A stretch of 64,000 nt of DNA from Vermamoeba vermiformis. Lineage: Eukaryota. The stretch is taken from contig JBEWZL010000076.1 in assembly GCA_045837725.1 (NCBI GenBank), positions 1-64,000 on the forward strand, in the 5' to 3' direction. Positions 1 through 64,000 of the stretch are shown in pieces. Each line of letters opens with the position of its first letter. Within the stretch, counting starts at the first letter, position 1. The translations under genes were made by a program, and so were the position numbers. The notes beneath the pieces were generated by a model that did no database searches, was not told the DNA's origin, and saw nothing but the letters and a program-made list of their open reading frames with translations.

Positions 1-9
1 TTGCGTTGT

Positions 10-2300
10 ACTTACCTTTTGCGATAGACGAATTATATTAACTCCAGACGGATCGAGTCTCAATCCGCGCCTATTCGTGCAATCAGCTCCGTGAGCAAAT
101 CTGAGTTATAGAATTGTTAATAATTCATATATATAACGCGTTATACTTACCTTTGGAGCACTCGATGCGCTTCATTAAAAGTTGAATCGCTGCTGGATCG
201 CGGATTCGTAGCCCTCAAAGGTTTCTTCAAGGGTCAATTAGACCGTATCTGTAATTATAACGCGTTAGTAATACTGTATTAATATCGATCTATAGTATTG
301 ATATGGCGAACTTACCCTTCTATATAAATTTTTTATCGCATGAAGATCGCGATCTAGATCCGTTCTGGGTTTTTCTTAAGACTTAAATAATCAATATTAA
401 AACATCACATATTTATTGAATAACTATAGAAAAGCACTTACATGTCAAGAGAACTTGTCCTGTCACGGATCGAGTGTTCGAATCCACGTATCCGGTCTGC
501 GTCCGCTCCTTTTGAGTAATAACCTGTAAATTTATGATTACTAAAATATATTAACGATAAAATAACCAGTTATTTAACTTTGGTTCAAGCGCTGTGTTGC
601 AACGACGCTGAATATCGTTGGGCGCGTGTATAATATACACAGTGAACTAAATACTATTAATAATTCGACCCTTGTGGTCGATCTGATGCGAATCTAAGTT
701 CGCATCACTTCAAATCAAAATAACTCGCGCTGAACGCCGTTGTGGCCGTGGCGCGTAACTATAGCTGTTAATAAGCGATGAACAATAAATATAACGACCC
801 TTGTGGTCGATCTGTCAAAGTTTTTACTAAAAATAACGGCTCCAGATCTTTGTGATTCCCACCCGTAATTAAATTAATTAGCATTTATTATTATGTACAC
901 AATTTTATCTTTTCGCTCGTGGATGCGTTCTAAATGCAATAACAGTCAGATCTGCAACTTGTCCACTAAGTCGGTCTCGTGCTATCAAACTATAATAAAA
1001 AAGATATCAATATTATATATGATAGAGTTGTACGCTTTGAACTTACTTTCGGCGCAATTGATGCGCAGCGTTAGCAGATCGAGTGCCACGAGCGAGCCGA
1101 TCTCATCCTTTTAAATCCTAAATAAGAATAATTATTAATATTGGCGTTTATTTTAAATTTTTAAGCATTGTACTTACTTTCGACACAATCGATGCGTCAC
1201 TGAAGTTTCTGAGAGATCGGGATGTCGCGACCTGATCTCTGGCCCCCGCTCTGTGTAATCTCTTTGATGTAAAATTAGTATAAATAAGTTAATATATAAA
1301 CATATAAGAGATATCACTTACCTTTAAGGCAATCGATGCCCTACATTGATATTTTAGCGGATCGAGACGCGTTGGATCCCGATCTCGTAAATGTTCAACA
1401 GAAGTCTCCTTCGCCATTTCTATGGAGATAATGCGTTAGTGATGGATGGTCTCTATATGTATATGTACTTACCGGTGCATCACAAGCAATGTAATGGATC
1501 TAATAACATTCGAGAGGATCGCGTTCGAGATCCGTCCCGTGTAACTTTTAACGCCTAAATAAATAGCTTTAGAATATTAAATAGCAATAATATAATAAAT
1601 TTAAACTACTTACGCTTGAAGAATTAGCGGGGACTGAGCGATCGACTTCGCGAACGATCCGCACATCACGTCTGCGCAGACGACACTGAAATAACCTATA
1701 AACTAACGATTATTATATTGTATTGATAATATGATAAGCAATGATTTAAACTTTGCACGAGCACGAAGCTCGATCTAATTTGAAAAAATTTAACTTGATT
1801 TTTAAATGATTAATCGACGCATTGGAATGATTATTTTATCACTATTGAATATATTTAAATACTTACTGAATTATTTCGAGGCTCTGGGCGGATTCAATCT
1901 CGCCATCAAGGTACCGACCCCATCGGCGAGCAATAGTCATCGTTCCTGCACCGGGGCACGAACGAAAGGCACCAGTGTATAATAAAACGACATTGGTGGT
2001 CAGGATCTCGCGCATCGAAAGTAACTGGAACTTTCGATCGCGTTAAAAATTTGTGATCTCTATCTAAATTAAAAATTACGCGTTAGCATATTATATGTAG
2101 TATATTTTTATCGATATTCATTAAAAATCCGGATAAAATCCGAGCACTTGGCTCGATCCGGATCAGTAGAAAATTTAAAAATTGATTTTACGACAAAATA
2201 ATATTGTCCATGGTGGAAGTATATATATAAAAATCTTACCTTGAATTATCTCGGTCTCTGCACCGAGATTCGCACAAGTCTTGATCTCGCGCATTGTCTC
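10..2300 (-). ncRNA. Putative multi-exon non-coding transcript built of repeated ~70-100-nt hairpin exons (continues off the left edge; may begin as far right as ~4100)
   Basis: Minus-strand GTAAG(T) donors at + positions 15, 150, 315, 441, 1046, 1177, 1321, 1472, 1613, 1866 and 2239. Most pair with branch-like TAAC/TAAT plus YAG acceptors, e.g. intron 150->101 GTAAGT...TATTAAC...TCAG and intron 315->249. Exons share GATC...GATC stems and (+)CAATCGATGC-like motifs. The exon joins I tested hit stops. Confidence 0.55.
601..815. repeat. Bipartite hairpin repeat block 1 (ACGACGCTG or ACTCGCGCTGAAC hairpin + A-rich spacer + CGACC-CTTGT-GGTCG-ATCTG), 2 units
   Basis: CGACCCTTGTGGTCGATCTG at ~666 and ~795; perfect hairpin TGATGCGAA-TCTAAG-TTCGCATCA at 684-707. 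Confidence 0.9.
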
Positions 2301-2307
2301 GCGCTGT

Positions 2308-2690
2308 AACGACGCTGATTGTCGTTTGGTGCGTGTGCACTAACAATAAATTAACAATCTAAGTAACCAGATCGACCCTTGTGGCCGATCTGTTGCGAAT
2401 CTTGGATTGATACTGTCAATCCTCGAAATAACTCGCGCTGAACGGCCGTCGTGGCCGTGGCGCGCAACTATATGCTGTTAATAAGCGATGAACAATAAAT
2501 ATAACGACCTTTGTGGTCGTTCTGTTGAATTACTGATGCGAAATAGCCCGTGCGCCATTTTCGCATCAGCTCCGAACCTCGAAAGAACTCGCGCTGAACG
2601 GCTCTGATGCCGTGGCGCGTTACTGTCATCTGTAAATGTGCAATATAATACTAAATATTAAATAAACCGACCCTTGTGGTCGATCTGTAT
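2308..2690. repeat. Bipartite hairpin repeat block 2, 3 units
   Basis: CGACC(C/T)TTGTGG(T/C)CG at ~2373, ~2505 and ~2668; ACTCGCGCTGAACGG...GTGGCGCG at ~2431 and ~2587. Confidence 0.9.
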
Positions 2691-2759
2691 CAGTTGTTAA
2701 AAATAAAGTCCAAAAACTGATGCGTGCGATTTTGACTTTCCCTAAATAAGACATTTTAC

Positions 2760-3734
2760 GCTAAAACTCCAGCGGAGCCTAAATTTTGGCCAATATAGCT
2801 CAAATCCATCATAATATGTACAATATAATTTATAATACACCATAATATCATAACAATAAGATATTAGTGGTATTTTATGAGGTGTTGATCTGCAGCAGTA
2901 GATCTGGTTTTATTATTACATTACAAGGGTTTACTATGAAGTCACCATCACGGTGAACACTTTCTCCATCACGGAGATCATACTGCCATCGCGGCAGGAT
3001 AACACCATCACAGTGTAGTCAAAGCCATCACGGCTGTAGGTGCACCGGGTGGTGGTGTCTTTTGCCATCACAGCAATGTTATCACCATCACGGTGAGGTT
3101 GTGGCCATCACGGCAATATATATGTTGAATGAGTTTGATGCCATCACGGCAAGTTAATCGCCATCACAACGAAGTTAACGCCATCACGGCAAATTGATCA
3201 GATATAGATCCGCTGCTATCATCAAAATAATGATTCTACAAGTTTTGTAATAACCTAATATCACTGTGTGCACGTGCTTACATCATCATCAATCGCTGAA
3301 ATTTCGGCAGACACGGATCGTGCACGATCTATTTGAAATAATTATTTTCACTTCTAAATATATTAATTTCAAGTAAATATATCATATATATATTTATATT
3401 AAATTATTTAATGTTTCAGGCGATTTTTCAAACAAGTCTAAGTCAAATCTAAATCCAGCCAAATATTCAGCTTTGTTATATTACCGAATTTACCTCTCTA
3501 ATTACTTGTACTAATATATATGTATATAAATCGATGTTTTTGCTGGGCTGATGATGATACTATGGTGTTCTTGTGCAGATCTTGTGCAATCTGACAGATT
3601 CGCCAAAAACATATCTTCTAGTCGCCGGAAAGTTGTATAAACAGTACCATATTATGGTACTATACTCTAATATAATATATACTACTATAATTCTATATTA
3701 TTGTGCCTAAAGTAGGCTCCGCTGGAGTTTTAGC
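2760..3734. mobile_element. 975-bp segment bounded by perfect 22-bp inverted repeats (MITE-like or long-range stem)
   Basis: GCTAAAACTCCAGCGGAGCCTA at 2760-2781 is the exact reverse complement of TAGGCTCCGCTGGAGTTTTAGC at 3713-3734. No ORF inside and no clear target-site duplication. Confidence 0.5.
2942..3190. repeat. Array of 11 short stem-loops with conserved ATCAC (minus strand GTGAT) pentaloop, ~20-bp period
   Basis: tcacc-ATCAC-ggtga, tctcc-ATCAC-ggaga, ctgcc-ATCGC-ggcag, acacc-ATCAC-agtgt, agcc-ATCAC-ggct, ttgcc-ATCAC-agcaa, tcacc-ATCAC-ggtga, gcc-ATCAC-ggc, tgcc-ATCAC-ggca, cgcc-ATCAC-aacg, gcc-ATCAC-ggc. Confidence 0.92.
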
Positions 3735-3747
3735 ATAATTGATCTTA

Positions 3748-4010
3748 AATAACTCGCGCTGAAACGACGTTGGCGTCGTGGCACGTCACTAACAGGTGCT
3801 AATAATCAATACTGAAGAATAATTCGACCCTTGTGGTCGATCTGATGGCTTACTGAATCTGTATACGAAATAACCCGGCCATTTTTGCATCAGCTCAGAG
3901 CTGAAATAACTCGCGCTGAAACGGCTGTGATGCCGCCGCGTGTTTCTGTCAGCGTAAATGAGCAATACAGTACCAAAAAAATAAATAAACCGACTTGCGG
4001 TCGATCTGTT
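3748..4010. repeat. Bipartite hairpin repeat block 3, 2 units
   Basis: AATAACTCGCGCTGAAACG at ~3748 and ~3905; CGACCCTTGTGGTCGATCTG at ~3825; variant CGACTTGCGGTCGATCTG at ~3991. Confidence 0.9.
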
Positions 4011-4299
4011 TATTTGAAATCGATAACCCTTGCTTGCTGCTGTCAGCCAAACTAATAAATAATTGAGTTGTTATGCAATAAACAAATAAAGAGCATTAAC
4101 ATTATAAATAATTGACGGTTGTGCTCGATCTGTCCGCGAGAGAAAACTACAAGTAACGGTCACTGCCTGATTTGGTAAAATCGACATTCGTCGACCGCAC
4201 GTGAGCATCGACACTCGTCGACTGGTACACGTGTCTGCCAAAAATTGCCGTTCTGTGTTGGGAAATAACCTGGCACAGCCACAGAAAAAGTGCGTGCAC

Positions 4300-6220
4300 G
4301 CACAAAACTCACAAACACAACACCGTAACAATACAACCACAACCACGAGCTGGCCAGTAAGAATAATTTGCTAGTTTATTTATTGCTGGCTTCGTCACGA
4401 CGTGCTTGGTATTGCGCGACCCTGCACTAGTGCTACTAATTATGCTCTGCCCTGCAAGTGCAATAATCATTCGTGGTAAGTAGGCTTGATAGTATTTAAT
4501 TTATAAAATAGATTATTTTACAGTTATCTATTTATTAATTTTCTTTTCAGGTAAAGCCGATCAACAACGCACCTGTTGTTTTACGCGAAGAAATTGCCAC
4601 CTTCGCTGAGAATGTTACTGGTAAAATCTAGAATGTAAGTAATGGGCTGTTTATCAACCTGCATTTTTAATTACATTAAAACTAATTTCAATCTCAGATA
4701 CGGCAGATTTTGACGAGACAACGGGTCTGTCTCCTGGCATCGGATTGCTGCGTCTTTGAGCAGTACAGAAGTAATGGGGGATGCGAACACCGGTAAAATA
4801 AGTGGTAAGTGATATTTAATACTAGTTTATTTTTAAAAATCAAATGCGCGGCATCTCACCTTTTTTGTTCTCGCAGCTCTCCTGGCTCGAACGCGTGTGC
4901 ACTATTTTTCAACAACGTTTCACAGCAAAGGCAGCCTTGCCAATGTTTGAGTAAGTACTCTCTGAATTTAAATCGAGTTAACTAATCCGATCTTCAGTTC
5001 TTCCAACAGCTGCGTGGCACACCGTCCAGTTATTGGACGGTCCCTTCAGTGCATGGCTCGCACGGTCCAAGCCTTGCTTGGCTCAAACCGTCCAAATTCT
5101 GGACGCTTTTTTTAGCGTGGCTCGCACCGTTCCCTCTGCTCTCAGTGTGCCACCGTCCAGTTATTGGACGGTGCCCTCCGCGCCGTGCCTCAGCTCGACA
5201 CCGTCCGGTTATTGGACAGTGCCCTCTGCGCCGTGCCTCAGCTCGACACCGTCCTGTTATTGGACGGTCCCAGTGCATGGCTTAAACCGTCCAAGACTTG
5301 GACGCTTTATCGGACGATCCCTTCAGTGCGTGGCTCGCACCGTCCAAATTCTGGACGCTTTCTCAGCGTGGCTCGCACTGTCCCCTCTGCCCTCAGTGTG
5401 CCACCGTCCAGTTGTTGGACGGTTCCCTCTGAACCATGCCTTAGCTCGACACCGTCCAGTTATTGGACGGTCCCCTCTGTGCCGCACTCTCACGTGACTC
5501 CGTCCAGTTATTGGACGGTCCCTTCAGTGCATGGCTCGCACGGTCCAAGTCTTGCTTGGCTCAAACCGTCCAAAGTCTGGATGCTTTTTTTAGCGTGGCT
5601 CGCATGCCTCACTGCCACCGTCCAGTTATTGGACGGTTCCCTCTGCAGCTGCCTTTTGTGTGACATTCCCTCCGTGCTGTCCCTTCAGCGTGCCACCGTC
5701 CAGTTATTGGACGGTTCCCTCGGTGCGTGGCTCAAACCGTCCAAATCTTGGACGCTTTTTCAGCAAATGGCTGACCGTCCAAGTCTTGGACGCTTCATTG
5801 GTGCGTTGTTGACACCGACCAGTTATTGGACGCTTAATTGGACAATCTCTTCAGTGCGTGGCTCGCACCATCCAGTTATTGGACGGCCACTTCAGTGCAT
5901 GGCTTGCACCATCCAGTTATTGGACGGTTCCCTCTGTGGCTGCCTTCTGTGTGACATCCCCTCCGTGCCGTCCCTTCAGCGTGCCACCATCCAGTTATTG
6001 GACGGTTCCCTCGGTGCTGTGCCTCAGCTCAGTGTGGCTCACACCGTCCAGAACCTGGACGCTTGGCTGGTGCTGCATGGCTTGGTGAGTAGATTGCACC
6101 ATCCAAGACTTGGATGCTTTGTTGGTGGCTTGCACTGTCCAGGACCTGTGCACCTTCTTGGCTGGAGCTCACACTTTGTATGCCAAGGTCCTGGACAGTC
6201 AATTGTAAAATAAAGTTTAG
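4300..6220 (+). ncRNA. Putative spliced, polyadenylated non-coding transcript whose last exon is the palindrome array
   Basis: Canonical introns 4476-4550, 4635-4697, 4805-4876 and 4951-4997 (GTAAGT...branch-like site...CAG), possibly also 4357-4458. AATAAA at 6209-6214 directly after the array. The spliced frames I tested contain stops. Confidence 0.5.
5021..6200. repeat. Array of ~23 palindromic units (ACCGTCCA-GTTAT-TGGACGGT and CCGTCCAA-N4-TGGACGC) with repetitive spacers
   Basis: About 13 GTTAT-loop copies (5021, ~5152, ~5200, ~5247, ~5403, ~5451, ~5500, ~5617, ~5695, ~5814, ~5867, ~5908, ~5985) interleaved with about 10 AA(ATT/GAC/GTC/ATC)-type copies. Confidence 0.95.
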
Positions 6221-6253
6221 TTTTTACAAACAGCTCCTTTATTGGGTTTGCAA

Positions 6254-6438
6254 GGGGGTGTACAGCATGCTGTACAGGGGTGCGATGGGTGTACAGCATG
6301 CCGTACGGGGGTGCGAGGGGGCGTACAGCGTGCCGTACGGGGGTGCGAAGGGGTGTTCAGCGTGCCGTACAGGGGCATCAAGGGGTGTACAGCATGCTGT
6401 ACGGGGGTGCGAGTGGGTGTACAGTGTGCTGTACGGGG
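6254..6438. repeat. G-rich ~31-bp tandem repeat x6 containing palindrome GTACAGCATGCTGTAC
   Basis: Unit GGGGTGTACAGCATGCTGTAC(A/G)GGGGTGCGA; runs of G3-G5 give G-quadruplex potential. Confidence 0.95.
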
Positions 6439-6584
6439 AAAAAATCCTAGCCCCAGCCCCAAATCCTATAAAATATGACATTAAAAAAACAGCTATAGAA
6501 ACTTTGTAGCTACTTTTTACAATATTTTATTTTTAACCCTCTCACCCCCAAACCCTAAAGCTATATTAATCATCGCATTCAATC

Positions 6585-7500
6585 TGATTCTCATCATGGA
6601 CACGACACCAACATTTACGCGTGCAAAAAGATCATGCATTTGAAGCTGATTCTCATTTAAACCATGACGCCAAGATTAGCACGTGCAACTGGAAGCATAA
6701 AGAATGCAGTTGTAGCTCTTCTCTCTATAACAACGACGCCAATTCAACGCGCGTGCAATTAGAACGCACTTTTGATATCAATTACACTATACCCACGACG
6801 CTTGTTTTAAGCACGCGCACTGAGGATGAAACATGCTCAATCATTATGTTTCAGTGTATTTAAAGCACCCGTGTACCAATGAACAGGCATTGATTACCTC
6901 AACACTCTATTTCATTATAAGCACGACGCTAGCATTAATACACACGTAAATCATACATTTCTATTATAACCACGACGCTAACATTTAGCGTACACGTGAA
7001 ACAGGGATACTCATCATGTTTCAACAGATTTAAAGCATTCGTGTACCATTGAACTGACACTGACACCATCAACTCTGATTCTCATTATTACCACGACGCC
7101 CATGTTTACGCGCGCGAATAACACTTGATTCTCTTATTAACCACGACGCTCGCTTTCGATAAGCGTCCGTGAAGCAGACATTATGCTTCTATTCATTTAA
7201 AGCACGCGTTACCAGTGAACTTGCATTGATATCTCAACAATGAAATCTCATCTTTGATTCTCATTATAACCATGACGCTCACATAGAGCGTACGCGTAGA
7301 AACAGGACATTCTTCATGTTTCGACGTGTTTAAAGCACATGTGCGAGTAACTAGCATGGATTACGATACCAATGATGAAGCAGGACACCCTTCATGCTTC
7401 TATTCAATTAAAGGATCCATGTACCAGTTAACCATCATTGATTCCATCTTCAAAATGAAATTTCATTTTCATTTCTCCTCTTTTCTTCTTTCATTCTATT
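6585..7500. repeat. Degenerate repeat family (TTCTCATTATAACCACGACGCT...ACGCGTG) with a higher-order unit (CATGTTTCA...TTTAAAGCA...GTACCA)
   Basis: ACGACGC/ATGACGC-like core at ~6601, 6663, 6732, 6794, 6922, 6971, 7092, 7142 and 7271, mostly after TATAAC-like sequence; TTTAAAGCA at ~6859, 7029, 7196 and 7329. Confidence 0.8.
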
Positions 7501-7504
7501 ATGC

Positions 7505-7735
7505 AACGACGCTGATTGTCGCAGGGCGCGTGTTTACTATCAATAATAACAATAACAATAATAATAACTCGACCCTTGTGGTCGATCTGATGCAAATCTA
7601 AGTTCACATCTAATTTTCAATTCCACAGCCAAAATAGCTCGTGCTGAACATCTTCTGTTGCGTGACGAGTTACTTGCATATTGTAACTAGAATAAATAAA
7701 TAAGAAAAAATAATTCCTCACTTTGTGGTTGAGTT
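7505..7735. repeat. Bipartite hairpin repeat block 4, 2 units (second degenerate)
   Basis: AACGACGCTGATTGTCG at 7505; CGACCCTTGTGGTCGATCTGATGCAAATCTAAGTTCACATC at 7570, nearly identical to 666-706; CTCACTTTGTGGTTGAG at ~7717. Confidence 0.85.
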
Positions 7736-8300
7736 TATTACATCATTTCTTTGCAAAAACAGATTTACTCCGATCTCCGCGAGAGACCGTTCGTTCTGTT
7801 TGATAAACCCTGTGCACGAGTGTTAACTGTCAAAATTAATTACACCACAAGGCGACTCGTGGTCAAAATCCCGCAAATCAACAGCAAAAAAAAGGTTATT
7901 CGTTAATGTCCTGCGGTGACTTTCAAAAATTTCAAATCAGATTTGGGCGGGAGGGTAAATTATCAGCAACGCGAGCAGCTACAGCAATGCCGTCTCGTGC
8001 GCTGCGACTAACATAATTACAGAGAAATTGTGGTAGCTACCTTTGCGCAAGATAAACGATTTAATTTTGATTTGGATCAGCTGAAGTAAAATAATTGGTG
8101 ACCATTGCCAGTGCAAACACGAGCACTGTTACATATGAAACTGTCTTTCGTGCTTGTTTGGTGCGTTTTGATGACAAAAATAACGCATGATTGTAACTAC
8201 GAGTCTCGCTCGTGTCGTCACTAGTTACGAGTTATGGCTCCAATAGATCACGCCTGCCCACTAAATTGTAAGTTATTTTGATTGTTTTTTGTTGTAAGTT

Positions 8301-8770
8301 CATGACCAGTGCGGTCACGAAGTTTTTCAAGTTTGAATTTTTTTACATCGTCTCCCTGTGGAGACGACCTCAAGGGACTTTAATTTTTCTTAGTTCGTGA
8401 CCAGTGCGGTCACGAAGTGGGACTTAGTTTTTTTGTTACATCGGCCTTGCAGGACTTTAATTTTTTTTAACATCGTCTCCCTGTGGAGACGACCTCTGTA
8501 GGACTTAGTTTTTTTAGACATCGTCTCCTCGTGGAGACGACCTCTATCGGACTTAGTTTTTTCAGACATCATCTCCCCGTGGAGACGACCTCCAATGACG
8601 TGACATCAATTTTCTTAGCTCGTGACCACTGTGGTCACGAAGTTTTAAACTTTGGTTTTTTTACATCGTCTCCCTGTGGAGACAACCTTGAAAGACTTAA
8701 ATTTACATCATTTCCTGCTAGAGACAACTGTAAAGGACTTTAATTTCAGTTGTGACCATTGTGGTCATAG
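8301..8770. repeat. Mixed hairpin array: CGTCTCC-CTGT-GGAGACG (x5) and GTGACC-A(G/C/T)TG(C/T)-GGTCAC (x4) separated by T-tracts
   Basis: CGTCTCC-type at 8349, 8474, 8522, ~8570 and 8667; GTGACC-type at ~8302, 8397, 8622 and 8752. Confidence 0.9.
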
Positions 8771-8894
8771 TTTTGCCCTTACCAGTACAGTTGTTGTTTT
8801 ATTCTAACTTGTTATATTGTAAAATGAATAAACTCTTTCAACATTTAATCTCTCTGGTGTGTAATTACTCTTGTCAGCCCTCAACTCTAATTAA

Positions 8895-9185
8895 CTCTTG
8901 GCGACTCTAGTTAGTGCTCGGCTAGTCTTGTTAGTGCTCGGTGACTCTCATTAGTGCTTGGCGACTCTCGCTAGTGCTCGGCAACTCTCGTTAGCGCTCG
9001 GCGACTCCCATTAGCGCTTGGCGACTCCCATTAGTGTGCAGCGACTCTCGTTAGCACTTGGTGACTTGTTAGCGCTCAGCAACTCTCGCTACTCAGCGAC
9101 TCCTGTTAGCTCGCGGTGACTCTCGTTAGCACTCGGCGACTCTCGTTAGTGCTCAGCAACTCTCGTTAGCACTCTACAACTCTTG
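8895..9185. repeat. 20-bp tandem minisatellite, consensus GGCGACTCTCGTTAG(C/T)GCTC, ~14 copies
   Basis: Directly visible 20-nt periodicity. Confidence 0.95.
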
Positions 9186-10033
9186 CTCACACTTGTGCAA
9201 TTGCTCAATGTTGAACTCTTGGTTGAAAAACTGCCAGAAAAGTTGACTTTACGAAACTTTTTGGATAATTTTTAGGGCTAGCCCTGTTTGGCCAAGCCCT
9301 GTAGTATATATGAATATATTAAACCAAATCTTTTGTCAGGATTAGAAATCCTCCCAAAAAATCTCAAGGGAGGATTTTACTGGTAGGCATTTTTCTCAGT
9401 TCAGTAGTATCAAGTATTAAAATTATTTATATACTAATGACCAGCAATGTTTATTCTATAATATCAATAGTTTTGACACTAATTGGCAAGTGTTTTAATT
9501 TTTATCCAACTGCCAAATATGGCAATGCAGGATCAAAGAATAAAAACCTTTAAAGTTAGGAATTCTTTAATTTATTGTATTCTGTTGAGAGTAGGCCTCA
9601 CTACCATTTGTATCATATTGTTATTCATTTCCTGAGATCCTAAACACAAAAATTTTCACCTTATTTAGTTACCTATGCATCAGATATCTATAAACAGACT
9701 GCTTTATGCATTGGCAATGTGATTGATTATTGGCTTTTGTTGGAGTACATTCTTAGAACTTTCTCATCCCAAATCTGCACCCAAACCTCTCAAAAAGTTG
9801 GTAACATATCAATACTTATCCTTTTGCTGAACATTTAGGAGAGTCTTAAACCTTTTTGTACCAAATCCAAAGCCTTAATCACTGGTTAAAACTCTAATGT
9901 ATCAAACAGATAGCTTTCAATGAAAGCAAGGTGATTATTAAACTCTGCTGGAAGTGGAAATCTTGCAGGCCAATGCAACACTGACAGACAACCAATCAAG
10001 GATCTGATGTAACAAGCAAATACAGACTTTTAT

Positions 10034-11928
10034 CTAAACAGTCTCCTCAAGTTTGTTCAAAAGTGGTTGATCACTGCTGTTGTGCTCACTGTCATCTTGA
10101 ACGTGCTGTCTTGCAGTTGGCTCAGGTAATGTTCCTACTGTCACTCGTTGCATGTGTGTTGTGCATGCTACTCTCTGCACGGAACCAACCCTGTCAAAGT
10201 GTCATTAGCTTGTCAATAGGTTATGCAACAAGCTTATTACTTACAATTCAAAGAGTGTATATCCGAACACGAGGGCCATGACCATTATGAGAAACTGTAG
10301 CGTGGTTTCCCTAGGGAGGCTGTCAGTTAGTACGAACAGAAGCTGTTACAAGGGCACATACATTCGGTGAGTGAATCCCAATAACATAACGATGGTGCCA
10401 ATAGCAATTCTTAAGGGTAGTCGAACTTTCGTTGGTATGACAAAATTGTTGTAATTTTGCGACAAGAAGCCCATGAGACCCATGCTGATCATCACCACAC
10501 CCACACCACCGGAAATCATCCACTGCGCAATGTACGGATGTTCATCATGCTTTTCATTGATCGTGTGCTACGCGAAAATTAGTAACTAGAATTACAGCAC
10601 GACAACGATACTTGCCTCAAGGAGCAACAGTCCAGACGACGCAAAACAGATGCCCAACATTAGTGGCAAGTGACAAAACATCCACAAAATGTAGCCGTAG
10701 CGACTCCTGCGGATAGCGTGCAATGCCTTTGGTGCACCTTCGATGTCAAAGTAAGTCCACTTCAATGCGAAGGCGATGAACAACGGGATGAAAGCACCAC
10801 TAAGAGATTGAACTCAGTCAGTCTAACACACTACACAATTGTTATGATACGCACAGATATCCCGAAAGATCGTGATTCTCCGAGGCGGCTAACAGCGCTA
10901 CAACCATCATGCCCAACAGTAACATAATGAACACCCCCACGCGTTCAATGTAGTGTTCGATGTTGAGCGGTGCTGCATATGGCACGTTGACCGAAAGGAA
11001 AATGATCAACTCTTCTGCGATCAGACTGACAGCCCAACACACGTAGCCGTACTCGGGGAATATCAGTGAACAGCACCAAGGCACGATGAGCAGAGTGTTC
11101 AGTAATGCCATGTACTGACCGACAATGTTAACTGGACTGATCTGCTTCATTATTCATACGTACCAAAGCATTTTGCCATCGCTTGCCCTCGCAATAGGCA
11201 GTGTACATATACATTATTATGAGCAACAATTTCGCTGCGAGATACGACAAAGTGAATCCGACAGAAGGTGATTCTTGTGCGTCGTGTAAATTGATTCCCA
11301 TTCCCACCCAAACATTAGAATTAACATTATGCAATAGAGTAAAACCTTCACTTCGTGCTACTTACAACGGCTGTCATTTGTAACAGATAGTAAATTTTGT
11401 GGATCTATTTCGGGAGTTAGAATCGCGACGGTTCTGTGTTGAAACTTACTATATCATCGGTGTCGTATCGAGTGCTGTACATTGTAGTTGCAGCCCAAAC
11501 ACGCCACACAGCGCCGAAAAGTAGAATGAAAATGTGGATGTGGTCCGAATTCTCGCTCAGAAAATGAACTTAGAATGAAAATTAATTCTTTGGACGTAAA
11601 TATGTGATGGCTAATAGCTAAGTTACCTACCCAAATGTTCGATAAGCACAACGTAAATCAGATCGTAAAATAATTCTGTCCAGGATATTTTTCGCGTGTC
11701 TCTTTCTCGTATTAACACCCTCTTGTTAATTTCTGAATCAAATACGAAATATTGCCGCAGTCGAGGAAACTCTAAGCAAAATGAAATTAGTAAAATTAAA
11801 ATCAACTTTTGCCGGCGGTTGAACATCAATTTAATTATATCGGCCATAAAATAATTCATACCGAGGTTATATTAATTTTACTAAATACTTACTAACGAAT
11901 CCATAGAAACATGACCGTGAACTGTCAT
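10034..11928 (-). CDS. Low-temperature-requirement protein A (LtrA)-family membrane protein, multi-exon (5' end approximate)
   Basis: Exon peptides RKISWTELFYDLIYV, HYIERVGVFIMLLLG and WMFCHLPLMLGI match LtrA motifs; multiple TM segments; stop TAG at 10034-10036 after splicing. Confidence 0.75.
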
Positions 11929-12153
11929 CAACGCTGTATTTAATTAAATGGTGCGCTCCAAAATGATGCTCCGTTATGTGAGCCTATTAATATTATCTAG
12001 GTGTCATTAAGCAACTTGGAAAAATAATAGAGGGTTAAAGTCGCTTTCAGACCGTATGCGAATTGACAATCGGGCAGCACAATTTCTACTTACATCTGGA
12101 TTATGATGACTCATGCTATTAACAATTGAATCATATTATTTTATAACCGATTT

Positions 12154-13336
12154 TTATTGTTTCGAAGGTTTGCGGCCGAAATGGAACGCCATCGGGGTGA
12201 AAATCTTCAATTTGCCGCCGAGATAAAGACCTTCTTGACCTCGCAACAGCATTCTTTGCACGCCTACGGTGCCCTTAGGAGCCAATCCGATTTTTTCGGC
12301 AATCGACAGTCCGACATCCAGAACCTTCTGACCAACTGGAGTCATTTGCCAATTGCTCATGGTGTATTTTGGCGTTAAGGGATCTTCCCAAGGAACCTGG
12401 GACTCTTCAGCGATATCTCGGACTTCCACGTCAAAAAATCCTGCTTCTTTCATTGCCACCGCTACGTCGTTAATGTGCGCAATGTCGGGCAATCCGGATC
12501 CTTCTTCGATAGCCTTCTTAACGTACTTGTGATGCGCATTGCTTGGCTCGTACTAACGTGCATATTAGAGCTGCGAAGAGTGTAAAAAAAAGACCAGTGA
12601 CGAACTTACCTTCTTAGTAAAAGTCCATTCGTACCCACAGAACACACCACCAGGCTTCAGCACTCGAAAAGCTTCAGAATAGACTCCAAGCTTACTAGGT
12701 GCATGAGCTGTAGCCTCGACTTCGTAGACAATATCGAAAGTATTGTCTTCGAACGGCATCTTCATAAAATCACCCTAGAAATTGTAAGCAAGCTGGTAAC
12801 TTTGCGAAGTGCGAATCGCTCTTACTTCGACAACAGTAAGGAGATGAGAAAGCCCTGCTTTTTCGTTGAGCTCCCTGGCTCGCTTGACTTGATAAGCATT
12901 CAAATTTAGGCCTGTTATACTCGCACCTACAAATAGGTTAGCTTGGACCACCATTGCAAACGAACGTAGACTTACCAGTAAATTTGGCGATGTTTCGCAT
13001 CGGACCTCCAATGCCGCATCCAACATCAAGCACTTTCATGCCTTCCTTCATGTGCGCTCGGAGGGCCAAATACAACTCGTGGCGTTTCAATGCATCGCCG
13101 TATGCTTCGCCCCTGAATTGCTTGGCAAAATGAAAGTGCTCGCCCCAAGCCTTCTCGTAGAAGTCAGTCGCAAGATCGTAGTAATTAACGACGACATCTT
13201 GGTAGTTTTTGTTGCGCTCGTCTGTCGTGTGCTTCTGGTCGTCATGAAGATCGCGATATTTGGTCACTGCATCGGCGACATTAGCGTGTTGTTTCTGATT
13301 ACCGTAGCTGCTTGGAACGGAGACTAATTTGGCCAT
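12154..13336 (-). CDS. SMT1: Sterol 24-C-methyltransferase (SAM-dependent), 4 exons
   Basis: [54 protein letters not shown] and the C-terminal KIFTPM motifs. Confidence 0.95.
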
Positions 13337-13762
13337 TTGAGTCTGTTGACAGAATAAGATTAGTGGTGATTGTCCAGCGAAGCTGAAGCGCAATTAAAGC
13401 TGAGTTTCATCGGGGTATTTGTATCGGTTGCGGTGGTGGTCAGAGTCTGACCAAGCTGTTCCGCATAGCTCCCCAGTACTTCGCTCTTGTGCGAGGGAAC
13501 TATGAGGGACTATGCGGATTTTATCTTTGTTACGGGCCTTACGGACTACCAGAACAATTTCATTGGAGTAGCTGAGCCACTTCATCCATTAGTATCCGAG
13601 AGCGGCACCCTCTGTAGCCAAAAAGTAGCTAGAGCCATCGTGTTGATAATGTCGCGACGTCAAATCAAGCGGTTATGTCATCTCTCCGCTACAACGAATA
13701 CTTCCGGAAACAAACAAATGCAAGTCACGTAATAAAGCGCAAAATATTTACAAACCGTAAGG

Positions 13763-16700
13763 TCAATGAGTGTACATGTCCATATCTTCATGGTCGCTAT
13801 CGTCGTAATTGTTGCGACGTGCGTTAAGTTCAGGTTGTTGATAGCAGTTAGCAAAGCCTAAGTCGCTGGCCTTGAGCTCCTTTTGAAAATCATAGACGGG
13901 CAAAAATCGAGCTCTGAACGGAAATTAATTATCCCTCATATAGATGGCAACGCAAATACTCACTTTGTTTCGTAATTACGAACTGCATGTAGAATTGCCC
14001 AAACAGACAAAAATGGCAACGGGAATGTCAATGAACTCGCTAAGAACGACTCTTTCACTAAGAAAATGCCGAACATGATAATATTGTAGAAGATATTGGC
14101 GAGCAACAGACGTCGAAGAACCATCGGAGTGAACTTGCCACCACTGAGATACTTTAGTATTGTAACAACTTATGGTGGGTACTCACCTGTCGTATGCTTG
14201 GTAATGAATGAGCATCAAATTGCTCTTTTGAATGATGTACCACACAACGAAGTAAAGCAAACCAACGGGCAAGATGATAGGTACCATCGATGAATAGCAC
14301 AACACGATCGTGGCAATGTTGAGGTGAAGTGCATACGATACGCTAAAAACAAGATGAGAATCATTAAATAAAAGTTGTTAAGCTTACCCATAGTTGTAAC
14401 GACCAGCGGCTTTTCTCCTCGCTTTTATCTGATCTCGTTTTGAAGTTTTGAATATTTTACGAAGCAGATAAAGAATTCCGTCACCGAGTCGAGTAATGTC
14501 TGTGGAAGCGGCTGAGAACAGTGCGTTGAGAGTGTACACGATGAAGAAGGCTCCGAACGTTGGTAAAGTGGACCCCAAGGTTCGAGCAATGCTCAAGTAC
14601 AACTGACTAGGGTCACTGATGACAATGCGCGCAATTGTTGATAACTTGATAGAGTTAGTTGATTACAATTGGTCAAAAAAACCCTTACCTGGGAGGACAC
14701 AGATGACAGCAATAAGACGTTGAATATGAGGAATGCGTAGTACTTCTGGAATACAGAGGTATCTTTTCCCGATTTAGTGGTTGGCTTCTCTTGTTTTGCA
14801 AGCACTAGAACGTGTTAGTATTAACCTTCGACAAGTAAGGTGGCACTTGCATTTGAGCAGAGGTACGAGCAAGACCATGAACAACATGATGACAAGCGCG
14901 GGCAAGTAACGAGTGATGACGGAGACTAGAGGCGAAGGAAGTTCATAAACCCACTCCACAATTTTATCGAGGCCTCGGAACTAAACGAGAAATGATGAGT
15001 TGGTCGAGCTGGTATCTTATGCACGTACTTGAGACAAGGTATGCAAGTTGGCAAACTGAGCAAGGAAACCAACCGGAATACCCCAAAAGAATATCAAAAA
15101 TATCACCGCTAAGACTACCAGCGCTGTGCGTGAGAATGACTGGACTTTGCCAATGTGAAGCAGTTTCCATTGCAAGTTAACCGGTGCTGGTGCTGGCTTA
15201 ACAGTCCTGTTGTGAAGGTTATTAACAGTACTATCCAATACCCAATCCTACCATTGTCCTGACTTGGGTCCGTTTACTGAATTTGCGCACAGCGACGCGA
15301 TCCGTTTGCTTTGGAAAGTCACAAATCCCGAGCCAAGTGGTTTGTAATCCAAGCGCTCATCTTAGCAATGCGTCAATAAGAATAGAGATTAGAGTCAATT
15401 AAACCGCGTACCTGCAGAATCTACTTTAGCTCTCTCTTCCTCGATCTCCTGAGTTAGTCGTGCAATTTTTTCGGTATAATGAGGGATCGTTTCAACGACA
15501 CGGCGAGGCCCTCCGTGTCCACTAACGTGCTTAGGCTCTTGTCCTGGGGGTTGGGTGTTAGGAATGTGATGGATGGCACAGGCTAATTACCTGAAGTGTC
15601 TCGTGAAGTTATCGCTACATCAAGTCGCTTTTGATATTTCTTTCGCTTATTGATTTTATCTCTTATCTTTGATAAGTCGAACAATAAAGTAGCTGATAGA
15701 AGCTAAATGAAGGCAGTTAGAATATTGAATGGGAATCTGATTTTGTGATTTCGGAATATCTTAATTTATATAGTTAAATTTCCGCTGGAGTTCATGACCA
15801 TTGCAACGCAATTCTATTGAACATTCAACCGCTTACCTGTCCAGGATACATCCGTTCGAAATGTTCTTTCAACTGTTGCGAGGTAGTGATGTCTTTTGGA
15901 ATGTTCTTCACCAGCACTGAATAGTTCTGTGGTAACGGCAGCTTCTTGTATTTGTAGATCGTGGATGTATAATTGTTATACGCGCGAAATACGAAGACTA
16001 TAATGCCTATAGTAAATACATAGACAGCTCCAAGATGCACCCACAAACGCGGATCTTTCTCGTCAATATTGCCCAGGCATGTCATATTGAAATAAGATCC
16101 ATCGCTAACGTCTGAATTACCTGCAATATAATCAATCAGTACGAATTATGACATCAAGTTGGTCCGATCTCATACCAGAAACATTAACTGGAATTAGCAC
16201 ACAAAGCCCAAGAACCGATAAAATCGAAAATATGACGATAAGCTGCCGTAGGAATTGCAAGTAGAGCGTCATATCGATGCCATAGGTCAAAAACACTTTG
16301 TTCTCGTCGTATTTGACTACGGTACGGATCCAGTCCCAGATGCGCCTTATCTGTCTCCGCCGAGGCACGGCATTGATCATCTTCAACATCTTATTTGCTT
16401 TGATACTGTCGCCGTCTTCACCTAACTCGACTTCATCATTGAGGTAATGACTTCGCTGAGAGCCATCGAGCATGAGAGGACTGACAACTTCGTCCTCGTC
16501 TTCTTCACGCGACATCACCGAAGCTGCGTCAATGCCCGCGTTACTCTCGTGGAGAACAATGTCTTCGTCGTCTTCGTGCTCGGTAACTTGTTTTTGATAG
16601 AAGACTTTAAAAGCACGTGCATCGTATAACCTGTTACGGCGCCTAAATTTTCATTTTCGTAAGTCCGAAAGTCAAAAAATAATATTAATACGCCGCTAAA

Positions 16701-16999
16701 ATATCTACCTGTTACATTGGGGAGAATAAAACCACTCGTGCCGCCTTCTACAAATTACAAATGCGAAAAAAGCAATTGTAAAAAGGGTAATATTAATTAG
16801 GGCAACTGTTGTGATACCGCCTTCTGAAACCTCACGTGGAAAATAATTGCTCTATTTTCAGAATTTTTTTAATTAATATACAGAATTACGCAAATTAATA
16901 ACGTCACATCTGACTTTAACATAATACCAATAAACTTACTTCTACCGATACATTAAATGGAATTATAGAAGATCGAATATCATCTTCAATGTATTGCAT
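13763..16999 (-). CDS. OSCA/TMEM63 (CSC1-like) mechanosensitive Ca2+-permeable channel, multi-exon
   Basis: YGIDMTLYLQFLR, LWVHL, YSVLVKNIPK, GFVTF, IFFWGIPVGF, KYYAFLIFNVLL and FFIVY motifs. Spliced start MQYIEDD at 16999, stop TGA at 13763-13765. Confidence 0.9.
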
Positions 17000-17511
17000 T
17001 GCTGCTATTCCACAACAATAAGATCACGATCGATGGCCAGTTTGCGTGAGTTGCGTTTGCGTTCGTATACTTTAATTACAGTGACTGTTGTTTTGTATTA
17101 TACCAAGGACCTTCGTGTTTTTAACAGTGAAAACAAAAAATATCGAAAACACGAAAGAGGGACAAATTTCTATCGGTCCGATTTCAGAAACGAAGCGCAA
17201 TACGTTCACAAGTATATATGCAACATAAATATTAACATTTTTGTATTTGTGTATGGTGTCGATACGAACGCGAGTAATTGGCAATTTCAAGGAAGACTCA
17301 GCTGGATTTCACGCGCAGAAAAATGCGGTGCAGAAATTACAATCGCAAAATCCTCTCCGTTCATTTTTATTTCAAAAAAGACAATAATTTGAACTACCAC
17401 GAATCATGATTGAAATGCAATTTAGTTGAAGGTAAAGCTTGGCGAATCTACTTTATTTCGTGCTCAAGTACTCATTAACAATTGTTAATAATACGGATTA
17501 ATTTAGCAACC

Positions 17512-20500
17512 ATGGGCGAATATATAAAAGAAGACGAAGAAAATGATTGGCATCTGCTTGCGCAAGTTGGCGGATGGTATTGGATGGTGTCAGAAAATAT
17601 TTTCAGATGCACGGAACAAGCTGGAAGAATATATGACTTACAAGCGCCTGATTTGAGCATAACTAAATTCGCTGATTATTGCGTTCCGAAAGACAGAGAA
17701 GTGTTCAGTGAATTTGTTGAGCGGATCATTACCTTCAATGCGCGAGCCGGTCCTCTTAACAAGTCGCAAACCGATGACCACACGTCAATATTTATCAACG
17801 ACGATTCTTCATTCGAGTTTGAATACCGAATTCAATTAGGATCGAAAATAAAATGGATTCATTGCCGAGGAATAATCGAAGTAGTTGACGCCGAAACGAA
17901 GAGGAAAGCCACTTTAGTATCAAACAATGTCGTAGTCACACGCGTAAAAGCCTCAATTCAAGACATTTCCAAAGTGAAACCAAATCTGGATGAAGAGATC
18001 AAACGCAAAAATGAAGAATTGCGCCAAAGTGAAGAAGATTTTCAAGTGCTGGTTGAAGCCATGCCTCAAATGGTTTGGTCAACGACTGTAGAAGGTCGTG
18101 CCAACTACTTCAATAGCAGATGGCACGAATACTGCGGAACTACTTTTGATCAGACTCGAGGCTTTGGCTGGATCATGTCTATACATCCCGACGACGTAGA
18201 GAGCACGCTAAAAGTTTGGAACTATTCGGTTAAGACAGGTGCGTAGATGTGTTTTTGACCTTTTTTGGGCAATGGCTCACCAAATTGCAAAGCCGAATTT
18301 ACAAGCCAAAATTCAAACTGAAATTAATTGCAATCATCTCGGCGGTTAGATTGATACTAATTTCAAGGAATAAATTTTCTTAATACCCGTTTTCATGTTA
18401 AATCAATAAAAACGTACACGCCTAAAAATTTCGCTTTGTAGGCGAGGTTTTTGACTTCAAACATCGCCTAAGGAGGGCCAAAGACGGCCAGTATCGATGG
18501 CACTTAGTGCGTGGAATACCTGTGCGTGGGCCTGATGGAAATATTAAGAAATGGCTCGGTACGTCAACTGACATCCACGATCAGGTATGGAGCCCTTGAC
18601 TAGCCCCAATAGCTTAGCAAATTAATTAATTTAAATCACAGCACGAAGCGGAGGAAAAGGCCAGAGCCTCCGAGCTGTATCTCAGTGGAATCATTCAGCA
18701 CTTTCCCGTTTTGGTAATCGTTCTGAATCGCAACGGTGTATTCACCCTTGCCGACGGCCATGGCTTATCCGTACTTGGCTATGATTCGTCATCATTCCTT
18801 GGAAAGTCCGCCGTTGAAGTAATGTCTTCTCTCGGCAAGCCAGAATATATTGAGTAAGTGATCTTGTTGCAATCAATGAAAATGAACTAACCTTTTGGTA
18901 GATATTTTGAAAGAGGTCTGCGAGGAGAACAATTATCGGTGGAAATGGAGTTTAACAATCACATCCTCGATTGCCACTTTGCCCCATTCAATTTTGATCA
19001 GTCACCGGACAACTCAGGCCTAGTAATTGTTGGCAAAGATATCACCATTAGAAAAGAGGCAGCAAGATTGGCAATTAGTGAGGCTAGTGCACGCGAAGCC
19101 GCAAGGTTAAAAAGCGAATTTTTAGCAACAATGAGCCACGAGATTCGCACACCTCTAAACGGGATTATCGGTACGTGGAAGTAGCATATATTTGACCCGT
19201 TATTGGGTTTCATGATTCAGTTTCGCATTACGTTAGATTGCCAAACCAAAAATTACCATATAACGACTCAACTAATTCTCCGAACACAGGCATGTCAGAA
19301 TTGCTGTCCGACACTACGCTATCCGACGAACAGCGCCGTTATTTAGATATCATTCAAACGAGCAGCTCCAATCTCTTGATGTTAGTGAACGACATTTTAG
19401 ATCTGTCGAAAATGGATGCTGGAAAAGTCGAGCTGGAGAAGACCGAATTTACGATACGCCAGTTTGTTAACAGACAGCTAGATATATTTTCAATTAGTCT
19501 CAAGAACAAATCGCTCAAGCTCAATATAGAGATTGATGAAAAAATCGACCACACAATTTTCGAAGGTGACGAGGGTCGTATTGGTCAAATATTAGTCAAC
19601 CTCATCTCCAACGCGATCAAATTCACGCCACCAAATGGAGAGATATCGTTGAGCGTTCTGCAAGCTTTCAAAAGACGTTTGCCTGTGTCGAATGAAAGCA
19701 CGCCAGTCTCGTCACCCAAGGCAGGTGTGAAAACTGGAGGCTCTCAAGAAATGGAGTCTTTGTCCGAAGCCTCACGAGATATGACCGGCCCCATGGACGT
19801 CATGTTCGTCGTCACCGATTCAGGCATTGGAATTCCTTTGGAGGCCCAGCGCAAGCTTTTCCAACCGTTCATTCAGGCAAACAACTCAACAAGGCGCAAG
19901 TACGGCGGTACTGGTCTCGGCTTGTCTATTTGCAAGAAATTGGTGAAGCTTATGCGCGGTGAAATTGGCGTGGAGAGTGAAGACAACAAAGGCGCCACAT
20001 TCTGGTTCACTATTCCGCTGCTTCCAATGTCGCCTTGCAACTCGCCCGCTACTGACACGCGAGACCGTTCTTTCAGTGAAAGCAGCGCAAGGGTAAGTGC
20101 ACCACTCTGGTTTTTTTTACTTACTGACTTGCTGTACTTCAGAGCAAACTGACGTCCTCGTCGCATCAACCACTACTCGATTTGTTTGAAATGCGCAAGA
20201 AGTTCATCAAGTCATTCTCGTTCACTCAGAGATCTCTCGTCAATCGCAAAGTTATTTCAAAGCCACGCATCTTAGTCGTTGAAGATCATCCAGTTAATCA
20301 AGCTCTCATGGTAGCGACCCTGCGTAAGCTAGGTTGTGAAGTGGAAGTCGCCAATGATGGACAAGAAGCTGTAGATGCCTGGACTGCAGACGACAGTACG
20401 TTTGATCTGGTATTCATGGACTGCTACATGCCCGGTCTCGACGGTTACACGGCTACAAGAATCATTCGGGAGAAAGAAATTAACAACAACTACGGTCGAA

Positions 20501-20691
20501 CATCATTTTCAAAGCTCACGGGCTCAGGCTGCGACCACATTCCGATCATTGCCGTGACTGCCAATGCTTTGAGCGGAGATCGCGAGAAGTGCTTTGAGGC
20601 AGGCATGAGCGACTACTTGCCCAAGCCTATTACAAAGAACTCCATCATTAGCATCATGAAGAAGTGGCTGCCCAACGCGACTATTGATTAG
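17512..20691 (+). CDS. Hybrid sensor histidine kinase (PAS/PAC - HisKA - HATPase - receiver)
   Basis: [12 protein letters not shown]...IHPDD; H-box [22 protein letters not shown]-box [15 protein letters not shown]1 DSGIG; G2 GGTGLGLSI; receiver VVEDHPVN...FMDCYMP...YLPKP. Confidence 0.96.
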
Positions 20692-21024
20692 ATTCAATCG
20701 GCTTTCGCAAGCTGATTTTTCATACGAAGCACATCCGCACTGACTGCACAGGATCTGAAAAAAACTCCGCAATTCAAACTGTTCGAGAAGACAGAAAAGT
20801 CGGAGCCGTGCCCTTTTACCCGAACCCTTGTTAATGTCACGTGGAAAACACGAATTTTCGCCGGCAATTTTGCGGCCAACAACTCCGCGGGTGGTCAAAA
20901 TAAACAATTGTTTATTATTATATTATCTTTACTTGCGTCAACAAATATCATCCAAAGATCCGGATGTACGACGCGATAAGTTCAAATCTTTTCTGTTTAT
21001 TTATTTAAAATTTCCATTGCAATA

Positions 21025-24000
21025 ATGGAGCCTCGACGAGCTTTTCCTCAATTAAGAAAGCGTCCAAGAGACACCGCAGAAACAAATACAACGAAGTGAG
21101 TGCAAGATGCGAATGAAAAGTGACACCACAATTCCTTAATCTTCGCAAACTAATTTTTAAAATTATTATAAATAGGCCAGAGTCTTTTGAAGACCGAGAT
21201 GAGAAGTCCAAAGCGGATCTATTGACTTTTATTTACAATACACAATTTTTAATATTCGCTACTCCTAATATTTTATTAGCATTGTACATTGGTGGCAGAG
21301 TGTATCCTTTATTATTGAAAAATATAATTATAGAGCTCCTTTTTGTATTATCTACCTTAACAAATTTTTCAGGTTGCTGTCACTCGCAATTTTGGCTGCT
21401 ACGACAACCTATTTACTTTATAATTTCAAACTATATGATTAGTAAGTGTAAATATACTTTTGTTACACGAGCTAATCATTACAACAGCGTGGTGGGAAGC
21501 GTTTGGATCTTCTCTGGCATTATGTACATCGCCCAAATTATATTCGGCGGATATTTATTCGAGTAAGTCGACAATACAGCAACATAACCGTACTAATAAA
21601 ACAGTTTTTCGATTTTAAACCTGTTTTTCCTGTTGGGCAATGGCATGTTTATCTTTGTGTTTGGTAAGGAGAATCATTAATTTATTTTGTAGATTTTTAT
21701 TAACATATTGCGTAGGTGCGTGGATCACTTTACAATTAAAATGGGTCTACGGTCGCGAAGCGTTCTCTGTGAGTGTCAAATGAAGTCAAAAAATGATACG
21801 TGTCCTGACATTTCTCAGATGGTTGAACGTCTCGTGCTGTCATTCACAGCGATACCATTCGTGGCAACAGTCACTTGGGCACTGATACAGCACGTTGGCA
21901 TTGGCGCAGCACCGTATATATATTTTATAACCTCGGCCATGGCCTACTACGGATTACAACTACCGCAAGTGTCATCGCTGAGTGATGAACGCAATAAGAT
22001 TCACGAAGTAGACGCTAAAGAGAAGAAAAAGAATGACGATGGAGTGCCTAACGATGAGGCCACCGAGAAGTACTTGGCTGAACTTTCTGCTGGCTGTAAG
22101 TGTATCTTTTCACATACGCCATTACTCATCGTCACTTAAGCGCGATACATTGCTTCCGCTTGGGAAGGAGGCTTCCATACCATTCATCTGCTACTTGGAT
22201 CTGCTCTGCTGTACATTTTTGTGTATCACCGAGTACTTTTCACTTTCAAGCACTTCATGGGTCTCACGCTCTTCCTTGCACTTCCCATCGTATTTTTACT
22301 CGTCATTAATGCGAAGAAACCGTTGTGGTGGTTGGGTGAGTTTCTCGCATACGTATGGATCTGACGTCACTAATCTTCCTCAATACCAGGATTCACTGAA
22401 GATGTTGCATCGACTGTTTTGTATTACCCAGCTCTATTTGCTACGATCTGGAGTGTCGTATCTGCATCGCTTTTAATTGTTTTCTACTCGCCACTCACCA
22501 CCGAGATGCTGTACATTCGTTATCATCCGTATTGGAGCTTGGCCCTGACACTGCTCTCCATTTTATCGCTGCTTCTTGGTCTTGGCTTGCATTTCAGATT
22601 CAACGCTGTGACTTCATTGCTACATCTGCGATTAAGCTCGGCGCCTTACCTTTTCCATGCCCTCGTCATTCCCCCGACAATGTTCATCACTTTCTTGCTC
22701 GGATTTCCATGGTACTTCTATCCATTGCCAATCACGGCCGCATACTTTTTGGTGAATTTTTATCTCCACAAACACCTCAAAGTAAGTGATAGTGGTCTCT
22801 TGGCTTTAAGTTAACACTGTTCTATTCGCAGGACTATCTGTTCTTCGCCGGTGCCTCTGTAGTCTGCACCTTTGTATATACGCAGCTACGTTTCTGGTTC
22901 GTCGAGTAAGTGCACAATTACCCATTTTTTGATACAACTGACACGCGTTCAGGTACAAATTCTTCACGCTGGATCTCTCCATGCAATTTGCGTCGATGTT
23001 ACTCGTGCTGATCTTCGGTGTGTCGTTGTTAATGCCGGCCCTCATACTGATGAATCGCTGGACCGAAATGAATTCATTCTTGGCATTCGTTTACGCGGTG
23101 TTCTTCACCTTTGCTGAAATTATTGTTTACTATCAAGGCGTTTACAACGAATGGATTGTCGCAATGACATCAATACTAGGCATATATGTGACGATCAAGT
23201 ATGTACTTTGATAATATTACCTTTGTCGTTTCGAGGACTGACATTATACCAGGCTGTTCAAATCAACTAAAATTACCGAAAATATGGCGGCACTGATATT
23301 AGGCCTCTACTTGGGCAAGCTCACATTGTTAGCGTTTCCGTATTACTACAATGACTGGAACAAGACTTGGCAGCCATTTTTATCGGCAGTATTCTTCACG
23401 ACAATGGCTAAGTTATTCTACTTTAAGCCAGTTAACGATAACATCTCGGCTAAAGAGGTAGCAATCACTCATACCTCGAGCAAGCACTAACCCTTTATTA
23501 AGTACTTGGTCTATCTCCTCGTCCTCACTTCATCTGCGCTGTTGCTTCAACCCGTGCTCAGTCAATTCCTCACGGAGCAATGGCAATCGCCGGTGATGGA
23601 AGTGTCACTCAATTGGCTCGTGCTGGGTGTGGCATTGTTGCCGCTGTCCTTCAAATTCAGAAATAAGAGCATTTTCGTCAGAAACTTGAATATCTTCTTG
23701 TTGGTCTCGAGTGGATTGTTGATGTTGATCCACGGACTGGCCAATCAACGCTACACTCAAAATGACGTTTCGTGGTTGCCCTTCGTGCAATTGTTGCAAC
23801 TTTTCTTGGCTTTATTGGTACCAATATTGGTTTTGGCAAGGTTAGTGACCAAACTTTAATCACAATCTCCTCTAACATTGGGCAGAGTTCTACCGGTCCA
23901 AAGAAGTGGTCTGATGAGACTACTAGTCAGTTCTGTCGAAGGTGTCTTAATAGGGTAAGTCAATAGCCTTCTCTTATCTACTGTCAGCATACCTAACTCT

Positions 24001-25017
24001 CGAGCTTAGCACATTGATCATGAACTGGCTCAACGTACGTGCACACGCAGCATTATTCTGGTTGGGTTACATCTCGATGGGCCAACTATTCTGCGCCTTC
24101 ATTCTCTTTTCTATTTGGCCCTCGCCAAAGACCGTCGACCGTATGCCAACAATGTAAGTTTCAGTCACAAGTTGAGCGCTGAATAACCGTTCTTCAGCTA
24201 CGCACTATTGTGCTCTTCGTTTGCATTCATCTATTTGCTCGACGATATCTACAGTTCAAAACGAGGTACGTACTCAAGTTGACAGATGGATTTCGCTAAC
24301 AATTGTTTAGATACGGAGACGTACCAATTGGTGTTGTTTGGCACCTTTATGGCCATGAATGGAACCATCAGCATTGTTCTGAAGTTATTGACGAGCCAAT
24401 TTACGCACCAAAAACGAAGACCTGTGAACACTACTGCCGAATCTAAGAACATTAATGAGACATCGTGGCGCCACTCAATAGGAAACATATCGACCGTAGT
24501 TTGCTTACAACTGCTGGTGCATTTAACGACACACTATTTTGATGGCTCGCAACTAGTTGTGGTGTTTCTCTCATCACTGCTCGTGTTGTTGCACTCTGAA
24601 CAAGCTCCTGTGAGTCAGTTATCGGCCAAGAACAGATTCTATCCGATAATACTGTACAACAGCATCTACATGCTCGGATCAGCGTTGTCACTAATTCTCT
24701 GCTCGAGGCCATTCTTTAACTACACTGGCTTCTTCCACGTCCAGCCTTCTATTAACTATACAACACGTGCTGCTTGGAAGAATTTGTTGTTAACGCTTGG
24801 AGTGGTCCCGAGCGCCATCTTCGCAAACTTGTTTTTGCACTCTTGGAGACAACGAAGCACTCTTGCGTGGCTATTGGTACTCCCACTTGATATTCTTGCT
24901 TTATTGCTCGCAGACATCACCCAAGTGCAGTTAGTAGCTGTGTTCGCACTTGGAATCTGCATCTATCAATTCGTCCACACAAGAAATAATCGCAAGCGAA
25001 ATACAAGAACCATTTAA
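21025..25017 (+). CDS. Large polytopic membrane protein, NO EXINE FORMATION 1 (NEF1)-like, many exons
   Basis: Spliced peptides TPNILLALYIGG, GAWITLQLKWV and ERLVLSFTAIPF resemble plant NEF1 (W-S-LQFKW...LERLLFAC) as recalled; many hydrophobic segments. Confidence 0.65.
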
Positions 25018-25339
25018 ATAATAAAGCAATTTTGTAAATAATATTTGATTAATAATTACTAAGACTACCGTTAAAGCTGAGATTTGAATCTCAATCCACA
25101 AACCCGGTCTGCCGAACTAAGTCTTCGAAATATGATTATCAATTAAAGACGCGTTGTGCGTCATGACGTAGACGCGTAAACAATTATAAAGCATTTAGGT
25201 TTGGCTTAAAAAAATTGCGAAGGATTTTTCGGCCAGTTAGTCAGGGTCTGACCCGACCCCCCCATTTTTCCTTCCGTATCTTGTCCTCTCTTTTCTTTGT
25301 CCAGTTCGTTCTTACCACACGTTTCAGCAGCATACAGAA

Positions 25340-26488
25340 ATGGTATATATTCGCGATTAAGCAGCATTTTTAAATAATATGGAGATATTTGCCAACGATA
25401 CCGATATCAAGCAAGGAGATTTGTCGATGTCGATGCAAAATTGGATTAAAATTAATTACAGCATAATAATAATATTATTATTGTTACCATTTGTAAAAAA
25501 TAATATAATTAATTTGCTTTGATATTTAGAGCTCTCCTTTCAGACGTTTTGTTCAAATCGGCAGAGTTGCCTTGATCAACTACGGCCCTGATGTTGGCAA
25601 ACTTTGCGTCATCATCGACGTTGTCGATCAAAACAGAGTAAGTATTTGAACCAATTCGAATGATATTTAATAATTCGTATTTATAAATTATTGTGATATT
25701 GAAATTAATTTAATTCTCATACCTCAGTTTTTCTAATGGTTATTTAATAGGCCCTTGTTGATGGCCCTGAGACCGTCACTGGCGTTAAGCGTCAAGCTAT
25801 TCACTTCAAGCGTTTGAGCCTTACTGATCACGTCGTCAAGGTTCCCCGTAACGCCAGACAAACCTTGTTGGCCAAGGCTTTCAACGCCTCTGAGGTTAAG
25901 ACCAAGTTCGCTAACAGCGCTTGGGGCAAGAAATTGGCTGCTAAAGAAGCCAGAGCTAACACTTCTGACTTCGATCGCTTCAAGATCACTGTCCTCAAGA
26001 AGAGAGTAAGTGTGGTTTTATTCGACTCGAAATAATTTTCAGAAATATTTTTGGAATGATGTACGAGCAAATATGAACGGGAGGGCTCGTCCGTCCTCAA
26101 GCGGATGGGTTCATCCAGTGCTTTATGGGAAGCAATACACCCTTGTGGTGAGTTCGCTGCTACTCGCGGGGCATTGTAATGATGCTTACGTGGGGGTGCG
26201 GAGGACAAGTATTTGTTGCCAATTTCCCGCACAAACGTTCTACATCAAGCGAGCTTGGGATCTCCTGGCTTCGGTCGGTTGATGGTCCCTTGTTCCCGTA
26301 TGCATATTCCACCTCCCGATTACTAGACGCTAGACGTCTTTTCGTAGTGGGACGAACCATGCAAACGACATTTCTTTTATTATTATCAATCAAGATCTTG
26401 TACTGATCCCAATTTCTTTCAACAGAGAAACCACCTCGTTGCTGCTGAAACCCGCAAGTTAGTCAAGGCTGCCAACAAGAAGAAATAA
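25340..26488 (+). CDS. RPL14: 60S ribosomal protein eL14 (exons 25340-25342, 25530-25637, 25751-26005, 26426-26488)
   Basis: [39 protein letters not shown]...SAWGKKLA...SDFDRFK; pyrimidine-rich tract upstream. Confidence 0.97.
26055..26373 (+). ncRNA. snR30: Intronic H/ACA snoRNA, U17/snR30 family (5' end approximate)
   Basis: GC-rich structured core in an unusually long (420-nt) RPL14 intron. m1-like ATATTCC at 26304 and m2-like GAACCAT at 26354 sit above a CGTATGC/GCAAACG stem, followed by ACA (26368-26370) plus 3 nt. Confidence 0.8.
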
Positions 26489-26783
26489 ATAATATTTCGT
26501 GTGTAAACAACTTGCAAATAAATACAAAACTAAAACCCGTGTCTCTTAGTAGATTCGCTGCTGGCGACACCACAACTCAGAATCATTTCAGTTCGGTGTT
26601 CAAGGGCTCTTCACGATCAAAATTGCGTTCATCGTGGCGTGATGAAAGAAATTCTTGCAGGCAGCTGTTGCAGTAAATCTGTGCTGGATTTAGCAACAAA
26701 TGAGTTCACCTTTCAGACAAAGCCGCACGGCGTATTTTACAATTAATTTGCACAGTGTGCAACGAGCTAGAATCAAAGAATAG

Positions 26784-29019
26784 ATGATTAGATCGGCAAT
26801 CATTATTGGAGGAGGCATCGGTAAGTGACCGATCCGGCGAAAAAAACATTCAAAAAATTAAACAAAATTATTTTATAGGAGGCCTTACTGCAGCGCACGC
26901 ATTGCGTAGAGTTGGAATTAAGCCAATGATTTTTGAGCGTTATGTAAGAAGCAAAGGTAAGGCATCATTTACTTTTGAAATTTGGAAAAATATTCTTAAT
27001 AATAATGTAGAGTATGTGGGCAATGGTATTGGACTGTGGGTCAATTCACTACGATGTTACGAAGAGCTTGGACTGAAGGACGAATTAATGAAAAAAGGTG
27101 TCATCATGAAGCACCCCTCGTATAAGACTACCCAAGGGCAATTACTAGCAGCACCCTCAAGGGATTTTCATCGCAAATTTCCAGTTTTATGTAAGTTCCA
27201 GCGTACTCCGGATGCGCTTCATGAACTAACTCTGATCAGGTATGCACCGCAAGGACTTGTACAGCATTCTATTATCGGATCTTATGCGCGATGAGTTGGT
27301 GCACGAGGGCAAGAGATTCACGCATTATTCGTTCAAACAAGTTGAAGGCAACAAAGAACAGGTTGTAGCGCACTTCGAAGACGGATCTGAAGTCGCTGCG
27401 GACATTTTGATTGGTGCGGATGGAATCAATTCTGGTGTTAGACAACAGGTACTGTACAGCGAAGTGCTAAATTTCTATTTGAGCTTACACGCAGTTTCAT
27501 CTCAGATGTTCCCCAATGCCCAGCTCAAGTACTGCGGTTACACCTACTACAGAGCGACATTGAACGTGGAGCCAGAGAAGTGGGATGAGTTGCGTGACTC
27601 GTTTGAGACGTGGGGATCAGACAGGCGATTTGGATTTGTGCCTCTAGCCAAGCCTGAGGTAGTGCACTGAGCTAATCATTGAGGTGATTTTACTGACACG
27701 AACACAGCTATTTTGGTTCACGCCCATCAGAGCTGAAGCTAGTACACGAGAGGTAATTACAGAGGACACTAAGAAGAGACTGTTAGAGCAGTACAAGGAC
27801 TGGCACTATCCCATTCAATACCTCATTCAGAACACGAGCATCGAGCACTTGATGCGTACTGACATTTGGAAGATGCCAACGCTGCCCAAGTGGCACGAAA
27901 AGCAGGTAAACGAACCCTCTTGTAAAGGAATACTAGGCCTAGGGTCTAATGTTGTACAGGCCGGGCTGATCGGTGACGCGTGTCACGCCACTGCCCCGAA
28001 CTTGGCGCAAGGAGCAGGTCTGTCCATTGAAGACGCACTTGATCTGGCCAATCACTTTAAAGACTTGAATCACGGCGCGTACAAAAACATCGAGGAGTGT
28101 CTCGAGGCATTTGAAAGAAAAAGAATTCCACGCGCTGCGACCGTTCAGTTGTTCGCAGACATCATTGCATTCGTTGGTCAGTTAGAGAACCCGACATTGA
28201 TTACGATACGAAACAAGATGATGCAACTAGTACCGCAGTTCATCAAGTCAAAAGTGTTCGAATTTGTTGTCAAAATCACTCTTGGGTGGAACTGGAGACC
28301 ACCAAAGTAAGTCTTAATTAGTACGTAATACCTCCACATAGGTCTCATAGTATGTTATCCAGATTGAGCAACATCTCATTATTGCACCAAGCATTAGGCG
28401 ACAAGTTTATGCAACTTCCTGATGTCATGCGCGAGTTCAGAAGTCGTGCAGCTGGAGGCAAAGGAACGGGCATCAGCACTGTACGAAGGTATAGTACAAT
28501 ATAAGCAGTGTATTGAGTCCATACTAACCGCGTAACAGAGGTACGAACTTCCTGTCACGCGCCATTGGTGTCGTCGCAGGATTGCCCCGGGAGAGCGAGA
28601 ACTTGCCATTCAAAGCACTAGTCCAAGTACGCGACTGCAAGCAGTACTGGACGAGAGTGTTTGGACAAGACGCATTCACGACTGTGATGAGTGTTGAGGG
28701 CGATGAAGAGCCGCATTTAGTCGAGAAATTTGGCCCGATGAAGTTCCAATACGACATTAGGGTAGATGATGGCATTATTCAATACAAGACCTCGAGATTC
28801 TCGATATTTAACGTGCCCATTCCGAGCGTCATCGCACCGAGGTCAGAGTGGGAAGAGCGGCCTACAGGTATGTGAAATTGTTGGAAGAATTTAGGCCAGA
28901 GACTAAAGATTTCATTTGCAGAGACCGGTTGGACTTTTGAAGGCAAGATTCAAATGCCTATTTTAGGTCAATTAATGTATTACAAAGGAAGCTTTGATGT
29001 GAGCAAGGAAGATCTATAA
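26784..29019 (+). CDS. FAD-dependent monooxygenase with C-terminal DUF4166-like domain, multi-exon
   Basis: IIIGGGIGGL, ILIGADGINS and LIGDACHATAPNLAQGAGLSIEDA. An intron starting at ~28307 extends the frame into YWTRVFG...LVEKFGP...PILGQLMYYKGSF. Confidence 0.88.
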
Positions 29020-29308
29020 AATAGTGTTACGGCATTTAGTTTCGATCCTTATCGAAAGATGGCGAGGGTTTAAGTTTGCGATCTGACTTGCTAGCGCTTT
29101 ATTACCGTCATCTAAGTGCGTTTCTCTCTGTCGAAAGTGGATAAAACGCGATCATGGAGCCCATCAGCTGTCCTTGCAACAGGTTTGGCCTAACAATAAG
29201 GTTCGAATCGAGATGCGCGAGACTTTTGCATTGTCATACGAATATGGTACATTTATTTACTACAAGACGTGACAAAAACAAAAAATAAATGTTGTGCTTA
29301 TGAATAAA

Positions 29309-32024
29309 TTAAAGGAAAGGATTCACATTCTTTGGCGGTGAAGTTGCGAGTTGTGGGCTCGAAGGGGTATAATTAGCATTAAAGGCATTACCATTATTAG
29401 CGTTGTATGCATTGCCGTTGTTAGCATTGTAAGCCGTACCGTTGTTAATATTGCCCGAGAACGATGCGCCATTTTGAGCATTTACGTTGTAATTTCCACT
29501 GAATTGATTTGAAGGTTGATTGTCGAACGGGTTGGCGAAGAATTTTTGGTTTGAGTTCTGGGCATTGGGTGTGGGGTTGCTATTAACAGGCTGCGAGCCA
29601 GAAGGTTGATTGAGTTGACCAGTCGGGTTGTTCGCTCCAGGTGTCTCGTCGTAGAAGTACTTGCCGAAAGTGTTCGCAAGCGTGCGTTGTTTGCTGGTGA
29701 ATTGATCGATCTCTTCAGCGGTCATCTTGCTGAAGTCTTCAGCGCCCTTGATCTTGTACGAGCTGAAATCGTCTGAGAACGGATTGCGCGGGGCTTGTTG
29801 GTCGGGCGCAGCAAACGGATTGCCGCCAGTGTTGTTGCTCGTGGTTGGGTTCGAGGAGGTCGGGTTCGAGCCAAAACCATTGGCGTTGTTGTTGAGCGAG
29901 GGGTTGGACATGGAGGGATTGCCGTACATGTTGAACGAGGATGTGTTGCCGTTGGGTGCACCAGTCAAGTACGAGTTCTGCGGTGATCCGACGTTCAAGT
30001 TCTGTTGTGACATGCCACTCAAGTACGAGTTCTGAGGAGAGCCGACATTGAGATTGGGCTGCGACGAGACTGTCATCTGCGCGAAGGGATTTGTGAGCTG
30101 ATTGGCCGAGGTGACGTTGTAGCCGTAGAGACCGGGCTGCGGCTGTGATTGTGTGGCGACTTGTGCGAAGGGATTAATGAGACCAGGCGTGGCAGTTTGC
30201 ATGGGACTCGTCGGCTGTGACATGAAGCTGACTGAAGCTCTGTTGGGTGACGTGCTGTAGACTCCAGGGTTGGAACCGCTCAAGTTGGAAGTGCTGCGAC
30301 CTCGTGCACGCGGTGCAGTGTCTGATGTGTAGCCTTTGAATGGGACATTAGAACCGATTCATGAATGCAAGTGGCTAGTAAGATGATGTGATTGGTCAGT
30401 TTGATCGAGTACGTACCACGCTCAATGTAGTTCTTGCGGAACAATTCATCGTCGTCAGTGTCAGCAGTGTCGGTGTCATCATCGCTCGAGTTTGATTCTT
30501 CGTCGTCACTGTCCTCATCGGCTTTCACAAAAGGACGAAGTGCCTAAGTAAGTTGACATTAGCACTCTTCGATAATCAAAGCTAGTTCATTCATCACAGC
30601 TCTGGTCTCACCTTCTCCAACTTGTCGTTGATGTCCAACAAGGCCGCGAGTGCTTTTTCCTTGTCAATGTTGTCGTTGACCAAGCGTTGAAGATTGTTCG
30701 AGGTGTCTTTCAGCCTTTGTTCGCAGCGTTAGTAATGCACAACGAGACCGCTAATCGCGCTGTTAGTGACTTACTTCTTGATCATCTCTTTCACCATGTC
30801 GTTGTTCTTGGCCGAGCTCGAGTTAGGACCGCCCAACTGCGCCAAGATGTCGTTCAACAGCGCGATTTGTTCTTCAGCGTTCTTCACCTCGCGTTGCACT
30901 TTCTCGGGGATCGGATCGTTCCTTGAACGGTGCATAAACTCGCGACGAGCACCCGTGTTTTGTGGTTGAATTGGCCCCGCGTGAATGTTGCGCGCAGGTG
31001 TTTGCACGGGCACTTTATCGTCTTCTTTGGGCTCGGGGAATTTAATGCCCTTTTTGACGAGACGACGATAGGTGTTGTAGAATATAGGCACTTCGAATCT
31101 GCTGGCGTAGAATCCAATGCCCCACATTTGAATCATGGTCACTGCTTTCTCGCCCACAAAATTCTTGTAGTTGTTCAATTGTGAATAGGGCTTTTTTCTC
31201 TTCTTCCATCGCTAATGTAATTATGTCAGTATTAATTTGTCGTATTGATGGTAGTTAAATTATTATTGGCTGTTTTATTTTCAAAATTTCGCGATGATTT
31301 TGTCGATCCACAATAAATCATAATGGGAAAGTTGACAGGTATTAATTAAATAATATAATATGGTACTTACGCGATAGACGAGCATTTTTAATCTGTGCAT
31401 AATCTCTTTAGTGCCGATTGCACGTGCAAATTGAATGCCGCAATTTTTGACTAGAGCATCCAGCAACTTGATATTTGAGTGAGTATAGGATAATTAATTA
31501 TTCATTATATGACCACAATATCAATAGCTATTAACTCCAGAATTCATGTTTACTCAAGAAGAAAATTTAAAAAATTTAGGACTTTTTGCGGATGGACAGC
31601 TGGAAATAAGCCGAGCTCCACAAATTACCGTGTAATATTATGTACATACTATTATAAATATATTATTAAAGCGTGATTAACTTACGATCAAAGTTAGCCA
31701 TTGAATGCGAGGATCTCGGGACTTGAGTTGGGCGTGAACAGTTGGTAATAAATATTGCGCCCTATATTATAAAATAGCAAAATATCAATATTCCATTCCG
31801 AGGGTAGCCGAGTAACGAGTATTTAATCGGGTTTTCCAAATCAAAAAAATATTTTTTGATCAAGTGCAGTCTTAATTTCAAAGACTATTATCTGATTAGA
31901 TTACATACGCTCTATACGGATCCTTATTTACGAGATCAATAACTTTCATATTCTGCTCCCAGTTGGGATTGAGCCTGCCACGAGTACTTCTGTCGAACTC
32001 GGACAACAGTTCATTAACGGCCAT
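29309..32024 (-). CDS. VHS-GAT domain trafficking adaptor (TOM1-like) with NPF-rich C-terminus
   Basis: PNWEQNMKVIDLVN, LLDALVKNCG, IQMW and LVKKGIKFP (VHS); GAT-like helices ALAALLDINDKL; six NPF motifs. Confidence 0.88.
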
Positions 32025-33109
32025 GATTTCGCACTTTGCTTGAAATCAACTGTGGGCGAGGTGTTGCGGTGCTTAAAGAGTTTGTTTTTCCAAAGCGCTG
32101 AGGACGATTTAAAAAAACAACAAAGTCAATTTTACTTGAGATTTCTCCGAGGCCAACCAAAACTAAGAACGCTGAGCCTGAAAGATACTATCTTTTTTCG
32201 AGGACCAAAGGTCACTAAAATGCAACAAATCCCTTTAATATTTACACGTAAGTTTTAATCTTATAAGATTTTATAGTACATTCACGCTGAGGCTGAAATC
32301 AGTATGTATTTTAGTCGCTTAAGCGATCAGCTGTAATTTTAACAATGGATCCATGTCGAAGGAAGTTGGGTTACTGCGGTCGTCTTCGTCCGCGTGTAAT
32401 AGGCACGTCGAAAGTGCCACGGAGCGCCGCTGACCTGATTAATTCATGATCAGCTCCAGCGTGTCGGTGTTGCACGATAGAATCAAGATTAACAATATGA
32501 AATTAGCTCAACTTTATTCATTAAAACTGATTTACGCACGACGATTGCCTAATACGCAGTTTTACGGTGTGCGATGGTCTACACTTGTGATCACAGCGTG
32601 TATGATACAATGCCTAGCACTTCGCACTGTAGTTGAACTGGAATTATTAGGACTATAGTACGCCCAAGCTTAGATCCCAGCTGCTCGACTAGTAAACCTT
32701 CACTTGATATTAGGACAAAGCTTCTATATTTTATGGGCCAAGTTTAGGAAAGTTTGATTTCTGACTGCCTATTTTTTTCAAAATCCAGATGTCAAAGAAG
32801 AATTTCGTAAATCAAACCGGAAACGAAACAAATTCTTCTTTCATTAATAGAGCGTATCACAGGCGTTATGGTTGTATAAATAAAATTACGACAGTGGTTT
32901 GTATGATTAATTCCAAAAAAGGCAATATTTACAGAAAAAATCGCACTGATAAAAATCATCTTCTAACATTACTATGCGGCGAAAAAATAGATAAAGCTTG
33001 TCTATGGCATTTGACAACTCATCAATCAATTGATTGCCACAATTCATAGCAACTGACTTGTTGCTTCCGACTGGATCGTACACTATTCTCAACCAACGTT
33101 AATATCAGA

Positions 33110-34692
33110 ATGGCTATTTTCATTATTTCGCTAGTACTCTCTAGCTTGGCTTTATTCTCCCTGTGGATCGTCAAAAACTCTCGATCGGTTGCTAGGGATC
33201 AAACAACAGGTCTCAAAACACCACCCCTTGCCAAGTCCAAGTTCTTCTTCGGACACTTTGCTGAATTTTTGAATAAAGAATGGAGACCTCTGCTCGCTAA
33301 ATGGTTCAACATGGAGGATCAAGTCATTGCCCTGCACGTCTTCGGTTCTCGCCAACTCTACCTTTGCAACAAGCCTGAGAGCTCTCAAACATTATTGGAT
33401 ATGACTGACGAAAAGGCAGACTTTCCTAATGGTCTCTTTGGCAACCTCACCGTCTTGCCCGCTGAACTCGGGTTAGATCCGCGCGTGTTCATGACCATCT
33501 CCAACACTATCATTAAGGGCCGCTTCTACACTTCTCACTTGAACATCTTCGCGCGTGAGTTCATCAACATGTCTTCGTCTATTCGTGGCATGCACTACAA
33601 GCTGGACTTCACTGCGTGGTTGATGGACTACATCCGCACCACTGCAGTCACAATCTTCTTGGGCGACAAGGTGCGTGCTCATATGGACGAAATCTTGCCC
33701 ATGTTTGAGGACCTCTTGGGTAGTGTCTCGTTCTCTGCTATTGGTAAGTGAAAAGTTCATTGTGCGCTGAAAGCTAACCATTTTATCGCAGCTATTCGCA
33801 AGTTCTACAAGCGATTCCTCGTCAAGGCTGGAATTCCCATCGACACCACTCCTCGTGTGCAAGAGGCGCGCAAGAAGCTGCACACTATTGTCTTGAATGC
33901 CATTCACAAGCGTGTTGAAGAACGCGAGACTAAGACTGGACCCGAGTTCGATCCGTTGGATGTGGCCATTGACTTGTCACCCAAAGATCTCAGCTGGGCT
34001 GCTTATGGTGCTTTGCAAACTGTTGCCGCTACGATCAACATGGGCCCCTCTTCAGTGAACACTTTGCACGAAATCTTGAAGCGCGAAGATCTATTGTAAG
34101 TCATGTTAGATCCACTTTCGACACTACGAGCAATTTACTTACGGCGATATTTAGTGCTCGCATTATGGAAGAGCAGCGTCGTGTTGTTAAGGATGACAGT
34201 TTGGTGTTGACCCAGGAGAAGGTCTGTGAGATGAAACTGCTCGAGTCGTGCATGAAAGAGGTGTTGCGCATGCACTCGGCGTGTGTTGGCACTCCTCGCA
34301 TTGCCCGAGAAGACTTGAACATCGAAGGATACCTCGTGCCCAAGGGCTCACAAGTCGCCCCCGTGCTGACAGCAGTGCACATGAACGACAGGTACTACGA
34401 CAATCCTGCCGAGTTCAATCCCGATCGCTTCTTGGACAGCAAAGCACACAATTTCCTCGGCTACGGCGGTGGTCAACATCCTTGCAGTGCGAAGAACTGG
34501 TCGCTCGTCATGGTCCGCGCCGGACTCAGCTACATTCTGCGCTCTATTCACAGCTACGAGTTCTTGCACGCCGAGACTAAGATGCGCATCTTGGGGTTCA
34601 ACCGCGTCTACTCGAGCAACATCCGCGGCATCATTGAGCCCATCACGCCTTCACGCGCGATTGTTTCTCCTGTCGCTGAACTCACAGCCTAA
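33110..34692 (+). CDS. Cytochrome P450, atypical I-helix, 3 exons
   Basis: N-terminal TM plus Pro-rich hinge, ExxR (EVLR), PDRF, heme loop FLGYGGGQHPCSA. Confidence 0.92.
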
Positions 34693-34777
34693 AAAGCTTC
34701 ATTGTGAGTTCTACTTAACTATTCTTATTGTATAATTTCTTTGTAAATAAATTGCGGATTATTTTTCTTACTTACGC

Positions 34778-35412
34778 TTAGTATTTGTTTCTTCGCGTGC
34801 TCTTACGTAATGGGGTGTTATTGTTGCTAGTAGGTGGCGTATTGTCAAGGTTATTCTCGCACTGTGGATCCTCTGAATAATCACGATCGTTTATGTTTGG
34901 ATCTGATGATATGTCGTCGTCCTCATCTTCGCTGGACGAATATAGCGCCCTCATTTTCTCTTCGGCTATCTTGCGTTGCATTTTGAGGTTATTGGTTTCA
35001 ATTTGCAATCGCTCCAGGGATCTAATAAGATCTGAGTCGTTTTGATTTTGCCCTTGTATGAGTTTTTCTGATAAGAAAAAATCAAAATCATTATTAGCAC
35101 AATTTAATCAAATATAATCTTACCTTGCGATAATAAAATGTCAATGAGACCGAAGACCGTTTTTAATTGCGGATTTGGTTGTAGAGCTGGTGCAGTGCTT
35201 GCGCCCAATTTATCTTGCTCTACAACGACTTCCTTAATTTTAGTTCTACAAATAGGGCACGTTCGCTTCCTACTCTTCAACCAGCCTTTGACACATTCAA
35301 AACAAAAGACATGGCCGCAGTTCTGCAGCACTACAGGGTCTTTAATTAATTCTCTTTCGCATAAGAATGCACAAGTAAGCTCTTGTCTCAGAGATTGATA
35401 TATGGTGTCCAT
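34778..35412 (-). CDS. RING-finger (C3HC4-like) protein, 2 exons
   Basis: ELTCAFLC...DPVVLQNCGHVFCFECV...CPICR, followed by a coiled coil and acidic tail. Confidence 0.85.
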
Positions 35413-35522
35413 GATAAAGCTAGCAAAAATCAAAGGAAATTATTCCAACGTTAAATTTCAACAGCTCCACCAAAAGACAAACTTATTTCAACTTTTAGCA
35501 TTCGCAGCTATTAATTTCAGCT

Positions 35523-38258
35523 AGTAAGTAATTAATAAAATGTAAGGAGCGTCGAGTAACGATTTAAAACAGTGGATGCGAAACAGTTTGAACTTTTGGA
35601 GAAGATTGGTGATGGAGCATTTAGCCGTGTATATAAAGCGTACGCACAATAATTATTAATATAATTATAAAAATATTGCATTTGAATTTGCGCTAGATTT
35701 TTTTGAAATTAAATTACGTGCCTCGAAATCTGGGACAAATGGGAATTAAATCAAATAATCCAATAATTAGCAAATTAACAGTATTATTAGAATAATAATA
35801 TATTGTTGTTTTATCAATACCCATTATTAACACTCCGAGTTAATTTTGCAAAAATTTCGTATACTAATACTCCTATAATTAGCAAACAAAAGGATACGGG
35901 GCAATTATGGGCTATTAAAATTATAGATCTTGAAGGCAATCCGAACTCGATAGATCCGATCCAGCAAGAAATCAACACTTTATCAAAATTTGACAGTCCT
36001 CTGTTTACAAAATACAAGTAAGACTCCCCAATTAAGCATATATTTAATTTAAATACTAATGCATATGATAAAGGGGTTCGTTACTAAACGGCACTCAATT
36101 ATGGATCGTGATCGAATACATGTCTGGCGGATCTGTTCTAGACTTGGTACGAACTCTTCATGTCGATTTATAGCGCTTATCTTACTTATATAACCTTTAC
36201 GTCTATTTTAGCTCCAATCAGGTCCGCTCGATGAAGGGCTCATTGCTTATTTTTTGCGCGAAGTTTGTCGAGCTTTGGAATCGTTGCACGGCAGTCAAGT
36301 GCTGCACCGCGACATTAAGGCAGCCAATATATTGCTATCTGAGAATGGTACGTTCATAATCATAGTGCCCAAAATATACCTAGTCCTGAGATCTAATAAT
36401 TTTTGGATGTACCTCAGGTGATGTAAAATTAGGTGATTTTGGTGTGTCAGGACAAGTCTCAGATTCCAGCAAACGATATTCATTAGTAGGCTCGCCTTAT
36501 TGGTACTCATACAGACCATTATACTACGCGTGTTGGTCCTCGTGTACTGACTTTGAAATTGACCAATAGGATGGCGCCAGAAGTTATTACGGGCAAAGAA
36601 TCGGGCTACAATGAACGAGCAGACATTTGGAGTTTGGGCATCACTGCGATTGAAATGGCCAAGGGCATGCCACCGCGCGTTGATCAACAGCCCGCTAAAG
36701 TCGTCATGACGATTGTTAATTCAGATCCGCCAAAACTTGAAGGAAATTTTTCAGTGAATTTCAAAAACTTTGTTTCGGCGTGCTTGAAAAAGGATCCTAA
36801 AGACGTAAGGACGACGTTGAAGTACTTTTCGAACATTTAAATTAACGGATGTTCATTCAGAGATCCACGGCTAAAGAGCTGTTGAATCATTTGTTCTTGA
36901 AGACTACACCGAACAAAATCACTTTCAAATCAGTGCTCGAAAGATACAGAAAATGGCGCGAGGCACATCCGTTGCAACGCGATTCATCACAAACTGAGTA
37001 CGTACATTACCCTCGCCAGATCTGTCTTACTTTATCAAATTTCGACCAAGTACTAACAACGTCTTATTAGTGTCTCCGAGAACTCAGAGAGCGAGTCCAT
37101 TGAATGGGACTTGGACACGATCAGACCTAAGACCACTGCAGGCAAAATGGCCTCGAACACGCAGACCACGGTCGAAACGAACAGCACGGGCACGATGCGC
37201 AGAACACTTGTGACACCTGTAAATACAAATACTCCGAATAGTGGAAGCGGCAACAACACACCCAATGGCTCGACATCGCCGACAGCTATTCGACCAGGGC
37301 CGGCGAAGAATTCACCCAAATTTGGTCATCGTCCGAGTGACGCGAGCAACACACCACCCGTACCGCCGCGCGAGACACCGACCATTGTCACACCTAGCAA
37401 CACTATCAAGGAAGAGTACGTGCCTAGTCCTCACTATATTACAACTGCAGGTTATTCATGCAATTTAATTCTGCAGGAAAAATGACGAGCCGGCCGAAGA
37501 AGACGACGGCAATAATTACGGCACGGTTGTCATTCGCGACCCTTCAACTACCACCAAGAAGAGCAAGACACCTTCGTAAGTGTTGCACAAGGCACTGCTA
37601 GCATATATATATAGCAGCCTCTTATTGTTTTGTTTGCAGTACTACACCGAGTGCCACGACGCCAAACAGACCGACACGAGATCCACATCGACCTTCACGA
37701 ACACCTAAGCGTAGCACAGGGTATGAAGCAGTGCATGGTGACTGACAGGGCGTTATCTCACATATTGTATTATTTAGAAGCCGTACTGAAAGTCAAGTCA
37801 CACCGCTGCACAATGTGCTCATTCCGGCCATTCAAGTACGTCCCTAAGTATTGCTTTAAAGTTGTGAATGCTAATCAGAATGATAGGACCTTGGTAGCAA
37901 TCCTTACTATGCGCAGGTGAAGGACTTATTGACCAACTTGGGCTCAGCGCTCACGCAGATCGAAAGCAAAACACCTGGATTCACGCAAGATCTGCTTGGA
38001 GCCATCACGCAACGAATTGATAAGTACGTTCCCTTAATACTGGGTGATATTAAGCCCTCGTGTAGTGATAAATGGGTCTCGTAATAACGTTGTTTGTACA
38101 GGGATCCTGGTCTCAAACAAACGCTCGGCGTGTCTGTCGGTGGTGGCAAAGAATCAGTACCTATTCCCAGCGAGTTTAGCGATGTTACCAAGATGTTGTT
38201 AACGCGGTGGAAATCAAAACTCGAGCGACAGAACGACGAGAAGTACTTTGTAGAATAA
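35523..38258 (+). CDS. STE20/GCK-III (MST3/MST4/STK25-like) Ser/Thr kinase, multi-exon
   Basis: [72 protein letters not shown]-terminal helical segment resembling the PDCD10-dimerisation region. Confidence 0.93.
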
Positions 38259-38461
38259 CTTTTTTGTACAAACCAAGCAAATTCTATTTTTGAAGCGTTA
38301 ATGTCACCTGTATTATAACTTTATTGGGGAATTGAGTTTTGAGCGAGAATTCGCACACGCTCAGCTTGGAATGTTCTTTTTACTTTTCCGGACAATTTTG
38401 ACCGTTCTTGCACTGGTACAATATTTTGCTTTATTAACCCTTCGAACACAATAGTACCAAC

Positions 38462-39096
38462 ATGCGTGCTGCTATTATCGTCCTCTTGGTAGCCATCTTG
38501 GCTTACGCATCTGCGACCTTCACAAACTGCTCGCCTCCCAGCTCTCCTATTACCTTTACTACAACTACCCTCCGTCCTGATCCACCTAAAATTGGCCAAG
38601 ATGCTGTCGTTGTTGTGAACGGTACTGTTTGTAAGTACATTGCAGATCAAAAAAAATTGTTACTCCATCCACTTTAAAAAATTCTTATTAATAATACCTG
38701 TTGACTAATTATCACAATACTAGCTAAACCATTGACTGGCGGCACCATCTACTTCACTCTTCAATATCAGCTCAACGGCCAATGGCAAAATCTGCCTGGC
38801 TTCCAGTTCGACTTCTGCACTGTTGTGAAATGCCCCTTCCCCGCTGGTCCATTTGGTCAATCGAAGACTGTTCCTGTCCCTTCTTTTACTATTCCTGTAC
38901 GTAGTACAATATCTTTTACTCAAAGTACTAGGCGCTCGAATATTCCGTACAAAAATTTAAATTAAATAATAATAATTATACGCTTAATTGCTCTAACCTT
39001 CTTTCATAGGGCAAGTACCGAGGCAAGCTTCTTGGTGTTGACGCCAACCAAAACCCAATTGCCTGCTTCCAATTCGAATACGACTTGGAGCCATAA
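38462..39096 (+). CDS. ML-domain (NPC2/PG-PI transfer protein-like) secreted lipid-binding protein, 3 exons
   Basis: Signal peptide, FTNC, PDPPKIGQ, DFC..VKCP..AG, IPGKY, IACFQF. Confidence 0.9.
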
Positions 39097-39258
39097 AATG
39101 GTATTAATGAGCCTCTTAATAAATTAATATTTCGGGCAGTAATTCTATTATTTTTGAATATTAGCATTTAAATTTAAAAGCGCAGTGGTTATTTACATTT
39201 GTACAAAGTTTTGTGAGTTTAGCCTAAAGGCCGAGGAACTATCAATTTCATATCGCTC

Positions 39259-40185
39259 TTAGTTGCGTTTTATGACGGACATCAGCATCTCGCGCACTGA
39301 ACGACCTTGTGGAGCAGAAGATCCAGATCGTTTGCCCGCTATATTGGCGACCACACCTCTAGTCCATTGTATAAGCTCTGCGTTGAGTCGCTGTGCAGGC
39401 AAGAATATTGCAAGTCTCTTGGGCACAACGGCAAAGTCGGTTGGTAACTCGTTGAATGGTCTTGCTTTGAAACAAAGAATGATGAACAGCGGGAACAGCG
39501 AGGAGTAGATCGCGTAGTTGGTGAAGAACGAGAAGAAGAAGCTCGATGCAGTGAAGGGCAAGCCATAACCCAAGAAGTAAGCCCAGTGCGTCTCCACGAT
39601 CTGACAGCGGTGGATCAAGCCCTTGCCCTCCGTATTCCACTTGAAGTCGAAGCAGTAGAAGGCGTATATCCAGCAGTAGTGGATGAACGAGAGGAGAGTG
39701 CCAACCCAAGGGAAGATAGGCAAGAACATGGCTATTACGACGAATATGCCCGTCAAACTGACCGTCATGATCTGCTCCGCGATGTACTCGAAGATCCATT
39801 CCAACGAGCGTGAGGGTGCTGCTTTGCTTGCAAACTGCGTCGATAGCTCGTTAGATGAGAGCGTGTTCAATAGCAGGCATATCACGAAGCAAGGCAGCTG
39901 CCATAGGAGGTAGAACAAGACGGTAAACAAATCCAGAATCCACGGGAATGTAACGTTGTCTGTCATCTTTGCAATGTGCGGAACCATGACGTGGAAGAAT
40001 AAGACGTTGGGAAGCATGAGTAGGAATACGTTTAGCACGATGTTCATGGCAATAAATTTTTGAAGCGACGGATTTCCTATGATGGTCCGTGCTAGATCGC
40101 CCCATTTGAGGGCATCAATAACGCCAGAAATTAATTGTGACGTTACTAATTTTAAATCCACGACTAGTCCTTGCATCTTTTCCAT
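39259..40185 (-). CDS. EI24: Etoposide-induced protein 2.4 (EI24) family membrane protein, intronless
   Basis: LWQLPCFVI, GTLLSFIHYCWIYAFYCFDFKW, VETHWAYFLGYGLP, YSSLFPLFII, RLAIF. Confidence 0.9.
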   Translation of the reverse strand: MEKMQGLVVDLKLVTSQLISGVIDALKWGDLARTIIGNPSLQKFIAMNIVLNVFLLMLPNVLFFHVMVPHIAKMTDNVTFPWILDLFTVLFYLLWQLPCFVICLLLNTLSSNELSTQFASKAAPSRSLEWIFEYIAEQIMTVSLTGIFVVIAMFLPIFPWVGTLLSFIHYCWIYAFYCFDFKWNTEGKGLIHRCQIVETHWAYFLGYGLPFTASSFFFSFFTNYAIYSSLFPLFIILCFKARPFNELPTDFAVVPKRLAIFLPAQRLNAELIQWTRGVVANIAGKRSGSSAPQGRSVREMLMSVIKRN

Positions 40186-40721
40186 CGTTGAATGAACTAC
40201 AGTATTATTACTAAAATTAAACGAACGTTAGCTTTGCGGATGTAGAAGCGAATTTTAAAATTCAAGGCCGTAACAATATTGATTCTGCCCTATAAATTTG
40301 GAATACAATATTATTATAATAATTTATATTAATATTCTTATGATTTAAATCATTGAAGATACTGACTTACATTACAAGATTCGTCATGGATAATACAGAT
40401 TCGAACGGCAATGATTAATGATTTTATCGATTCATAGACTACTTTAATGAAGTGGCAGTGGTATTGTAATGGCAAATTGAATTTTATGCTGACTGGCTGC
40501 GCAAATTCTTTGTTTTGCCACTCAAAAATAATTTTTGACGACCAAAACCGGGACCACAAACCTCTGTACGTCCCAAGCCAAATTTAGACCAAGAAATTTT
40601 ACTAGAACTTCGGTTTATTTCAATTTCAAATCAAGTCTCAAAGTAACAACGAAAGGTAAGCGATATATATTAAGATGTTGGATCCTTGAAAGCGCGTCCT
40701 AACCAGCTAAAGTAGGTCGAA

Positions 40722-41952
40722 ATGTCATCCGCCAAGTTAAAGATTAAGGAAGCTCTGAAGTCAAAGGTAGAACTACGACGGAAGACCGTTGGTCCAGAGC
40801 TCTCAATCTCAGGTCGAAAATCGAAAGACCGATCGGCGCACGTCATTGGCCAAGAGAACTTCAAGAGCGCCGGAGAATATTATGCTTTTCATGACAATAT
40901 CCTCAAGACGGTGTCCAAAAATTCCAAAAGGAAATCCTCGAAGCGCCAGAGCATTTCTCAACCTTTGAAGGTCAAATCCGAAATTGAGTCGGTTGCCGAA
41001 GCTGAAATAGTGCCCATAAAGGAGGAAACCGCCGCGCCTTCATCTCCTTGTGATCTCAAGCCAGCCATTGCCGCTCCTGAAGCTCCAGTCCCTCTTCAAG
41101 ACGTTGATCCGCAGCTGGAGATCAAGCCAGTAGACGAGTCTTCTGACCACGACGACTTCATTCCTATATCTCCTTCTATACTATCTATCGACGAGCATTT
41201 GTCACAGCTCATTGCCATTCAAACTTGCTTAGCTGCATTAGTCCGAAGACGACGCTCGATAAAGAGAAGCAAAGCCGCTCAACTCGCCGCCATCGCAAGA
41301 AAGAAAAAGAACAACGACAAAGCGTTGCGCGAAAAGGAGAAGGAGAAGGAGAAGTCGCCTGCCGTCCCAGCTGCTAAGTCGATCGAAATCCAAGAAACGA
41401 AGCCATCTGTTCATCAGTCGACGGATCCTAGCATTATAATGTCAATCAACTACGAAGAGCACATTAATGCTACTGACTTCAACGAAGACGATTTTGAATT
41501 TCCAACAGGTAAGAACAAAAATAGATCTCCGGTTAAAAGTACTTGCCAAACTGACCATTTCTGCAGAGGACGACTTCATGGCCTACAATGGTTCGCCCAA
41601 CGATCCCATGCCATTTTCAGACGCAGTGGACTTTACATCGTCTTCGGCTGCTGGTGACCAAATAAGGCAAATTTCAGATCCTAACCGGGAGATACTGGCG
41701 CAAGACGAGTTTTCCTGCGCTCCTTCCTTCTCATGCATCCAAAAGACAGACACCGTCCTGGATGAACTATCACTGGATGCTATTCTTGCGATCAAGCCGG
41801 ATGAGGAATGGAAAACGTTCAACGATGGGGACGCGTTTGAGGCTATGAACTCGACGGTAATGGACATGCATGGCGACGCCAATATGGAGGACGTTGACGG
41901 CTGGCTCAACTTGACGACCAACGAAGTTTTGCCGGAAGAACTGGTCGACTAA
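40722..41952 (+). CDS. Hypothetical protein (basic N-terminus, acidic C-terminus), intron 41509-41566
   Basis: Two long overlapping ORFs joined by a GTAAGA...CAG intron; no recognised domain. Confidence 0.7.
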
Positions 41953-42066
41953 TTAATTTTTGTTCTTTAAAGAAGTCGCGACTGTATTGTAATTAGCCGT
42001 TATAAAGATGTATAATATTTATTTTCGAAAGTTTGTATGGTATTAATACGTACCAGTACTTACTAT

Positions 42067-43346
42067 TTACAATTCGGTTTTCTGATCTTGCTTCTTGCTC
42101 ATTTCTTTCATGAGCCTCTGCTGCAGCGCCTCTTTTTGTTCGAAATGTTGCGTAAAATTGAACGGCTCAGACTTGACCACAATGCGCGTCATAGCAAGCT
42201 TTGATTCGAAGTAGTGTACTCCTTGCATGATCTGCGTTAATTCTCTGACCACAGGCAGATCTGTATTGAAGTTCTTTTCGCTCGAAGAGAATGTACTACC
42301 ATCCCACGTAAGCTCAGTTCGCGAAGGCAACGCAAATTTGCCCGTCTTGACGTTCCAATCATTTGACAATAAAGCAACTTGAACCACATCGCCGTCTTTC
42401 AATGTAATTGTTCCTATGAAGCTAATTAGGACAATTGCTCGAGCAAATGTTGTTTCAATAGCTTACCTTTACCAACATATCGACCTTCATCGAAGGTGCC
42501 TTCAACAGTGTCTAATTTCTTCTCGTTCACTCCCGTCAAATAAATCGCTCCACGGCCATGCATGAATCCGTCCTACAATTCTCAAAGCATTAGCTTTATT
42601 GTCCTATAGGGTCCTAATAACGATATAGACTTACCTTGAAGAATCCAACAAAAGTGGTTGCGTTCGAGAGTGCGGGGTAGTCGGTGAAAGTGCGCGGTTG
42701 TCGCAAGCTGAACTTGACTTGGCCTGCGCCCATCAATGTGTTGTCTTCCCACTCACCTACAAGACGATATTAACTACATTGTGCACCTCGTAAGAGATAC
42801 TAACCTGAGTATACAATGCCGTCGCTAAGTCGGTACTCGCCTTGTCCGTGACGCATGTCATTTTTCCATTCTCCGTCATAGCTATGGCCAGTTGCACTCA
42901 CGAACACGCCACGACCTTCATTGACAGGATATTGTTAGGAAAACAATGCATTTGACGTGGCAGTTGATTCTTACCGTGACGTTTGCCCTCGTGCCAATCA
43001 CCCTCGTATGTAGTATTAAATTTGACCAGCATATCATTTGTGAGTTTAAATTTGAGTGCCCATGTCCACATGCACGCACCTTTGCCTTCATGCACACGGC
43101 CAAGAGTCCCAGATTCGTCAATACAATCAACTTGATTGACGATGCTGCACAGAAAAATCGGTGAGTTCCGTATCGCTACAGTTCGATTGGAATACTGTAA
43201 TTTATAACCACGATTACAATTTTTAGAATTTTTGGTTGTTAACGCGGGTAGATCTGATCATCTTACCTGAACAGCACCAAACTTAAAGCTGCGGCAGCCA
43301 CAAGCACGAATAGGTTTAACTTGAGAATCGTTCGCCAAGGTACCAT
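42067..43346 (-). CDS. MORN-repeat protein with N-terminal hydrophobic anchor, multi-exon
   Basis: YEGDWHEGKRHG, YDGEWKNDMRHGQG, YSGEWEDN, FVGFFKDGFMHGRG and EGTFDEG repeats. Confidence 0.85.
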
Positions 43347-43532
43347 TATGTAAATTGGGCTTGTGTGCTTTTGATTTTGAAGGCCAAAAATAAAACTTGG
43401 CTAAGCAAAATACGAAGAAAAAAAAGCGCGGGATTATTCTCTTCGTGCCTGGCGATAACCACCACGAACCAATCCACTGACACTATCATGTATAATAGCT
43501 TTTAATAATATATATTTAAAATAACTGCAAGA

Positions 43533-46500
43533 ATGGAGGAGTGGTCAGTTCAGAGGAGAGTGAAAGTGTATCGGCTGAACGCAGAGGGTGGATGGGACGA
43601 TAACGGCACTGGTTTCGTCACTTTAAAACCTATAGATGTAATTATCGATCAACGATATGACGAGGAAAAGCTTGATTGGACAATTATTCATCAAAATTAA
43701 AATTAAATTGTTGCCTTTAGATCTGATCAGGCGGATCTTCGCTAATTGGCAAAAATGATATTAATATATTTTTATTGTAGAAACATGGATCAATGGGCAT
43801 TGTCGTTCAGTCAGAAGCTGGCGAAAATGCCGTCATCCTTGAATCAAAAATCTCAGCGGAGGATATTTATCAGCGACAACAAGGTAAGAATACGCATAAA
43901 ATATTATATTTAATTAACCGCAAAAATATTTTGTGCTTTATTGAGCTCAATTAAACTTCTTCGTCGGCAAACATTTTAGATCGCTCTCAAAACAAATAAC
44001 TAAACATGTCTTTTCCAGACACGCTTATTGTATGGAATGAACCCTCTGATGACGAAGACGGAATAGATCTGGCTATCAGTTTTCAAGAGCCCCAAGGCTG
44101 TACTGAAATATGGTAGGGTTATTTAACGCTACTCAATAATTGCGGATCATTAAGAAAAAAATTTGTAGGGAGCAATTAATGGAGATTCAAGCTAAGATGA
44201 GCAAGTCTGCATTTATTGGTATGTTGCAAAAAGAAACCTATCGACGTATTTGTTTTTAGCCCCGATCTAATTGTTCCATAATTCATATTAGATTTTGATG
44301 ACATTCTTGGTGCCCGATCACAAGGTATTAAGCTGTTTCGTCATTTTGTCATAATACAAATGCACCGGCCCTTATTTTAGCGGGAGAGCTATTTTTGAGG
44401 GCCAGGCTATTTTTGGCTTTTTCGCGCTTCCTACGCTATATCTCCGCTCTAATAATCATTTTTTAGATTTTTTGGAACTCGAAAGCTCGGCCAACAGCAT
44501 CGATTTGCCGCCACCAAACTTAAAACACTTGGATCAGATCGTCAAAATATTTCAAGATCCAACGTCTAATTCAGCCAAAGATCGCTTAGCTAATGCCGTA
44601 TTAAAAGAGGTAAATATTATTGAAAAATAACTAAAAAGAGATTTGGCCCATAAATATTAATTGCAGATTTTTCAATTAATTACCTAGTACCGATTACTAA
44701 CAAATGTACATTTATCGCATTAGAATTATGTAAAGAAAATGTTAGAATTATTCCACGATGTCGAGGATTTGGAAGACACTGAAGATCTGCACAAAATCTA
44801 CGAAGTATTCAAGAGCATGAGTAAGTGGACGTTCTATTCTATTAAAATTGCTTGAGCACGCTTATCATTGCAAAAATATTACCGAAGCCCCTAATGCGGT
44901 TAATTTGATCATCGATGTAACCACGCGCTCGTACGATTAAGCTAACAACGTTGACATTAATAGTGATGTTGAACAACAATCATTTGCTGGAGGTATTATT
45001 TAGTCCAGAATACGTGCTCGATGTTATGGGCGCTCTAGAATGTAAGTACTACGAATAGTGTTTGCGCTTATAATATCCGAACTCACGACTGCTCGTAGAT
45101 GACCCTGAGTTGAGGCGGAAAATGAACCATCGTGAATTTTTAACGAATATGGTCAAGTTCAAGCAGGTAAGACCGCGTTAATTAATTGAGGTGTTGCCGC
45201 GACAGTACTTAATTCGTTATTAACATTAGGTCGTTCCGTTCACCAACCCAACAATTATAGAAAAGATTCATCAAACATTCCGAATGCACTATGTCAAAGA
45301 CGTGGTGCTGCCGCGCACGTTGGATGAATACACATTTGCACAAATCAGTTCTTTGATTTACATGAACAACATTTACATCGTCTCGCACTTGATCGACGAC
45401 AGCGAATTTTTGAAACAACTGTAAGTCCCACTCGAATAGTGATAAATAATGATGTCCTCGATACTAACAACGGATTGAACAGGTTTTCTAAGATGAAGAA
45501 AGCGGAGACTAGCAACGAGGACTTTTTGGATCTGTTGCGATTCTTACAGGAGTTGTGCGATCTATCCAAGTCTCTTGATATGAAGGGCAAAATGTTGTTC
45601 TTTAAGTACGTCTAATGACATAACGGTATAATGTAGCGACACTAAATTAACTGTTTTTCAACAGCACGTTAACGAACAAAGGTATCTTTGAGGTACTTCA
45701 AAAAGCACTCACAAAAGAAGACGCCAAAACGCGTTCAATTGCCGTTGAAGTGATCTATTTCATCACAGAACACGACTCGTCATTGCTGCGCGCGTACATT
45801 TTGAACCAAGAGAGCAAAGAAATGTTCAAACTGCTGATCAAAGTGCTCACTCAAGACGCGGAGGCAGGACTCAAGAACATCGTGACTGATGTCATTCGAT
45901 TCTTGCTCGACACTGAGAACAAAGAGTTTGACCTGCGGAGCTTCAACGTAAGTACTTGCAGATAAGACCTCCTATCATGAACGCAGCTAACAATGGTGGA
46001 TGTCACAGAAACCAGCAGAAAATGCGGTGCAAAAGAACGACTTTGTCAATCTGTTCTACACTGGCTACGTCAAAACTATTTTCGAGCCTCTCGAGCGCGA
46101 AGTTCCCAAGAGTAAGCACCACGCTTCGTAAGGTATTAGTTCGAAACTAACGCTGTACATTTTTCAGCTTTGCACACCGAGGCAGAAGGCTTGACGAAGT
46201 ATAACCTGCTTGAGTTGTTGTCTTTTATCGCAGCAAAGCATGGCTACAGGTAAGAGAACACGAGACAAGCTACCAAACTTAATTCTAACGCGTGACTATT
46301 AGGTCGAAGTACTTCTTATTAAACAGCTTTATTATGGGCAAAGCACTCAACTTGCTGCGTTCCAAAGACAAGTACCTCGCACTCGGAGCTCTGCGCAGTC
46401 TGCGCGCACTTGTCGCGACTAAAGACAAGTTTTTGATCAAACACATCGTCAAAGAAGACTTGTTTAGACCTGTAGTCAAGTCCTTTGATGAGAACGGACC

Positions 46501-47090
46501 ACGCTACAATTTGATGAATTCAGCTATTGTGGAGCTGTTCGAATACATCCGACAGGTAAGCGGAACAATACAACGCAGTAACGTGATGGGGTACTAACGC
46601 AATGCCACAGGAAAATATTAAGCCATTGATTGCGTACTTTGTCGAAAACTTCTACAAACAGTTCGAAGGCGTCGATTATGTAAATACTTTTAAAAACTTG
46701 AAAATCAAATACGACCAAAACGAACACGTGGAAACACCTGCCCCCGACGCTGGCTCAAACAGATCTGCGCGAAGGAAGGTGAATGATGACGACGAAGAAG
46801 AAGAGGCCTATTTTGATCGCGAGGACGATGACGACGAGGAGGACAATAAGAGCGAGGCCAAAGAGTCCAAGACACCTCCACTAGTGTCGTACCCTGATGA
46901 CGAGAATGAGGCCAAGAACGGCGCTGCAAATGACGCGAAGGACGAGACCGCGCCTTCACCGTCACGCAAGAGAAAAGAGTTGGAAAGTGAAGAAGACAAC
47001 GACGACAGGCCACTCAAAAAATTGAAAACTTCGCCGGTGAATGGTGAGCACGAGGAAGGCACGAAAAATAACGACTCTGGCGGTGTTTAA
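43533..47090 (+). CDS. PPP4R3: Protein phosphatase 4 regulatory subunit 3 (SMEK/Psy2), multi-exon
   Basis: RRVKVYRLN..GWDDNGTG, YQRQQDTLIVW, DLAISFQEPQGCTEIW (EVH1-like); KIHQTFRMHYVKDVVL, RYNLMNSAIVELFEYIR. Confidence 0.95.
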
Positions 47091-47277
47091 TAGCAGCGTA
47101 ATAAATAATGAACTACAAATTGGTCAAAAAAACAACTAGTTCCAATAAGTGTAAGGCACTTTTATGTAATATGAAGCTCGAAAAAATTTGGCTTGAAAAA
47201 CGAGCTTCAAATTTGAAACTGCCATAATTACTTTTTTGTTTGTCGCTTGCACAACGTGGCAAATAACAATATAATTA

Positions 47278-49554
47278 ATGCAACCAATACCCGAAGAATC
47301 AGCGGTGAATGATCCCAAGGGAAGTCTGACTAGCTTGGAAGATCGCATCGAGAAGAGCAAAAAGTTATTACGTCCAGTACTGAATTTGAGCAAATCACTC
47401 GATTTAAATGGCTCTATTAATACAGCGGATGCTATTGTTGAATCGCCTTCAGAAATCATGCACGATCTAGCCACTATGTTTGGGCAACGCAGAATCTATT
47501 TCAAAAAAAAGGCAGCATTTGTATTATGGCGTGACTATACCAGAAGAAAAGTTGTGAAGCGACTAAAGAAGGATCTAATGGAAAAAGAGCGCGTAAGAAA
47601 AATATTTAAATTTTAATAATTCGCAAAATTATCTAATTAATAATATCCTATTATTATAGCGATTACTAGTGTCAGAAAATAAGAACAAAATTCTTCAAAA
47701 TTCTTTTGCGACGCTTGGCTCGATGTCAGCAATTGCTTTCTTTTTAATCGTCGCCTATTACAACTACATTATGATACATCCATATTTCTACCCTATGTAA
47801 GTAGTAACCCCGCTACAAACATCATTCAGTTTGTTTGCAACGCATCTGACCTTTTGGCAGATTCATGGCAATTCTCATCGCGATTCCGCTGAGTCAAGTG
47901 CGCGACAAATTAGTGCAATTTATCGGCGTATTTGATGCATGGTACAGCACGCGACAGAAGCGCAAACTGACCGCGGCAGTGTTTTACAGCTCGGTAGTAT
48001 TGTTGATCCTGTTGTCGTTGACCTTTGGTAAGATCTAATAGACGACTTGCTGAATGTAAGCTAATGGCCTATTATGATAGGAATATTATACACGCCACTG
48101 TTAGGACTATCGGTACTATTAGCTGCGAGTTTGTTGTGCTTGATAGTCGCGTGGAAAGTTCGATCTCAAAGAAATTTCATTATGAGCCTTTGTAAGTCAC
48201 CCCTTATCTTATTAACAATATACTAGAAACAGTATTATCTGAATTACGACTAACATGGCATTGTAAACAGATCTGGTGGCCAGCTTTCTATTCGCGGTTG
48301 TTTTTCCGTCTGTATTCTTGGTCCGCAACTGCGTGCAAGAGTCAATTACACTAACGACCAAAATCAACGAATATTTACAAACAAATGAAGAAATGCAGCA
48401 GATTATGAATGAAGGACTCGATCAATCTGCGATCTACCACAAAATCGTCGATTACGCAGCTACATGGGGTAAACCGAATACTTACTTCGAAATGGACTTA
48501 CTAATATGATATTATAGGTATATCAAGGTCTGAATTGACTCCTGCTGCAATCAAAGCACGATTAGCGAGCGGAGTCTCGATCTTGACGAACAATGTTAGC
48601 GTCTTCTTTGGTACTTCTTACAACGTGATCACAAACATCACAAATACACTAGTCTCGCTTCTTATATTCTTATCGGCCCTATTCTACATCGTTTCGGTAC
48701 GTAAAGAGAACAAAAATTTTATGCATCTAAATACTTCGCATCCAGTACAAAGATGTGTTGTCCAAAGAAATTATAGAAGTAAGTCCCTTCACTGAAAAAG
48801 AGCAAATGAAGCTCGGCACATCGTTGAAGAACAGCGTCAGTCGCATTTTCATTTGTTCGCTGATCACCGGTCTGATCCACTTTACCGCAACATTTGCCTC
48901 ATTCGCACTCCTTGGCTTAGAGCTTAAATACATCGCTGCAGTAATTAGGTACCGCCTATAATATTTTAAATACAAATACAAATTAGCACGCGTATACACA
49001 ACTCGTGCTCATATTCACCAACATAGTGCCTTTCTCGCCATTATTCCCGTACTCTCCACGTGGATTATTTGGGTGCCTGTCACAGGCTGGCTCATATTCT
49101 CAGGAGACATTGTGCGCGGTGCTATTCTAGCCTCTGTGCACATCTTAGCTTCATATGTGCTCGATCCGCAAGTGTTTGCGTTGATCCCAGGTACGTCCAT
49201 CAGTCAAACCAATACACAAGGCATCTTATTGAATATTATATATTAGGAAATCCATACTATGCAGGCATGAGTGTCTTTTTCGGCATTAGTGCTTTTGGCC
49301 CGATCGGTGCTTTGACTGGTCCCTTACTAGGTACGAACTCTTACCTATATTAAAACGCCCTAAATTACGACTAATATAACCTTGTAGCTGGTATTCTCGT
49401 CACTACAATGGATATTTACAAGTCGTTCTACGCCTCGCGTGCAGCGCAGAAACTAGACGACAACTCCAAGCAGCGCATTGCTCATCTGCACAAGGTCTCT
49501 AATGAAGTCAAGCGCATTCAACAGATAGACGAACGATTGCACCTCGCGCAATAA
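47278..49554 (+). CDS. TMEM245 / AI-2E-family membrane protein, multi-exon
   Basis: PYFYPIFMAILIAIPL, FLSALFYI, IIPVLSTWIIWVP, NPYYAGMSVFFGISAFGPIGALTGPL. Confidence 0.8.
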
Positions 49555-49869
49555 TGAGAAGACTTTGAGCCCAAGCGCGTTCAATTCCTCGGCGAACTCA
49601 AGGCAAATTACTGTGCTAAAATTGCCCGCTGTTCTGTTCCGCAAGCCAAAAAATCCCGATAACAACCGGTTTTCGCAAGTACGAGCAAACCAGTGCTGAA
49701 CTACAATTTTAAGTAGCACAAAGTGCGAATCGGCAGCGAAATAATAGGTTGCCAATACGGTATTGTACAATTATCTAGATCAGCTAGTTTTATTCTCGTT
49801 TGTAATTTGGTACATCTGCAGGCATCTTCGAGAGCTCTTCTCTGATAAGACGCGCCATCACATTACTGT

Positions 49870-52759
49870 CTAAGTAAATCGCCACAACTTGCCAAACGCA
49901 CCGAGCATCGTGCTAAAATTTTCCTCGTGCACAAGAATTAGTCGCCTTGTTTTTTCCAAGGTTTTGGCTTCAGCAATTGGTCGATTAGTGATGAACAGCA
50001 GTGGGATTGTAGCTGGAACTTTGCTTCGTTCTTCAATGATCACTGCTCTTGACACATTTGTGTTTGTATCTGATTCCCCAATTCGTTGCGTGTGCTTGGT
50101 CTGTATTGCTAGCACAATTGTGTTGTCGACGTAAACAGCCACATCCCAAGACGAAGCCATTGGTGCATTGCGAACGACCAAAAAGTTCATTTCTGCTTTG
50201 GCCTTTTGTAGTGACACTTTGGCATCCTCCTTGTCTTCTGGGTCCTCAACTTCTTCGATTTTTTGTTCTAGTGGACAGATATGTTGCACAGTCAAAGCTG
50301 ACGTGACCTCTGAACCTGATTTACAAGCGGATAACAATTTACGCACGGCAAATGGTCCTAACGGCACTTCTTGCTGCTCTATATTGTGTGGCATGGAAAG
50401 GCCCTCGAAGAGATTTTTCAAGCTGACTGTTTTGTAGCCGCACATCCAGTAAGCCCGAAGGCGTAATGCAACCAGTTCAGCAGTGAATTCCTAACGGATT
50501 ATTATTAATTATTGTTTCGCGATAGGCCAGTTGAAGACTTACTTCGAAATCTTCCCATCGCCATTGAAAATCAGGACAAAACAGTCTTAAGCTGAACATG
50601 TTCTTGATGCTTTTCTTCGTAATATACCAGCGGATGACAGCGAGCGGCAATGACAAGTAGCCTTCTGTTTGTTGGGTGCCTAAACCCTTACTACTACTCT
50701 GGACCCATACAGCTGAACCTTGAAAAATGAGCTGCTTAACAGTGGTTGCATGGTTTCCCTACAACAACATAACGTATTAACGACACCATGACCCCAGCAA
50801 TAGTATTCATTTAAAAGGTATTAAATAAATCAACAGGAAAATAGTAATAGTAATTTTTGATGTTGCCATGGCTAGGCTGCTACTTACACCAGTTAGTGCC
50901 CTTCCTAACATTAGTTTGACTTGTGCTAAGCAAACTGAGGTGATTGTTTTGTAATAGTCTTCAGAATTCCCTTGTCTTTCAGAGTAGAGTGCCCAGTACT
51001 TTTTTTTCACCTCTTTCAACAATTGCTTTGCGTTGCAGCGGTTCAAGTCTGCACTAGCCAGGGAAGCAGCTAGAAATTCAATCAAACGAGGATTGCCATC
51101 TATGATACTTTTTTTAGTTGCTGTCAAACATTTAAATCTCAAAATCTAAATAATTACGGCATCGTTGCCCATCAATAAAATAATATTATTTGTAATTTTC
51201 CAATAACTTACCCAGCCACCGCAAGCTCTCTTCGACAAAAGGCATTGCAAGAATTTCTTTCGCATTTGCTTTGTGGTACATTTTTGTCATGACATCTTCG
51301 AGAAGCTTGCTGGCGTCCGATAGACACAGGGGTTGCAAGTTGATCAAAGTTATTCCGCCGGTACTTGCATTAAGGTTCGTCCATTCGGTTTCGTCGAAAG
51401 ACGCTCTCAAAAACGCTACATGTGTGCCACTAATGATCAATTGGACAGTGATGTCCTCCTTCATATTAGCACACAAGCGGACGGCGTGGCGGAGTTTGAG
51501 GAGCTCATTAAACTCCAAGTTTTGAATCTCGTCCAGATAGATCACAAGTTTCAATCGAATGTTTGGGTCCTACGAATGATAGGATTATAACGTGTCAAAT
51601 ATCGAATTTAATTGTGAACCAAAGATTTTTCGGCTGCACTCGGTCAAAATTGGCTACGTCTCGCCGGTAATTTTGTCGCTGGGAAAAGCTAAATTTTGGA
51701 GGTTCGTCGGAAAATAGCTATGAACTTACTTTTTTCGAGGTCACTGCTTCCTGAACAAACGCCGTCAAGTTCGCACTCAAATTGTCTTCGTTGAAGCCTA
51801 AGTATGGCTTCAACAACTCGTTGACGTTACTGCAGAGAGGAGGGACATCCACCAACACTTGCAGATCGAACTCCAACTTTTCGATAAATTGCAATGCAAG
51901 CCGAGTCTTTCCAATGCCACAAGGTCCGCCGATCGCTATTGTAGTTGGTCGGAACCCTAAAATCCCCTGATTCTCGGCGAAAACTTGTTCCATCCGATCC
52001 AGATCAGTTTTCCTCCCGACCCAAGCTTTCTTCTGACTGACCGTCTGCACGGAATAAATTTAAATTTTAAAATTGAAACGAATAGATATGAAGCGTACCA
52101 AATTGCCAGCAGGGCCTGAGCGATTGATCTTTTGTCTCTTGTTCTTTCGAGGTTCTTCATCAGAATCAGCCGAAGCGGCTTCAGAATGCTTTCTTTTTTT
52201 GCCTTGCGTAGAATTTAGCAAAAAACAAATAATTATAAGGAGCTAAGTATTGGTAATTACTTGGTTTCGCGAAAGGCTCGATCTCAACCCACAACGTTCG
52301 CAGGGAAGACCTAGAAATCAGCCCATTCTTCGTTTCTTCTTCGAAATCGGAAAACACGTCTGTAATTGATTTGTAAGCAAGAAGCGACTTTCCATTAACC
52401 CTTGCTTTCATCAGTACATCCAGGTCGCCTTGTTCAAAGCCCAAGACGTTCCGCGCCCAATCCGCCACGTCTTCCTTCGTCCACTCTGCTACTGGCTTTG
52501 CGGATTTCGTGTCTGCATAACTAATGCTTTAAGACTAATAGTTGTGACAAAGATCGAACGAGATTCGGATTCAAGATTTAGTTATAGTGGCCGTATTTAA
52601 TTTAATTTGATTATTGTAAGTATACGTATTTTGAAACATAATTGAGACCAGCTAGGGATTTAATTAAACGAGATTCGGATTCAATTATCGGTCAAGTCTA
52701 ATTTCTCGTAGAAGTGAGCCAATCAGAAAAGTAATATTACCTCGTGCGTTTTCCGCCAT
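49870..52759 (-). CDS. SAM domain + P-loop NTPase + PD-(D/E)xK restriction-endonuclease-fold protein (Crinkler/RHS-type effector architecture)
   Basis: SAM EWTKEDVADW...VNGKSLL; Walker A GPCGIGKT; Walker B LVIYLDEIQ; GNPRLIE; DFEEFTA; C-terminal NAPMASSWD...AIQTK. Confidence 0.8.
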
Positions 52760-53138
52760 TATATATTTACTAATAAGAAACTAATGAAATACTCTTCACG
52801 CGTGGTATCATCCATAAAAGAGAGATGATTTCAAAAAAAAAAAGGCGCGCATCTGAAATATTTGCTGAATAAAAGGCCGTTTGATTTCGAAGTCGTGCTG
52901 CCAGAGGCCATGCGGTGGCGTTGACTAAATTTTGACCATAACACGCCAAGTTATAGACTTTTCTGGCGATGACGTGCTGGGAATTTTTTCCTTCCCTTTC
53001 AGGAATTCTCAAACTAGTGACGCGTCACCAGGGGACCAAGGTACCATCGTTCGGCTATCATTCCAAACATAAAATCTTAACCAAAATGATCGTTGCCATT
53101 GTATTAATCCTCAGCAACACCGCAACACAACTCCCGCC

Positions 53139-53720
53139 ATGATCAACATCAGAAGATCCAAATCCGAAACTGCAGCCGACTACGTTAAGTTCTTCGTCGT
53201 TGGAATAGCATCAATATGGCTCTTAATAGTGAGTGGACTATGGGCGAGAAGAACGCACGAATTATTGGGCAAATCTAAAGAACCTTTGGATGCACTCACT
53301 CTCCCGCCGTTCATTGAAGGCAGTATCGAGACCTATGCCCTGATCAAGCTCACTGTAACGTATATATTATTGTTACTCCTACCAGCAGTGCCTACAGTAG
53401 TCTCCTTGTACATGTGCTACAAAACTTTCTCCAAGTTTTCGCATCCGTTCTTTAAAGGAGTAACTCTGGTGCTTAGTTTGGGTCTATTCATAGCATCAGT
53501 AATACTGCAGGTGCACTGGACATGGCACGGATTGCACTCAGGCACATTTGTATTGCCGCGAGAGGTTCTCAACGAGTCTCTGCAGCAAGCGACCTCTGTG
53601 CTCGTCAGTTTTTGGCTGCTGATCATCAGTGTATTTCCAGCTGTCATTATTGTCTCGTTAATATGCTTCGTATACTTCAAATTTTTTGGCAAGAAGAAGG
53701 AAAAGACAAGATTAGAATAG
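53139..53720 (+). CDS. Hypothetical 4-TM membrane protein, intronless
   Basis: 193-aa ORF with four hydrophobic segments and a basic C-tail; AATAAA-like signal downstream. Confidence 0.7.
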   Translation: MINIRRSKSETAADYVKFFVVGIASIWLLIVSGLWARRTHELLGKSKEPLDALTLPPFIEGSIETYALIKLTVTYILLLLLPAVPTVVSLYMCYKTFSKFSHPFFKGVTLVLSLGLFIASVILQVHWTWHGLHSGTFVLPREVLNESLQQATSVLVSFWLLIISVFPAVIIVSLICFVYFKFFGKKKEKTRLE

Positions 53721-54052
53721 AGATAATTTGGTTACTGTACAGATTTCAAATAAATAAGTAGTTCGATTATCCTGAATGTTCATATTTTTTTCTATTATTT
53801 GTAGGACGTTAATCATTATTTTGGCTTTTAAATAACGCATCTCGTGCTAGTAGCTTCTTATTTTAAGTGCAGTGCGAAACTATTGATGGCCTTTGACTAC
53901 ACATTGAATTAGTGACGTGGTCGTGTTGCTCACGTCAGATCAACGAAATGAACTCAGTTTTTGTTTAGTTCACTTAACGTGCTTGAAATTCGGATCTCAG
54001 TTCACGGAGCATATTTCTTTACACATCTAACAACACTAGCACACGCTTGCAA

Positions 54053-56608
54053 ATGAGTCATCGTTATTACAACCGAGTACCACGCACGCGTGAGTTCCCA
54101 GTCAAGTGGTGGCAAGCTGCTTTGATCGTGGCTGGCGGTGTTGGCGCTATTGCCGCGATTGGCTTCTTAACTGGCGGCAATCAAGCCGAGAAAAAAACAA
54201 AGAAACCTTCGCAGAAACCAAAGCCTAAACAACAAGAAGGTATGTAGAACAAGATCCAGATCTTCATTCAAAAAAGCTGCCGTTATTTTTATTTGACCGA
54301 TTATAATTTGTGGATAGTATGCCATTATTAATTGGGCGCTTTAGGACGGCTAATAATATTTTCTGAATTTAATGAACAATTATTTTAATTTTATTATTAT
54401 TTTAATTCAGCCTCTTCCTATGATCTATTTGCAACATTGCTCCATCAAAGCAAGCAAGCTAAAGCAGGTCAGTCAACTATACTACACTATTAATACCCCT
54501 CGCGTCATCACGTGACTGACGTTTTTTGGATTCGATCGCATCCAGCTGGTGACTTCAAATACGCTGAAGAATACGCGATGAAAGCTTATGAATATGCTAA
54601 GACTACTCTCGGCGAGAAGTCAGAAATAGTAGGCTTGGTATTGTTCATGTTGTACGACATTTACAGCTCGCAACACAATCTTGAACGCGCTGAATGGGCT
54701 TTGTTGCAGTACGTAACGGATCTAGGTTAATAATAGGACCTTAGGAATATATCGTAGTAATATTAATATAACAGTATCTCATGTATTCAATAATCCGTAA
54801 TCCTATTTTTGCTCGAACTATTTTTATTGAACGAAAATGCAGATCTATAACCACAAATAAGCAAAATAAGCCTGTATAGAATATATTATATATTTATGCG
54901 CATTAGTATCTAATACACTCGCTAATTGCTGTCTATGCAGAGCTATTTCAGTGTTGAAGCTGCATCAAAACACAAAAGAGACCTACGCCTTCTCATTGCG
55001 CAATCTGGCTGATATTTACACCATTCAAGTACGTATTAGCATATACTTATATATAGTGATTAATTAATAATGAAACGAAGCTCGTGTAACGGATCCGAAT
55101 TTTAATCGGTTTCAGGATCTCGGTCCAAAAATACTTTATATGGCTAAGAATTAATACTAATGCTTATACTCATATATAGGAACGATATAAAGAAGCAGAG
55201 CCGTTATCTGAAGAGGCCTCGTCCATCATCGAGCTGATCCACGAACACGAACCAGAGCACGAGAATATTGGCATGGCCTTAGCTTCGCTAGGAAACATTA
55301 AAGCTAATTTGGGCAAATATCAAGAGGTATATTTAGCGAACAGTAGCAATATAATAGCGAATATTAGTATTATTTTCTGCGGTAATTAATGTTGAAATTG
55401 GATGCAGGCTGAAAAAGCATTTAAACGAGCCTTGGCTATTTCAAAGAAGAGATTCGGTTACAACAATATGATCACTATTCAATGTATATTAAAGTACGGC
55501 CTAATGCTGCTCGATGTTGGTAAGTCAAAAGCAAATCTAGTTAAAAATGTTCCGAGGCTGATCCGAATCTGGCTTACAGGTCGTGTCGAAGAATCAGAAA
55601 AGATCTTTAAGGATACCATTACTATCATGGAGAAGGAAACTGAAGGTACTGCTATATTATAAGCTCGTGTAGTATTGTTAACTAACGTTACAAAATTCAA
55701 TAGCAAATCCAGATCTGCCGAAACAAAACACAATGCCGTTCTTGCGTCATTTAGCCGATCTATATATTGAAACTGGCAACTTTGCACAAGCTGAAGCTGT
55801 CTTGCTCAAGTAAGTCACAAATTAACCCTACATCCATCGTTGGCGCTTAGATCTCGCAAACAAATTGTCAATTTATTCATTTTACCTTATATACTAATAT
55901 ACTCATGCATATTATTAGGTTTAAAGAGGTCGCTAAGCACACTGGATTCGAACAACATGCGCATCTGTGTCTCGAAACTTTGTACTGGCAAACAGGCCGC
56001 GAAGAAGATGCGATGAACGAGCGAAATCAAATGAAGAACTTATTGAAGGACAATAGCAAGGCTTTGCCTATGACCTCGTCGAAATACTTGCTCTCAAAGT
56101 AAGCCACATCCGGTACCTCGATCGTGCCCAAATCTAACTTCAGTATTCGAATAGGGCTGCCACGCTCGAAGCCTCGTCCACTAAGCCTAATGTCTATCAT
56201 ATGAAACTGCTGATTAAGCGCGCTGTTGGCACTAAGAAGTCAAATGGTCAATTTGGCCGCGAACTCAAATTGCAACCCGGATCTGTGCTTGAATTCCACT
56301 TTGATAACCCCGATAAGCGTAAGTAGATCATATATGATATCATTTATACGATTCTAAGCTAACTTCTCGCACCAGCCTCTGAACCGCTGATCACATCCGT
56401 CGAAGTCAGTGACACTGATCAAGAAACGATTGAAGTCACCAGTGAAGCGGTGCACGGCGTTAAATTGCACGAATTTTATGAAGTGCGCGTGTATATTTAC
56501 AACAATAGGGAACGAGAGACCAAGCTCGCCGTGCACCATCAACTCGTCCGCGCTGAAGACTCGGATGTGGACAAGGAACGAAAAATTGTACCGCGATTCG
56601 TGGTGTAG
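54053..56608 (+). CDS. Membrane-anchored TPR-repeat protein (kinesin-light-chain-like TPRs), multi-exon
   Basis: N-terminal TM; TPR peptides LRNLADIY...YKEAEPL and ALASLGNIKANLGKYQEAEKAFKRALAISKKRFG. Confidence 0.8.
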
Positions 56609-56909
56609 AAGAGAAGTGAATAAACTGTCATTATACTTATAACAATCTATCCAAAGTTCCGTTTCAGAAGAACAATTGCTGCCCAAGTTTCCAACAGGCA
56701 AAATTCAATGCTCGCAACTGTTACAAAAATTCCCTTATTGCTACAGCAAAATAAATATGGTTTTAATTGTCCGAAAGTTACAAGGTTATAAATAAATTAA
56801 TAGTCTATTAATACTACGTGGTTTTGACGATGTTAATATTACAGTTGTTTGGGTTGAAAAATTGCGGGCCATGGTATAGCTTTAGATCAAAAACGAACTG
56901 TTGTAGGGC

Positions 56910-59282
56910 TTAGTTCTCGCTATCCTCCTCGCTGTCAGCTAAATAATAAGACGACATTAGCACTCGTAAATTTTAGCCCAGATCTGATCCAGTTCAACTT
57001 ACATTCAGAGCTAGAGCTGCTCTTCTCCTTAGCCTCCTCGTCCTTCTTCTCTTCGACGGGGGCCTCTTCTTCCTTCTTTTCTTCTTCTTTCTTCTCTTCA
57101 GCAACAGCAACTTCCGCTTGAACTTCAACTTTAGGGGCCTCTTCAACGGGTTTAGTCTCGACTTCAGCGGGCTTTTCTTCGGCCTTCACTTCGACATTGA
57201 CATTTGACTCGATTTTAGGGGCCTCAACAGCGACTTCTGTCTTGGTCTCGGCAGCAACAGGAGCTGATTCGTCGGTCTTAACTTCGACGCTGGCCTCGGC
57301 GGTGGGTGCCTTGACCTCAACATCGGCGCCTTTGTCTTTTTTGTCGCCTTGCTCTTCGTCCTCGCCAATCGTGGCCAAGCTAGCAGCAGACGCGAGTTCG
57401 TCTTTCTTTTCGCCCTTCTTGGCCTTGGCAGCCTCGTCTTTAGCCTTCTTCTCGTCCTCTTTGGACTTCCTCTTCTCCTCATCCTTGGCTTTCTTGTCCT
57501 CGGCCAACTTCTTCTTGGCCTCTTCCTTGGCTTTTTTCTCTTCCTCCTTGGCCTTCTTCTTCTCTTCTTCTTTGGCCTTCTTGTCCTCTTTAGTTGACTT
57601 CTTCAAGTCTGACTTGCTGTCTTTGCGTGCCTTTTTGACATCGTCGCTCATGTCGGCCTTGCTGCCGCGACGAGATCCAGATCCAGAGCCCTTCAGGTCG
57701 CTTGAGCTGCCGCGTTTCGAGCCCTTAAGCTCGTTCTTATCCTTCGAGCTTCTCAAGTCGCTCTTGCTGCCACGTCGTGCTTGGCTAGCACCAGCTGAGG
57801 CAGGTTGATTGAGCTTGCCTTCTAACGGTGTGCCTTTAGTTTTTTCAGCGACAATGTGGTCCACGCAAGCCTTGATGTCATCGAGCTGCACGATAGAAAT
57901 ATTAATGACTATTTCCTTATTAAGTAACAGAGGTTTTTCAACGTACTTCGCTAGACATGAATCTGAACATGGTGCAGCCAGGCGGCAATTTAGCCTTGTT
58001 GTCGGCTTTTTTCTCGCCAGATCCGTTAGGATCTTCCCAAACAAATCTGAACTCTTCCAAAGGAATATAGAACTTGAAGGTAGGAATGTTTTTCCATAAA
58101 TGGACGCTAGCTTGCTATAATAAGGAATAATTCGTCAGACCAATACCGAAAACAAATCAAGCAATATATCTCGTCAAATTACGACTATATTGCTGAAATT
58201 AAGTATATTGTCATATTTTGCGTAATATTGACCAATCTATATCATTAAAATAAAATCCGAAGCGGATCCATTGACGAAACGGAAACACGTTCGGAAATCT
58301 CGCTTCACATTTGTGTTTTTGCTTAGGAAATGCATAGTACTTACTTTAAAGCTATTACGAATGACATCGCAATCAATTTTCTCGGGCTGTTCAACGAAGG
58401 AAATGCCCTCGGTGTCCAAGTGCAAGACTAACTTTTTGTTCTTTGCACCTTTGTCGCTAGTAACGTGCTATAGTAATACAACAATGTTAGTATACGATGA
58501 ATAGGCGCTTTGATATTTTCAGTTTGTTTCCTAACCGAAATAATCGTCGCGAGGTCGATATCGTAAATTTAAAAATAATTCCCTTTATAGAAACAACTAA
58601 ACTAATAAAACGGAAGAAGGAGCAAATAATATATAAATTAAACAAATAAGCGAAAGATTCAATGATGTAATTTGCCGCATCTGAAATTAAATTGTTAAAA
58701 CACAAAAACGGCAAAATTGAGACACAAGTGTAAATGTTGGTCAAGTTTACCTTAACTAAGAAATAAGATGGCACTCCCTCACCATTGAGATCGCCTAAAT
58801 TGGTTAATTATTAATTTGCAAGCGAGATCGAGGTATAACGTACTAAGCAAACGTCTGTTTTTCTTCTTGGGATCAAGTAATTCTGAAAAAAAGTTCACGT
58901 TGGTACCCACGCCGGGGGATCCTCTAATACTAAATCTCTTGCTTGAGCGCTTGTTTTCTTTGGGCTTTTCTTCCTTGGGAGGTTTAGCAGGTTTCTCTGC
59001 TTTGGATTCGCTCTTCTCTTTCTTCTTATCCTTCTTTCCGTCCTTGCTCTCTGACTTAGACTCTTTATCGTCCTCTTTTTTCTCAGCAGAATTTTCTACT
59101 GGCGCTGCATCTGCGCTGCCAGCAGGTTCGGGTGTTGTCTTTTCAGATTGAGATTCGCTTTGCTTGACCTCGACTTCCTCTGCTTTCTTTTCAGACGCGT
59201 CCATATTTGAATCCGCAGTTTGTTCAGCTTGAGGTGCTGCTTGCTTTTCAGAACTGCTGCTGCTGCTCTCTTTGTCAGACAT
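56910..59282 (-). CDS. Hypothetical protein with a central PH/PTB-like globular domain between K/E-rich low-complexity regions
   Basis: Spliced domain KKLVLHLDTEGISFVE...HLWKNIPTFKF...TMFRFMSSELDDIKACVDHIV; KKAKEEE and EVK repeats. Confidence 0.65.
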
Positions 59283-59979
59283 CTTCCCGAATAAATCTAC
59301 GCAATGAAAATTAAAATTAGTATATCGACACCCATTCAATAATTAGTATATGTTAGTATTATTTGTGCTGATTGGAGAGGTAAATAAATTTGTTGGTGCT
59401 CGATTTTCCACGGGGATCAAAATCCAACGGCTAACTCCACCAAAAAAACTCATTCCACGACACCTACCAAACTAACAAGAGCTTTAAAAAGGTACAATAG
59501 AGAAAGCACTCGTGGTTCTACACAACAATTTAAAATTGAAAATTGCTCGGCCACAAAAACGGTGTAACTACACACTATCTCGCAGCGGAGATAAAAATGC
59601 ACACGAGCAGCACGTGGCTGCAAGAAAGATCGTGACGAGATTGGCATGTACGAACGTCATTGGTCGAGTACACCAATCATACACAACAAAAGCCAAAAAG
59701 GACTTGGACACAACTAGTCGGAGCATCCGCAATTTAAATTACGGCATATTGAAATCATGTGAGTCCTTGTAACTACGGAGATAAAGTAATAGTATAATAC
59801 CATAAGAAAGAAGCTGATTACATTTAAGGGGGTTTTATTGTACTTTGTTACAAATTGTTTTTTTGTTTGGATCACATCCACCGCACAACGATTATTAATC
59901 ATTTGCGTCGAGTAGATTAGTACTAACTATATCACAAAAGGAGAATTTTCTCCTCATTAAGGGTCGTCGATCCAGACGT

Positions 59980-62885
59980 TTAGTGTTGGGGAGTGGCACC
60001 CATACCAGCACCGCCGAGCAAACCATTGGCAGTGTTGAACAAGTTGATGGGTGAGTTGCCGTCGGTGATCATGTAGCCTTGCAAGCCCAAAGATTGGAGC
60101 ATCTTGACTTGCATTTCAGGGCCGGCACGGGCGATGGCAGAAATGGTGTTCTTGCCAATAGCACCGATCAAAGACTTGAACTTGGCAGACTCGATGGTAG
60201 AGAGATCCTTGGCCTTGGAAATCTCGAGCTCGTTGATGGCCTTTTGGTGTTCAATCTCGGCTTCTTGTTCCTTAGTGCTGATTTCAAGATCGGCTTCGGA
60301 CTTGATCTTGACAGCTTCGGCGTGCAAGCGAGCTTGGAGCACAGCAGCCTCACCTTCAATTTGTTGGGCTTCAGCGCGAGCCTTGGCTTCAGCGGTGGCT
60401 TGACCAGTGGACTCGACGGCAGCTGATTGAGCTTGCAATTGCAAGAGGTCCTTACGGGCCTTTTCGGCTTCAGCCTCGTCAGTGATCTTTTGACGTTCCA
60501 AACGACCACGAGCCTCTTGTTCACGTCGCTCTGCCTCGTGTCTGGCAGCGGCTTCTTGAGACTTGGTGGTAATCTCAATAGCCAATTGGACGGAGATTTG
60601 CAAGGCGTCACGAGTGCGTTGATCGACAGGCTCGACGGATTGAATATCGATGTTGTCGATGACCAAGTTGTTGGCAGGGAAGTGGAAACGGTTCTTGATC
60701 TTTCCGTTATCATCAGTGCCAAAGACGGCAGCGCGGATGATCTTAGCAGAGTTCTTGTGGAAGTTATCGAAGGACTCTTGGGCGACAGCACCTCTGACGC
60801 GAGAGGCGATAGCCTTGCAAGCATCACCAACAAAGTCGGGGACTTGGAACAACTTGACGGCCTCTTCTTGGTCGGTCTTGTTGGGGACTTCGAAGTGCCA
60901 GTTGTAGCTCAACTTGAGGGACAAACGAGCGTGATCGGCAGTTTCGACGATGACGAAGTCAGTCATGAAGTCAGGACCCAATTGGAGAGCAATGGACTTG
61001 ATGACGTGAGGGCGCTTGGGCTTGTCACCAGACAAGGACAAGATGGTGAAGTGCTCATCAGGACCCAACATAACCAATTCGGGACCATAGACAACACGTG
61101 ATTGCTTGAGCTTGTAGTCGTAGATTTGAACGGCGGTGTTGTGAGGTGCACGGAAGCTAACGACGCGAGTCTTATCGCGGCCAGAGGGGCCAGAAGGCTT
61201 GTCACCTTCACGGACACCAGAGGCACCGCGGATGATCAAGTCCTCAACGACAGAGGTGAGTTCCTTCTCCCAAAGTTCTTCTTCGGGCAACAACATGTAG
61301 CTGCGACCAGTAACCATGCGAACACGACCGGTCTTGATGTCTCTGACGTAGATACCTTCGTTTTCGTCGAGAGGGATTGAGCGTCTCTTCTCAACAACCT
61401 CAACTTCAACTGAAGGAACGTAGTCGCAAGGACCGTAGATCATCCAGCGGTCACCAGGCTTTCTAAGAACGGCTTCCTTTTCAGTGAGGTCCTTGAAGGC
61501 TTCACGAGCGCGGAGCAAGAGAGCCTCTTCGGCGTCCAAGACGTGAATGGTTTGAATGCCAGCTTCCAAACGCTCTCCGGGTTGCAAGAAGAAAGAGATG
61601 GGACCCTTTCGCAAAACTCTTTTACCCATTTGAGGCTTGCCGTCTTGGCCAACAGGATCCAAAACAACGCAGTATTGTCTGTTGGTCAAAGTGGTGATAG
61701 TGACTTCTCCGATGAGCTTCTCGTTAACGTCGGGGATGTGTGTTTCAGTGTGAGCCAAAGTAACCAACCATTCCTCTCCGGCCTTGCGGGTAGCACCGAA
61801 GGCATCGACGAAAGTGCGGAGAGCTTGGAGGTGAAGAGCCTTCTTGTCGGTCAAGACGTAAGCAGAGACGGTTTCAACGACTTCTTCTTCGACTTGAGGA
61901 ATGAAGGCACCAGGAGTCTTAACCAAGTATTCATCACCAGCCTTTCTTGTGACTTTAGCGGTGGGATCGGGGAACTCCTTCTTGGCACGAAGTCTGAGAG
62001 CCTGGTTGGGCTTAATGACGATGGCGCGAACGATTTCGACGACTTGGACTTCAACTCTAGGAGTGTAGGTACCTAAATTTAAAAAAAGACTTAGATATTT
62101 TGTGGGATTTGGATTTTCAAACGGTTTCCAAGAAAAGTTGCAGAATTGAATTAAAGCCATAATATGATAAGAAATAATACTTACCAGGTCCTTGGAACAA
62201 CCATTCATCTCCAGCAACTCTATCGACCTTGCCGTCCTTAAAATCTCGGATGGCTCTCAATTTAAGAGCTGTGTTGGGAGCAACAACTTGCAAGGGAGAA
62301 ACTTTGCCAAACAAGGTTTCACCAGGGAAGAGAGGGAAAGGCTCTTGTTCGAAGCGAATTTCCTCATCTCCGTGGCGAATCTTGACTTGGCCAACTGAAT
62401 CTGTAACTTGACGACCATCCTTATCTCTGTTTAATATATTTGAATTAATTAAGCTGTCCAAGAAGATATTTAATTGACGGTGATGGTCTTTGATTAACTT
62501 ATTTCGAGGAAGTTGAATTCAAGAAATTGATTTAAGGTCGTTGGAAAACGCTTATCAAAAGACCAACGCATTGTAGAAATCAGCACGATTTTACTATGAT
62601 AAAATTTACTAAGCGTAAAACGTTACCTGAGCACGGGGTTTTGAATAATGCAGTAGTGTCTGGGAGGGATGATAATCATAGCTTCAGGACCACCAACAAC
62701 CTTCTCGTGATCAGCACGAGTGAACGTGCGAGGACCAACAACGACTCTATTAAAACGAGTTAGCTATTTTCTGTAATTATCAAAATAAAAACCGTATCTA
62801 GTCTTTACCTAGTAACGTTGGAGTTGTTATCTAAAACGTGAATGTAGTGGAAGGGCTTGATTCTAATAACAGAGTCACCGTCCAT
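59980..62885 (-). CDS. MVP: Major vault protein, 4 exons
   Basis: [83 protein letters not shown]. Confidence 0.99.
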
Positions 62886-63473
62886 TTTATTTGCCTAAAG
62901 GAAAGAGATAGGTGGTTGCTTGGTTCGTAGAAGATAAAAATAACAAAAAAATTCGAGCTGAAAAATTTGGTCTTTTTTTGTGTCTATTTATGGTCTTCGT
63001 GCGCAAGCCAGAAAAAACCACGAACCCAAAAAAATCAATCTCCGACGTTTTTCTTCGGAGCAGTCTTTACTCCACACGAATTCTGGATATCTTGGTCTTG
63101 TGGTTGTACGCTGATCTGATCTCGTATCTACCTCAACGGCTAACTCGTTCTGCAGATTTACTGCTTCTGGTGCGCCTTTGTTGATTTTTTGTGGTTAGTG
63201 TGGCCTAAGACACCAAGTTATTGCCAGCTAGTAGCCGTGAGCTCGCTTACGTTCTTACTAATGTCCAAACCACAAACTGCTATCTGGATTTGGCCATTAA
63301 TTGAGCCTTCAGGTACGTTCCTTTCCAATTTATCTTTTTGTCTCATGGTTTAGTGGTAATTATTGATTACTTTAAGTATCCTGAGCTACATAATTCAATT
63401 ACAAATATCAAGGACTGATCGTGAACAATTCCAAATTTATTTTTTAACTACCCTCCAATAATTACTTATTTAA

Positions 63474-64000
63474 TTACCACTTTTGTGTCTTCACCCATTC
63501 TTCAAGAGTGGTTGCTTTAACGTTCGGATATTTGCTGTTCCAAAGCGGATTCAAAATAAATTTCTCGCTTACGAAGCCCCAGTAATATTGAAGAGGCATC
63601 CATGCATAGAAATTTTGTGGTTGTTCTTTAAACGTTTTGGCAGTGGTAGCAGCGAGGTCCTCAAAACTTCCAAGAAAAGTAGTTTTGTATGCCGATCCAG
63701 ATGCCTCTGCCACGTACTTTGCAAATTCGTTCAGCGTTCTCGTATCGCCCGCTACTTTGACTACTTGGTTATGAGCAGCCGGGTCGTGAATAGCTTCGAC
63801 AGTGTAGCGAGCACTATCCTCCAAGGTTGTCCAATTAATCTTCTCATTACCTGTGCCCCAGATCTTGATCTGTAATATCTAGCAGTCAGTATAACTAGTC
63901 AATGAAGGTAACGTATTGCAATGCTATGGTGCTTGCTGTCATTACTGACCTGTTTCGTTGCAGGATCAACAACATTGACAAAGCCTAAGACGCCCAGGTC
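63474..64000 (-). CDS. NmrA-like/isoflavone-reductase-like atypical SDR (3' part; truncated by window)
   Basis: TLEDSARYTVEA...VKVAGD...NSKYPNVKATTLEEW. Confidence 0.75.

Follow-up and report, generated by a model that had tools for sequence, protein, structure and literature searches.

Positions 1-9300 of Vermamoeba vermiformis contig JBEWZL010000076.1 form a protein-free block adjoining ordinary genes (LtrA-like, sterol methyltransferase, hybrid histidine kinase, P450, EI24 and major vault protein), which raises the question of what kind of locus such a block may be. The window referred to below is the whole 64,000-nt stretch that was analysed; it holds only one block of this kind, whose left edge runs off the window start. 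With about even confidence, we read the block as a lineage-specific, repeat-built noncoding locus that would give rise to divergent spliced transcripts. Its features are listed in Table 1.

Table 1. Features of the block, in window positions
Feature	Position	Strand	Description
Left array	1-2300	-	11 diverged units, running off the window start
CTTAC motifs of left array	11, 146, 311, 437, 1042, 1173, 1317, 1468, 1609, 1862, 2235	+	
Intron-like matches in left array	101-150, 249-315, 990-1046, 1118-1177, 1420-1472, 1555-1613		
A/B composite, copy 1	598-830	+	X 600-620, B 665-681, variable hairpin 684-707, A 722-760, second B 794-810
A/B array	2305-4135	+	three-hairpin units of ~130-165 nt, interrupted by 2747-3747
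Inverted-arm segment	2747-3747		splits the A/B array, holds family C
Family C	2940-3195	-	11 hairpins, plus-strand form NNCCATCACGGNN; minus-strand loop GUGAU
Central region	4136-4300		single-copy depth; no similarity to left units; tandem pair of TCGACAYTCGTCGAC boxes with CACGTG after each
Candidate transcription unit 1	4300-6214	+	exons ~4300-4475, 4551-4634, 4698-4804, 4877-4950, 4998 to ~6214
Candidate introns of unit 1	4476-4550, 4635-4697, 4805-4876, 4951-4997	+	donors 4476, 4635, 4805, 4951
Family D	5017-6206	+	~25 hairpins; constant arms CCGTCCA / TGGACGG; two loop classes
Family E	6249-6438		six 32-nt units; GTACAGCATGCYGTAC palindrome between G runs; z -4.70
Family F	6570-7480	+	higher-order units of ~170 nt; hairpins of CACGACGC type and GAAACA type, variable in quality; stems read by eye
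A/B composite, third copy	7502-7720	+	covariance model R1, 133 bits
Candidate transcription unit 2	8268-8832	+	GTAAGT donors 8268, 8294; G1 and G2 hairpin arrays; AATAAA 8827-8832
G1 hairpins	within 8268-8832	+	CGTCTCC-CTGT-GGAGACG
G2 hairpins	within 8268-8832	+	TTCGTGACC-AGTGC-GGTCACGAA
Family H	8884-9174	+	~14 copies of a 20-nt unit, no hairpin; z +0.66

Coding capacity and known RNA families

Eight ORFs of 80-349 aa in the block returned no Pfam family and one sub-threshold match (E 0.094). On the left minus strand, the best spliced ORF measures 351 nt, within the range of 198-525 nt obtained from shuffled sequence, so that the left array holds no ORF path beyond chance; the same search returned 1080 nt for the sterol methyltransferase gene, which served as a control. 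The initial annotation had seen no recognisable protein here, and both searches agree with it.

A protein-coding gene in the block, be it one of many exons on the left or one for a repetitive protein in family D, is extremely improbable. There is an open frame of 349 aa at 5164-6213, and gene callers gave ORFs on five related contigs. However, this ORF reads a single repeated DNA motif in all three frames, the hairpin motif of family D appearing within it as TVQLLDG, PSSYWTVPS and HRPVIGR. Five further loci carry the D array, the related ORFs on short NCBI contigs use shifted frames, and relatives number only 5 among 1.84 billion representatives. The upstream exons (1-4 of candidate unit 1) have stops in every frame, the longest ATG ORFs of unit 1 are 41 and 210 aa, and a single frame kept across exons and accompanied by a domain or homologues was not found in the block.

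A search of the whole 64-kb window with Rfam 15 gave 0 matches at gathering score (snRNA, snoRNA, ribozymes and miRNA), the best sub-threshold match being mir-513 (26.8 bits versus 72.1 needed). The 64-kb window contains no rRNA match, and hence, as far as it extends, none of the adjacent rRNA genes that would accompany an rDNA intergenic spacer. No telomere-type repeat array was seen when 1-9600 was read, and viral and metagenome contigs gave no matches to the block beyond chance 20-mers. The initial annotation had listed similarity to a known transposon or to rDNA spacer among the results that would refute its proposal; no such match appeared.

Hairpin arrays and their stems

Counting perfect stems of at least 6 bp with loops of 3-9, we found 62 hairpins in 1-9000 versus 16.2 ± 3.6 in 20 shuffles, an excess of about fourfold made up of short, GC-rich hairpins; the remainder of the window has 102, versus 88.6 ± 10.3 when shuffled. 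At least eight repeat families occur in 1-9300, and within the window they are confined to the block and to the plus orientation, apart from chance matches of one 10-mer and the palindromic family E. The initial annotation had proposed at least six distinct families, a number that is reached and passed, and had described most of them as stem-loops with covarying stems. The latter description applies to family C and to the variable hairpins of the A/B composites; it does not extend to families B, D and G, whose arms are constant and uncompensated, or to family H and the left units, which are not unusually structured.

Compensatory change beyond controls was found in family C only. Here the loop is invariant while the outer stem covaries, with a covariation score of 0.487 versus 0.163 ± 0.05 (0/500 shuffles as high) and, on the minus strand, 0.647 versus 0.291 ± 0.051 (again 0/500). 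Pairing holds in 92.7% of cells on minus versus 83.6% on plus, each of the four departures at the two inner pairs is a minus-strand U.G, and folding of the array gives z -4.37 for the minus strand and -2.16 for the plus strand. Judged from its sequence, this behaviour fits a minus-sense RNA hairpin array, and because the GUGAU loop is invariant across the array, family C might serve a single factor as a multivalent binding site. A more specific proposal, which we consider unlikely, is a spliced lncRNA family whose exons are arrays of protein-binding hairpins with a loop that differs per array: the minus-sense family C RNA, with 11 GUGAU loops on covarying stems, would act as platform or decoy, multivalent in either case, for a single RNA-binding protein, and the three-hairpin A/B units would be structured boundary or processing elements.

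Across 1-4300, stem mismatches on the plus strand comprise 12 A.C versus 1 G.T, and 33 versus 36 in the rest of the window, counts that take in repeated copies and outer positions; a general G>A excess is absent (40 versus 41).

For the A/B composites, compensation is qualitative and concerns the inner and second hairpins. As read from the alignment, the inner hairpin of the A element pairs in 6/6 copies through at least four different stems. Unit 655-790 folds at z -3.03 and unit 2494-2660 at z -4.06, and covariance model R1 scores the copy at 598-830 at 145 bits. Covariation as high as that of family B arose in 101/500 shuffles, and as high as that of family D in 17/500 by score and 65/500 by percent paired. 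To the right, the arrays fold on the minus strand as well as on plus, or better: neither family D (z -5.9 on plus, -5.6 on minus) nor the G arrays of unit 2 at 8268-8832 (-6.4 on plus, -8.9 on minus) favour plus. The T-rich spacers of the G arrays end in YAG, and in the alignment the G1 arms are invariant, with CpG-type changes that lack compensation. The 11 left units fold near the shuffled mean (plus-strand z +0.46 to -2.40, 9/11 above -1). We suppose that the arrays arose by slippage, unequal exchange and segmental duplication, and that most of them (B, D and G) then decayed neutrally at CpGs, while family C and the A/B variable hairpins would have kept their pairing.

Dicer-type small-RNA precursors need a stem of about 20 bp or more. 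A small-RNA precursor cluster, which had been suggested for this block, was rejected because the family stems are only 5-11 bp long.

Splice signals and candidate transcription units

The splice donors of the block switch strand near 4300: GTAAGT occurs 0 times on plus and 10 times on minus in 1-4300, and 6 times on plus and 0 times on minus in 4300-9300. As a sequence pattern, the splice signals thus face outward from ~4100-4300, as the initial annotation had it. The ten left-hand donors are not independent because they come from paralogous units, each made of a GC-richer, exon-like segment of ~60-200 nt that ends in a 5' splice-site motif and is followed by an AT-rich, intron-like spacer of 50-67 nt. 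By similarity comparison, the right-hand donors are not paralogous to these units.

In the flanking histidine kinase and methyltransferase genes, the introns that look genuine measure 48-55 nt and have the form GTAAGT..CTAAC..YAG. The candidate introns share this build, having (i) a GTAAGT-type donor, (ii) a length of 47-75 nt, within the ~45-75 nt sought, (iii) a CTAAC-like branch site and (iv) YAG. The four of unit 1 (75, 63, 72 and 47 nt) lie in single-copy DNA and have pyrimidine tracts and CAG. A loose whole-intron pattern is modestly enriched in the block, with 8 occurrences on minus and 3 on plus versus 2.8 ± 1.7 and 2.1 ± 1.5 in shuffles (maxima 9 and 7). A 14-nt palindrome lies at the strand switch (4291-4304), and we infer from the sequence that the central region (4136-4300) is a candidate bidirectional promoter.

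The block most likely carries spliced, noncoding units of RNA polymerase II type. A rightward unit would start at ~4300, pass through four canonical short introns and end in a 1.2-kb last exon consisting of the family D array, and the G arrays probably belong to another rightward unit. Leftward across 1-4300 there would be at least one unit, with ten GTAAGT donors and 50-67-nt spacers and with the family C array inside it. The A/B units point the same way to the left and to the right of the strand switch, so that one transcript would contain them in antisense and the other in sense, which weighs against this reading.

An AATAAA is found at 6209-6214 in unit 1; such hexamers turn up often in AT-rich DNA and are no proof.

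Read on the plus strand, the left units might be small-RNA genes, each starting with ACTTACC after a TATA-like stretch, an explanation that is very improbable. ACTTACC has the same letters as what we take to be the 5' end of U1 snRNA. U1 snRNA has the 5' end ACUUACCU, four stem-loops and an Sm site. ACTTAC does start 10/11 units on plus, after AT-rich, TATA-like sequence, but this 5' motif is the one U1-like property present: with E allowed up to 5, Rfam still listed no U1, no spliced leader and no other snRNA; folding of the units does not surpass that of shuffles; inspection by eye showed nothing like an Sm site; and divergence among the units is too great for them to be copies of a single small RNA.

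Copy number and related loci

Many modules of the block are multi-copy. In a DNA run probably derived from the source genome, depth is 7-13x single copy over the left array (1-2300), up to 21x at 2336-2802, ~14x in the bin at 6072-6538 (family E) and ~10x over the family H region (8874-9340), while the interior of 2747-3747 has 0.6-2x. Contigs of this run join the modules in other orders. Among the indels listed in 1-2800 between paralogous copies, 7/11 are 1-2-nt indels within exon-like parts, in keeping with the lack of coding capacity. Three RNA runs carry the same species label but come from a divergent relative (exons 5-10% divergent) and match only exons and a few conserved modules. Their depth is zero at 2336-6071 and 6539-10274, and no RNA joints were among those listed, which is uninformative because reads from the relative are only 90-95% identical even to exons. 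In two of these three runs, 10-18 reads per run contain a 33-nt module of the block (1628-1660).

So many multi-copy modules are what one would expect of satellite or subtelomeric DNA. According to the main rival, which we hold to be possible though somewhat doubtful, the block is a subtelomeric or pericentromeric minisatellite mosaic, untranscribed or incidentally transcribed. Its units would be short dyad symmetries acting as non-B DNA or as palindromic protein-binding sites, GTAAGT would merely be part of the duplicated unit, and template switching or gene conversion inside quasi-palindromes would account for the apparent compensation. The block is indeed gene-free, tandem and multi-copy (7-21x single-copy depth at 1-2800, 6072-6538 and 8874-9340, with modules joined in other orders), as a satellite block is; it runs off the window start; its B, D and G arms are constant while loops and spacers vary, as expected of dimer-binding sites; and its CpG-type decay is uncompensated. 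The same reading is favoured by a reported enrichment of dyad symmetries under 10 bp in centromeric satellites (PMC5889037) and by a report that template switching creates and maintains hairpins (PMC8794818).

Dyad-rich satellites (PMC5889037) resemble the locus in its gene-free, tandem units with short dyad symmetries and its multi-copy modules, but not in its arrays of 0.2-1.2 kb each, its canonical intron-like structures or the single-copy DNA between arrays. Template switching (PMC8794818) explains the perfect short inverted repeats and the simultaneous two-arm changes without selection but predicts neither the bias of family C towards G.U on one strand nor its invariant loop. Further points against the satellite explanation are that (i) four non-paralogous, canonical candidate introns stand consecutively in single-copy DNA at 4476-4997, (ii) the donors are strictly strand-separated, (iii) the inner-pair departures of family C, all G.U on one strand, are not predicted by protein-binding palindromes either, (iv) a telomere-type array was not seen in 1-9600 and (v) the block is single in 64 kb, with ordinary genes directly adjoining.

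The block could also be a graveyard of mobile or duplicated elements, which we judge decidedly unlikely. The A/B composite would then be a non-autonomous dispersed element, 2747-3747 a low-copy element with terminal inverted repeats, and some multi-copy gene or element would have left its decayed copies as the left array and the D-array unit. The segment that splits the A/B array does carry terminal inverted repeats (arms 2747-2795 and 3699-3747, 49 nt, 78% complementary, with a 22-nt perfect core), within the window the A/B composite is seen in no fewer than three contexts, position 598 is where four DNA-run contigs run into it from different flanking DNA, and D-array copies lie on five other short contigs. 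Against this, no transposase, reverse transcriptase or Pfam domain was found, reading the sequence around 2747-3747 revealed no clear target-site duplication, and the segment is single to double copy, so that none of the further marks of a DNA transposon (target-site duplication, transposase or many copies) was found for it. All families share one orientation, and the viral and metagenome contigs offered only the chance 20-mers.

The preferred reading, a noncoding locus with divergent spliced transcripts, has parallels in known systems. The human 61-29-37-bp subtelomeric tandem repeats upstream of TERRA are promoters of telomere-directed noncoding RNA. The locus likewise has several multi-copy tandem families side by side and may be transcribed toward one end; unlike them, it has prominent splicing signals and a window without telomeric repeats. 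Noncoding snoRNA host genes have many short noncoding exons and short introns, as do the models predicted here, but Rfam found no snoRNA in the introns of the locus, and its spacers cannot hold one because 50-67 nt is too short. Examples of hairpin-repeat lncRNAs are the Xist A-repeat, in which U-rich linkers lie between GC-rich hairpins, and roX with its stem-loops. The locus differs from them in its microbial eukaryote host, its many multi-copy modules, its predicted rather than known transcripts, the lack of structural constraint in most arrays and the presence of at least six unrelated hairpin families together. By analogy, it may resemble known repeat-built noncoding loci, yet with six or more hairpin families in one place. 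What it shares with the Xist A-repeat and roX are predicted spliced noncoding transcript models, tandem GC-rich hairpins, AT/U-rich linkers and, in family C, an invariant loop on a variable stem.

Setting and composition of the repeat block

Positions 1-9300 are noncoding, and the sequence features noted there are genuine and well outside what chance would give. The best single account, in which we place about even confidence and which we draw from the sequence, is that the block is a lineage-specific, repeat-built locus with candidate divergent spliced noncoding transcripts. The window is eukaryotic and carries ordinary intron-bearing genes outside the block, whose short introns (48-55 nt) share one build, with GTAAGT, a CTAAC-like branch and YAG. 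Defining a hairpin as a perfect stem of at least 6 bp with a loop of 3-9 nt, we counted 62 in the first 9 kb vs 16.2 ± 3.6 in 20 shuffles. In the remaining 55 kb the count was 102 vs 88.6 ± 10.3, mostly AT-rich chance hairpins. Tandem and dispersed repeat searches found at least eight families in 1-9300, bearing out the initial annotation, which had noted at least six, most of them stem-loops.

Features of the block and of the flanking genes, with window positions
Feature	Position	Strand	Description
LtrA-like membrane protein	10346-11871	minus	multi-exon, PF06772
Sterol methyltransferase	12154-13393	minus	
Hybrid histidine kinase	17479-20691	plus	
P450	elsewhere in window, outside repeat block		
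EI24-like protein	elsewhere in window, outside repeat block		
Low-complexity open frame	56935-58134	minus	399 aa
Major vault protein	59983-62256	minus	family confirmed by protein atlas query
Left-hand ACTTAC units	1-2300		11 units
33-nt hairpin module	1628-1660		GATC-type
59-aa ORF	1866-2042	minus	
A/B composite	598-830, 2305-4135, 7502-7720		three-hairpin unit, 130-165 nt
Inverted repeat	2747-2795 / 3699-3747		49 nt, 22-nt perfect core
Family C	2940-3195		NNCCATCACGGNN, 11 copies
Central segment	4136-4300		
Right donors	4476, 4635, 4805, 4951	plus	GTAAGT
Family D	5017-6206		CCGTCCA-loop-TGGACGG, about 25 copies
AATAAA	6209-6214		
Family E	6249-6438		32-nt units, 6 copies
Family F	6570-7480		
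Families G1 and G2	within 8268-8832		
Family H	8884-9174		20-nt units, about 14 copies

A motif search of the window allowing up to two mismatches placed the families in 1-9300 only and in plus orientation only, the exceptions being chance matches of one 10-mer and the palindromic family E. Scanning the window with a covariance model of the A/B unit gave no credible match beyond the block (best match elsewhere E 0.22), and the libraries searched contained no relatives of the families. A 20-letter family B pattern hit five loci in a metagenome scan and one in a viral scan, all sharing the 20-mer alone and thus chance matches, on contigs of 44-66% GC. Aligning the 11 left units with MAFFT was uninformative (38% mean column identity).

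The family E unit is a 16-nt palindrome flanked by runs of 4-5 G, so the plus strand could form G-quadruplexes; its array begins about 35 nt past the AATAAA at 6209-6214. The LtrA-like gene next to the block is assigned to "bacterial low temperature requirement A", a family name met here in a eukaryotic, intron-bearing context. Relatives of the major vault protein, 97% identical, occur on public JGI contigs of 427-471 kb. The 399-aa frame is rich in lysine, glutamate and alanine, and both strands carry overlapping open frames there.

Coding capacity and copy number

The block had also been called gene-free, and this description stood. None of its eight ORFs of 80-349 aa matched a Pfam family. 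The longest runs over the D array and renders one DNA motif as TVQLLDG, PSSYWTVPS and HRPVIGR. All three frames of the repeat are thus used, and what keeps the ORF open is nothing more than the lack of stops in the unit. A search of 1.84 billion representatives returned just five related ORFs, all on short NCBI contigs; they read D-array DNA, plus a common non-repetitive 3' end, with the frame shifted. No phase stays open across the left units, and the best spliced open path there (351 nt) is at chance level, within the range of 198-525 nt obtained from shuffles under loose rules; the methyltransferase control gave 1080 nt. Where the probable source DNA run has copies at other sites, these carry 1-2-nt indels within exon-like parts, among the matches listed, and the 59-aa ORF found no homologue of near length. 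That the block codes for protein is accordingly the least probable reading, one to which we give almost no weight.

Rfam gave no credible match at the gathering threshold or at E up to 5, and a tRNA search found none. Hammerhead and other ribozymes, box C/D or H/ACA snoRNAs, iron-responsive-element-like loops and a tRNA-like box B were each dropped, their defining motifs being absent by eye and Rfam support being nil.

Copy number was read as depth per bin in the DNA run that contains 75% of the words and is the probable source. Flanking genes stood at 255-625 and 4204-4670 at 335, about single copy; depth reached 2353-7409 over 1-2800, about 900-1300 over the D array, 4785 over 6072-6538 and 3414 over 8874-9340, array bins being inflated by internal cross-mapping. 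The left units are too diverged from one another for cross-mapping, so near-identical copies of the left block must exist elsewhere. Among the matches listed, all six base differences in 1-2800 fall in AT-rich spacers, and contigs of the DNA run join the modules in other orders. The main rival, which we consider possible but clearly less probable than a transcribed locus, is that the block is silent, of satellite or subtelomere type, and that its dyad symmetries act in DNA (PMC5889037) or arise by template switching (PMC8794818). If that were so, it would be a compact mosaic of dyad-symmetric minisatellites, sequenced in full, in which neutral CpG decay and structure-preserving change are visible side by side.

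The 49-nt inverted repeat surrounds a single-copy 0.9-kb segment with family C and interrupts an A/B array; its arms could be the terminal inverted repeats of a low-copy element, or could pair as a long-range RNA helix. That the whole block is a mobile-element graveyard is unlikely, and less likely than satellite DNA.

In three RNA runs that share the DNA run's species label, reads are no more than 90-95% identical to exons of the methyltransferase and LtrA-like genes; the differences are fixed, and most of the reads continue into unlike sequence. These runs come from a relative, and mapping of noncoding DNA is not to be expected; the label on the DNA and RNA runs probably covers more than one species (many fixed changes in 10275-13543). 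Reads matching the 33-nt module at 90% or better number 10-18 per run in X8 and X9, two of the three runs. The flanks of these reads are alike among themselves and unlike the window, so the relative has an expressed RNA locus carrying the module.

Stem variation family by family

The claim of covarying stems stood in part. It holds for family C, the strongest case, which has an invariant loop and three of five pairs changing on both sides: covariation was 0.487 vs 0.163 ± 0.05, with none of 500 shuffles as high and slid controls at 0.06-0.13. Pairing occupies 92.7% of cells on the minus strand vs 83.6% on the plus; read as minus, the inner two pairs show four departures, every one of them U.G, and the covariation score increases to 0.647. 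The array likewise folds better against shuffled sequence on the minus (z -4.37 vs -2.16). It holds also, as read from the alignment, for the variable hairpins of the A/B unit: element A has an inner hairpin that is paired in 6/6 copies with at least four different stems, and the hairpin between B and A keeps its place with unrelated sequences and lengths (unit folds, z -3.0 and -4.1).

The claim did not stand for family B, with essentially invariant arms (101/500 shuffles as high), for G1, which loses pairs at CpGs without compensation, for the unstructured family H, or for the left units, which fold like shuffles. Family D gave a weak signal (17/500), and for its "compensated" copy CpG decay on both sides of the stem is explanation enough. 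D folds equally on both strands and G better on the minus, so the right-hand arrays give plus-strand RNA structure no support. Plus-strand small-RNA genes, a reading of the left units, are a very improbable explanation, well behind satellite DNA.

Transition-type mismatches in the GC-rich hairpins of 1-4300, read on the plus strand, were 12 A.C vs one G.T, against 17 vs 7 in 4300-9300 and 33 vs 36 in the rest of the window, in counts where copies are non-independent and some positions are outer extensions. An A.C mismatch on the plus strand is G.U on the minus, and the bias on the left agrees with the minus sense of the left donors. The family alignments showed no general excess of G>A over C>T (40 vs 41). 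We suggest that most hairpin arrays would be neutral palindromic minisatellites, and that family C, perhaps with the A/B unit, may be under constraint as a single strand, which for C would be the minus.

Splice-type signals and the centre of the block

The outward-facing splice signals of the initial annotation were recovered as a sequence pattern: GTAAGT occurs 0 times on the plus and 10 on the minus strand of 1-4300, and six and 0 times in 4300-9300. On the left, six donors have a full intron-like partner (50-67 nt) in units that are paralogous, and a loose whole-intron pattern is in modest excess (8 vs 2.8 ± 1.7 in shuffles, maximum 9). Each of the four right donors is followed by an AT-rich stretch of 47-75 nt, a pyrimidine tract and CAG. 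Since their region is single-copy by depth and they are not copies of left-hand units, these are four independent signals, where by a rough estimate 700 nt of this base composition should contain about 0.2 GTAAGT. No frame is open through the candidate exons between them, and the D array would form a candidate fifth exon, with the AATAAA beyond it.

If the transcripts are real, the locus would give, for a microbial eukaryote, a compact and sequence-defined case of lncRNA genes built from repeats, and family C, with its invariant loop, covarying stems and one-strand wobble pairs, an unusually clean test case. The block invites comparison with Xist, roX, TERRA promoters, snoRNA host genes and U1. 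Between the two sets of donors, the central segment has a tandem pair of TCGACAYTCGTCGAC...CACGTG boxes together with a palindrome of 14 nt, and fits a candidate bidirectional promoter.

Follow-up and report, generated by a model that had tools for sequence, protein, structure and literature searches.

Spliced-leader RNA genes repeat one identical leader with no downstream acceptor, mutually exclusive exons of the Dscam type are coding, matched in length and phase, and chosen through docking/selector RNA pairing, and the repeats of Xist sit inside large exons. At the SNORD116/IPW-A (Prader-Willi) locus, tandem non-coding host-gene exons lie around intronic snoRNAs (PMC4742849, PMC4171697). The chicken LL2R RNA is reported to be a tandem-repeat architectural RNA in which predicted donors outnumber acceptors more than threefold and which is spliced poorly (bioRxiv 10.64898/2026.03.19.712899). 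Here we describe a minus-strand array at positions 1-2339 of a 64,000-nt window (the whole stretch of DNA that was analysed) of Vermamoeba vermiformis contig JBEWZL010000076.1 (GCA_045837725.1). The array has a regular exon-intron architecture, a history of internal duplication, no detectable coding signal, and splice donors conserved in excess of the sequence around them. Our best reading, on which we are evenly divided, is that these features mark a spliced non-coding transcript that would run off the left edge of the window. Its predicted parts are the following.

2240-2339, minus strand: exon A, 100 nt, 5' end uncertain, donor GTAAGA at 2239; its initial portion coincides with the final module of the interspersed hairpin repeat copy at 2298-2530
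2064-2239, minus strand: intron A, 176 nt, GC 0.27, with a GATCGAGC...GCTCGGAT hairpin and GCTAACGCG 19 nt 5' of TAG
1867-2063, minus strand: exon B, 197 nt, three GATC, stops in all frames from the natural acceptor
1696-1866, minus strand: intron B, 171 nt, GC 0.24
1614-1695, minus strand: exon C, 82 nt, paralogue of H, hairpin 1664-1636
1555-1613, minus strand: intron C, 59 nt, GC 0.15
1473-1554, minus strand: exon D, 82 nt, paralogue of I, hairpin 1541-1509
1420-1472, minus strand: intron D, 53 nt, branch box ACTAACGC
1322-1419, minus strand: exon E, 98 nt, paralogue of J, GATC hairpin 1390-1356, and a second small stem around GCATCGATTG (1339-1330) directly 5' of the donor
1262-1321, minus strand: intron E, 60 nt
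1178-1261, minus strand: exon F, 84 nt, hairpin 1243-1209, GCATCGATTG at 1195-1186
1118-1177, minus strand: intron F, 60 nt
1047-1117, minus strand: exon G, 71 nt, hairpin 1107-1073, GCATCAATTG at 1064-1055, stops in all three frames from the natural acceptor
524-1046, minus strand: long intron G to H, 523 nt, containing a decayed unit and a repeat copy
~989-903, minus strand: decayed unit G2, inside intron G to H, with ATAAAA at the donor position
598-836, same orientation as the array: interspersed hairpin repeat copy, inside intron G to H
442-523, minus strand: exon H, 82 nt, hairpin 497-464
382-441, minus strand: intron H, 60 nt
316-381, minus strand: exon I, 66 nt, GC 0.35, hairpin 365-341 (the weakest)
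249-315, minus strand: intron I, 67 nt, branch box ACTAACGCG
151-248, minus strand: exon J, 98 nt, hairpin 211-181 (core GAATC/GATTC), GCATCGAGTG at 168-159
101-150, minus strand: intron J, 50 nt
16-100, minus strand: exon K, 85 nt, hairpin 72-46
1-15, minus strand: start of the next intron, GTAAGT at 15-10, where the transcription unit leaves the window
598-836, 2298-2706, 3747-4015 and 7502-7732: interspersed hairpin repeat copies, a hairpin plus an AT-rich spacer ending in YAG

A first-pass annotation of this DNA had reported eleven minus-strand GTAAG(T) donors, mostly some 130-165 bp apart and terminating short exons. All 11 were located (at 2239, 1866, 1613, 1472, 1321, 1177, 1046, 441, 315, 150 and 15), and the plus strand carries no GTAAG anywhere in 1-3500. 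Successive spacings are 373, 253, 141, 151, 144, 131, 605, 126, 165 and 135, with seven of the ten falling within 126-165, and the exons measure 66-100 nt except for one of 197 nt. The full hexamer GTAAGT stands at 10 of the 11 donors, the exception being the GTAAGA at 2239. Across the whole window GTAAGT occurs 77 times against 28.5 ± 6.0 in shuffles; the 67 copies outside the array correspond to ~0.53 per kb per strand, so that ~1.2 would be expected in 2.3 kb, compared with the 10 seen.

The intervening segments look like introns in several respects. Exons range from 0.35 to 0.54 in GC and introns from 0.15 to 0.36, eight of the ten complete introns are 50-67 nt long, all ten end in a YAG acceptor, and an AT-rich tract with such an acceptor lies upstream of every exon. 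A strict CTAAC box is found 16-19 nt 5' of the acceptor in three of the ten (A, D and I), with weaker boxes in intron E (CTAAT) and intron J (TTAAC). For comparison we used 83 rough ORF-restoring intron candidates from 10-64 kb, a set that includes false positives and several candidates per acceptor; its GTAAGT introns are mostly 44-68 nt, and GTAAGT is its commonest donor, accounting for 17 of ~47 consensus-like coding-gene donors as against 10 of 11 in the array. The earlier impression that these AT-rich introns resemble those of the window's protein genes is borne out in length, donor, branch box and YAG, and the array displays the hallmarks of U2-type introns, namely a consensus 5' splice site, a CTAAC-like box 10-35 nt before YAG, and coding-like length.

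The exons do not encode a recognizable protein. No chain through natural acceptors extends across them, in agreement with the absence of a continuous frame noted previously; exons B, G, I and J (4 of 11), entered at their natural acceptors, meet stops in every frame, and phases clash at C-D, D-E and H-I. Two joins that had already failed by hand fail here as well, C to D for want of a compatible phase and the join from J with J closed in three frames from its natural acceptor. Best-frame codon scores average -0.02 per codon over 12 exons, compared with +0.20 ± 0.15 for held-out ORF fragments, and 9 of the 12 lie at or under the 8th percentile of those fragments. Neither strand of the array region holds an ORF of more than 78 aa, a Pfam search of 10 open frames returned nothing above the cut-off (best, Syntaxin-5_N at 13.5 bits vs a cut-off of 16.6), and the unspliced 42-aa frame of exon E found no word-sharing protein among proteins of 23-74 aa. 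The 58-aa frame of exon B drew four matches among 1.84 billion representatives, rejected as repeat artefacts: the top match is a 1106-aa tandem-repeat protein in which a 15-residue stretch matched ~15 times at 23 bits each, and the four are read as summed weak matches to repetitive proteins, on inspection of those other than P0123 and P0125.

Together these tests make it highly improbable that the array is a protein-coding gene of short repeat exons, decoded through exon skipping, alternative acceptors or recoding. Such a gene might draw on the partial chain E-F-G'-H, ~108 codons of which stay open given a poor alternative acceptor at 1107, and on exons E, F and K, which are open in the frame ending at the donor. 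It is contradicted by the failure of every chain via natural acceptors, by non-coding codon usage, by the Pfam result, and by the protein searches, exon E being without a word-sharing protein among proteins of 23-74 aa and the exon B matches weak, at 23 bits for the best stretch. A continuous frame and gene-like codon usage are lacking from the array, and no homologue was found in these searches.

As internal alignments demonstrate, the array grew by duplication of whole exon-intron units. Segment 107-582 aligns to 1279-1755 at 60% identity over 491 nt (E = 4e-21), and 969-1239 aligns to 1095-1386 at 63% over 300 nt; on these alignments H-I-J duplicates the three-unit block C-D-E, and E-F-G-G2 form a tandem series of copies. 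Paralogues are about 58-73% identical (exon pairs, 52-67%). Within the alignment of the two three-unit blocks, donor hexamers match at 18 of 18 positions, exons at 152 of 262 and intron interiors at 91 of 144; 18 matching donor positions would arise by chance at 0.6^18, or ~1e-4. Likewise, GTAAGT is intact in 10 of 12 units, which at ~0.35 retention per hexamer has a chance of ~1e-3. Identity of all 18 donor positions between paralogues otherwise only about 58-73% alike argues for selection on splicing. Outside the donors, 65% of aligned exon columns and 73% of intron columns are identical between paralogues; with exons no better kept than introns, no sequence-level constraint on the exons is detected. 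Judged from these comparisons, conservation of the splice signals far exceeds that of the remaining array sequence.

The array adjoins and resembles the interspersed hairpin repeat, in which no consensus donors are found. Only exon A overlaps a copy; the remaining units share the repeat's design, with AGATCGG...TCGATCT arms (by eye), without a BLAST match to it. On our preferred reading the array would be related to this neighbouring repeat family. The surroundings are hairpin-rich as well, the first 10 kb holding 78 of the window's 138 matches to perfect hairpins of at least 7 bp. Given the contiguity with the repeat, the resemblance to it and these hairpin-rich surroundings, the exon hairpins may have been inherited with the repeat and not favoured by selection.

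It is in this setting that an inert or decaying repeat has to be weighed, whether a diverged member of the hairpin-repeat family or a dead repeat-exon gene, with the spacers as relics. We regard this explanation as improbable, with these points in its favour: between paralogues, divergence is similar in exons and introns, the donor of G2 is dead, the interspersed repeat has the same hairpin and AT-rich YAG spacer without consensus donors, and perfect hairpins crowd the same 10 kb. What it leaves unaccounted for are the intact GTAAGT hexamers in 10 of 12 units at ~60-70% paralogue identity, together with strict CTAAC boxes at the right distance from the acceptor and the persistence of a sharp exon/intron contrast in GC. 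A decayed repeat-exon gene was also among the options offered by the first-pass annotation; the dead donor of G2 agrees with it, but neutral decay fails to explain the donors that remain.

A GATC-core stem-loop of 7-11 bp is predicted in all nine of exons C-K (dG -4.2 to -12.9 on folding), with degenerate GATC cores in H, J and K. The GATC...GATC stems described earlier were found where expected, GAGATCAGG...CCCGATCTC in exon F and GATCGGGA...TCTCGATC in exon E, as was the motif just before the donor, which is exact (GCATCGATTG) in E and F and present as variants in G (GCATCAATTG) and J (GCATCGAGTG). For eight of the nine C-K hairpins the minus-strand RNA is the more stable (sum, -82.4 vs -72.9 kcal/mol), with 8 G-U pairs against 4 for the opposite strand. 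Set against 144 coding fragments, in which the best 34-nt hairpin averages -7.6 kcal/mol, the exons average -10.9 kcal/mol (Mann-Whitney p = 2.4e-4). The stems are small, local features. Whole-exon folding is unremarkable (mean z ~ -0.9 over 12 exons, with z >= 0 in 5 of 12), and the 748-nt C-K RNA spliced in silico folds with z = -3.4. Apparent compensatory changes, G-C to A-T and C-G to G-C beside the GATC core and the GAATC/GATTC core of J, were picked out by eye in individual folds, MAFFT having left the nine hairpins, and whole exons, out of register; in the paralogue alignment, hairpin segments are 0.61 identical, compared with 0.57 for the remaining exon.

The 1133 exon nt contain 23 copies of GATC (20.3 per kb vs 5.2 per kb window-wide), and CTCGATCYG occurs 7 times against 0.73 expected, four of the seven in exons K, H, G and E. 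The 3.9-fold enrichment of GATC in exon segments would also suit a DNA-level element, in which GATC/CpG palindromes every ~140 nt would serve protein binding, methylation or nucleosome phasing and the splice motifs would be incidental. CpG observed/expected, at 1.75 in 1-2000 vs 1.11 window-wide, and 10 YYGTGATGG sites arrayed 600-850 nt upstream point the same way. Such an element is nonetheless very unlikely, given that 11 of 11 donors lie on one strand, that eight of nine hairpins favour the minus strand as RNA, and that GC autocorrelation peaks at only 0.20 at 130 nt, no higher than the peaks of control segments (0.0 to 0.27).

RNA reads were sought in three runs carrying the same species label (X1-X3), which at 93% likeness placed 24-47 reads per run on 1-12000, nearly all of them partial and with zero joints. 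Coverage of a control gene at 10.3-11.9 kb was confined to a 39-nt exon, whose loose end matches 11450-11479 with a difference at about every third base (by eye); mismatches so spaced, together with the poor control coverage, identify the runs as coming from a diverged relative, and their zero joints have no bearing on the junctions of the array. In a relative's RNA, 1628-1660 of exon C is almost unchanged, and the homologue of the exon C hairpin seems, by eye, to be unspliced through a GTAAC at the donor offset. In an MVP search the nearest recorded proteins, from a relative, were 97% identical; the window's own genome apparently lies outside that collection, and finding nothing there carries little weight. 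Rfam gave no match at gathering score across the window, and five sub-threshold matches in 1-3200 at E <= 10 were taken as chance; no tRNAs were found. A motif pattern of two array units matched no metagenome or genome contig, and a 21-mer of the interspersed repeat matched no metagenome contig. The same 21-mer is found once, letter for letter, in a viral contig (L001, GC 0.58), which was set aside as chance, nothing else being common to that contig and the window.

Two readings would make the exons leaders of other messages. In the first, the array would supply spliced-leader-like donor exons for trans-splicing, as many strong donors after short exons might suggest; we consider this extremely improbable, with exon pairs only 52-67% identical, a complete short intron and acceptor after each exon, and no Rfam SL RNA family matched. 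In the second, the exons would form a non-coding multi-exon 5' UTR leader, possibly of alternative exons, for a protein gene beyond the left edge. Several observations suit it: the unit leaves the window after exon K with a donor at 15, constraint falls on splice signals and not on exon sequence, a pattern expected where excision of the AT-rich spacers is all that matters, and an ATG in AAATGG context in exon E opens a short frame. A coding part could indeed lie outside the window. At least eleven non-coding leader exons would however be extreme, coding signal appears nowhere in 2.3 kb, and the exon E ATG is absent from paralogue J, and on balance we judge such a leader doubtful. In the form in which it was first proposed, as alternative 5' leader or spliced-leader donor exons, the idea finds no support: an acceptor precedes every exon, the 50-67 nt between exons leave no room for separate promoters, and the exons are only about 58-67% alike.

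The reading we prefer, a modular lncRNA built by exon+intron duplication, was likewise put forward by the first-pass annotation and is the best supported by unit duplication, lack of coding signal and retained splice signals; present-day transcription and splicing of the locus are what we infer from them. On this model the minus strand of 1-2339 would belong to a transcription unit from which splicing removes at least ten short U2-type introns; the unit probably takes in upstream sequence of the hairpin repeat at 2298-2720 and, if transcribed as predicted, certainly continues beyond the window's left edge, with an RNA of ~1 kb or more and no protein-coding capacity as its product. The array grew as an exon+intron module of ~140 nt was duplicated in tandem, once as a three-module block (C-D-E to H-I-J), on a design apparently common to the interspersed repeat: a GATC-core hairpin, then AT-rich spacer sequence that closes with YAG. 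Each exon would display a short GATC-core stem-loop, and E-type exons would add a 5-bp stem just before the junction. The spliced RNA may act as a multivalent hairpin scaffold, and pairing of the common palindromic arms might also occur from exon to exon. More speculatively, and with low confidence, we suggest that the array represents an undescribed kind of modular lncRNA in a protist, in which selection keeps about a dozen minimal introns that join 80-nt exons into a string of hairpins whose arms pair within or between exons, as a multivalent platform or as a means by which exons choose themselves through RNA-RNA pairing.

Were the array unexpressed, it would amount to no more than a diverged repeat in which splice signals survive as relics. 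Should it prove to be expressed and spliced, it would offer a clean case of purifying selection on splicing itself in a non-coding RNA, and would show a hairpin repeat family turning into an exon-intron array, or vice versa, a conversion that bears on the origin of introns and of non-coding genes in intron-rich protists. Among known systems, spliced-leader arrays (for SL finding see PMC7346339) are similar in their tandem short exons that each end at a strong donor, whereas the exons here are diverged and joined by complete introns; one conserved leader, a donor without acceptor, and an Sm site (sought by eye) are absent from the array. Dscam clusters share the tandem duplicated exons, and the complementary arms common to the array could pair between units, yet the array exons, at 66-197 nt, have mixed phases and stops. 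Xist also carries repeated structured modules in a non-coding RNA (PMC8786293); in the array, unlike Xist, each module is its own exon. LL2R is likewise a repeat-derived non-coding RNA dense in 5' splice sites and a candidate splicing-factor platform, but donors and acceptors in the array are balanced (11 donors and 10 complete introns), without the donor excess of LL2R. SNORD116 is matched by the array in being a long non-coding unit of tandemly duplicated exon+intron modules with non-coding exons (for the array, as read from its sequence). Tandem non-coding exons are present, and a snoRNA or miRNA in each intron was not found with Rfam. While each SNORD116 intron contains a small RNA, the array introns are mostly 50-67 nt, AT-rich and without an Rfam match, with structure residing in the exon; if the array is expressed and spliced, this placement of the structured element in exons would be the reverse of the arrangement in small-RNA host genes.

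The array of short, hairpin-bearing exons on the minus strand of 1-2339 is most economically read as a spliced, non-coding transcription unit built of duplicated exon-intron modules, a reading to which, on sequence grounds, we assign roughly an even chance. The modular lncRNA proposed in the first-pass annotation is partly borne out, in its exon-intron duplication (recovered by self-BLAST) and in its absence of coding signal.

Predicted exons of the array and their GTAAG donors (donors from a motif scan)
2339-2240, minus strand: exon A, donor 2239
2063-1867, minus strand: exon B, donor 1866
1695-1614, minus strand: exon C, donor 1613
1554-1473, minus strand: exon D, donor 1472
1419-1322, minus strand: exon E, donor 1321
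1261-1178, minus strand: exon F, donor 1177
1117-1047, minus strand: exon G, donor 1046
523-442, minus strand: exon H, donor 441
381-316, minus strand: exon I, donor 315
248-151, minus strand: exon J, donor 150
100-16, minus strand: exon K, donor 15

Ten of these 11 donors read GTAAGT, and no GTAAG occurs on the plus strand of 1-3500. The window as a whole holds 77 GTAAGT (28.5 +- 6.0 in shuffles), 67 of them outside the array at ~0.53 per kb per strand; by hand arithmetic ~1.2 would therefore be expected in the array, where 10 are seen. Every donor opens onto an AT-rich stretch closing in YAG, giving eight introns of 50-67 nt and others of 171, 176 and 523 nt; introns A, D and I (each named after the preceding exon) have a strict CTAAC 16-19 nt upstream of the acceptor, and E and J have the variants CTAAT and TTAAC. 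Exons measure 66-100 nt (B, 197 nt) at a GC of 0.35-0.54, and introns, at 0.15-0.36, are more AT-rich than those of coding genes (mean 0.38). The ORF-restoring protein-gene introns with a GTAAGT donor, drawn from 83 roughly selected candidates with false positives among them, are mostly 44-68 nt long with CTAAC-type boxes, and GTAAGT is the commonest protein-gene donor (17 of about 47 consensus-like donors). Because donor, intron-length, branch-box and GC data agree, the coordinates and exon sizes first proposed are confirmed, as is the description of short, AT-rich introns resembling those of protein genes. The suggestion of spliced-leader-like exons fares otherwise, and we consider this reading extremely improbable. 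The final donor stands at 15, and the array as the non-coding leader of a gene beyond the window edge is an alternative we regard as unlikely.

The evidence says no to coding, and the array is probably non-coding. Exons B, G, I and J carry stops in all three frames from their natural acceptors, and for the remaining exons the open frames are out of phase at C-D, D-E and H-I, so that the earlier observation of no continuous reading frame holds; the longest open chain, E-F-G'-H of about 108 codons, depends on a poor alternative acceptor. With a codon score trained on 15 long ORFs from the window, the best frames of 12 exons average a log-likelihood of -0.02 per codon, against +0.20 +- 0.15 for held-out ORF fragments and +0.08 for their antisense, and 9 of the 12 do not exceed the 8th percentile of the true coding fragments. 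No frame longer than 78 aa is open on either strand of the array, Pfam gives nothing above cut-off for ten of its open frames, and the exon E frame finds no word-sharing protein among proteins of 23-74 aa. The exon B frame has four matches among protein representatives; the one closely examined is a tandem-repeat protein in which a 15-residue stretch is matched many times at ~23 bits each, and homology was rejected. We hold an odd coding gene to be very improbable.

Self-BLAST pairs 107-582 with 1279-1755 as copies (60% over 491 nt, E = 4e-21), and likewise 969-1239 with 1095-1386 (63% over 300 nt). The three-unit block C-D-E was therefore duplicated into H-I-J; the E-type unit was in addition copied in tandem to give E, F, G and G2, a decayed unit (about 989-903) with ATAAAA at the expected donor position. 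Exons G and H stand 523 nt apart, and this gap holds both G2 and a copy (598-836) of a local interspersed hairpin repeat. Aligned columns of the duplicated blocks are 65% identical in exons (151/233) and 73% in introns (162/223); counting gaps, identity is 0.61 in hairpin segments, 0.57 in other exon parts and 0.63 in intron interiors. Exon bodies, hairpins included, are thus conserved no better than introns, the main reason why we only infer a hairpin-scaffold function. The three donor hexamers in these blocks are identical at 18 of 18 positions, and GTAAGT is retained in 10 of 12 units (probability of at least 10 of 12 kept ~1e-3 at ~0.35 survival each, by hand arithmetic); the 5' splice site is therefore the one feature clearly conserved beyond drift. 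An inert or decaying repeat whose splice signals are relics is, in our estimate, fairly unlikely.

GATC is found 23 times in 1133 nt of exon, or 20.3 per kb, compared with a window-wide density of 5.2 per kb. In all nine exons C-K, local folding recovers the GATC...GATC stems noted earlier as stem-loops of 7-11 bp (dG -4.2 to -12.9 kcal/mol), with a GAATC/GATTC core in J and degenerate arms in K and H. The 3' arm, CTCGATCYG, occurs seven times in the window (0.73 expected), four of them inside exons K, H, G and E. The reported pre-donor motif, GCATCGATTG, which folds as a second small stem, stands unaltered ahead of the donors of E and F; in G and J it differs by one base. If the best 34-nt hairpin is taken from each exon, the mean is -10.9 kcal/mol, and 84-nt coding fragments (n = 144) give -7.6 +- 2.9 (Mann-Whitney p = 2.4e-4); whole-exon folding energy is unremarkable (mean z ~ -0.9; z >= 0 in 5/12 exons). 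Eight of nine hairpins are more stable as minus-strand RNA (sum -82.4 vs -72.9; G-U pairs 8 vs 4), which speaks weakly for structure in a minus-strand RNA and against a palindrome at the DNA level only, and a DNA-level element is quite improbable. In folds read by eye, the core-flanking pair varies compensatorily from exon to exon (D, H and K have G-C, F and G have A-T), as does the next pair out (C-G vs G-C); MAFFT does not bring the hairpins into register. Spliced in silico, the 748-nt C-K RNA folds at -243.5 kcal/mol vs -218.7 +- 7.3 in 40 shuffles (z = -3.4), with 247 predicted pairs, 116 intra-exon and 131 inter-exon, the latter expected because the palindromic arms are common to the exons; such predicted folding does not by itself show function.

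The window is eukaryotic, with many short introns interrupting its genes. Its vault protein in combination with histidine kinases would point to a protist and not to an animal or plant.

Other features of the window
59980-62256, minus strand: major vault protein (long open frame)
17.5-20.2 kb, plus strand: PAS/HisKA/HATPase histidine kinase (long open frame)
Within the window: EI24-like protein (long open frame)
4380-5000, plus strand: second cluster of four short introns (47-76 nt, GC 0.20-0.34), GTAAGT donors 4476, 4635, 4805 and 4951
5151-5927, plus strand: tandem repeats, unit 41-48 nt, perfect 9-bp hairpin CACCGTCCA GTTAT TGGACGGTG
2747-2848 and 3649-3747: inverted pair, about 100 nt, 72% identity
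598-836, 2298-2706, 3747-4015 and 7502-7732, all in one orientation: interspersed repeat, ~250 nt, hairpin modules with AT-rich spacers that close in YAG

The exons of the second cluster (73-107 nt) give stops in all frames when joined, and the cluster, which may be a second non-coding spliced unit divergent to the array, runs into hairpin tandem repeats at 5000-6200. Several frames are open across 5151-5927, and Pfam gives no match for the one of 365 aa at 5116-6213. All ten window matches to YYGTGATGG (1.6 expected window-wide) lie at 2945-3189 on the minus strand, about 20 or 40 nt apart, in a stretch also detected as a 20-nt tandem repeat; lying between the two putative divergent spliced units, the stretch could be either a minisatellite or an array of binding sites. 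The inverted pair flanking it and an AT-rich stretch may be a foldback-type element. Of the window's 138 hits for perfect hairpins of at least 7 bp, 78 crowd into 1-10000. The CpG observed/expected ratio reaches 1.75 in 1-2000 and 1.42 in 2001-4000, compared with 1.11 overall, and from 2.3 to 10 kb no protein gene is clearly recognizable. Each module of the interspersed repeat (about 140 nt) comprises a CAGATCGACC-ACAA-GGGTCG hairpin, an AT-rich spacer whose last bases are TTACAG, TAACAG or TTAG, and more hairpins, and the repeat has no consensus donor. Exon A starts within the copy at 2298-2530, and the exon G arms, AGATCGG...TCGATCT, are by eye those of the repeat's first hairpin; with their common design, array and repeat thus seem to be related. 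The repeat hairpin also has an exact 21-base counterpart at 10439-10459 of L001, a GC-rich IMG/VR contig (GC 0.58) with no other similarity to the window; this is probably chance.

Three raw-read RNA runs under the same species label scarcely map, a neighbouring control gene being likewise uncovered; reads match a 39-nt exon of that gene, and their flanking sequence differs from the window at about every third base, so the runs come from a diverged relative. In each run, 10-20 of the relative's reads match the exon C hairpin (1628-1660) at a likeness of at least 93%, with consistent but different flanks, and 3-4 match the hairpin segment 601-636, again at no less than 93%, with unrelated or diverged flanks. 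A hairpin unit of the exon C type is thus transcribed in the relative. By eye, its downstream flank on the minus strand carries GTAAC at the same 14-nt hairpin-to-donor offset as in the window, and the sequence continues beyond without AT-rich intron or exon junction; this unit, orthologue or dispersed paralogue, is apparently unspliced at GTAAC. The control gene, an LtrA-like membrane protein gene at 10.3-11.9 kb, contains this 39-nt exon at 11366-11404 on the minus strand, whose junction 11404/11450 is common to window and relative; no AG acceptor was found for the intron starting at 11365.

A limited keyword search of the literature did not bring up an exon array built in this way, though one may still have been described in print. 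The closest known kind, as far as the available text of the sources describes it, is the tandem non-coding host-gene exons at snoRNA clusters, e.g. SNORD116/IPW-A (PMC4742849, PMC4171697). In those clusters it is the intron that carries the small RNA, whereas in the array the introns are minimal and empty and the structure is in the exon. The chicken LL2R donor-rich repeat RNA, from what its available account conveys, is a looser analogue, from which the array differs in its balanced donors and acceptors.

Follow-up and report, generated by a model that had tools for sequence, protein, structure and literature searches.

A tandem array of eleven short stem-loops in a non-coding hairpin-repeat island of Vermamoeba vermiformis, possibly a multivalent platform on minus-strand RNA

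What keeps eleven short hairpins alike in their loop and complementary in their differing stems, and in which molecule, if any, do they act? The question is raised by a locus near one end of a 64,000-nucleotide stretch of Vermamoeba vermiformis DNA (contig JBEWZL010000076.1, positions 1 to 64,000; hereafter the window). The initial annotation described the locus as an MS2-tag-like array with compensatory stems, whose mismatches favor a minus-strand RNA, and proposed that it serves as a multivalent binding platform. As a whole, that interpretation is partly supported by the analysis reported here.

The array consists of 11 plus-strand units of the form NNNCC-ATCAC-GGNNN spanning 2942 to 3192, with 9-nt cores that start at 2945, 2966, 2986, 3005, 3025, 3065, 3085, 3105, 3141, 3161, and 3181 (Table 1). 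A search of the 64-kb window with the pattern CCATC[AG]C[AG][AG] returned these 11 matches on the plus strand, one loose match outside the array (at 41290), and none on the minus strand. The start-to-start spacings of the cores (21, 20, 19, 20, 40, 20, 20, 36, 20, and 20 nt) define a register of 20 nt in which two slots, near 3045 and 3125, are vacant or degenerate. In 10 of the 11 units the loop reads ATCAC, unit 3 (ATCGC) being the exception. The number of stem-loops, their spacing of about 20 nt, and the loop count given in the initial annotation are thus borne out. All seven exact copies of CCATCACGG in the 64-kb window lie inside the array; with up to one mismatch allowed, the window holds 18 copies (10 of them in the array) versus 7.88 ± 2.71 in shuffled sequence, and none of 100 shuffles reached 18. 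A covariance model built from the units and run with filters off recovered the 11 array units alone in the 64 kb, with all matches elsewhere at E values of about 1 or worse. Units 6 to 8 and 9 to 11 form a duplicated three-unit block (78% identical), and stop codons are present in all six reading frames of the array. Across the units, identity is 0.95 in the 9-nt core, 0.59 in the outer stem, and 0.49 in the linkers, which are 5 nt long. This pattern of constraint in core versus linker is unlike that of a young neutral tandem array. As a structural feature, the array is real and solidly supported by the statistics.

Table 1. Coordinates and composition of the stem-loop array and of the repeats that surround it. 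Unit sequences are given as plus-strand letters, with the loop in capitals.
Feature	Position	Strand	Description
Hairpin-repeat island	1-9300		Non-coding; array is one block; may extend beyond window start
Satellite of hairpin modules, left copy	2305-2690		Units of ~130-160 nt; CGACC-CTTGT-GGTCG and others
Inverted repeat, left arm	2747-2795		49 nt, 78% complementary
Unit 1	2942-2956	-	tcacc-ATCAC-ggtga; 5/5 pairs; RNA -6.1 (+), -6.0 (-) kcal/mol
Unit 2	2963-2977	-	tctcc-ATCAC-ggaga; 5/5 pairs
Unit 3	2983-2997	-	ctgcc-ATCGC-ggcag; 5/5 pairs; sole unit with altered loop
Unit 4	3002-3016	-	acacc-ATCAC-agtgt; inner C·A on + is U·G on -
Unit 5	3022-3036	-	aagcc-ATCAC-ggctg; 4 pairs plus outer A·G
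Empty register slot	3040-3064		Other small hairpin with G·U pairs on +; no ATCAC
Unit 6	3062-3076	-	ttgcc-ATCAC-agcaa; inner C·A on + is U·G on -
Unit 7	3082-3096	-	tcacc-ATCAC-ggtga; 5/5 pairs; 15-mer identical to unit 1
Unit 8	3102-3116	-	tggcc-ATCAC-ggcaa; G·A at stem position 4
Second register gap	3118-3140		36 nt from unit 8 to unit 9; AT-rich, no predicted fold
Unit 9	3138-3152	-	atgcc-ATCAC-ggcaa; 4 pairs plus outer A·A
Unit 10	3158-3172	-	tcgcc-ATCAC-aacga; two C·A on +
Unit 11	3178-3192	-	acgcc-ATCAC-ggcaa; C·A at position 4 plus outer A·A
Inverted repeat, right arm	3699-3747		Arms 903 nt apart
Satellite of hairpin modules, right copy	3741-4135		Direct orientation; 76% identity to 2426-2688
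Island family, 20-nt repeat	8897-9180		
Island family			CGACC-CTTGT-GGTCG; 7 copies
Island family			ACCGTCCA-GTTAT-TGGACGGT; 13 copies
Island family			CGTCCA-N5-TGGACG
Island family			32-nt repeat GTACAG-CATG-CTGTAC
Island family			TCGTCTCC-CTGT-GGAGACGA
Island family			TCGTGACC-N5-GGTCACGA

The 5-bp stem is paired in 46 of 55 cells on the plus strand and in 51 of 55 on the minus strand. Three of its five pairs (positions 3, 4, and 5; 10 cells) have changed on both sides, with two or three different Watson-Crick pairs at each, and all the stems quoted in the initial annotation were found, namely, TCACC/GGTGA (units 1 and 7), TCTCC/GGAGA (unit 2), CTGCC/GGCAG (unit 3), and AGCC/GGCT (unit 5). 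The covariation test that it had called for yielded a score of 0.487 versus 0.161 ± 0.052 after shuffling (0 of 500 shuffles reached 0.487), the units compared being paralogous copies in one array, not orthologues, whose kinship can inflate such a test. Sliding the partner column by 1 to 3 positions gave at most 0.131. Against both shuffled and slid controls, the array therefore shows the covariation expected of a structured RNA element. A sixth and a seventh stem pair are unsupported (5 and 2 of 11 cells pair, respectively), and the CC and GG of the closing pairs do not co-vary among the units. One compensatory change can be placed in time by means of the block duplication: between unit 7 and its counterpart, unit 10, an A-T pair at stem position 3 has given way to G-C through a change in each arm. 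The short stem-loops are real, with a loop that is fixed and stems that changes on both sides have preserved.

The imperfect pairs of the array fall into two kinds. Four cells (A·G, G·A, A·A, and A·A) form neither a Watson-Crick nor a wobble pair on either strand, and all five transition-type mismatches are C·A on the plus strand, which corresponds to U·G on the minus strand. The initial annotation had named this C·A type correctly and ascribed it to three imperfect copies; the count is in fact four units (4, 6, 10, and 11) with five cells. The bias is common to six other families of hairpin repeats that surround the array. Taken together, the seven families comprise 53 hairpin copies and 349 stem cells, which on the plus strand are 319 Watson-Crick, 18 A·C, 2 G·T, and 10 other pairs. 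Counted as distinct events, A·C stands to G·T at 12 versus 2 across the seven families (binomial p 0.013) and at 3 versus 0 in the array itself, so that the bias is one of few events. Transitions over all columns of the same repeats are balanced (36 for G>A plus T>C; 35 for C>T plus A>G). Deamination at CpG, which had been raised as a caveat, is weakened as a source of these mismatches because CpG is not depleted (observed/expected ratios of 1.21 within the island and 1.09 outside it). The preference for the minus strand thus holds, and the one-sided mismatches lend modest but real support to a single-strand constraint on that strand; the earlier strand inference is modestly reinforced and extends to the whole island.

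Predicted folding agrees for single units and is more complex for the array. When folded singly, the 19-mers of the units adopt the expected hairpin in 11 of 11 cases as minus-strand RNA and in 10 of 11 as plus-strand RNA; unit 10 is unfolded as plus-strand RNA and folds as minus-strand RNA with two U·G pairs (-2.7 kcal/mol). The summed unit energies are -52.3 kcal/mol (minus) and -48.5 kcal/mol (plus) versus -11.7 ± 4.4 kcal/mol for shuffled units, and the z-score of the whole-array fold is -4.5 on the minus strand and -2.1 on the plus strand. On the minus strand, the predicted fold of lowest energy (-97 kcal/mol) keeps only two local hairpins and mostly pairs neighboring units with each other, since GCCGUGAUGGC is self-complementary when G·U is allowed.

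The initial annotation was limited to the array, and the larger hairpin-repeat island around it is newly recognized here. All local repeats of the window lie within 1 to 9300, except for 142 bases in the 57- to 58-kb bin. Perfect hairpins (stem of at least 6 bp, loop of 3 to 8 nt) number 57 in the island versus 14.4 ± 4.2 in shuffled sequence, and the other five segments of the window do not depart from expectation. The island holds no fewer than seven families of hairpin repeats. A 49-nt inverted repeat brackets a 1-kb AT-rich segment that contains the array. The splice-donor-like word GTAAGT occurs 10 times on the minus strand and never on the plus strand in 1 to 2400, on neither strand in 2401 to 4400, and six times on the plus strand and never on the minus strand in 4401 to 8850; the array sits in this 2-kb gap, with the motifs pointing outward on either side. 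To the left (1 to 2300, minus strand), units of the form GTAAGT...CTAAC...AG resemble short exons and introns with branch-point words. They are not coding, because no frame is open in four of the nine putative exons. Rightward of 4400, where the hairpin families stand behind plus-oriented GTAAGT, the minus-type bias recurs (7 versus 2 events), which is at odds with a simple pair of divergent transcripts.

Two further readings of the island were rejected. The long open frames at 5000 to 6200 have no Pfam match and reflect A-poor repeats, and the ACTTACC words of the plus strand in 1 to 2300, considered as 5' ends of U1 snRNA, gave no U1 match up to an E value of 5; read on the minus strand, these words belong to the intron-like units described above. 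The plus-strand loop AUCAC may resemble the loop of U1 stem-loop I. Elsewhere, the window encodes a major vault protein (59980 to 62217, minus strand), a PAS/HisKA/HATPase hybrid histidine kinase, and EI24-like, sterol methyltransferase, and LtrA-like proteins, and 34 candidate short introns of the form GTAAG...CTAAY...YAG are spread along it.

Three RNA-seq runs under the same species label placed 1, 3, and 12 reads on 1 to 12000, a stretch without an expressed control, and none on 2401 to 4800. The only read cluster (11370 to 11404) continues into sequence that matches the next exon of the window at 23 of 30 positions, and the seven differences all fall at every third position; the runs therefore seem to derive from a diverged strain or a paralogue. 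The blank over the array is accordingly weak evidence and says little about silence. A water-metagenome run covered 29 of 30 bins at 95 to 100% identity; the bins of the array have word depths of 2.35 and 2.06, values that fall among those of the genes at 9.6 to 12 kb. One metagenome contig from a wild relative differs in unit 2 at 2971 (A>T, in the loop) and at 2973 (G>A); its depth is 3.6 and the differences may be errors, and the second would likewise be U·G on the minus strand. A metagenome joint that would link 819 to 3818 and so delete the array was set aside as unreliable, its shorter side being 26 letters within a repeat.

A search for related CC-ATCAC-GG arrays, as suggested in the initial annotation, found none among the metagenome loci listed or in viral contigs. 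Three phased CCATCAC words occur at no fewer than 118 metagenome loci; among those listed, most are 21-nt coding-type repeats, none is a related hairpin-type CCATCACGG array, and blastn aligned none to the first 10 kb of the window. Viral contigs gave 69 loci for phased CCATCAC, one for the CGACCCTTGTGGTCGATCTG module, and zero for the CCGTCCAGTTATTGGACGG module, none of them related, and a single 20-mer match in these contigs lies in unrelated sequence. Rfam 15 returned no match in the 64 kb at gathering thresholds and, at E values up to 5 in 1 to 9400, six weak matches, none of which falls on 2942 to 3192.

We tentatively consider a multivalent stem-loop platform on a minus-strand RNA to be the best reading of these data, a possibility that we hold short of probable. 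The paired changes, a core that is better conserved than the stems, and wobble pairs biased to one strand are best explained by a single-stranded function on the minus strand. RNA would be the likeliest carrier, as stems of 5 bp are marginal for cruciform formation in DNA. On this reading, the locus would present a block of up to eleven 15-nt stem-loops, each with a 5-bp stem, two closing C-G pairs, and a fixed pentaloop, which would work single-stranded, most probably as NNNCC-GUGAU-GGNNN units in minus-strand RNA. The putative transcript would start within the AT-rich segment, rightward of 3190, run leftward through the array, and continue into the exon-and-intron-like units of the minus strand from 2240 to 1; it would enter them in their own orientation, since GTAAGT to the left of the array lies on the minus strand alone. 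The repeated loop on sequence-indifferent stems would offer many sites per molecule to one loop-specific RNA-binding protein, and the outcome may be a high-avidity scaffold, a sponge, or a retention element. The array would then be one block of a larger non-coding locus with several different hairpin-repeat blocks. Counted against an RNA are the pairing between units in the minus-strand fold, the four non-wobble cells, the lack of an Rfam match, the lack of a related array in the searches described above, and, more weakly, the blank in the RNA-seq runs and the possible loop change in unit 2 of the wild relative.

The alternative that survives best, somewhat doubtful in our estimation and yet to be taken seriously, is that the array is read as duplex DNA. 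A protein would bind the 9-bp word CCATCACGG at 11 sites two helical turns apart, in a control region between divergent units, and the cluster would act as an enhancer, an insulator, or an origin-like element. It would account for an invariant part that extends beyond the 5-nt loop to nine base pairs, in which CC and GG never co-vary, and for a 20-bp period at a core identity of 0.95, the phased invariant word that is typical of iterons. The array occupies the one 2-kb stretch of the island that lacks GTAAGT on both strands, with minus motifs to the left and plus motifs to the right, a position that suits such a control region, and the absence of RNA reads on the array is weakly in its favor. 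Binding to duplex DNA leaves unexplained the paired changes at stem positions 3 to 5 and a type of mismatch that wobbles on one strand only; a dimer site, moreover, would hold its half-sites constant and would not let them co-vary. No known motif was matched, and the apparent resemblances to YY1-type GCCAT and Cbf1-type TCACGTG do not fit all units.

The paired changes themselves could have a mutational origin. As described in PMC8794818, a single template-switching event can perfect a stem and introduce compensatory changes at several bases, and replication template switching in quasi-palindromes might accordingly keep stems complementary, and build the whole island, in a lineage-specific hairpin minisatellite without function. 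The many unrelated hairpin families and the excess of perfect hairpins in the island fit such a regional mutational process. Single units decay, and a metagenome depth that is low and near that of neighboring genes argues against a maintained high-copy element. We regard this explanation as unlikely, as it leaves unexplained both an asymmetric loop with CC/GG that is 95% conserved next to linkers at 49% and the one-sided excess of A·C; the stems, furthermore, are merely 5 bp long.

A broader proposal, by analogy with Xist, takes the island of at least 9.3 kb as a whole for a long non-coding RNA locus built of repeats and transcribed outward from the array. Its blocks would be the 11 CC-GUGAU-GG hairpins, 13 GUURU-looped hairpins, 10 perfect 5'-splice-site words, and 12 branch-point-like CUAAY words in a 20-nt register, each displaying one signal repeatedly, and the RNA could serve as a scaffold or a sponge for RNA-binding proteins, perhaps splicing factors included. 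We give this proposal a rather small chance. Smaller still is that of a mobile-element remnant, either a foldback/MITE-like insertion with an internal tandem array, bounded by the inverted repeat whose two arms would be its terminal repeats, or a rolling-circle (Helitron-like) element with hairpins read on one strand of single-stranded DNA, which would tolerate one-strand G·T as well: the 64 kb hold no second copy of the segment or the array, no clear target-site duplication is seen by eye at the arm ends, no transposase or Rep/helicase gene lies nearby, the metagenome depth is low, and nothing related occurs in the viral contigs.

The stem-loop platform that we prefer has counterparts in principle among known systems. 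The likeness to MS2 tags is an analogy only: in the MS2 coat-protein operator, a 7-bp stem interrupted by a single bulged A carries a loop of 4 nt (A-N-Y-A), whereas each of the 11 units has a loop of 5 nt and an unbulged stem of no more than 5 bp. What the array shares with MS2, PP7, and lambda boxB tags is a short stem-loop with a loop to be read by a protein, repeated in tandem for multivalency, binding to the array being putative. Lambda boxB, a 5-bp stem with a pentaloop, has the same size as the array unit. In contrast to engineered phage-hairpin cassettes, the spacing and the varied stems of the array are natural. The linkers of the array differ from the spacers of the Xist A-repeat, which are long and U-rich. 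The A-repeat is described as a hairpin with a conserved AUCG tetraloop in PMC8887474 and as a multivalent protein-recruiting platform in PMC10870365. It resembles the array in its tandem short GC-closed hairpins, its conserved small loop, and its non-coding locus of several repeat blocks. The array differs in a loop of 5 nt (ATCAC/GUGAU) that is not AUCG and in its unicellular eukaryotic host; the two have no sequence homology, and the array is known from DNA alone.

In the Csr/Rsm sponge RNAs (CsrB and RsmZ), many small hairpins with one loop motif sequester one RNA-binding protein, as described in PMC4005645, and the repetition of the same loop motif on varying stems is common to them and the array. 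The bacterial loops contain the GGA that is bound by CsrA/RsmE, whereas ATCAC/GTGAT lacks GGA, the host of the array is a eukaryote, and binding to the array is putative. Centromeric dyad-symmetry satellites, as described in PMC5889037, are tandem repeats with dyads of less than 10 bp and predicted non-B DNA. Each array unit likewise has a short dyad symmetry; those satellites are high-copy, and the array has 11 units and a low word depth, with stems that co-vary around a fixed asymmetric loop. The array lacks the defining sequence features of the Xist A-repeat, of Csr/Rsm RNAs, and of the MS2 operator and is a member of none of these classes.

Either outcome would be informative. Should the locus be silent DNA, the island would offer a clear example, in a eukaryote, of short hairpins kept complementary without an RNA function, for example, by template switching, and would bear on how far covariation among tandem paralogues can be trusted as a sign of structured RNA. 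If the array and its sister blocks are transcribed and bound, they would constitute a natural multivalent hairpin platform in a protist, one that shares its principle with the Xist A-repeat and the bacterial Csr/Rsm sponges and is related to neither. The natural stem variants would then provide a ready series for mapping what the binding protein reads.

Self-similarity in the window is found nearly entirely within positions 1-9300, a non-coding hairpin-repeat island in which the array of eleven CC-ATCAC-GG stem-loops (2942-3192) is one block. With a stem of at least 6 bp and a loop of 3 to 8 nt as criteria and shuffled sequence as the control, the island holds 57 perfect hairpins versus 14.4±4.2 in shuffles, and the number in the remaining window is at expectation. 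The island may extend past the start of the window.

Features of the hairpin-repeat island and neighbouring genes
Feature	Position	Strand	Copies or remarks
Small hairpin unlike array units	3040-3064	+	First empty slot of array register
ACCGTCCA-GTTAT-TGGACGGT hairpin	5020-6115		13 copies
CGTCCA-N5-TGGACG hairpin	5020-6115		8 copies, loops variable
GTACAG-CATG-CTGTAC palindromes, GGGG-flanked	6249-6438		Six 32-nt units
TCGTCTCC-CTGT-GGAGACGA hairpin module	8290-8770		5 copies
TCGTGACC-AGTGC/ACTGT-GGTCACGA hairpin module	8290-8770		3 copies
20-nt tandem repeat	8897-9180	-	~14 units
LtrA-like membrane protein and sterol methyltransferase	10700-13400	both -
PAS/HisKA/HATPase hybrid kinase	17400-20700
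EI24-like protein	39259-40185
Major vault protein	59980-62217

Right of the array, the two hairpin families of 5020-6115 are interleaved. The loop of the more numerous family is GTTAT in 12 of 13 copies and GTTGT in the remaining one. Among the hairpins of this stretch, the one at 6100 has a G-C pair replaced by A-T, a compensated change. This stretch reads open over long distances in all three plus-strand frames, solely because the repeats are A-poor, and the open frames gave no Pfam match. Metagenome word depth peaks over the GGGG-flanked palindromes (16.1 versus about 1 to 7 elsewhere). The two modules of 8290-8770 also interleave, in repeats of 42 to 48 nt; a mir-513 match there scored 26.8 bits against a gathering score of 72.1 and reflects merely the inverted symmetry of the modules. 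The hairpin in the empty array slot has a predicted energy of -6.9 kcal/mol on the plus strand, using G·U pairs.

Across seven hairpin families (650-8700), stem mismatches on the plus strand comprise 18 A·C cells versus 2 G·T cells, or 12 versus 2 when distinct events are counted. When every column of these repeats is considered, transitions split almost evenly (36 versus 35).

The splice-donor-like word GTAAGT is strictly sorted by strand in the island: it occurs 10 times on the minus strand and never on the plus strand in 1-2400, is absent from both strands in 2401-4400, and occurs six times on the plus strand and never on the minus strand in 4401-8850. The left units (1-2400, minus) resemble exons of ~60 to 100 nt with introns of 50 to 67 nt; every frame is closed in four of the nine putative exons. 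The sequence of 1289-1322 recurs in inverted orientation as an intron-like segment at 4804-4837. On its minus strand, the 20-nt tandem repeat carries 12 words of CTAAY, the branch-point word of introns in the source organism, at 20-nt spacing (26.7 per kb versus 2.1 per kb elsewhere).

Beyond the island, at 11366-11460, RNA reads of X9, one of three RNA-seq runs under the same species label, agree with the LtrA-like gene over one 35-nt exon and continue into a next exon that differs from that of the window at 7 of 30 letters, every third letter. The source of these runs seems to be either a diverged strain or a paralogous gene. Relatives of the major vault protein with 97% identity are present in public data.

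The pentaloops of several families fit the form G-T-N-R-T, namely GTTAT, GTTGT, and GTCGT on the plus strand (2442 and 5021-5986) and GTGAT, the array loop, on the minus strand, all with CC/GG or CCA/TGG closure. This likeness may be coincidence; alternatively, the loop sequences may point to a common reader of G-T-N-R-T pentaloops that acts on opposite strands.

Follow-up and report, generated by a model that had tools for sequence, protein, structure and literature searches.

The 64-kb window analysed here, the whole stretch of 64,000 nucleotides, carries at positions 5019–6120 an unstranded array of 23 short palindromes that is probably a non-coding, lineage-restricted palindromic minisatellite, and neither a repeat-protein gene nor a long-hairpin RNA locus; it may possibly also form the terminal exon of a spliced lncRNA. 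A run of palindromes before an AATAAA had been reported in a preliminary description of this DNA, and the run is real. With one mismatch at most, the pattern CGTCCA-N5-TGGACG has 19 matches in the window, all of them in a single stretch at 5023–6061, against a shuffle expectation of 0.06, and none of 100 shuffles reached 19. The remaining four palindromes are a site at 5202 with two mismatches to the pattern, the self-complementary CATCCA..TGGATG at 6100, and the two CCAAG..CTTGG palindromes at 5066 and 5544. Stems measure 6–9 bp and loops are mostly of 5 nt, and hairpins with perfect stems of at least 6 bp number 28 in 4998–6215, as compared with 1.2 ± 1.1 in shuffles.

Two main palindrome types can be told apart, type A (ACCGTCCA-GTTAT-TGGACGGT) and type B (AAACCGTCCA-N5-TGGACGCTTT, with variable loops), as had been described, but the alternation ascribed to them is not strict, the order being A C B A A A B B A A A C B A A B B A A A A B B. 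The eight copies of type B display six different loops on almost invariant stems, and the loop AGACT (5288 and 6100) is the reverse complement of the loop AGTCT (5776), so that the spacer is inverted between these copies. The far better conservation of stems than of type B loops might alternatively mean that a hairpin, or a site bound by a dimer, is under selection, and not just that the copies are young. The units follow one another head to tail, within the range of about 10–100 bp expected of a minisatellite, in repeat families of 13 copies each (TRF periods of 48, 41, and 25). The units are irregular, with 23–78 nt between palindromes, and higher-order duplications are present, 5019–5126 recurring at 5497–5604 (96%), 5605–5726 at 5896–6017 (90%), and 5108–5233 at 5359–5484 (87%). 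A longer terminal hairpin, likewise unstranded, lies at 6134–6199 (14-bp stem, ACTGTCCAGGACCT / ..GGTCCTGGACAGT).

Upstream of the array, four GTAAGT...YAG segments on the + strand look like real introns of this genome. These intron-like segments, at 4476–4550 (GTAAGT...TTTTCAG, 75 nt, GC 19%), 4635–4697 (GTAAGT...ACTAAT...CTCAG, 63 nt, GC 29%), 4805–4876 (GTAAGT...CGCAG, 72 nt, GC 32%), and 4951–4997 (GTAAGT...ACTAAT...TTCAG, 47 nt, GC 34%, with an alternative acceptor ending at 5009), have a GC content of 19–34%, versus 42–50% in the segments between them. The exon-like segments, also on the + strand, span 4300–4475 (with a provisional 5' end, GC 45%, and no open frame continuing from it), 4551–4634 (84 nt, GC 42%, fold z-score −1.0), 4698–4804 (107 nt, GC 50%, +0.5), and 4877–4950 (74 nt, GC 49%, +1.25). 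Of the "four or five canonical introns" initially proposed, four hold up as intron-like segments, with GTAAGT donors, YAG acceptors, and AT-rich sequence, and the fifth, with a GTAAGA donor at 4357, is weak. Four or more GTAAGT in 476 nt have a chance of 2.6e-4 at the window's own rate. The window also holds an MVP gene (59983–62885) with three introns, of which two have comparable lengths (~59 and ~105 nt), are AT-rich, and end in TAG, one of them with a CTAAC-like branch motif, and the third measures ~170 nt. The idea that the four introns might be mirtrons was discarded, as their folding does not exceed that of shuffles (z −1.1 to +0.5).

The last acceptor (4997) lies 22–25 nt before the first palindrome (5020/5023), as close as had been noted, and the putative terminal exon would extend on the + strand over 4998–6215, bounded by that acceptor and by TGTAAAATAAA (6204–6214, +), a composite 3'-end signal with AATAAA at 6209–6214. 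The signal resembles those of real genes, TGTAA and/or AATAAA being found within ~170 nt of the stop in several genes of the window, and the described succession of introns, array, and 3'-end signal holds as a layout. On the + strand, TTGTAAAAT has just two occurrences, at 6203 and at 8817, both immediately 3' of a hairpin array. The motif TCCGCGAGAGA at 4133–4143 (+) may mark the region in which the putative transcription unit begins; it has only two matches in the window, both exact and on the + strand, the other one at 7776–7786 in a second unit, and its significance is modest (at least two matches in 19 of 100 shuffles at one mismatch or fewer). Donors, acceptors, a 3' signal, and a similar second unit are hard to explain without present or past transcription. 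The array occupies the last-exon position of an apparent non-coding Pol II unit; its transcription falls slightly short of an even chance, and the product would be a spliced, polyadenylated RNA with ~23 local stem-loops of 6–9 bp.

The first 9.4 kb of the window form a block that lacks recognizable coding sequence and is filled by tandem-repeat families with hairpins, at least eight in number and the array among them. Positions 1–9400 contain 82 hairpins with a perfect stem of 6 bp or longer versus 14.1 ± 4.5 in shuffles, and the other 54.6 kb contain 85 versus 80.8 ± 11.5; across several unrelated families of the block the enrichment over shuffles is 3- to 23-fold. Several families have periods of ~130–170 nt, the block carries oriented splice-like signals on both sides, and no similarity links the first 10 kb with the remaining 54 kb. 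No Pfam family reached the cut-off in the 40 stop-to-stop open frames of at least 50 aa lying wholly in the first 9.9 kb outside the array. The window gives no match to an Rfam covariance model at gathering score, the two sub-threshold matches in the first 10 kb both fall outside the array, and no tRNA was found. An unstranded second array adjoins the first one at 6249–6438, with six units of 32 nt around the 16-nt palindrome GTACAGCATGCTGTAC, and a second unit at ~7770–8830 repeats the upstream motif, an array with two palindrome types, and the tail ATTGTAAAAT of the first unit. Homology of the plus-strand modules to minus-strand modules at 1–1900 was considered and rejected, GTAAGT alone being common to them. 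In the array at 2940–3195, which sits between 49-nt inverted repeats (2747–2795 and 3699–3747), stem pairs covary, with 10 double-sided changes versus 3.0 ± 1.3 and none of 500 shuffles as high. Something in the block therefore keeps hairpins as such, and this could be selection on RNA.

Read data, together with five related predicted proteins on short contigs, suggest that other copies or alleles of the array exist. In DNA run X1, sequencing depth is 590–1437 over the array and 2003–9047 over 6214–6615, as compared with ~280 in unique flanks, the rise over the array coming partly from reads and contigs that fit several places within it. The depth at 4003–5007 is single-copy, and the upstream exons therefore lie outside the repeated unit. 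Contigs from this run contain half-depth SNPs and, inside the array, alternative joints by which 729, 329, and 87 nt are left out, with a depth of 118–197 versus ~280 (~40–70%); joints and SNPs alike may represent alleles as well as paralogues. Three RNA-seq runs under the same species label (X22–X24, ~13 million reads taken from each) gave, without a control gene, 0, 2, and 1 reads over 3400–9400, all of them partial matches at 6214–6615 and none on 4140–6215. Within the window the palindrome is confined to the array. A metagenome scan with the type A palindrome returned four loci with single matches of 19–25 nt and no flank similarity, as expected by chance, and scans of viral contigs gave no match to that palindrome and one chance 20-mer match to the CGACC element. 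Among 1.84 billion protein representatives, relatives of the array appear only on a few short contigs. Term-matched passages of two Vermamoeba genome papers (PMC7125106, PMC11702301) make no mention of such repeats, with no occurrence of "palindrom" in the former, and nothing on Vermamoeba was found among the matches listed for Vermamoeba with Dicer and small RNA.

Several other readings of the array have to be weighed against a minisatellite. An incidental open frame covers the array at 5116–6213 (+), with 365 codons from stop to stop and its first ATG at codon 156; the preliminary description had given it 349 aa, presumably from another start, and had held it to be probably incidental, which is borne out. 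The contrary reading, a translated protein with PSSYWTVPS, TVQLLDG, and HRPVIGR repeats, could appeal to this frame and to the open reading frames that gene predictors have called on other copies, but is close to refuted. The starts of the type A palindromes are spread over all three codon phases, only 7 of the 22 palindrome spacings are divisible by 3, which is the chance share, and within the one frame the palindrome reads TVQLLD-like seven times, PSSYWT-like four times, and HPVIGR once. No Pfam family is found in the open frame, and the spliced model has stops in every frame, so that the upstream exons offer neither a start codon for the frame nor an uninterrupted reading into it. All three + frames are long open because A makes up only 16% of that strand. 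The only five related proteins among the 1.84 billion representatives are predictions on short NCBI-sourced contigs; all five align to the array in all three forward frames, the frame being hence not conserved, and the tails of different array copies are mutually frame-shifted, yet reach the same TAA end. The long open frame over the array is incidental and the array is non-coding.

The proposal that the array gives rise to a Dicer substrate or long dsRNA fares poorly as well. In the form of an hpRNA-like endo-siRNA locus, in which palindrome copies would pair, Dicer would cut them, and small RNAs would silence a target, it recalls the tandem hairpins in an mRNA-like unit of Drosophila hp-CG4068 (PMC10317233), and any two type A copies can pair, as read from the sequence, over ~21 nt with one U.U mismatch. 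Allowing G.U pairs, however, the longest uninterrupted helix in the 1218-nt array RNA is of 17 bp, followed by 15 and 14 bp, and only five helices reach at least 12 bp; there is no long inverted repeat with the extended dsRNA arm of an hpRNA, and because of this 17-bp limit the array RNA is unable to give the long dsRNA that Dicer needs. The alternative dsRNA registers suggested earlier persist only as duplexes of ~17–22 bp between palindrome copies. No hpRNA target is in view either, since the palindrome is absent from the rest of the 64-kb window, and such a locus is accordingly very improbable. A functional spliced, polyadenylated lncRNA, whose terminal exon of ~23 stem-loops would bind many copies of a hairpin-binding protein as a scaffold or sponge and of which 7770–8830 would be a paralogue with other hairpins, agrees with the intron-like segments and the 3' signal, with the layout, upstream 11-mer, and tail common to the two adjacent units, with the conserved stems and varying loops of type B, and with the covariation in the nearby 2940–3195 array. 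The array RNA also folds 7.5 standard deviations better than shuffles (minimum free energy of −493 kcal/mol for 4998–6215 versus −412 ± 11 in 30 shuffles, z −7.5), but the minus strand folds slightly better still (−512). The array itself shows no covariation (one double change, a count matched or exceeded in 201 of 500 shuffles), and among non-standard pairs of the transition type A.C outnumbers G.U on the plus strand by four cells to two, leaving no plus-strand wobble bias and therefore no sign of plus-strand RNA selection. Neither the compensatory changes nor the wobble bias on the transcribed strand expected of selected hairpins are thus seen, the upstream exon- and intron-like segments are unstructured, and relatives are restricted to few short contigs; a functional lncRNA of this kind is hence unlikely. 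It is improbable that the array belongs to a mobile or dispersed element (MITE-, foldback-, or Helitron-like) as its internal tandem-repeat region, with intron- and poly(A)-like motifs that are there by accident or as relics. The 3' tail common to other copies, the raised depth over the array and 6214–6615, and the 49-nt inverted repeats around the 2940–3195 array argue for it, and against it stand the lack of flanking inverted repeats of at least 20 nt around 4998–6440, such as a TIR transposon or MITE would have at the locus, the absence of a transposase or other Pfam domain from the 40 open frames, and the part of the depth rise due to multiple fits within the array. Finally, the 9.4-kb block could be a chromosomal element acting through non-B DNA, centromere-, origin-, or boundary-like, with the array as one of its satellite families; the hairpin enrichment across unrelated families, the recurrent ~130–170-nt periods, and the dyad symmetries below 10 bp reported as a feature of centromeric satellites (PMC5889037) are compatible with such an element, but the block is small, adjoins ordinary genes, and has oriented splice-like signals on both sides, which make this quite improbable.

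For the palindromic minisatellite, a simple course of evolution can be proposed. The array would have grown by unequal or segmental duplication of units with two related palindromes, and its dyad symmetry would be kept most simply by identity among young copies together with events at the DNA level, for instance conversion, the inversion of spacers, and template switching from one arm to the other. The inverted AGACT and AGTCT spacers fit template switching as described in PMC8604942 and PMC8794818. Template-switch (quasipalindrome) mutagenesis accounts for perfect arms, concerted changes in both arms, and inverted spacers (PMC8604942, PMC8794818), but it is a mutational mechanism and not a family, and leaves the tandem amplification and the splice-like context unexplained. 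With minisatellites and satellites the array has in common head-to-tail units of tens of bases, a non-coding and lineage-specific nature, duplication at a higher order, dyad symmetries below 10 bp like those of centromeric satellites (PMC5889037), and possibly structural variation among its alleles or copies; it differs from them in its length of only 1.2 kb, in its irregular 23–78-nt units, and in its location within a mosaic of hairpin repeats, between splice-like and poly(A)-like signals.

Other repeats offer partial parallels. Drosophila hp-CG4068 is described as 20 tandem hairpin copies from a common transcript, fast evolving in copy number, which is 20, 9, 14, and 10 across four species of Drosophila (PMC10317233), and resembles the array in carrying many tandem hairpins in one mRNA-like unit, which is putative here; in contrast, array stems measure 6–9 bp, with a best inter-copy helix of 17 bp, and the host belongs to a different eukaryotic supergroup. 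The M1 and M2 repeats of Pithovirus are likewise reported as two palindromic non-coding types in mixed (M1-M2)n clusters, ~140 nt long with 47–54-bp inverted arms and putative TA duplications, and are thought to spread by transposition and/or recombination (PMC10664404). They are viral, from giant viruses of amoebae, whereas the array is cellular, and have no sequence similarity to it.

A wider, rather unlikely possibility suggested by the layout of the block is that Vermamoeba has a small family of spliced, polyadenylated ncRNAs whose last exons would be arrays of ~10–23 stem-loops, with the hairpins under selection. The units at 4133–6215 and 7776–8830 would then be members with different hairpins and a common start motif, layout, and 3' motif, and a third, divergent multi-exon non-coding unit would lie at 1–1900 on the minus strand. 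Selection on the hairpins would be suggested by the covarying stems of the 2940–3195 array, and the arrays might offer hairpin-binding proteins a multivalent landing platform or give rise to unusual small RNAs. In lncRNA modules of the Xist A-repeat type, short GC-rich hairpins are repeated in the RNA. The second unit has at 8340–8750 a similar combination of short GC-rich hairpins and U-rich linkers with a 48-nt period, in what is here a putative RNA.

To our knowledge, almost nothing is known about non-coding RNA in amoebae. Should the splice- and poly(A)-like context prove real, lncRNAs made of strings of short stem-loops would exist in amoebae, as nature's equivalent of multivalent hairpin arrays. 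As nothing more than a palindromic minisatellite, the array would be an ordinary but tidy case of dyad-symmetric repeat growth. Palindromic repeats also yield long false open reading frames that enter protein databases, five of which were found here. The 9.4-kb block, with its one covarying array, provides a defined locus at which selection and template switching can be compared as the force that maintains hairpins. The window most likely comes from Vermamoeba vermiformis or a close relative: its GC content (~42%) is close to the 41.7% given for the Vermamoeba genome (PMC7125106), and its MVP shares 97% identity with a 90%-identity cluster that includes a Vermamoeba vermiformis protein from EukProt.

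The array at 5019–6120 is a real and highly non-random set of short palindromes. Nineteen matches to CGTCCA-N5-TGGACG with at most one mismatch all fall within 5023–6061, against 0.06 in shuffled sequences and with none of 100 shuffles reaching 19, and the palindromes at 5202 and 6100, together with two CCAAG/CTTGG palindromes (type C) at 5066 and 5544, bring the total to 23; 6134–6199 holds a terminal hairpin whose stem is 14 bp long. Type A palindromes (ACCGTCCA GTTAT TGGACGGT) present a nearly invariant loop, and the eight copies of type B (AAACCGTCCA N5 TGGACGCTTT) present six distinct loops. Two main types exist, as the preliminary description had proposed, but their reported alternation is only loose (A C B A A A B B A A A C B A A B B A A A A B B), at spacings of 23–78 nt. 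The array contains duplicated blocks of 108–126 nt with 87–96% identity, indicating that it grew by tandem and segmental duplication. Furthermore, the loops AGACT (5288 and 6100) and AGTCT (5776) are mutual reverse complements, a spacer inversion of the kind made by template switching, which is reported to yield such inversions between the arms of inverted repeats (PMC8604942, PMC8794818). Taken as a whole, the array probably constitutes a palindromic minisatellite embedded in a hairpin-rich repeat block, which would have grown by duplication and whose symmetry would be maintained at the DNA level. It is almost certainly lineage-restricted. Such arrays are not described for Vermamoeba in the literature searched, including passages of PMC7125106 and PMC11702301. 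Apart from isolated chance 19–25-mers, searches of metagenome and viral contigs gave no copies.

The open reading frame over the array (365 codons, 5116–6210) had been considered probably incidental, and the evidence bears this out. A protein-coding reading is rejected on several grounds. Upstream of the array, stops interrupt all frames of the spliced model, and the first ATG of the frame is codon 156. Type A palindromes start on all three positions modulo 3, the share of spacings divisible by three (7 of 22) is that expected by chance, and the single frame reads the palindrome as TVQLLD-like seven times, PSSYWT-like four times and HPVIGR once. Long open stretches occur in all three forward frames because A makes up only 16% of the forward strand, and no Pfam family was found for the frame. 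Predicted proteins resembling it (P0001–P0005) number three by word-index search and five in all by HMMER against 1.84 billion representatives; all are NCBI-sourced, with 156–300 aa on contigs of 878–3588 nt. Each of the three forward frames of the array gives alignments to all five, and three of the five also align in reverse frames. Four tails (those of the window, P0001, P0003 and P0004) end at one TAA that is reached in different frames because of indels. Their likeness is hence one of DNA repeats and not of proteins. The array is almost certainly non-coding, and a protein translated from it is barely credible. In at least five entries of public protein collections, copies of the non-coding array have been read through as if they were proteins, an example of repeat-derived false ORFs.

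The array belongs to a larger oddity. Perfect hairpins with stems of at least 6 bp and loops of 3–7 nt number 82 in 1–9400, against 14.1 ± 4.5 in shuffles, with excesses on both sides of the array (28 vs. 9.1 ± 3.7 in 1–4990; 26 vs. 4.8 ± 2.8 in 6216–9400), and 85 vs. 80.8 ± 11.5 in the remaining 54.6 kb. In a Pfam scan of 59 ORFs of at least 50 aa from the first 12 kb, array excluded, none of the 40 lying wholly within the first 9.9 kb reached the cut-off, and no resemblance of 1–10 kb to the rest of the window was found. Several repeat families make up this block in a mosaic arrangement. An element of ~155 nt, tandem and dispersed (596–830, 2290–2700, 3735–4140, 7495–7690), combines a CGACC-CTTGT-GGTCG hairpin followed by ATCTG with a second hairpin (GATGCGAA..TTCGCATC), a box (AAATAACTCGCGCTGAAC) and a AATAAATAAA stretch; six 32-nt units around a perfect 16-nt palindrome, GTACAGCATGCTGTAC, occupy 6249–6438, and units of ~130–170 nt extend over 6576–7342. 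An array of 20-nt period (8857–9202, ~14 copies of GGCGACTCTCGTTAGTGCTC) has no clear palindromes. A non-B DNA chromosomal element is a quite improbable identity for the palindrome array at 5019–6120. The first recognizable gene past the block encodes an LtrA-like membrane protein (10600–11900, minus strand, several introns). The ordinary genes that flank the block also include those of a receiver-domain hybrid histidine kinase (17479–20691, plus strand) and of the major vault protein (MVP; 59983–62885, minus strand, three introns). The window is eukaryotic, with sterol-methyltransferase-like and EI24-like genes in addition to those of the kinase and MVP; at 97% identity, its MVP matches a 90%-identity cluster containing a EukProt Vermamoeba vermiformis protein, and its GC content (~42%) compares with a published 41.7% for the species (PMC7125106). 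On these grounds the source is taken to be V. vermiformis or a closely related organism.

Upstream of the array, forward-strand GTAAGT donors at 4476, 4635, 4805 and 4951 and YAG acceptors ending at 4550, 4697, 4876 and 4997 delimit four intron-like segments (75, 63, 72 and 47 nt) with 19–34% GC, against 42–50% in the intervening pieces; given the window's own GTAAGT rate, four within 476 nt have P = 2.6e-4. The array ends at a 3' signal, TGTAAAATAAA (6204–6214, plus strand). Two MVP introns, delimited by tblastn with a full-length relative, are similar (~59 and 105 nt, AT-rich, with TAG acceptors and, in one, a CTAAC-like branch motif), and the third is longer (~170 nt). Comparable signals lie 3' of real gene stops, as TGTAAATAAA in the P450 gene, TGTAA...AATAAA in MVP and TGTAAATAAC in EI24, with AATAAA alone in the histidine kinase and Q/N-rich genes. 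Because segments and signal resemble those of real genes in the window, the structure first described, with intron-like segments leading into a palindrome array that ends at AATAAA, is confirmed. Compared with shuffles, the upstream exons and introns show no excess of structure, and a mirtron reading of the introns was rejected on these grounds. In RNA-seq runs of the same species label (X22, X23 and X24), compared without a control gene, 3400–9400 received 0, 2 and 1 reads, all of them partial and at 6214–6615, with zero on 4140–6213. We infer transcription of the array from motifs only, and its role as the last exon of a spliced, polyadenylated non-coding RNA is a tentative reading that falls slightly short of an even chance. 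Both strands of the 6200–6245 spacer, which separates the palindrome array from the 32-nt units, bear 3'-end-like signals (plus, TGTAAAATAAAG; minus, AATAAAGGAGCTGTTTGTAAAAAC), a pattern that convergent transcripts with a common end would show.

Neighboring units support a gene-like reading more than the array locus alone. A second unit (7770–8830) has the same build: a GTAAGT at 8268 precedes a 48-nt-period array (8292–8746) of two palindrome types (GTGACC-AGTGC-GGTCAC and CGTCTCC-CTGT-GGAGACG) with T-rich linkers, and the unit ends in ATTGTAAAATGAATAAA at 8816–8832, directly before the 20-nt-period array at 8857–9202. On the forward strand of the window, TTGTAAAAT occurs only at 6203 and 8817. 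The ~155-nt element lies immediately upstream of both units. Both also have TCCGCGAGAGA upstream (4133 and 7776, its only matches in the window), although two matches with at most one mismatch arise in 19 of 100 shuffles. On the minus strand of 1–1900, ten GTAAGT sites, spaced mostly at 126–151 nt save for two larger gaps of 253 and 605 nt, head AT-rich segments of ~50–70 nt that end in good TAG/CAG acceptors. The modules are mutually related and non-coding, with stops in all frames, and their exon-like parts (71–98 nt) share a common end, GCATCGATTGC..AAAG, and GATC-rich palindromes; they resemble an exon-intron module, duplicated in tandem, that belongs to a non-coding transcript running past the window start. 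From the second unit and these modules, the block appears to carry several non-coding, multi-exon units.

If transcribed, the array would fold well (−493 kcal/mol vs. −412 ± 11 in 30 shuffles, z −7.5), a stability that is the sum of many short helices. The suggestion that its RNA serves as a Dicer substrate finds its nearest analogue in hp-CG4068, a cluster of 20 tandem hairpins from a single mRNA-like transcript (PMC10317233), but the likeness is in layout only. Counting G·U pairs, no two places form an uninterrupted helix of more than 17 bp (5288 with 5776), which falls short of the defining feature of hpRNA loci; the next longest helices are 15 and 14 bp, and only five reach 12 bp. The array is almost certainly not a long-dsRNA locus, and its processing by Dicer is very unlikely. 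The folding energy would also suit a functional long non-coding RNA acting through its hairpins, yet that of the minus strand is slightly more favorable (−512 kcal/mol). Across eight stem pairs in 19 distinct units, one pair shows a single double change, equaled in 201 of 500 shuffles, and non-standard transition-type pairs on the forward strand comprise two G·U cells against four A·C cells. Covariation, wobble pairs and strand folding thus gave no sign of RNA-level hairpin selection in the array, and such an RNA is unlikely.

DNA data (run X1) place the upstream exons (4003–5007) at a single-copy contig depth of ~280–376, the array at 590–1437, partly inflated by contigs that fit multiple places in it, and 6214–6615 at 2003–9047. 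Within the array, stretches of 729, 329 and 87 nt are bypassed by joints with depths of 118–197, one of these joints reproducing the P0003 tail exactly, and two SNPs stand at about half depth. Raised depth, alternative joints and half-depth SNPs indicate further copies or alleles in the same organism, which are without the upstream exons. The segment 6249–6615 (the six 32-nt units and the next 200 nt), at 7- to 32-fold single-copy depth, is probably a high-copy genome repeat. That the array itself is part of a transposon is improbable.

Elsewhere in the block, an array at 2940–3195 consists of eleven 20-nt units built on an invariant core, CCATCAC(G/A)G, whereas the three outer stem pairs vary on both arms (CACC/GGTG, CTCC/GGAG, TGCC/GGCA and others). 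Double-sided cells number 10 against 3.0 ± 1.3, and the covariation score is 0.487 against 0.164, neither value being attained in 500 shuffles, with slid controls at 0.045–0.131. This is evidence that something keeps the hairpins of this array, at the level of either DNA or RNA, since template switching can produce such covariation without selection. Inverted repeats of 49 nt (2747–2795 and 3699–3747), 78% complementary to each other, flank the array and could represent the termini of an element.
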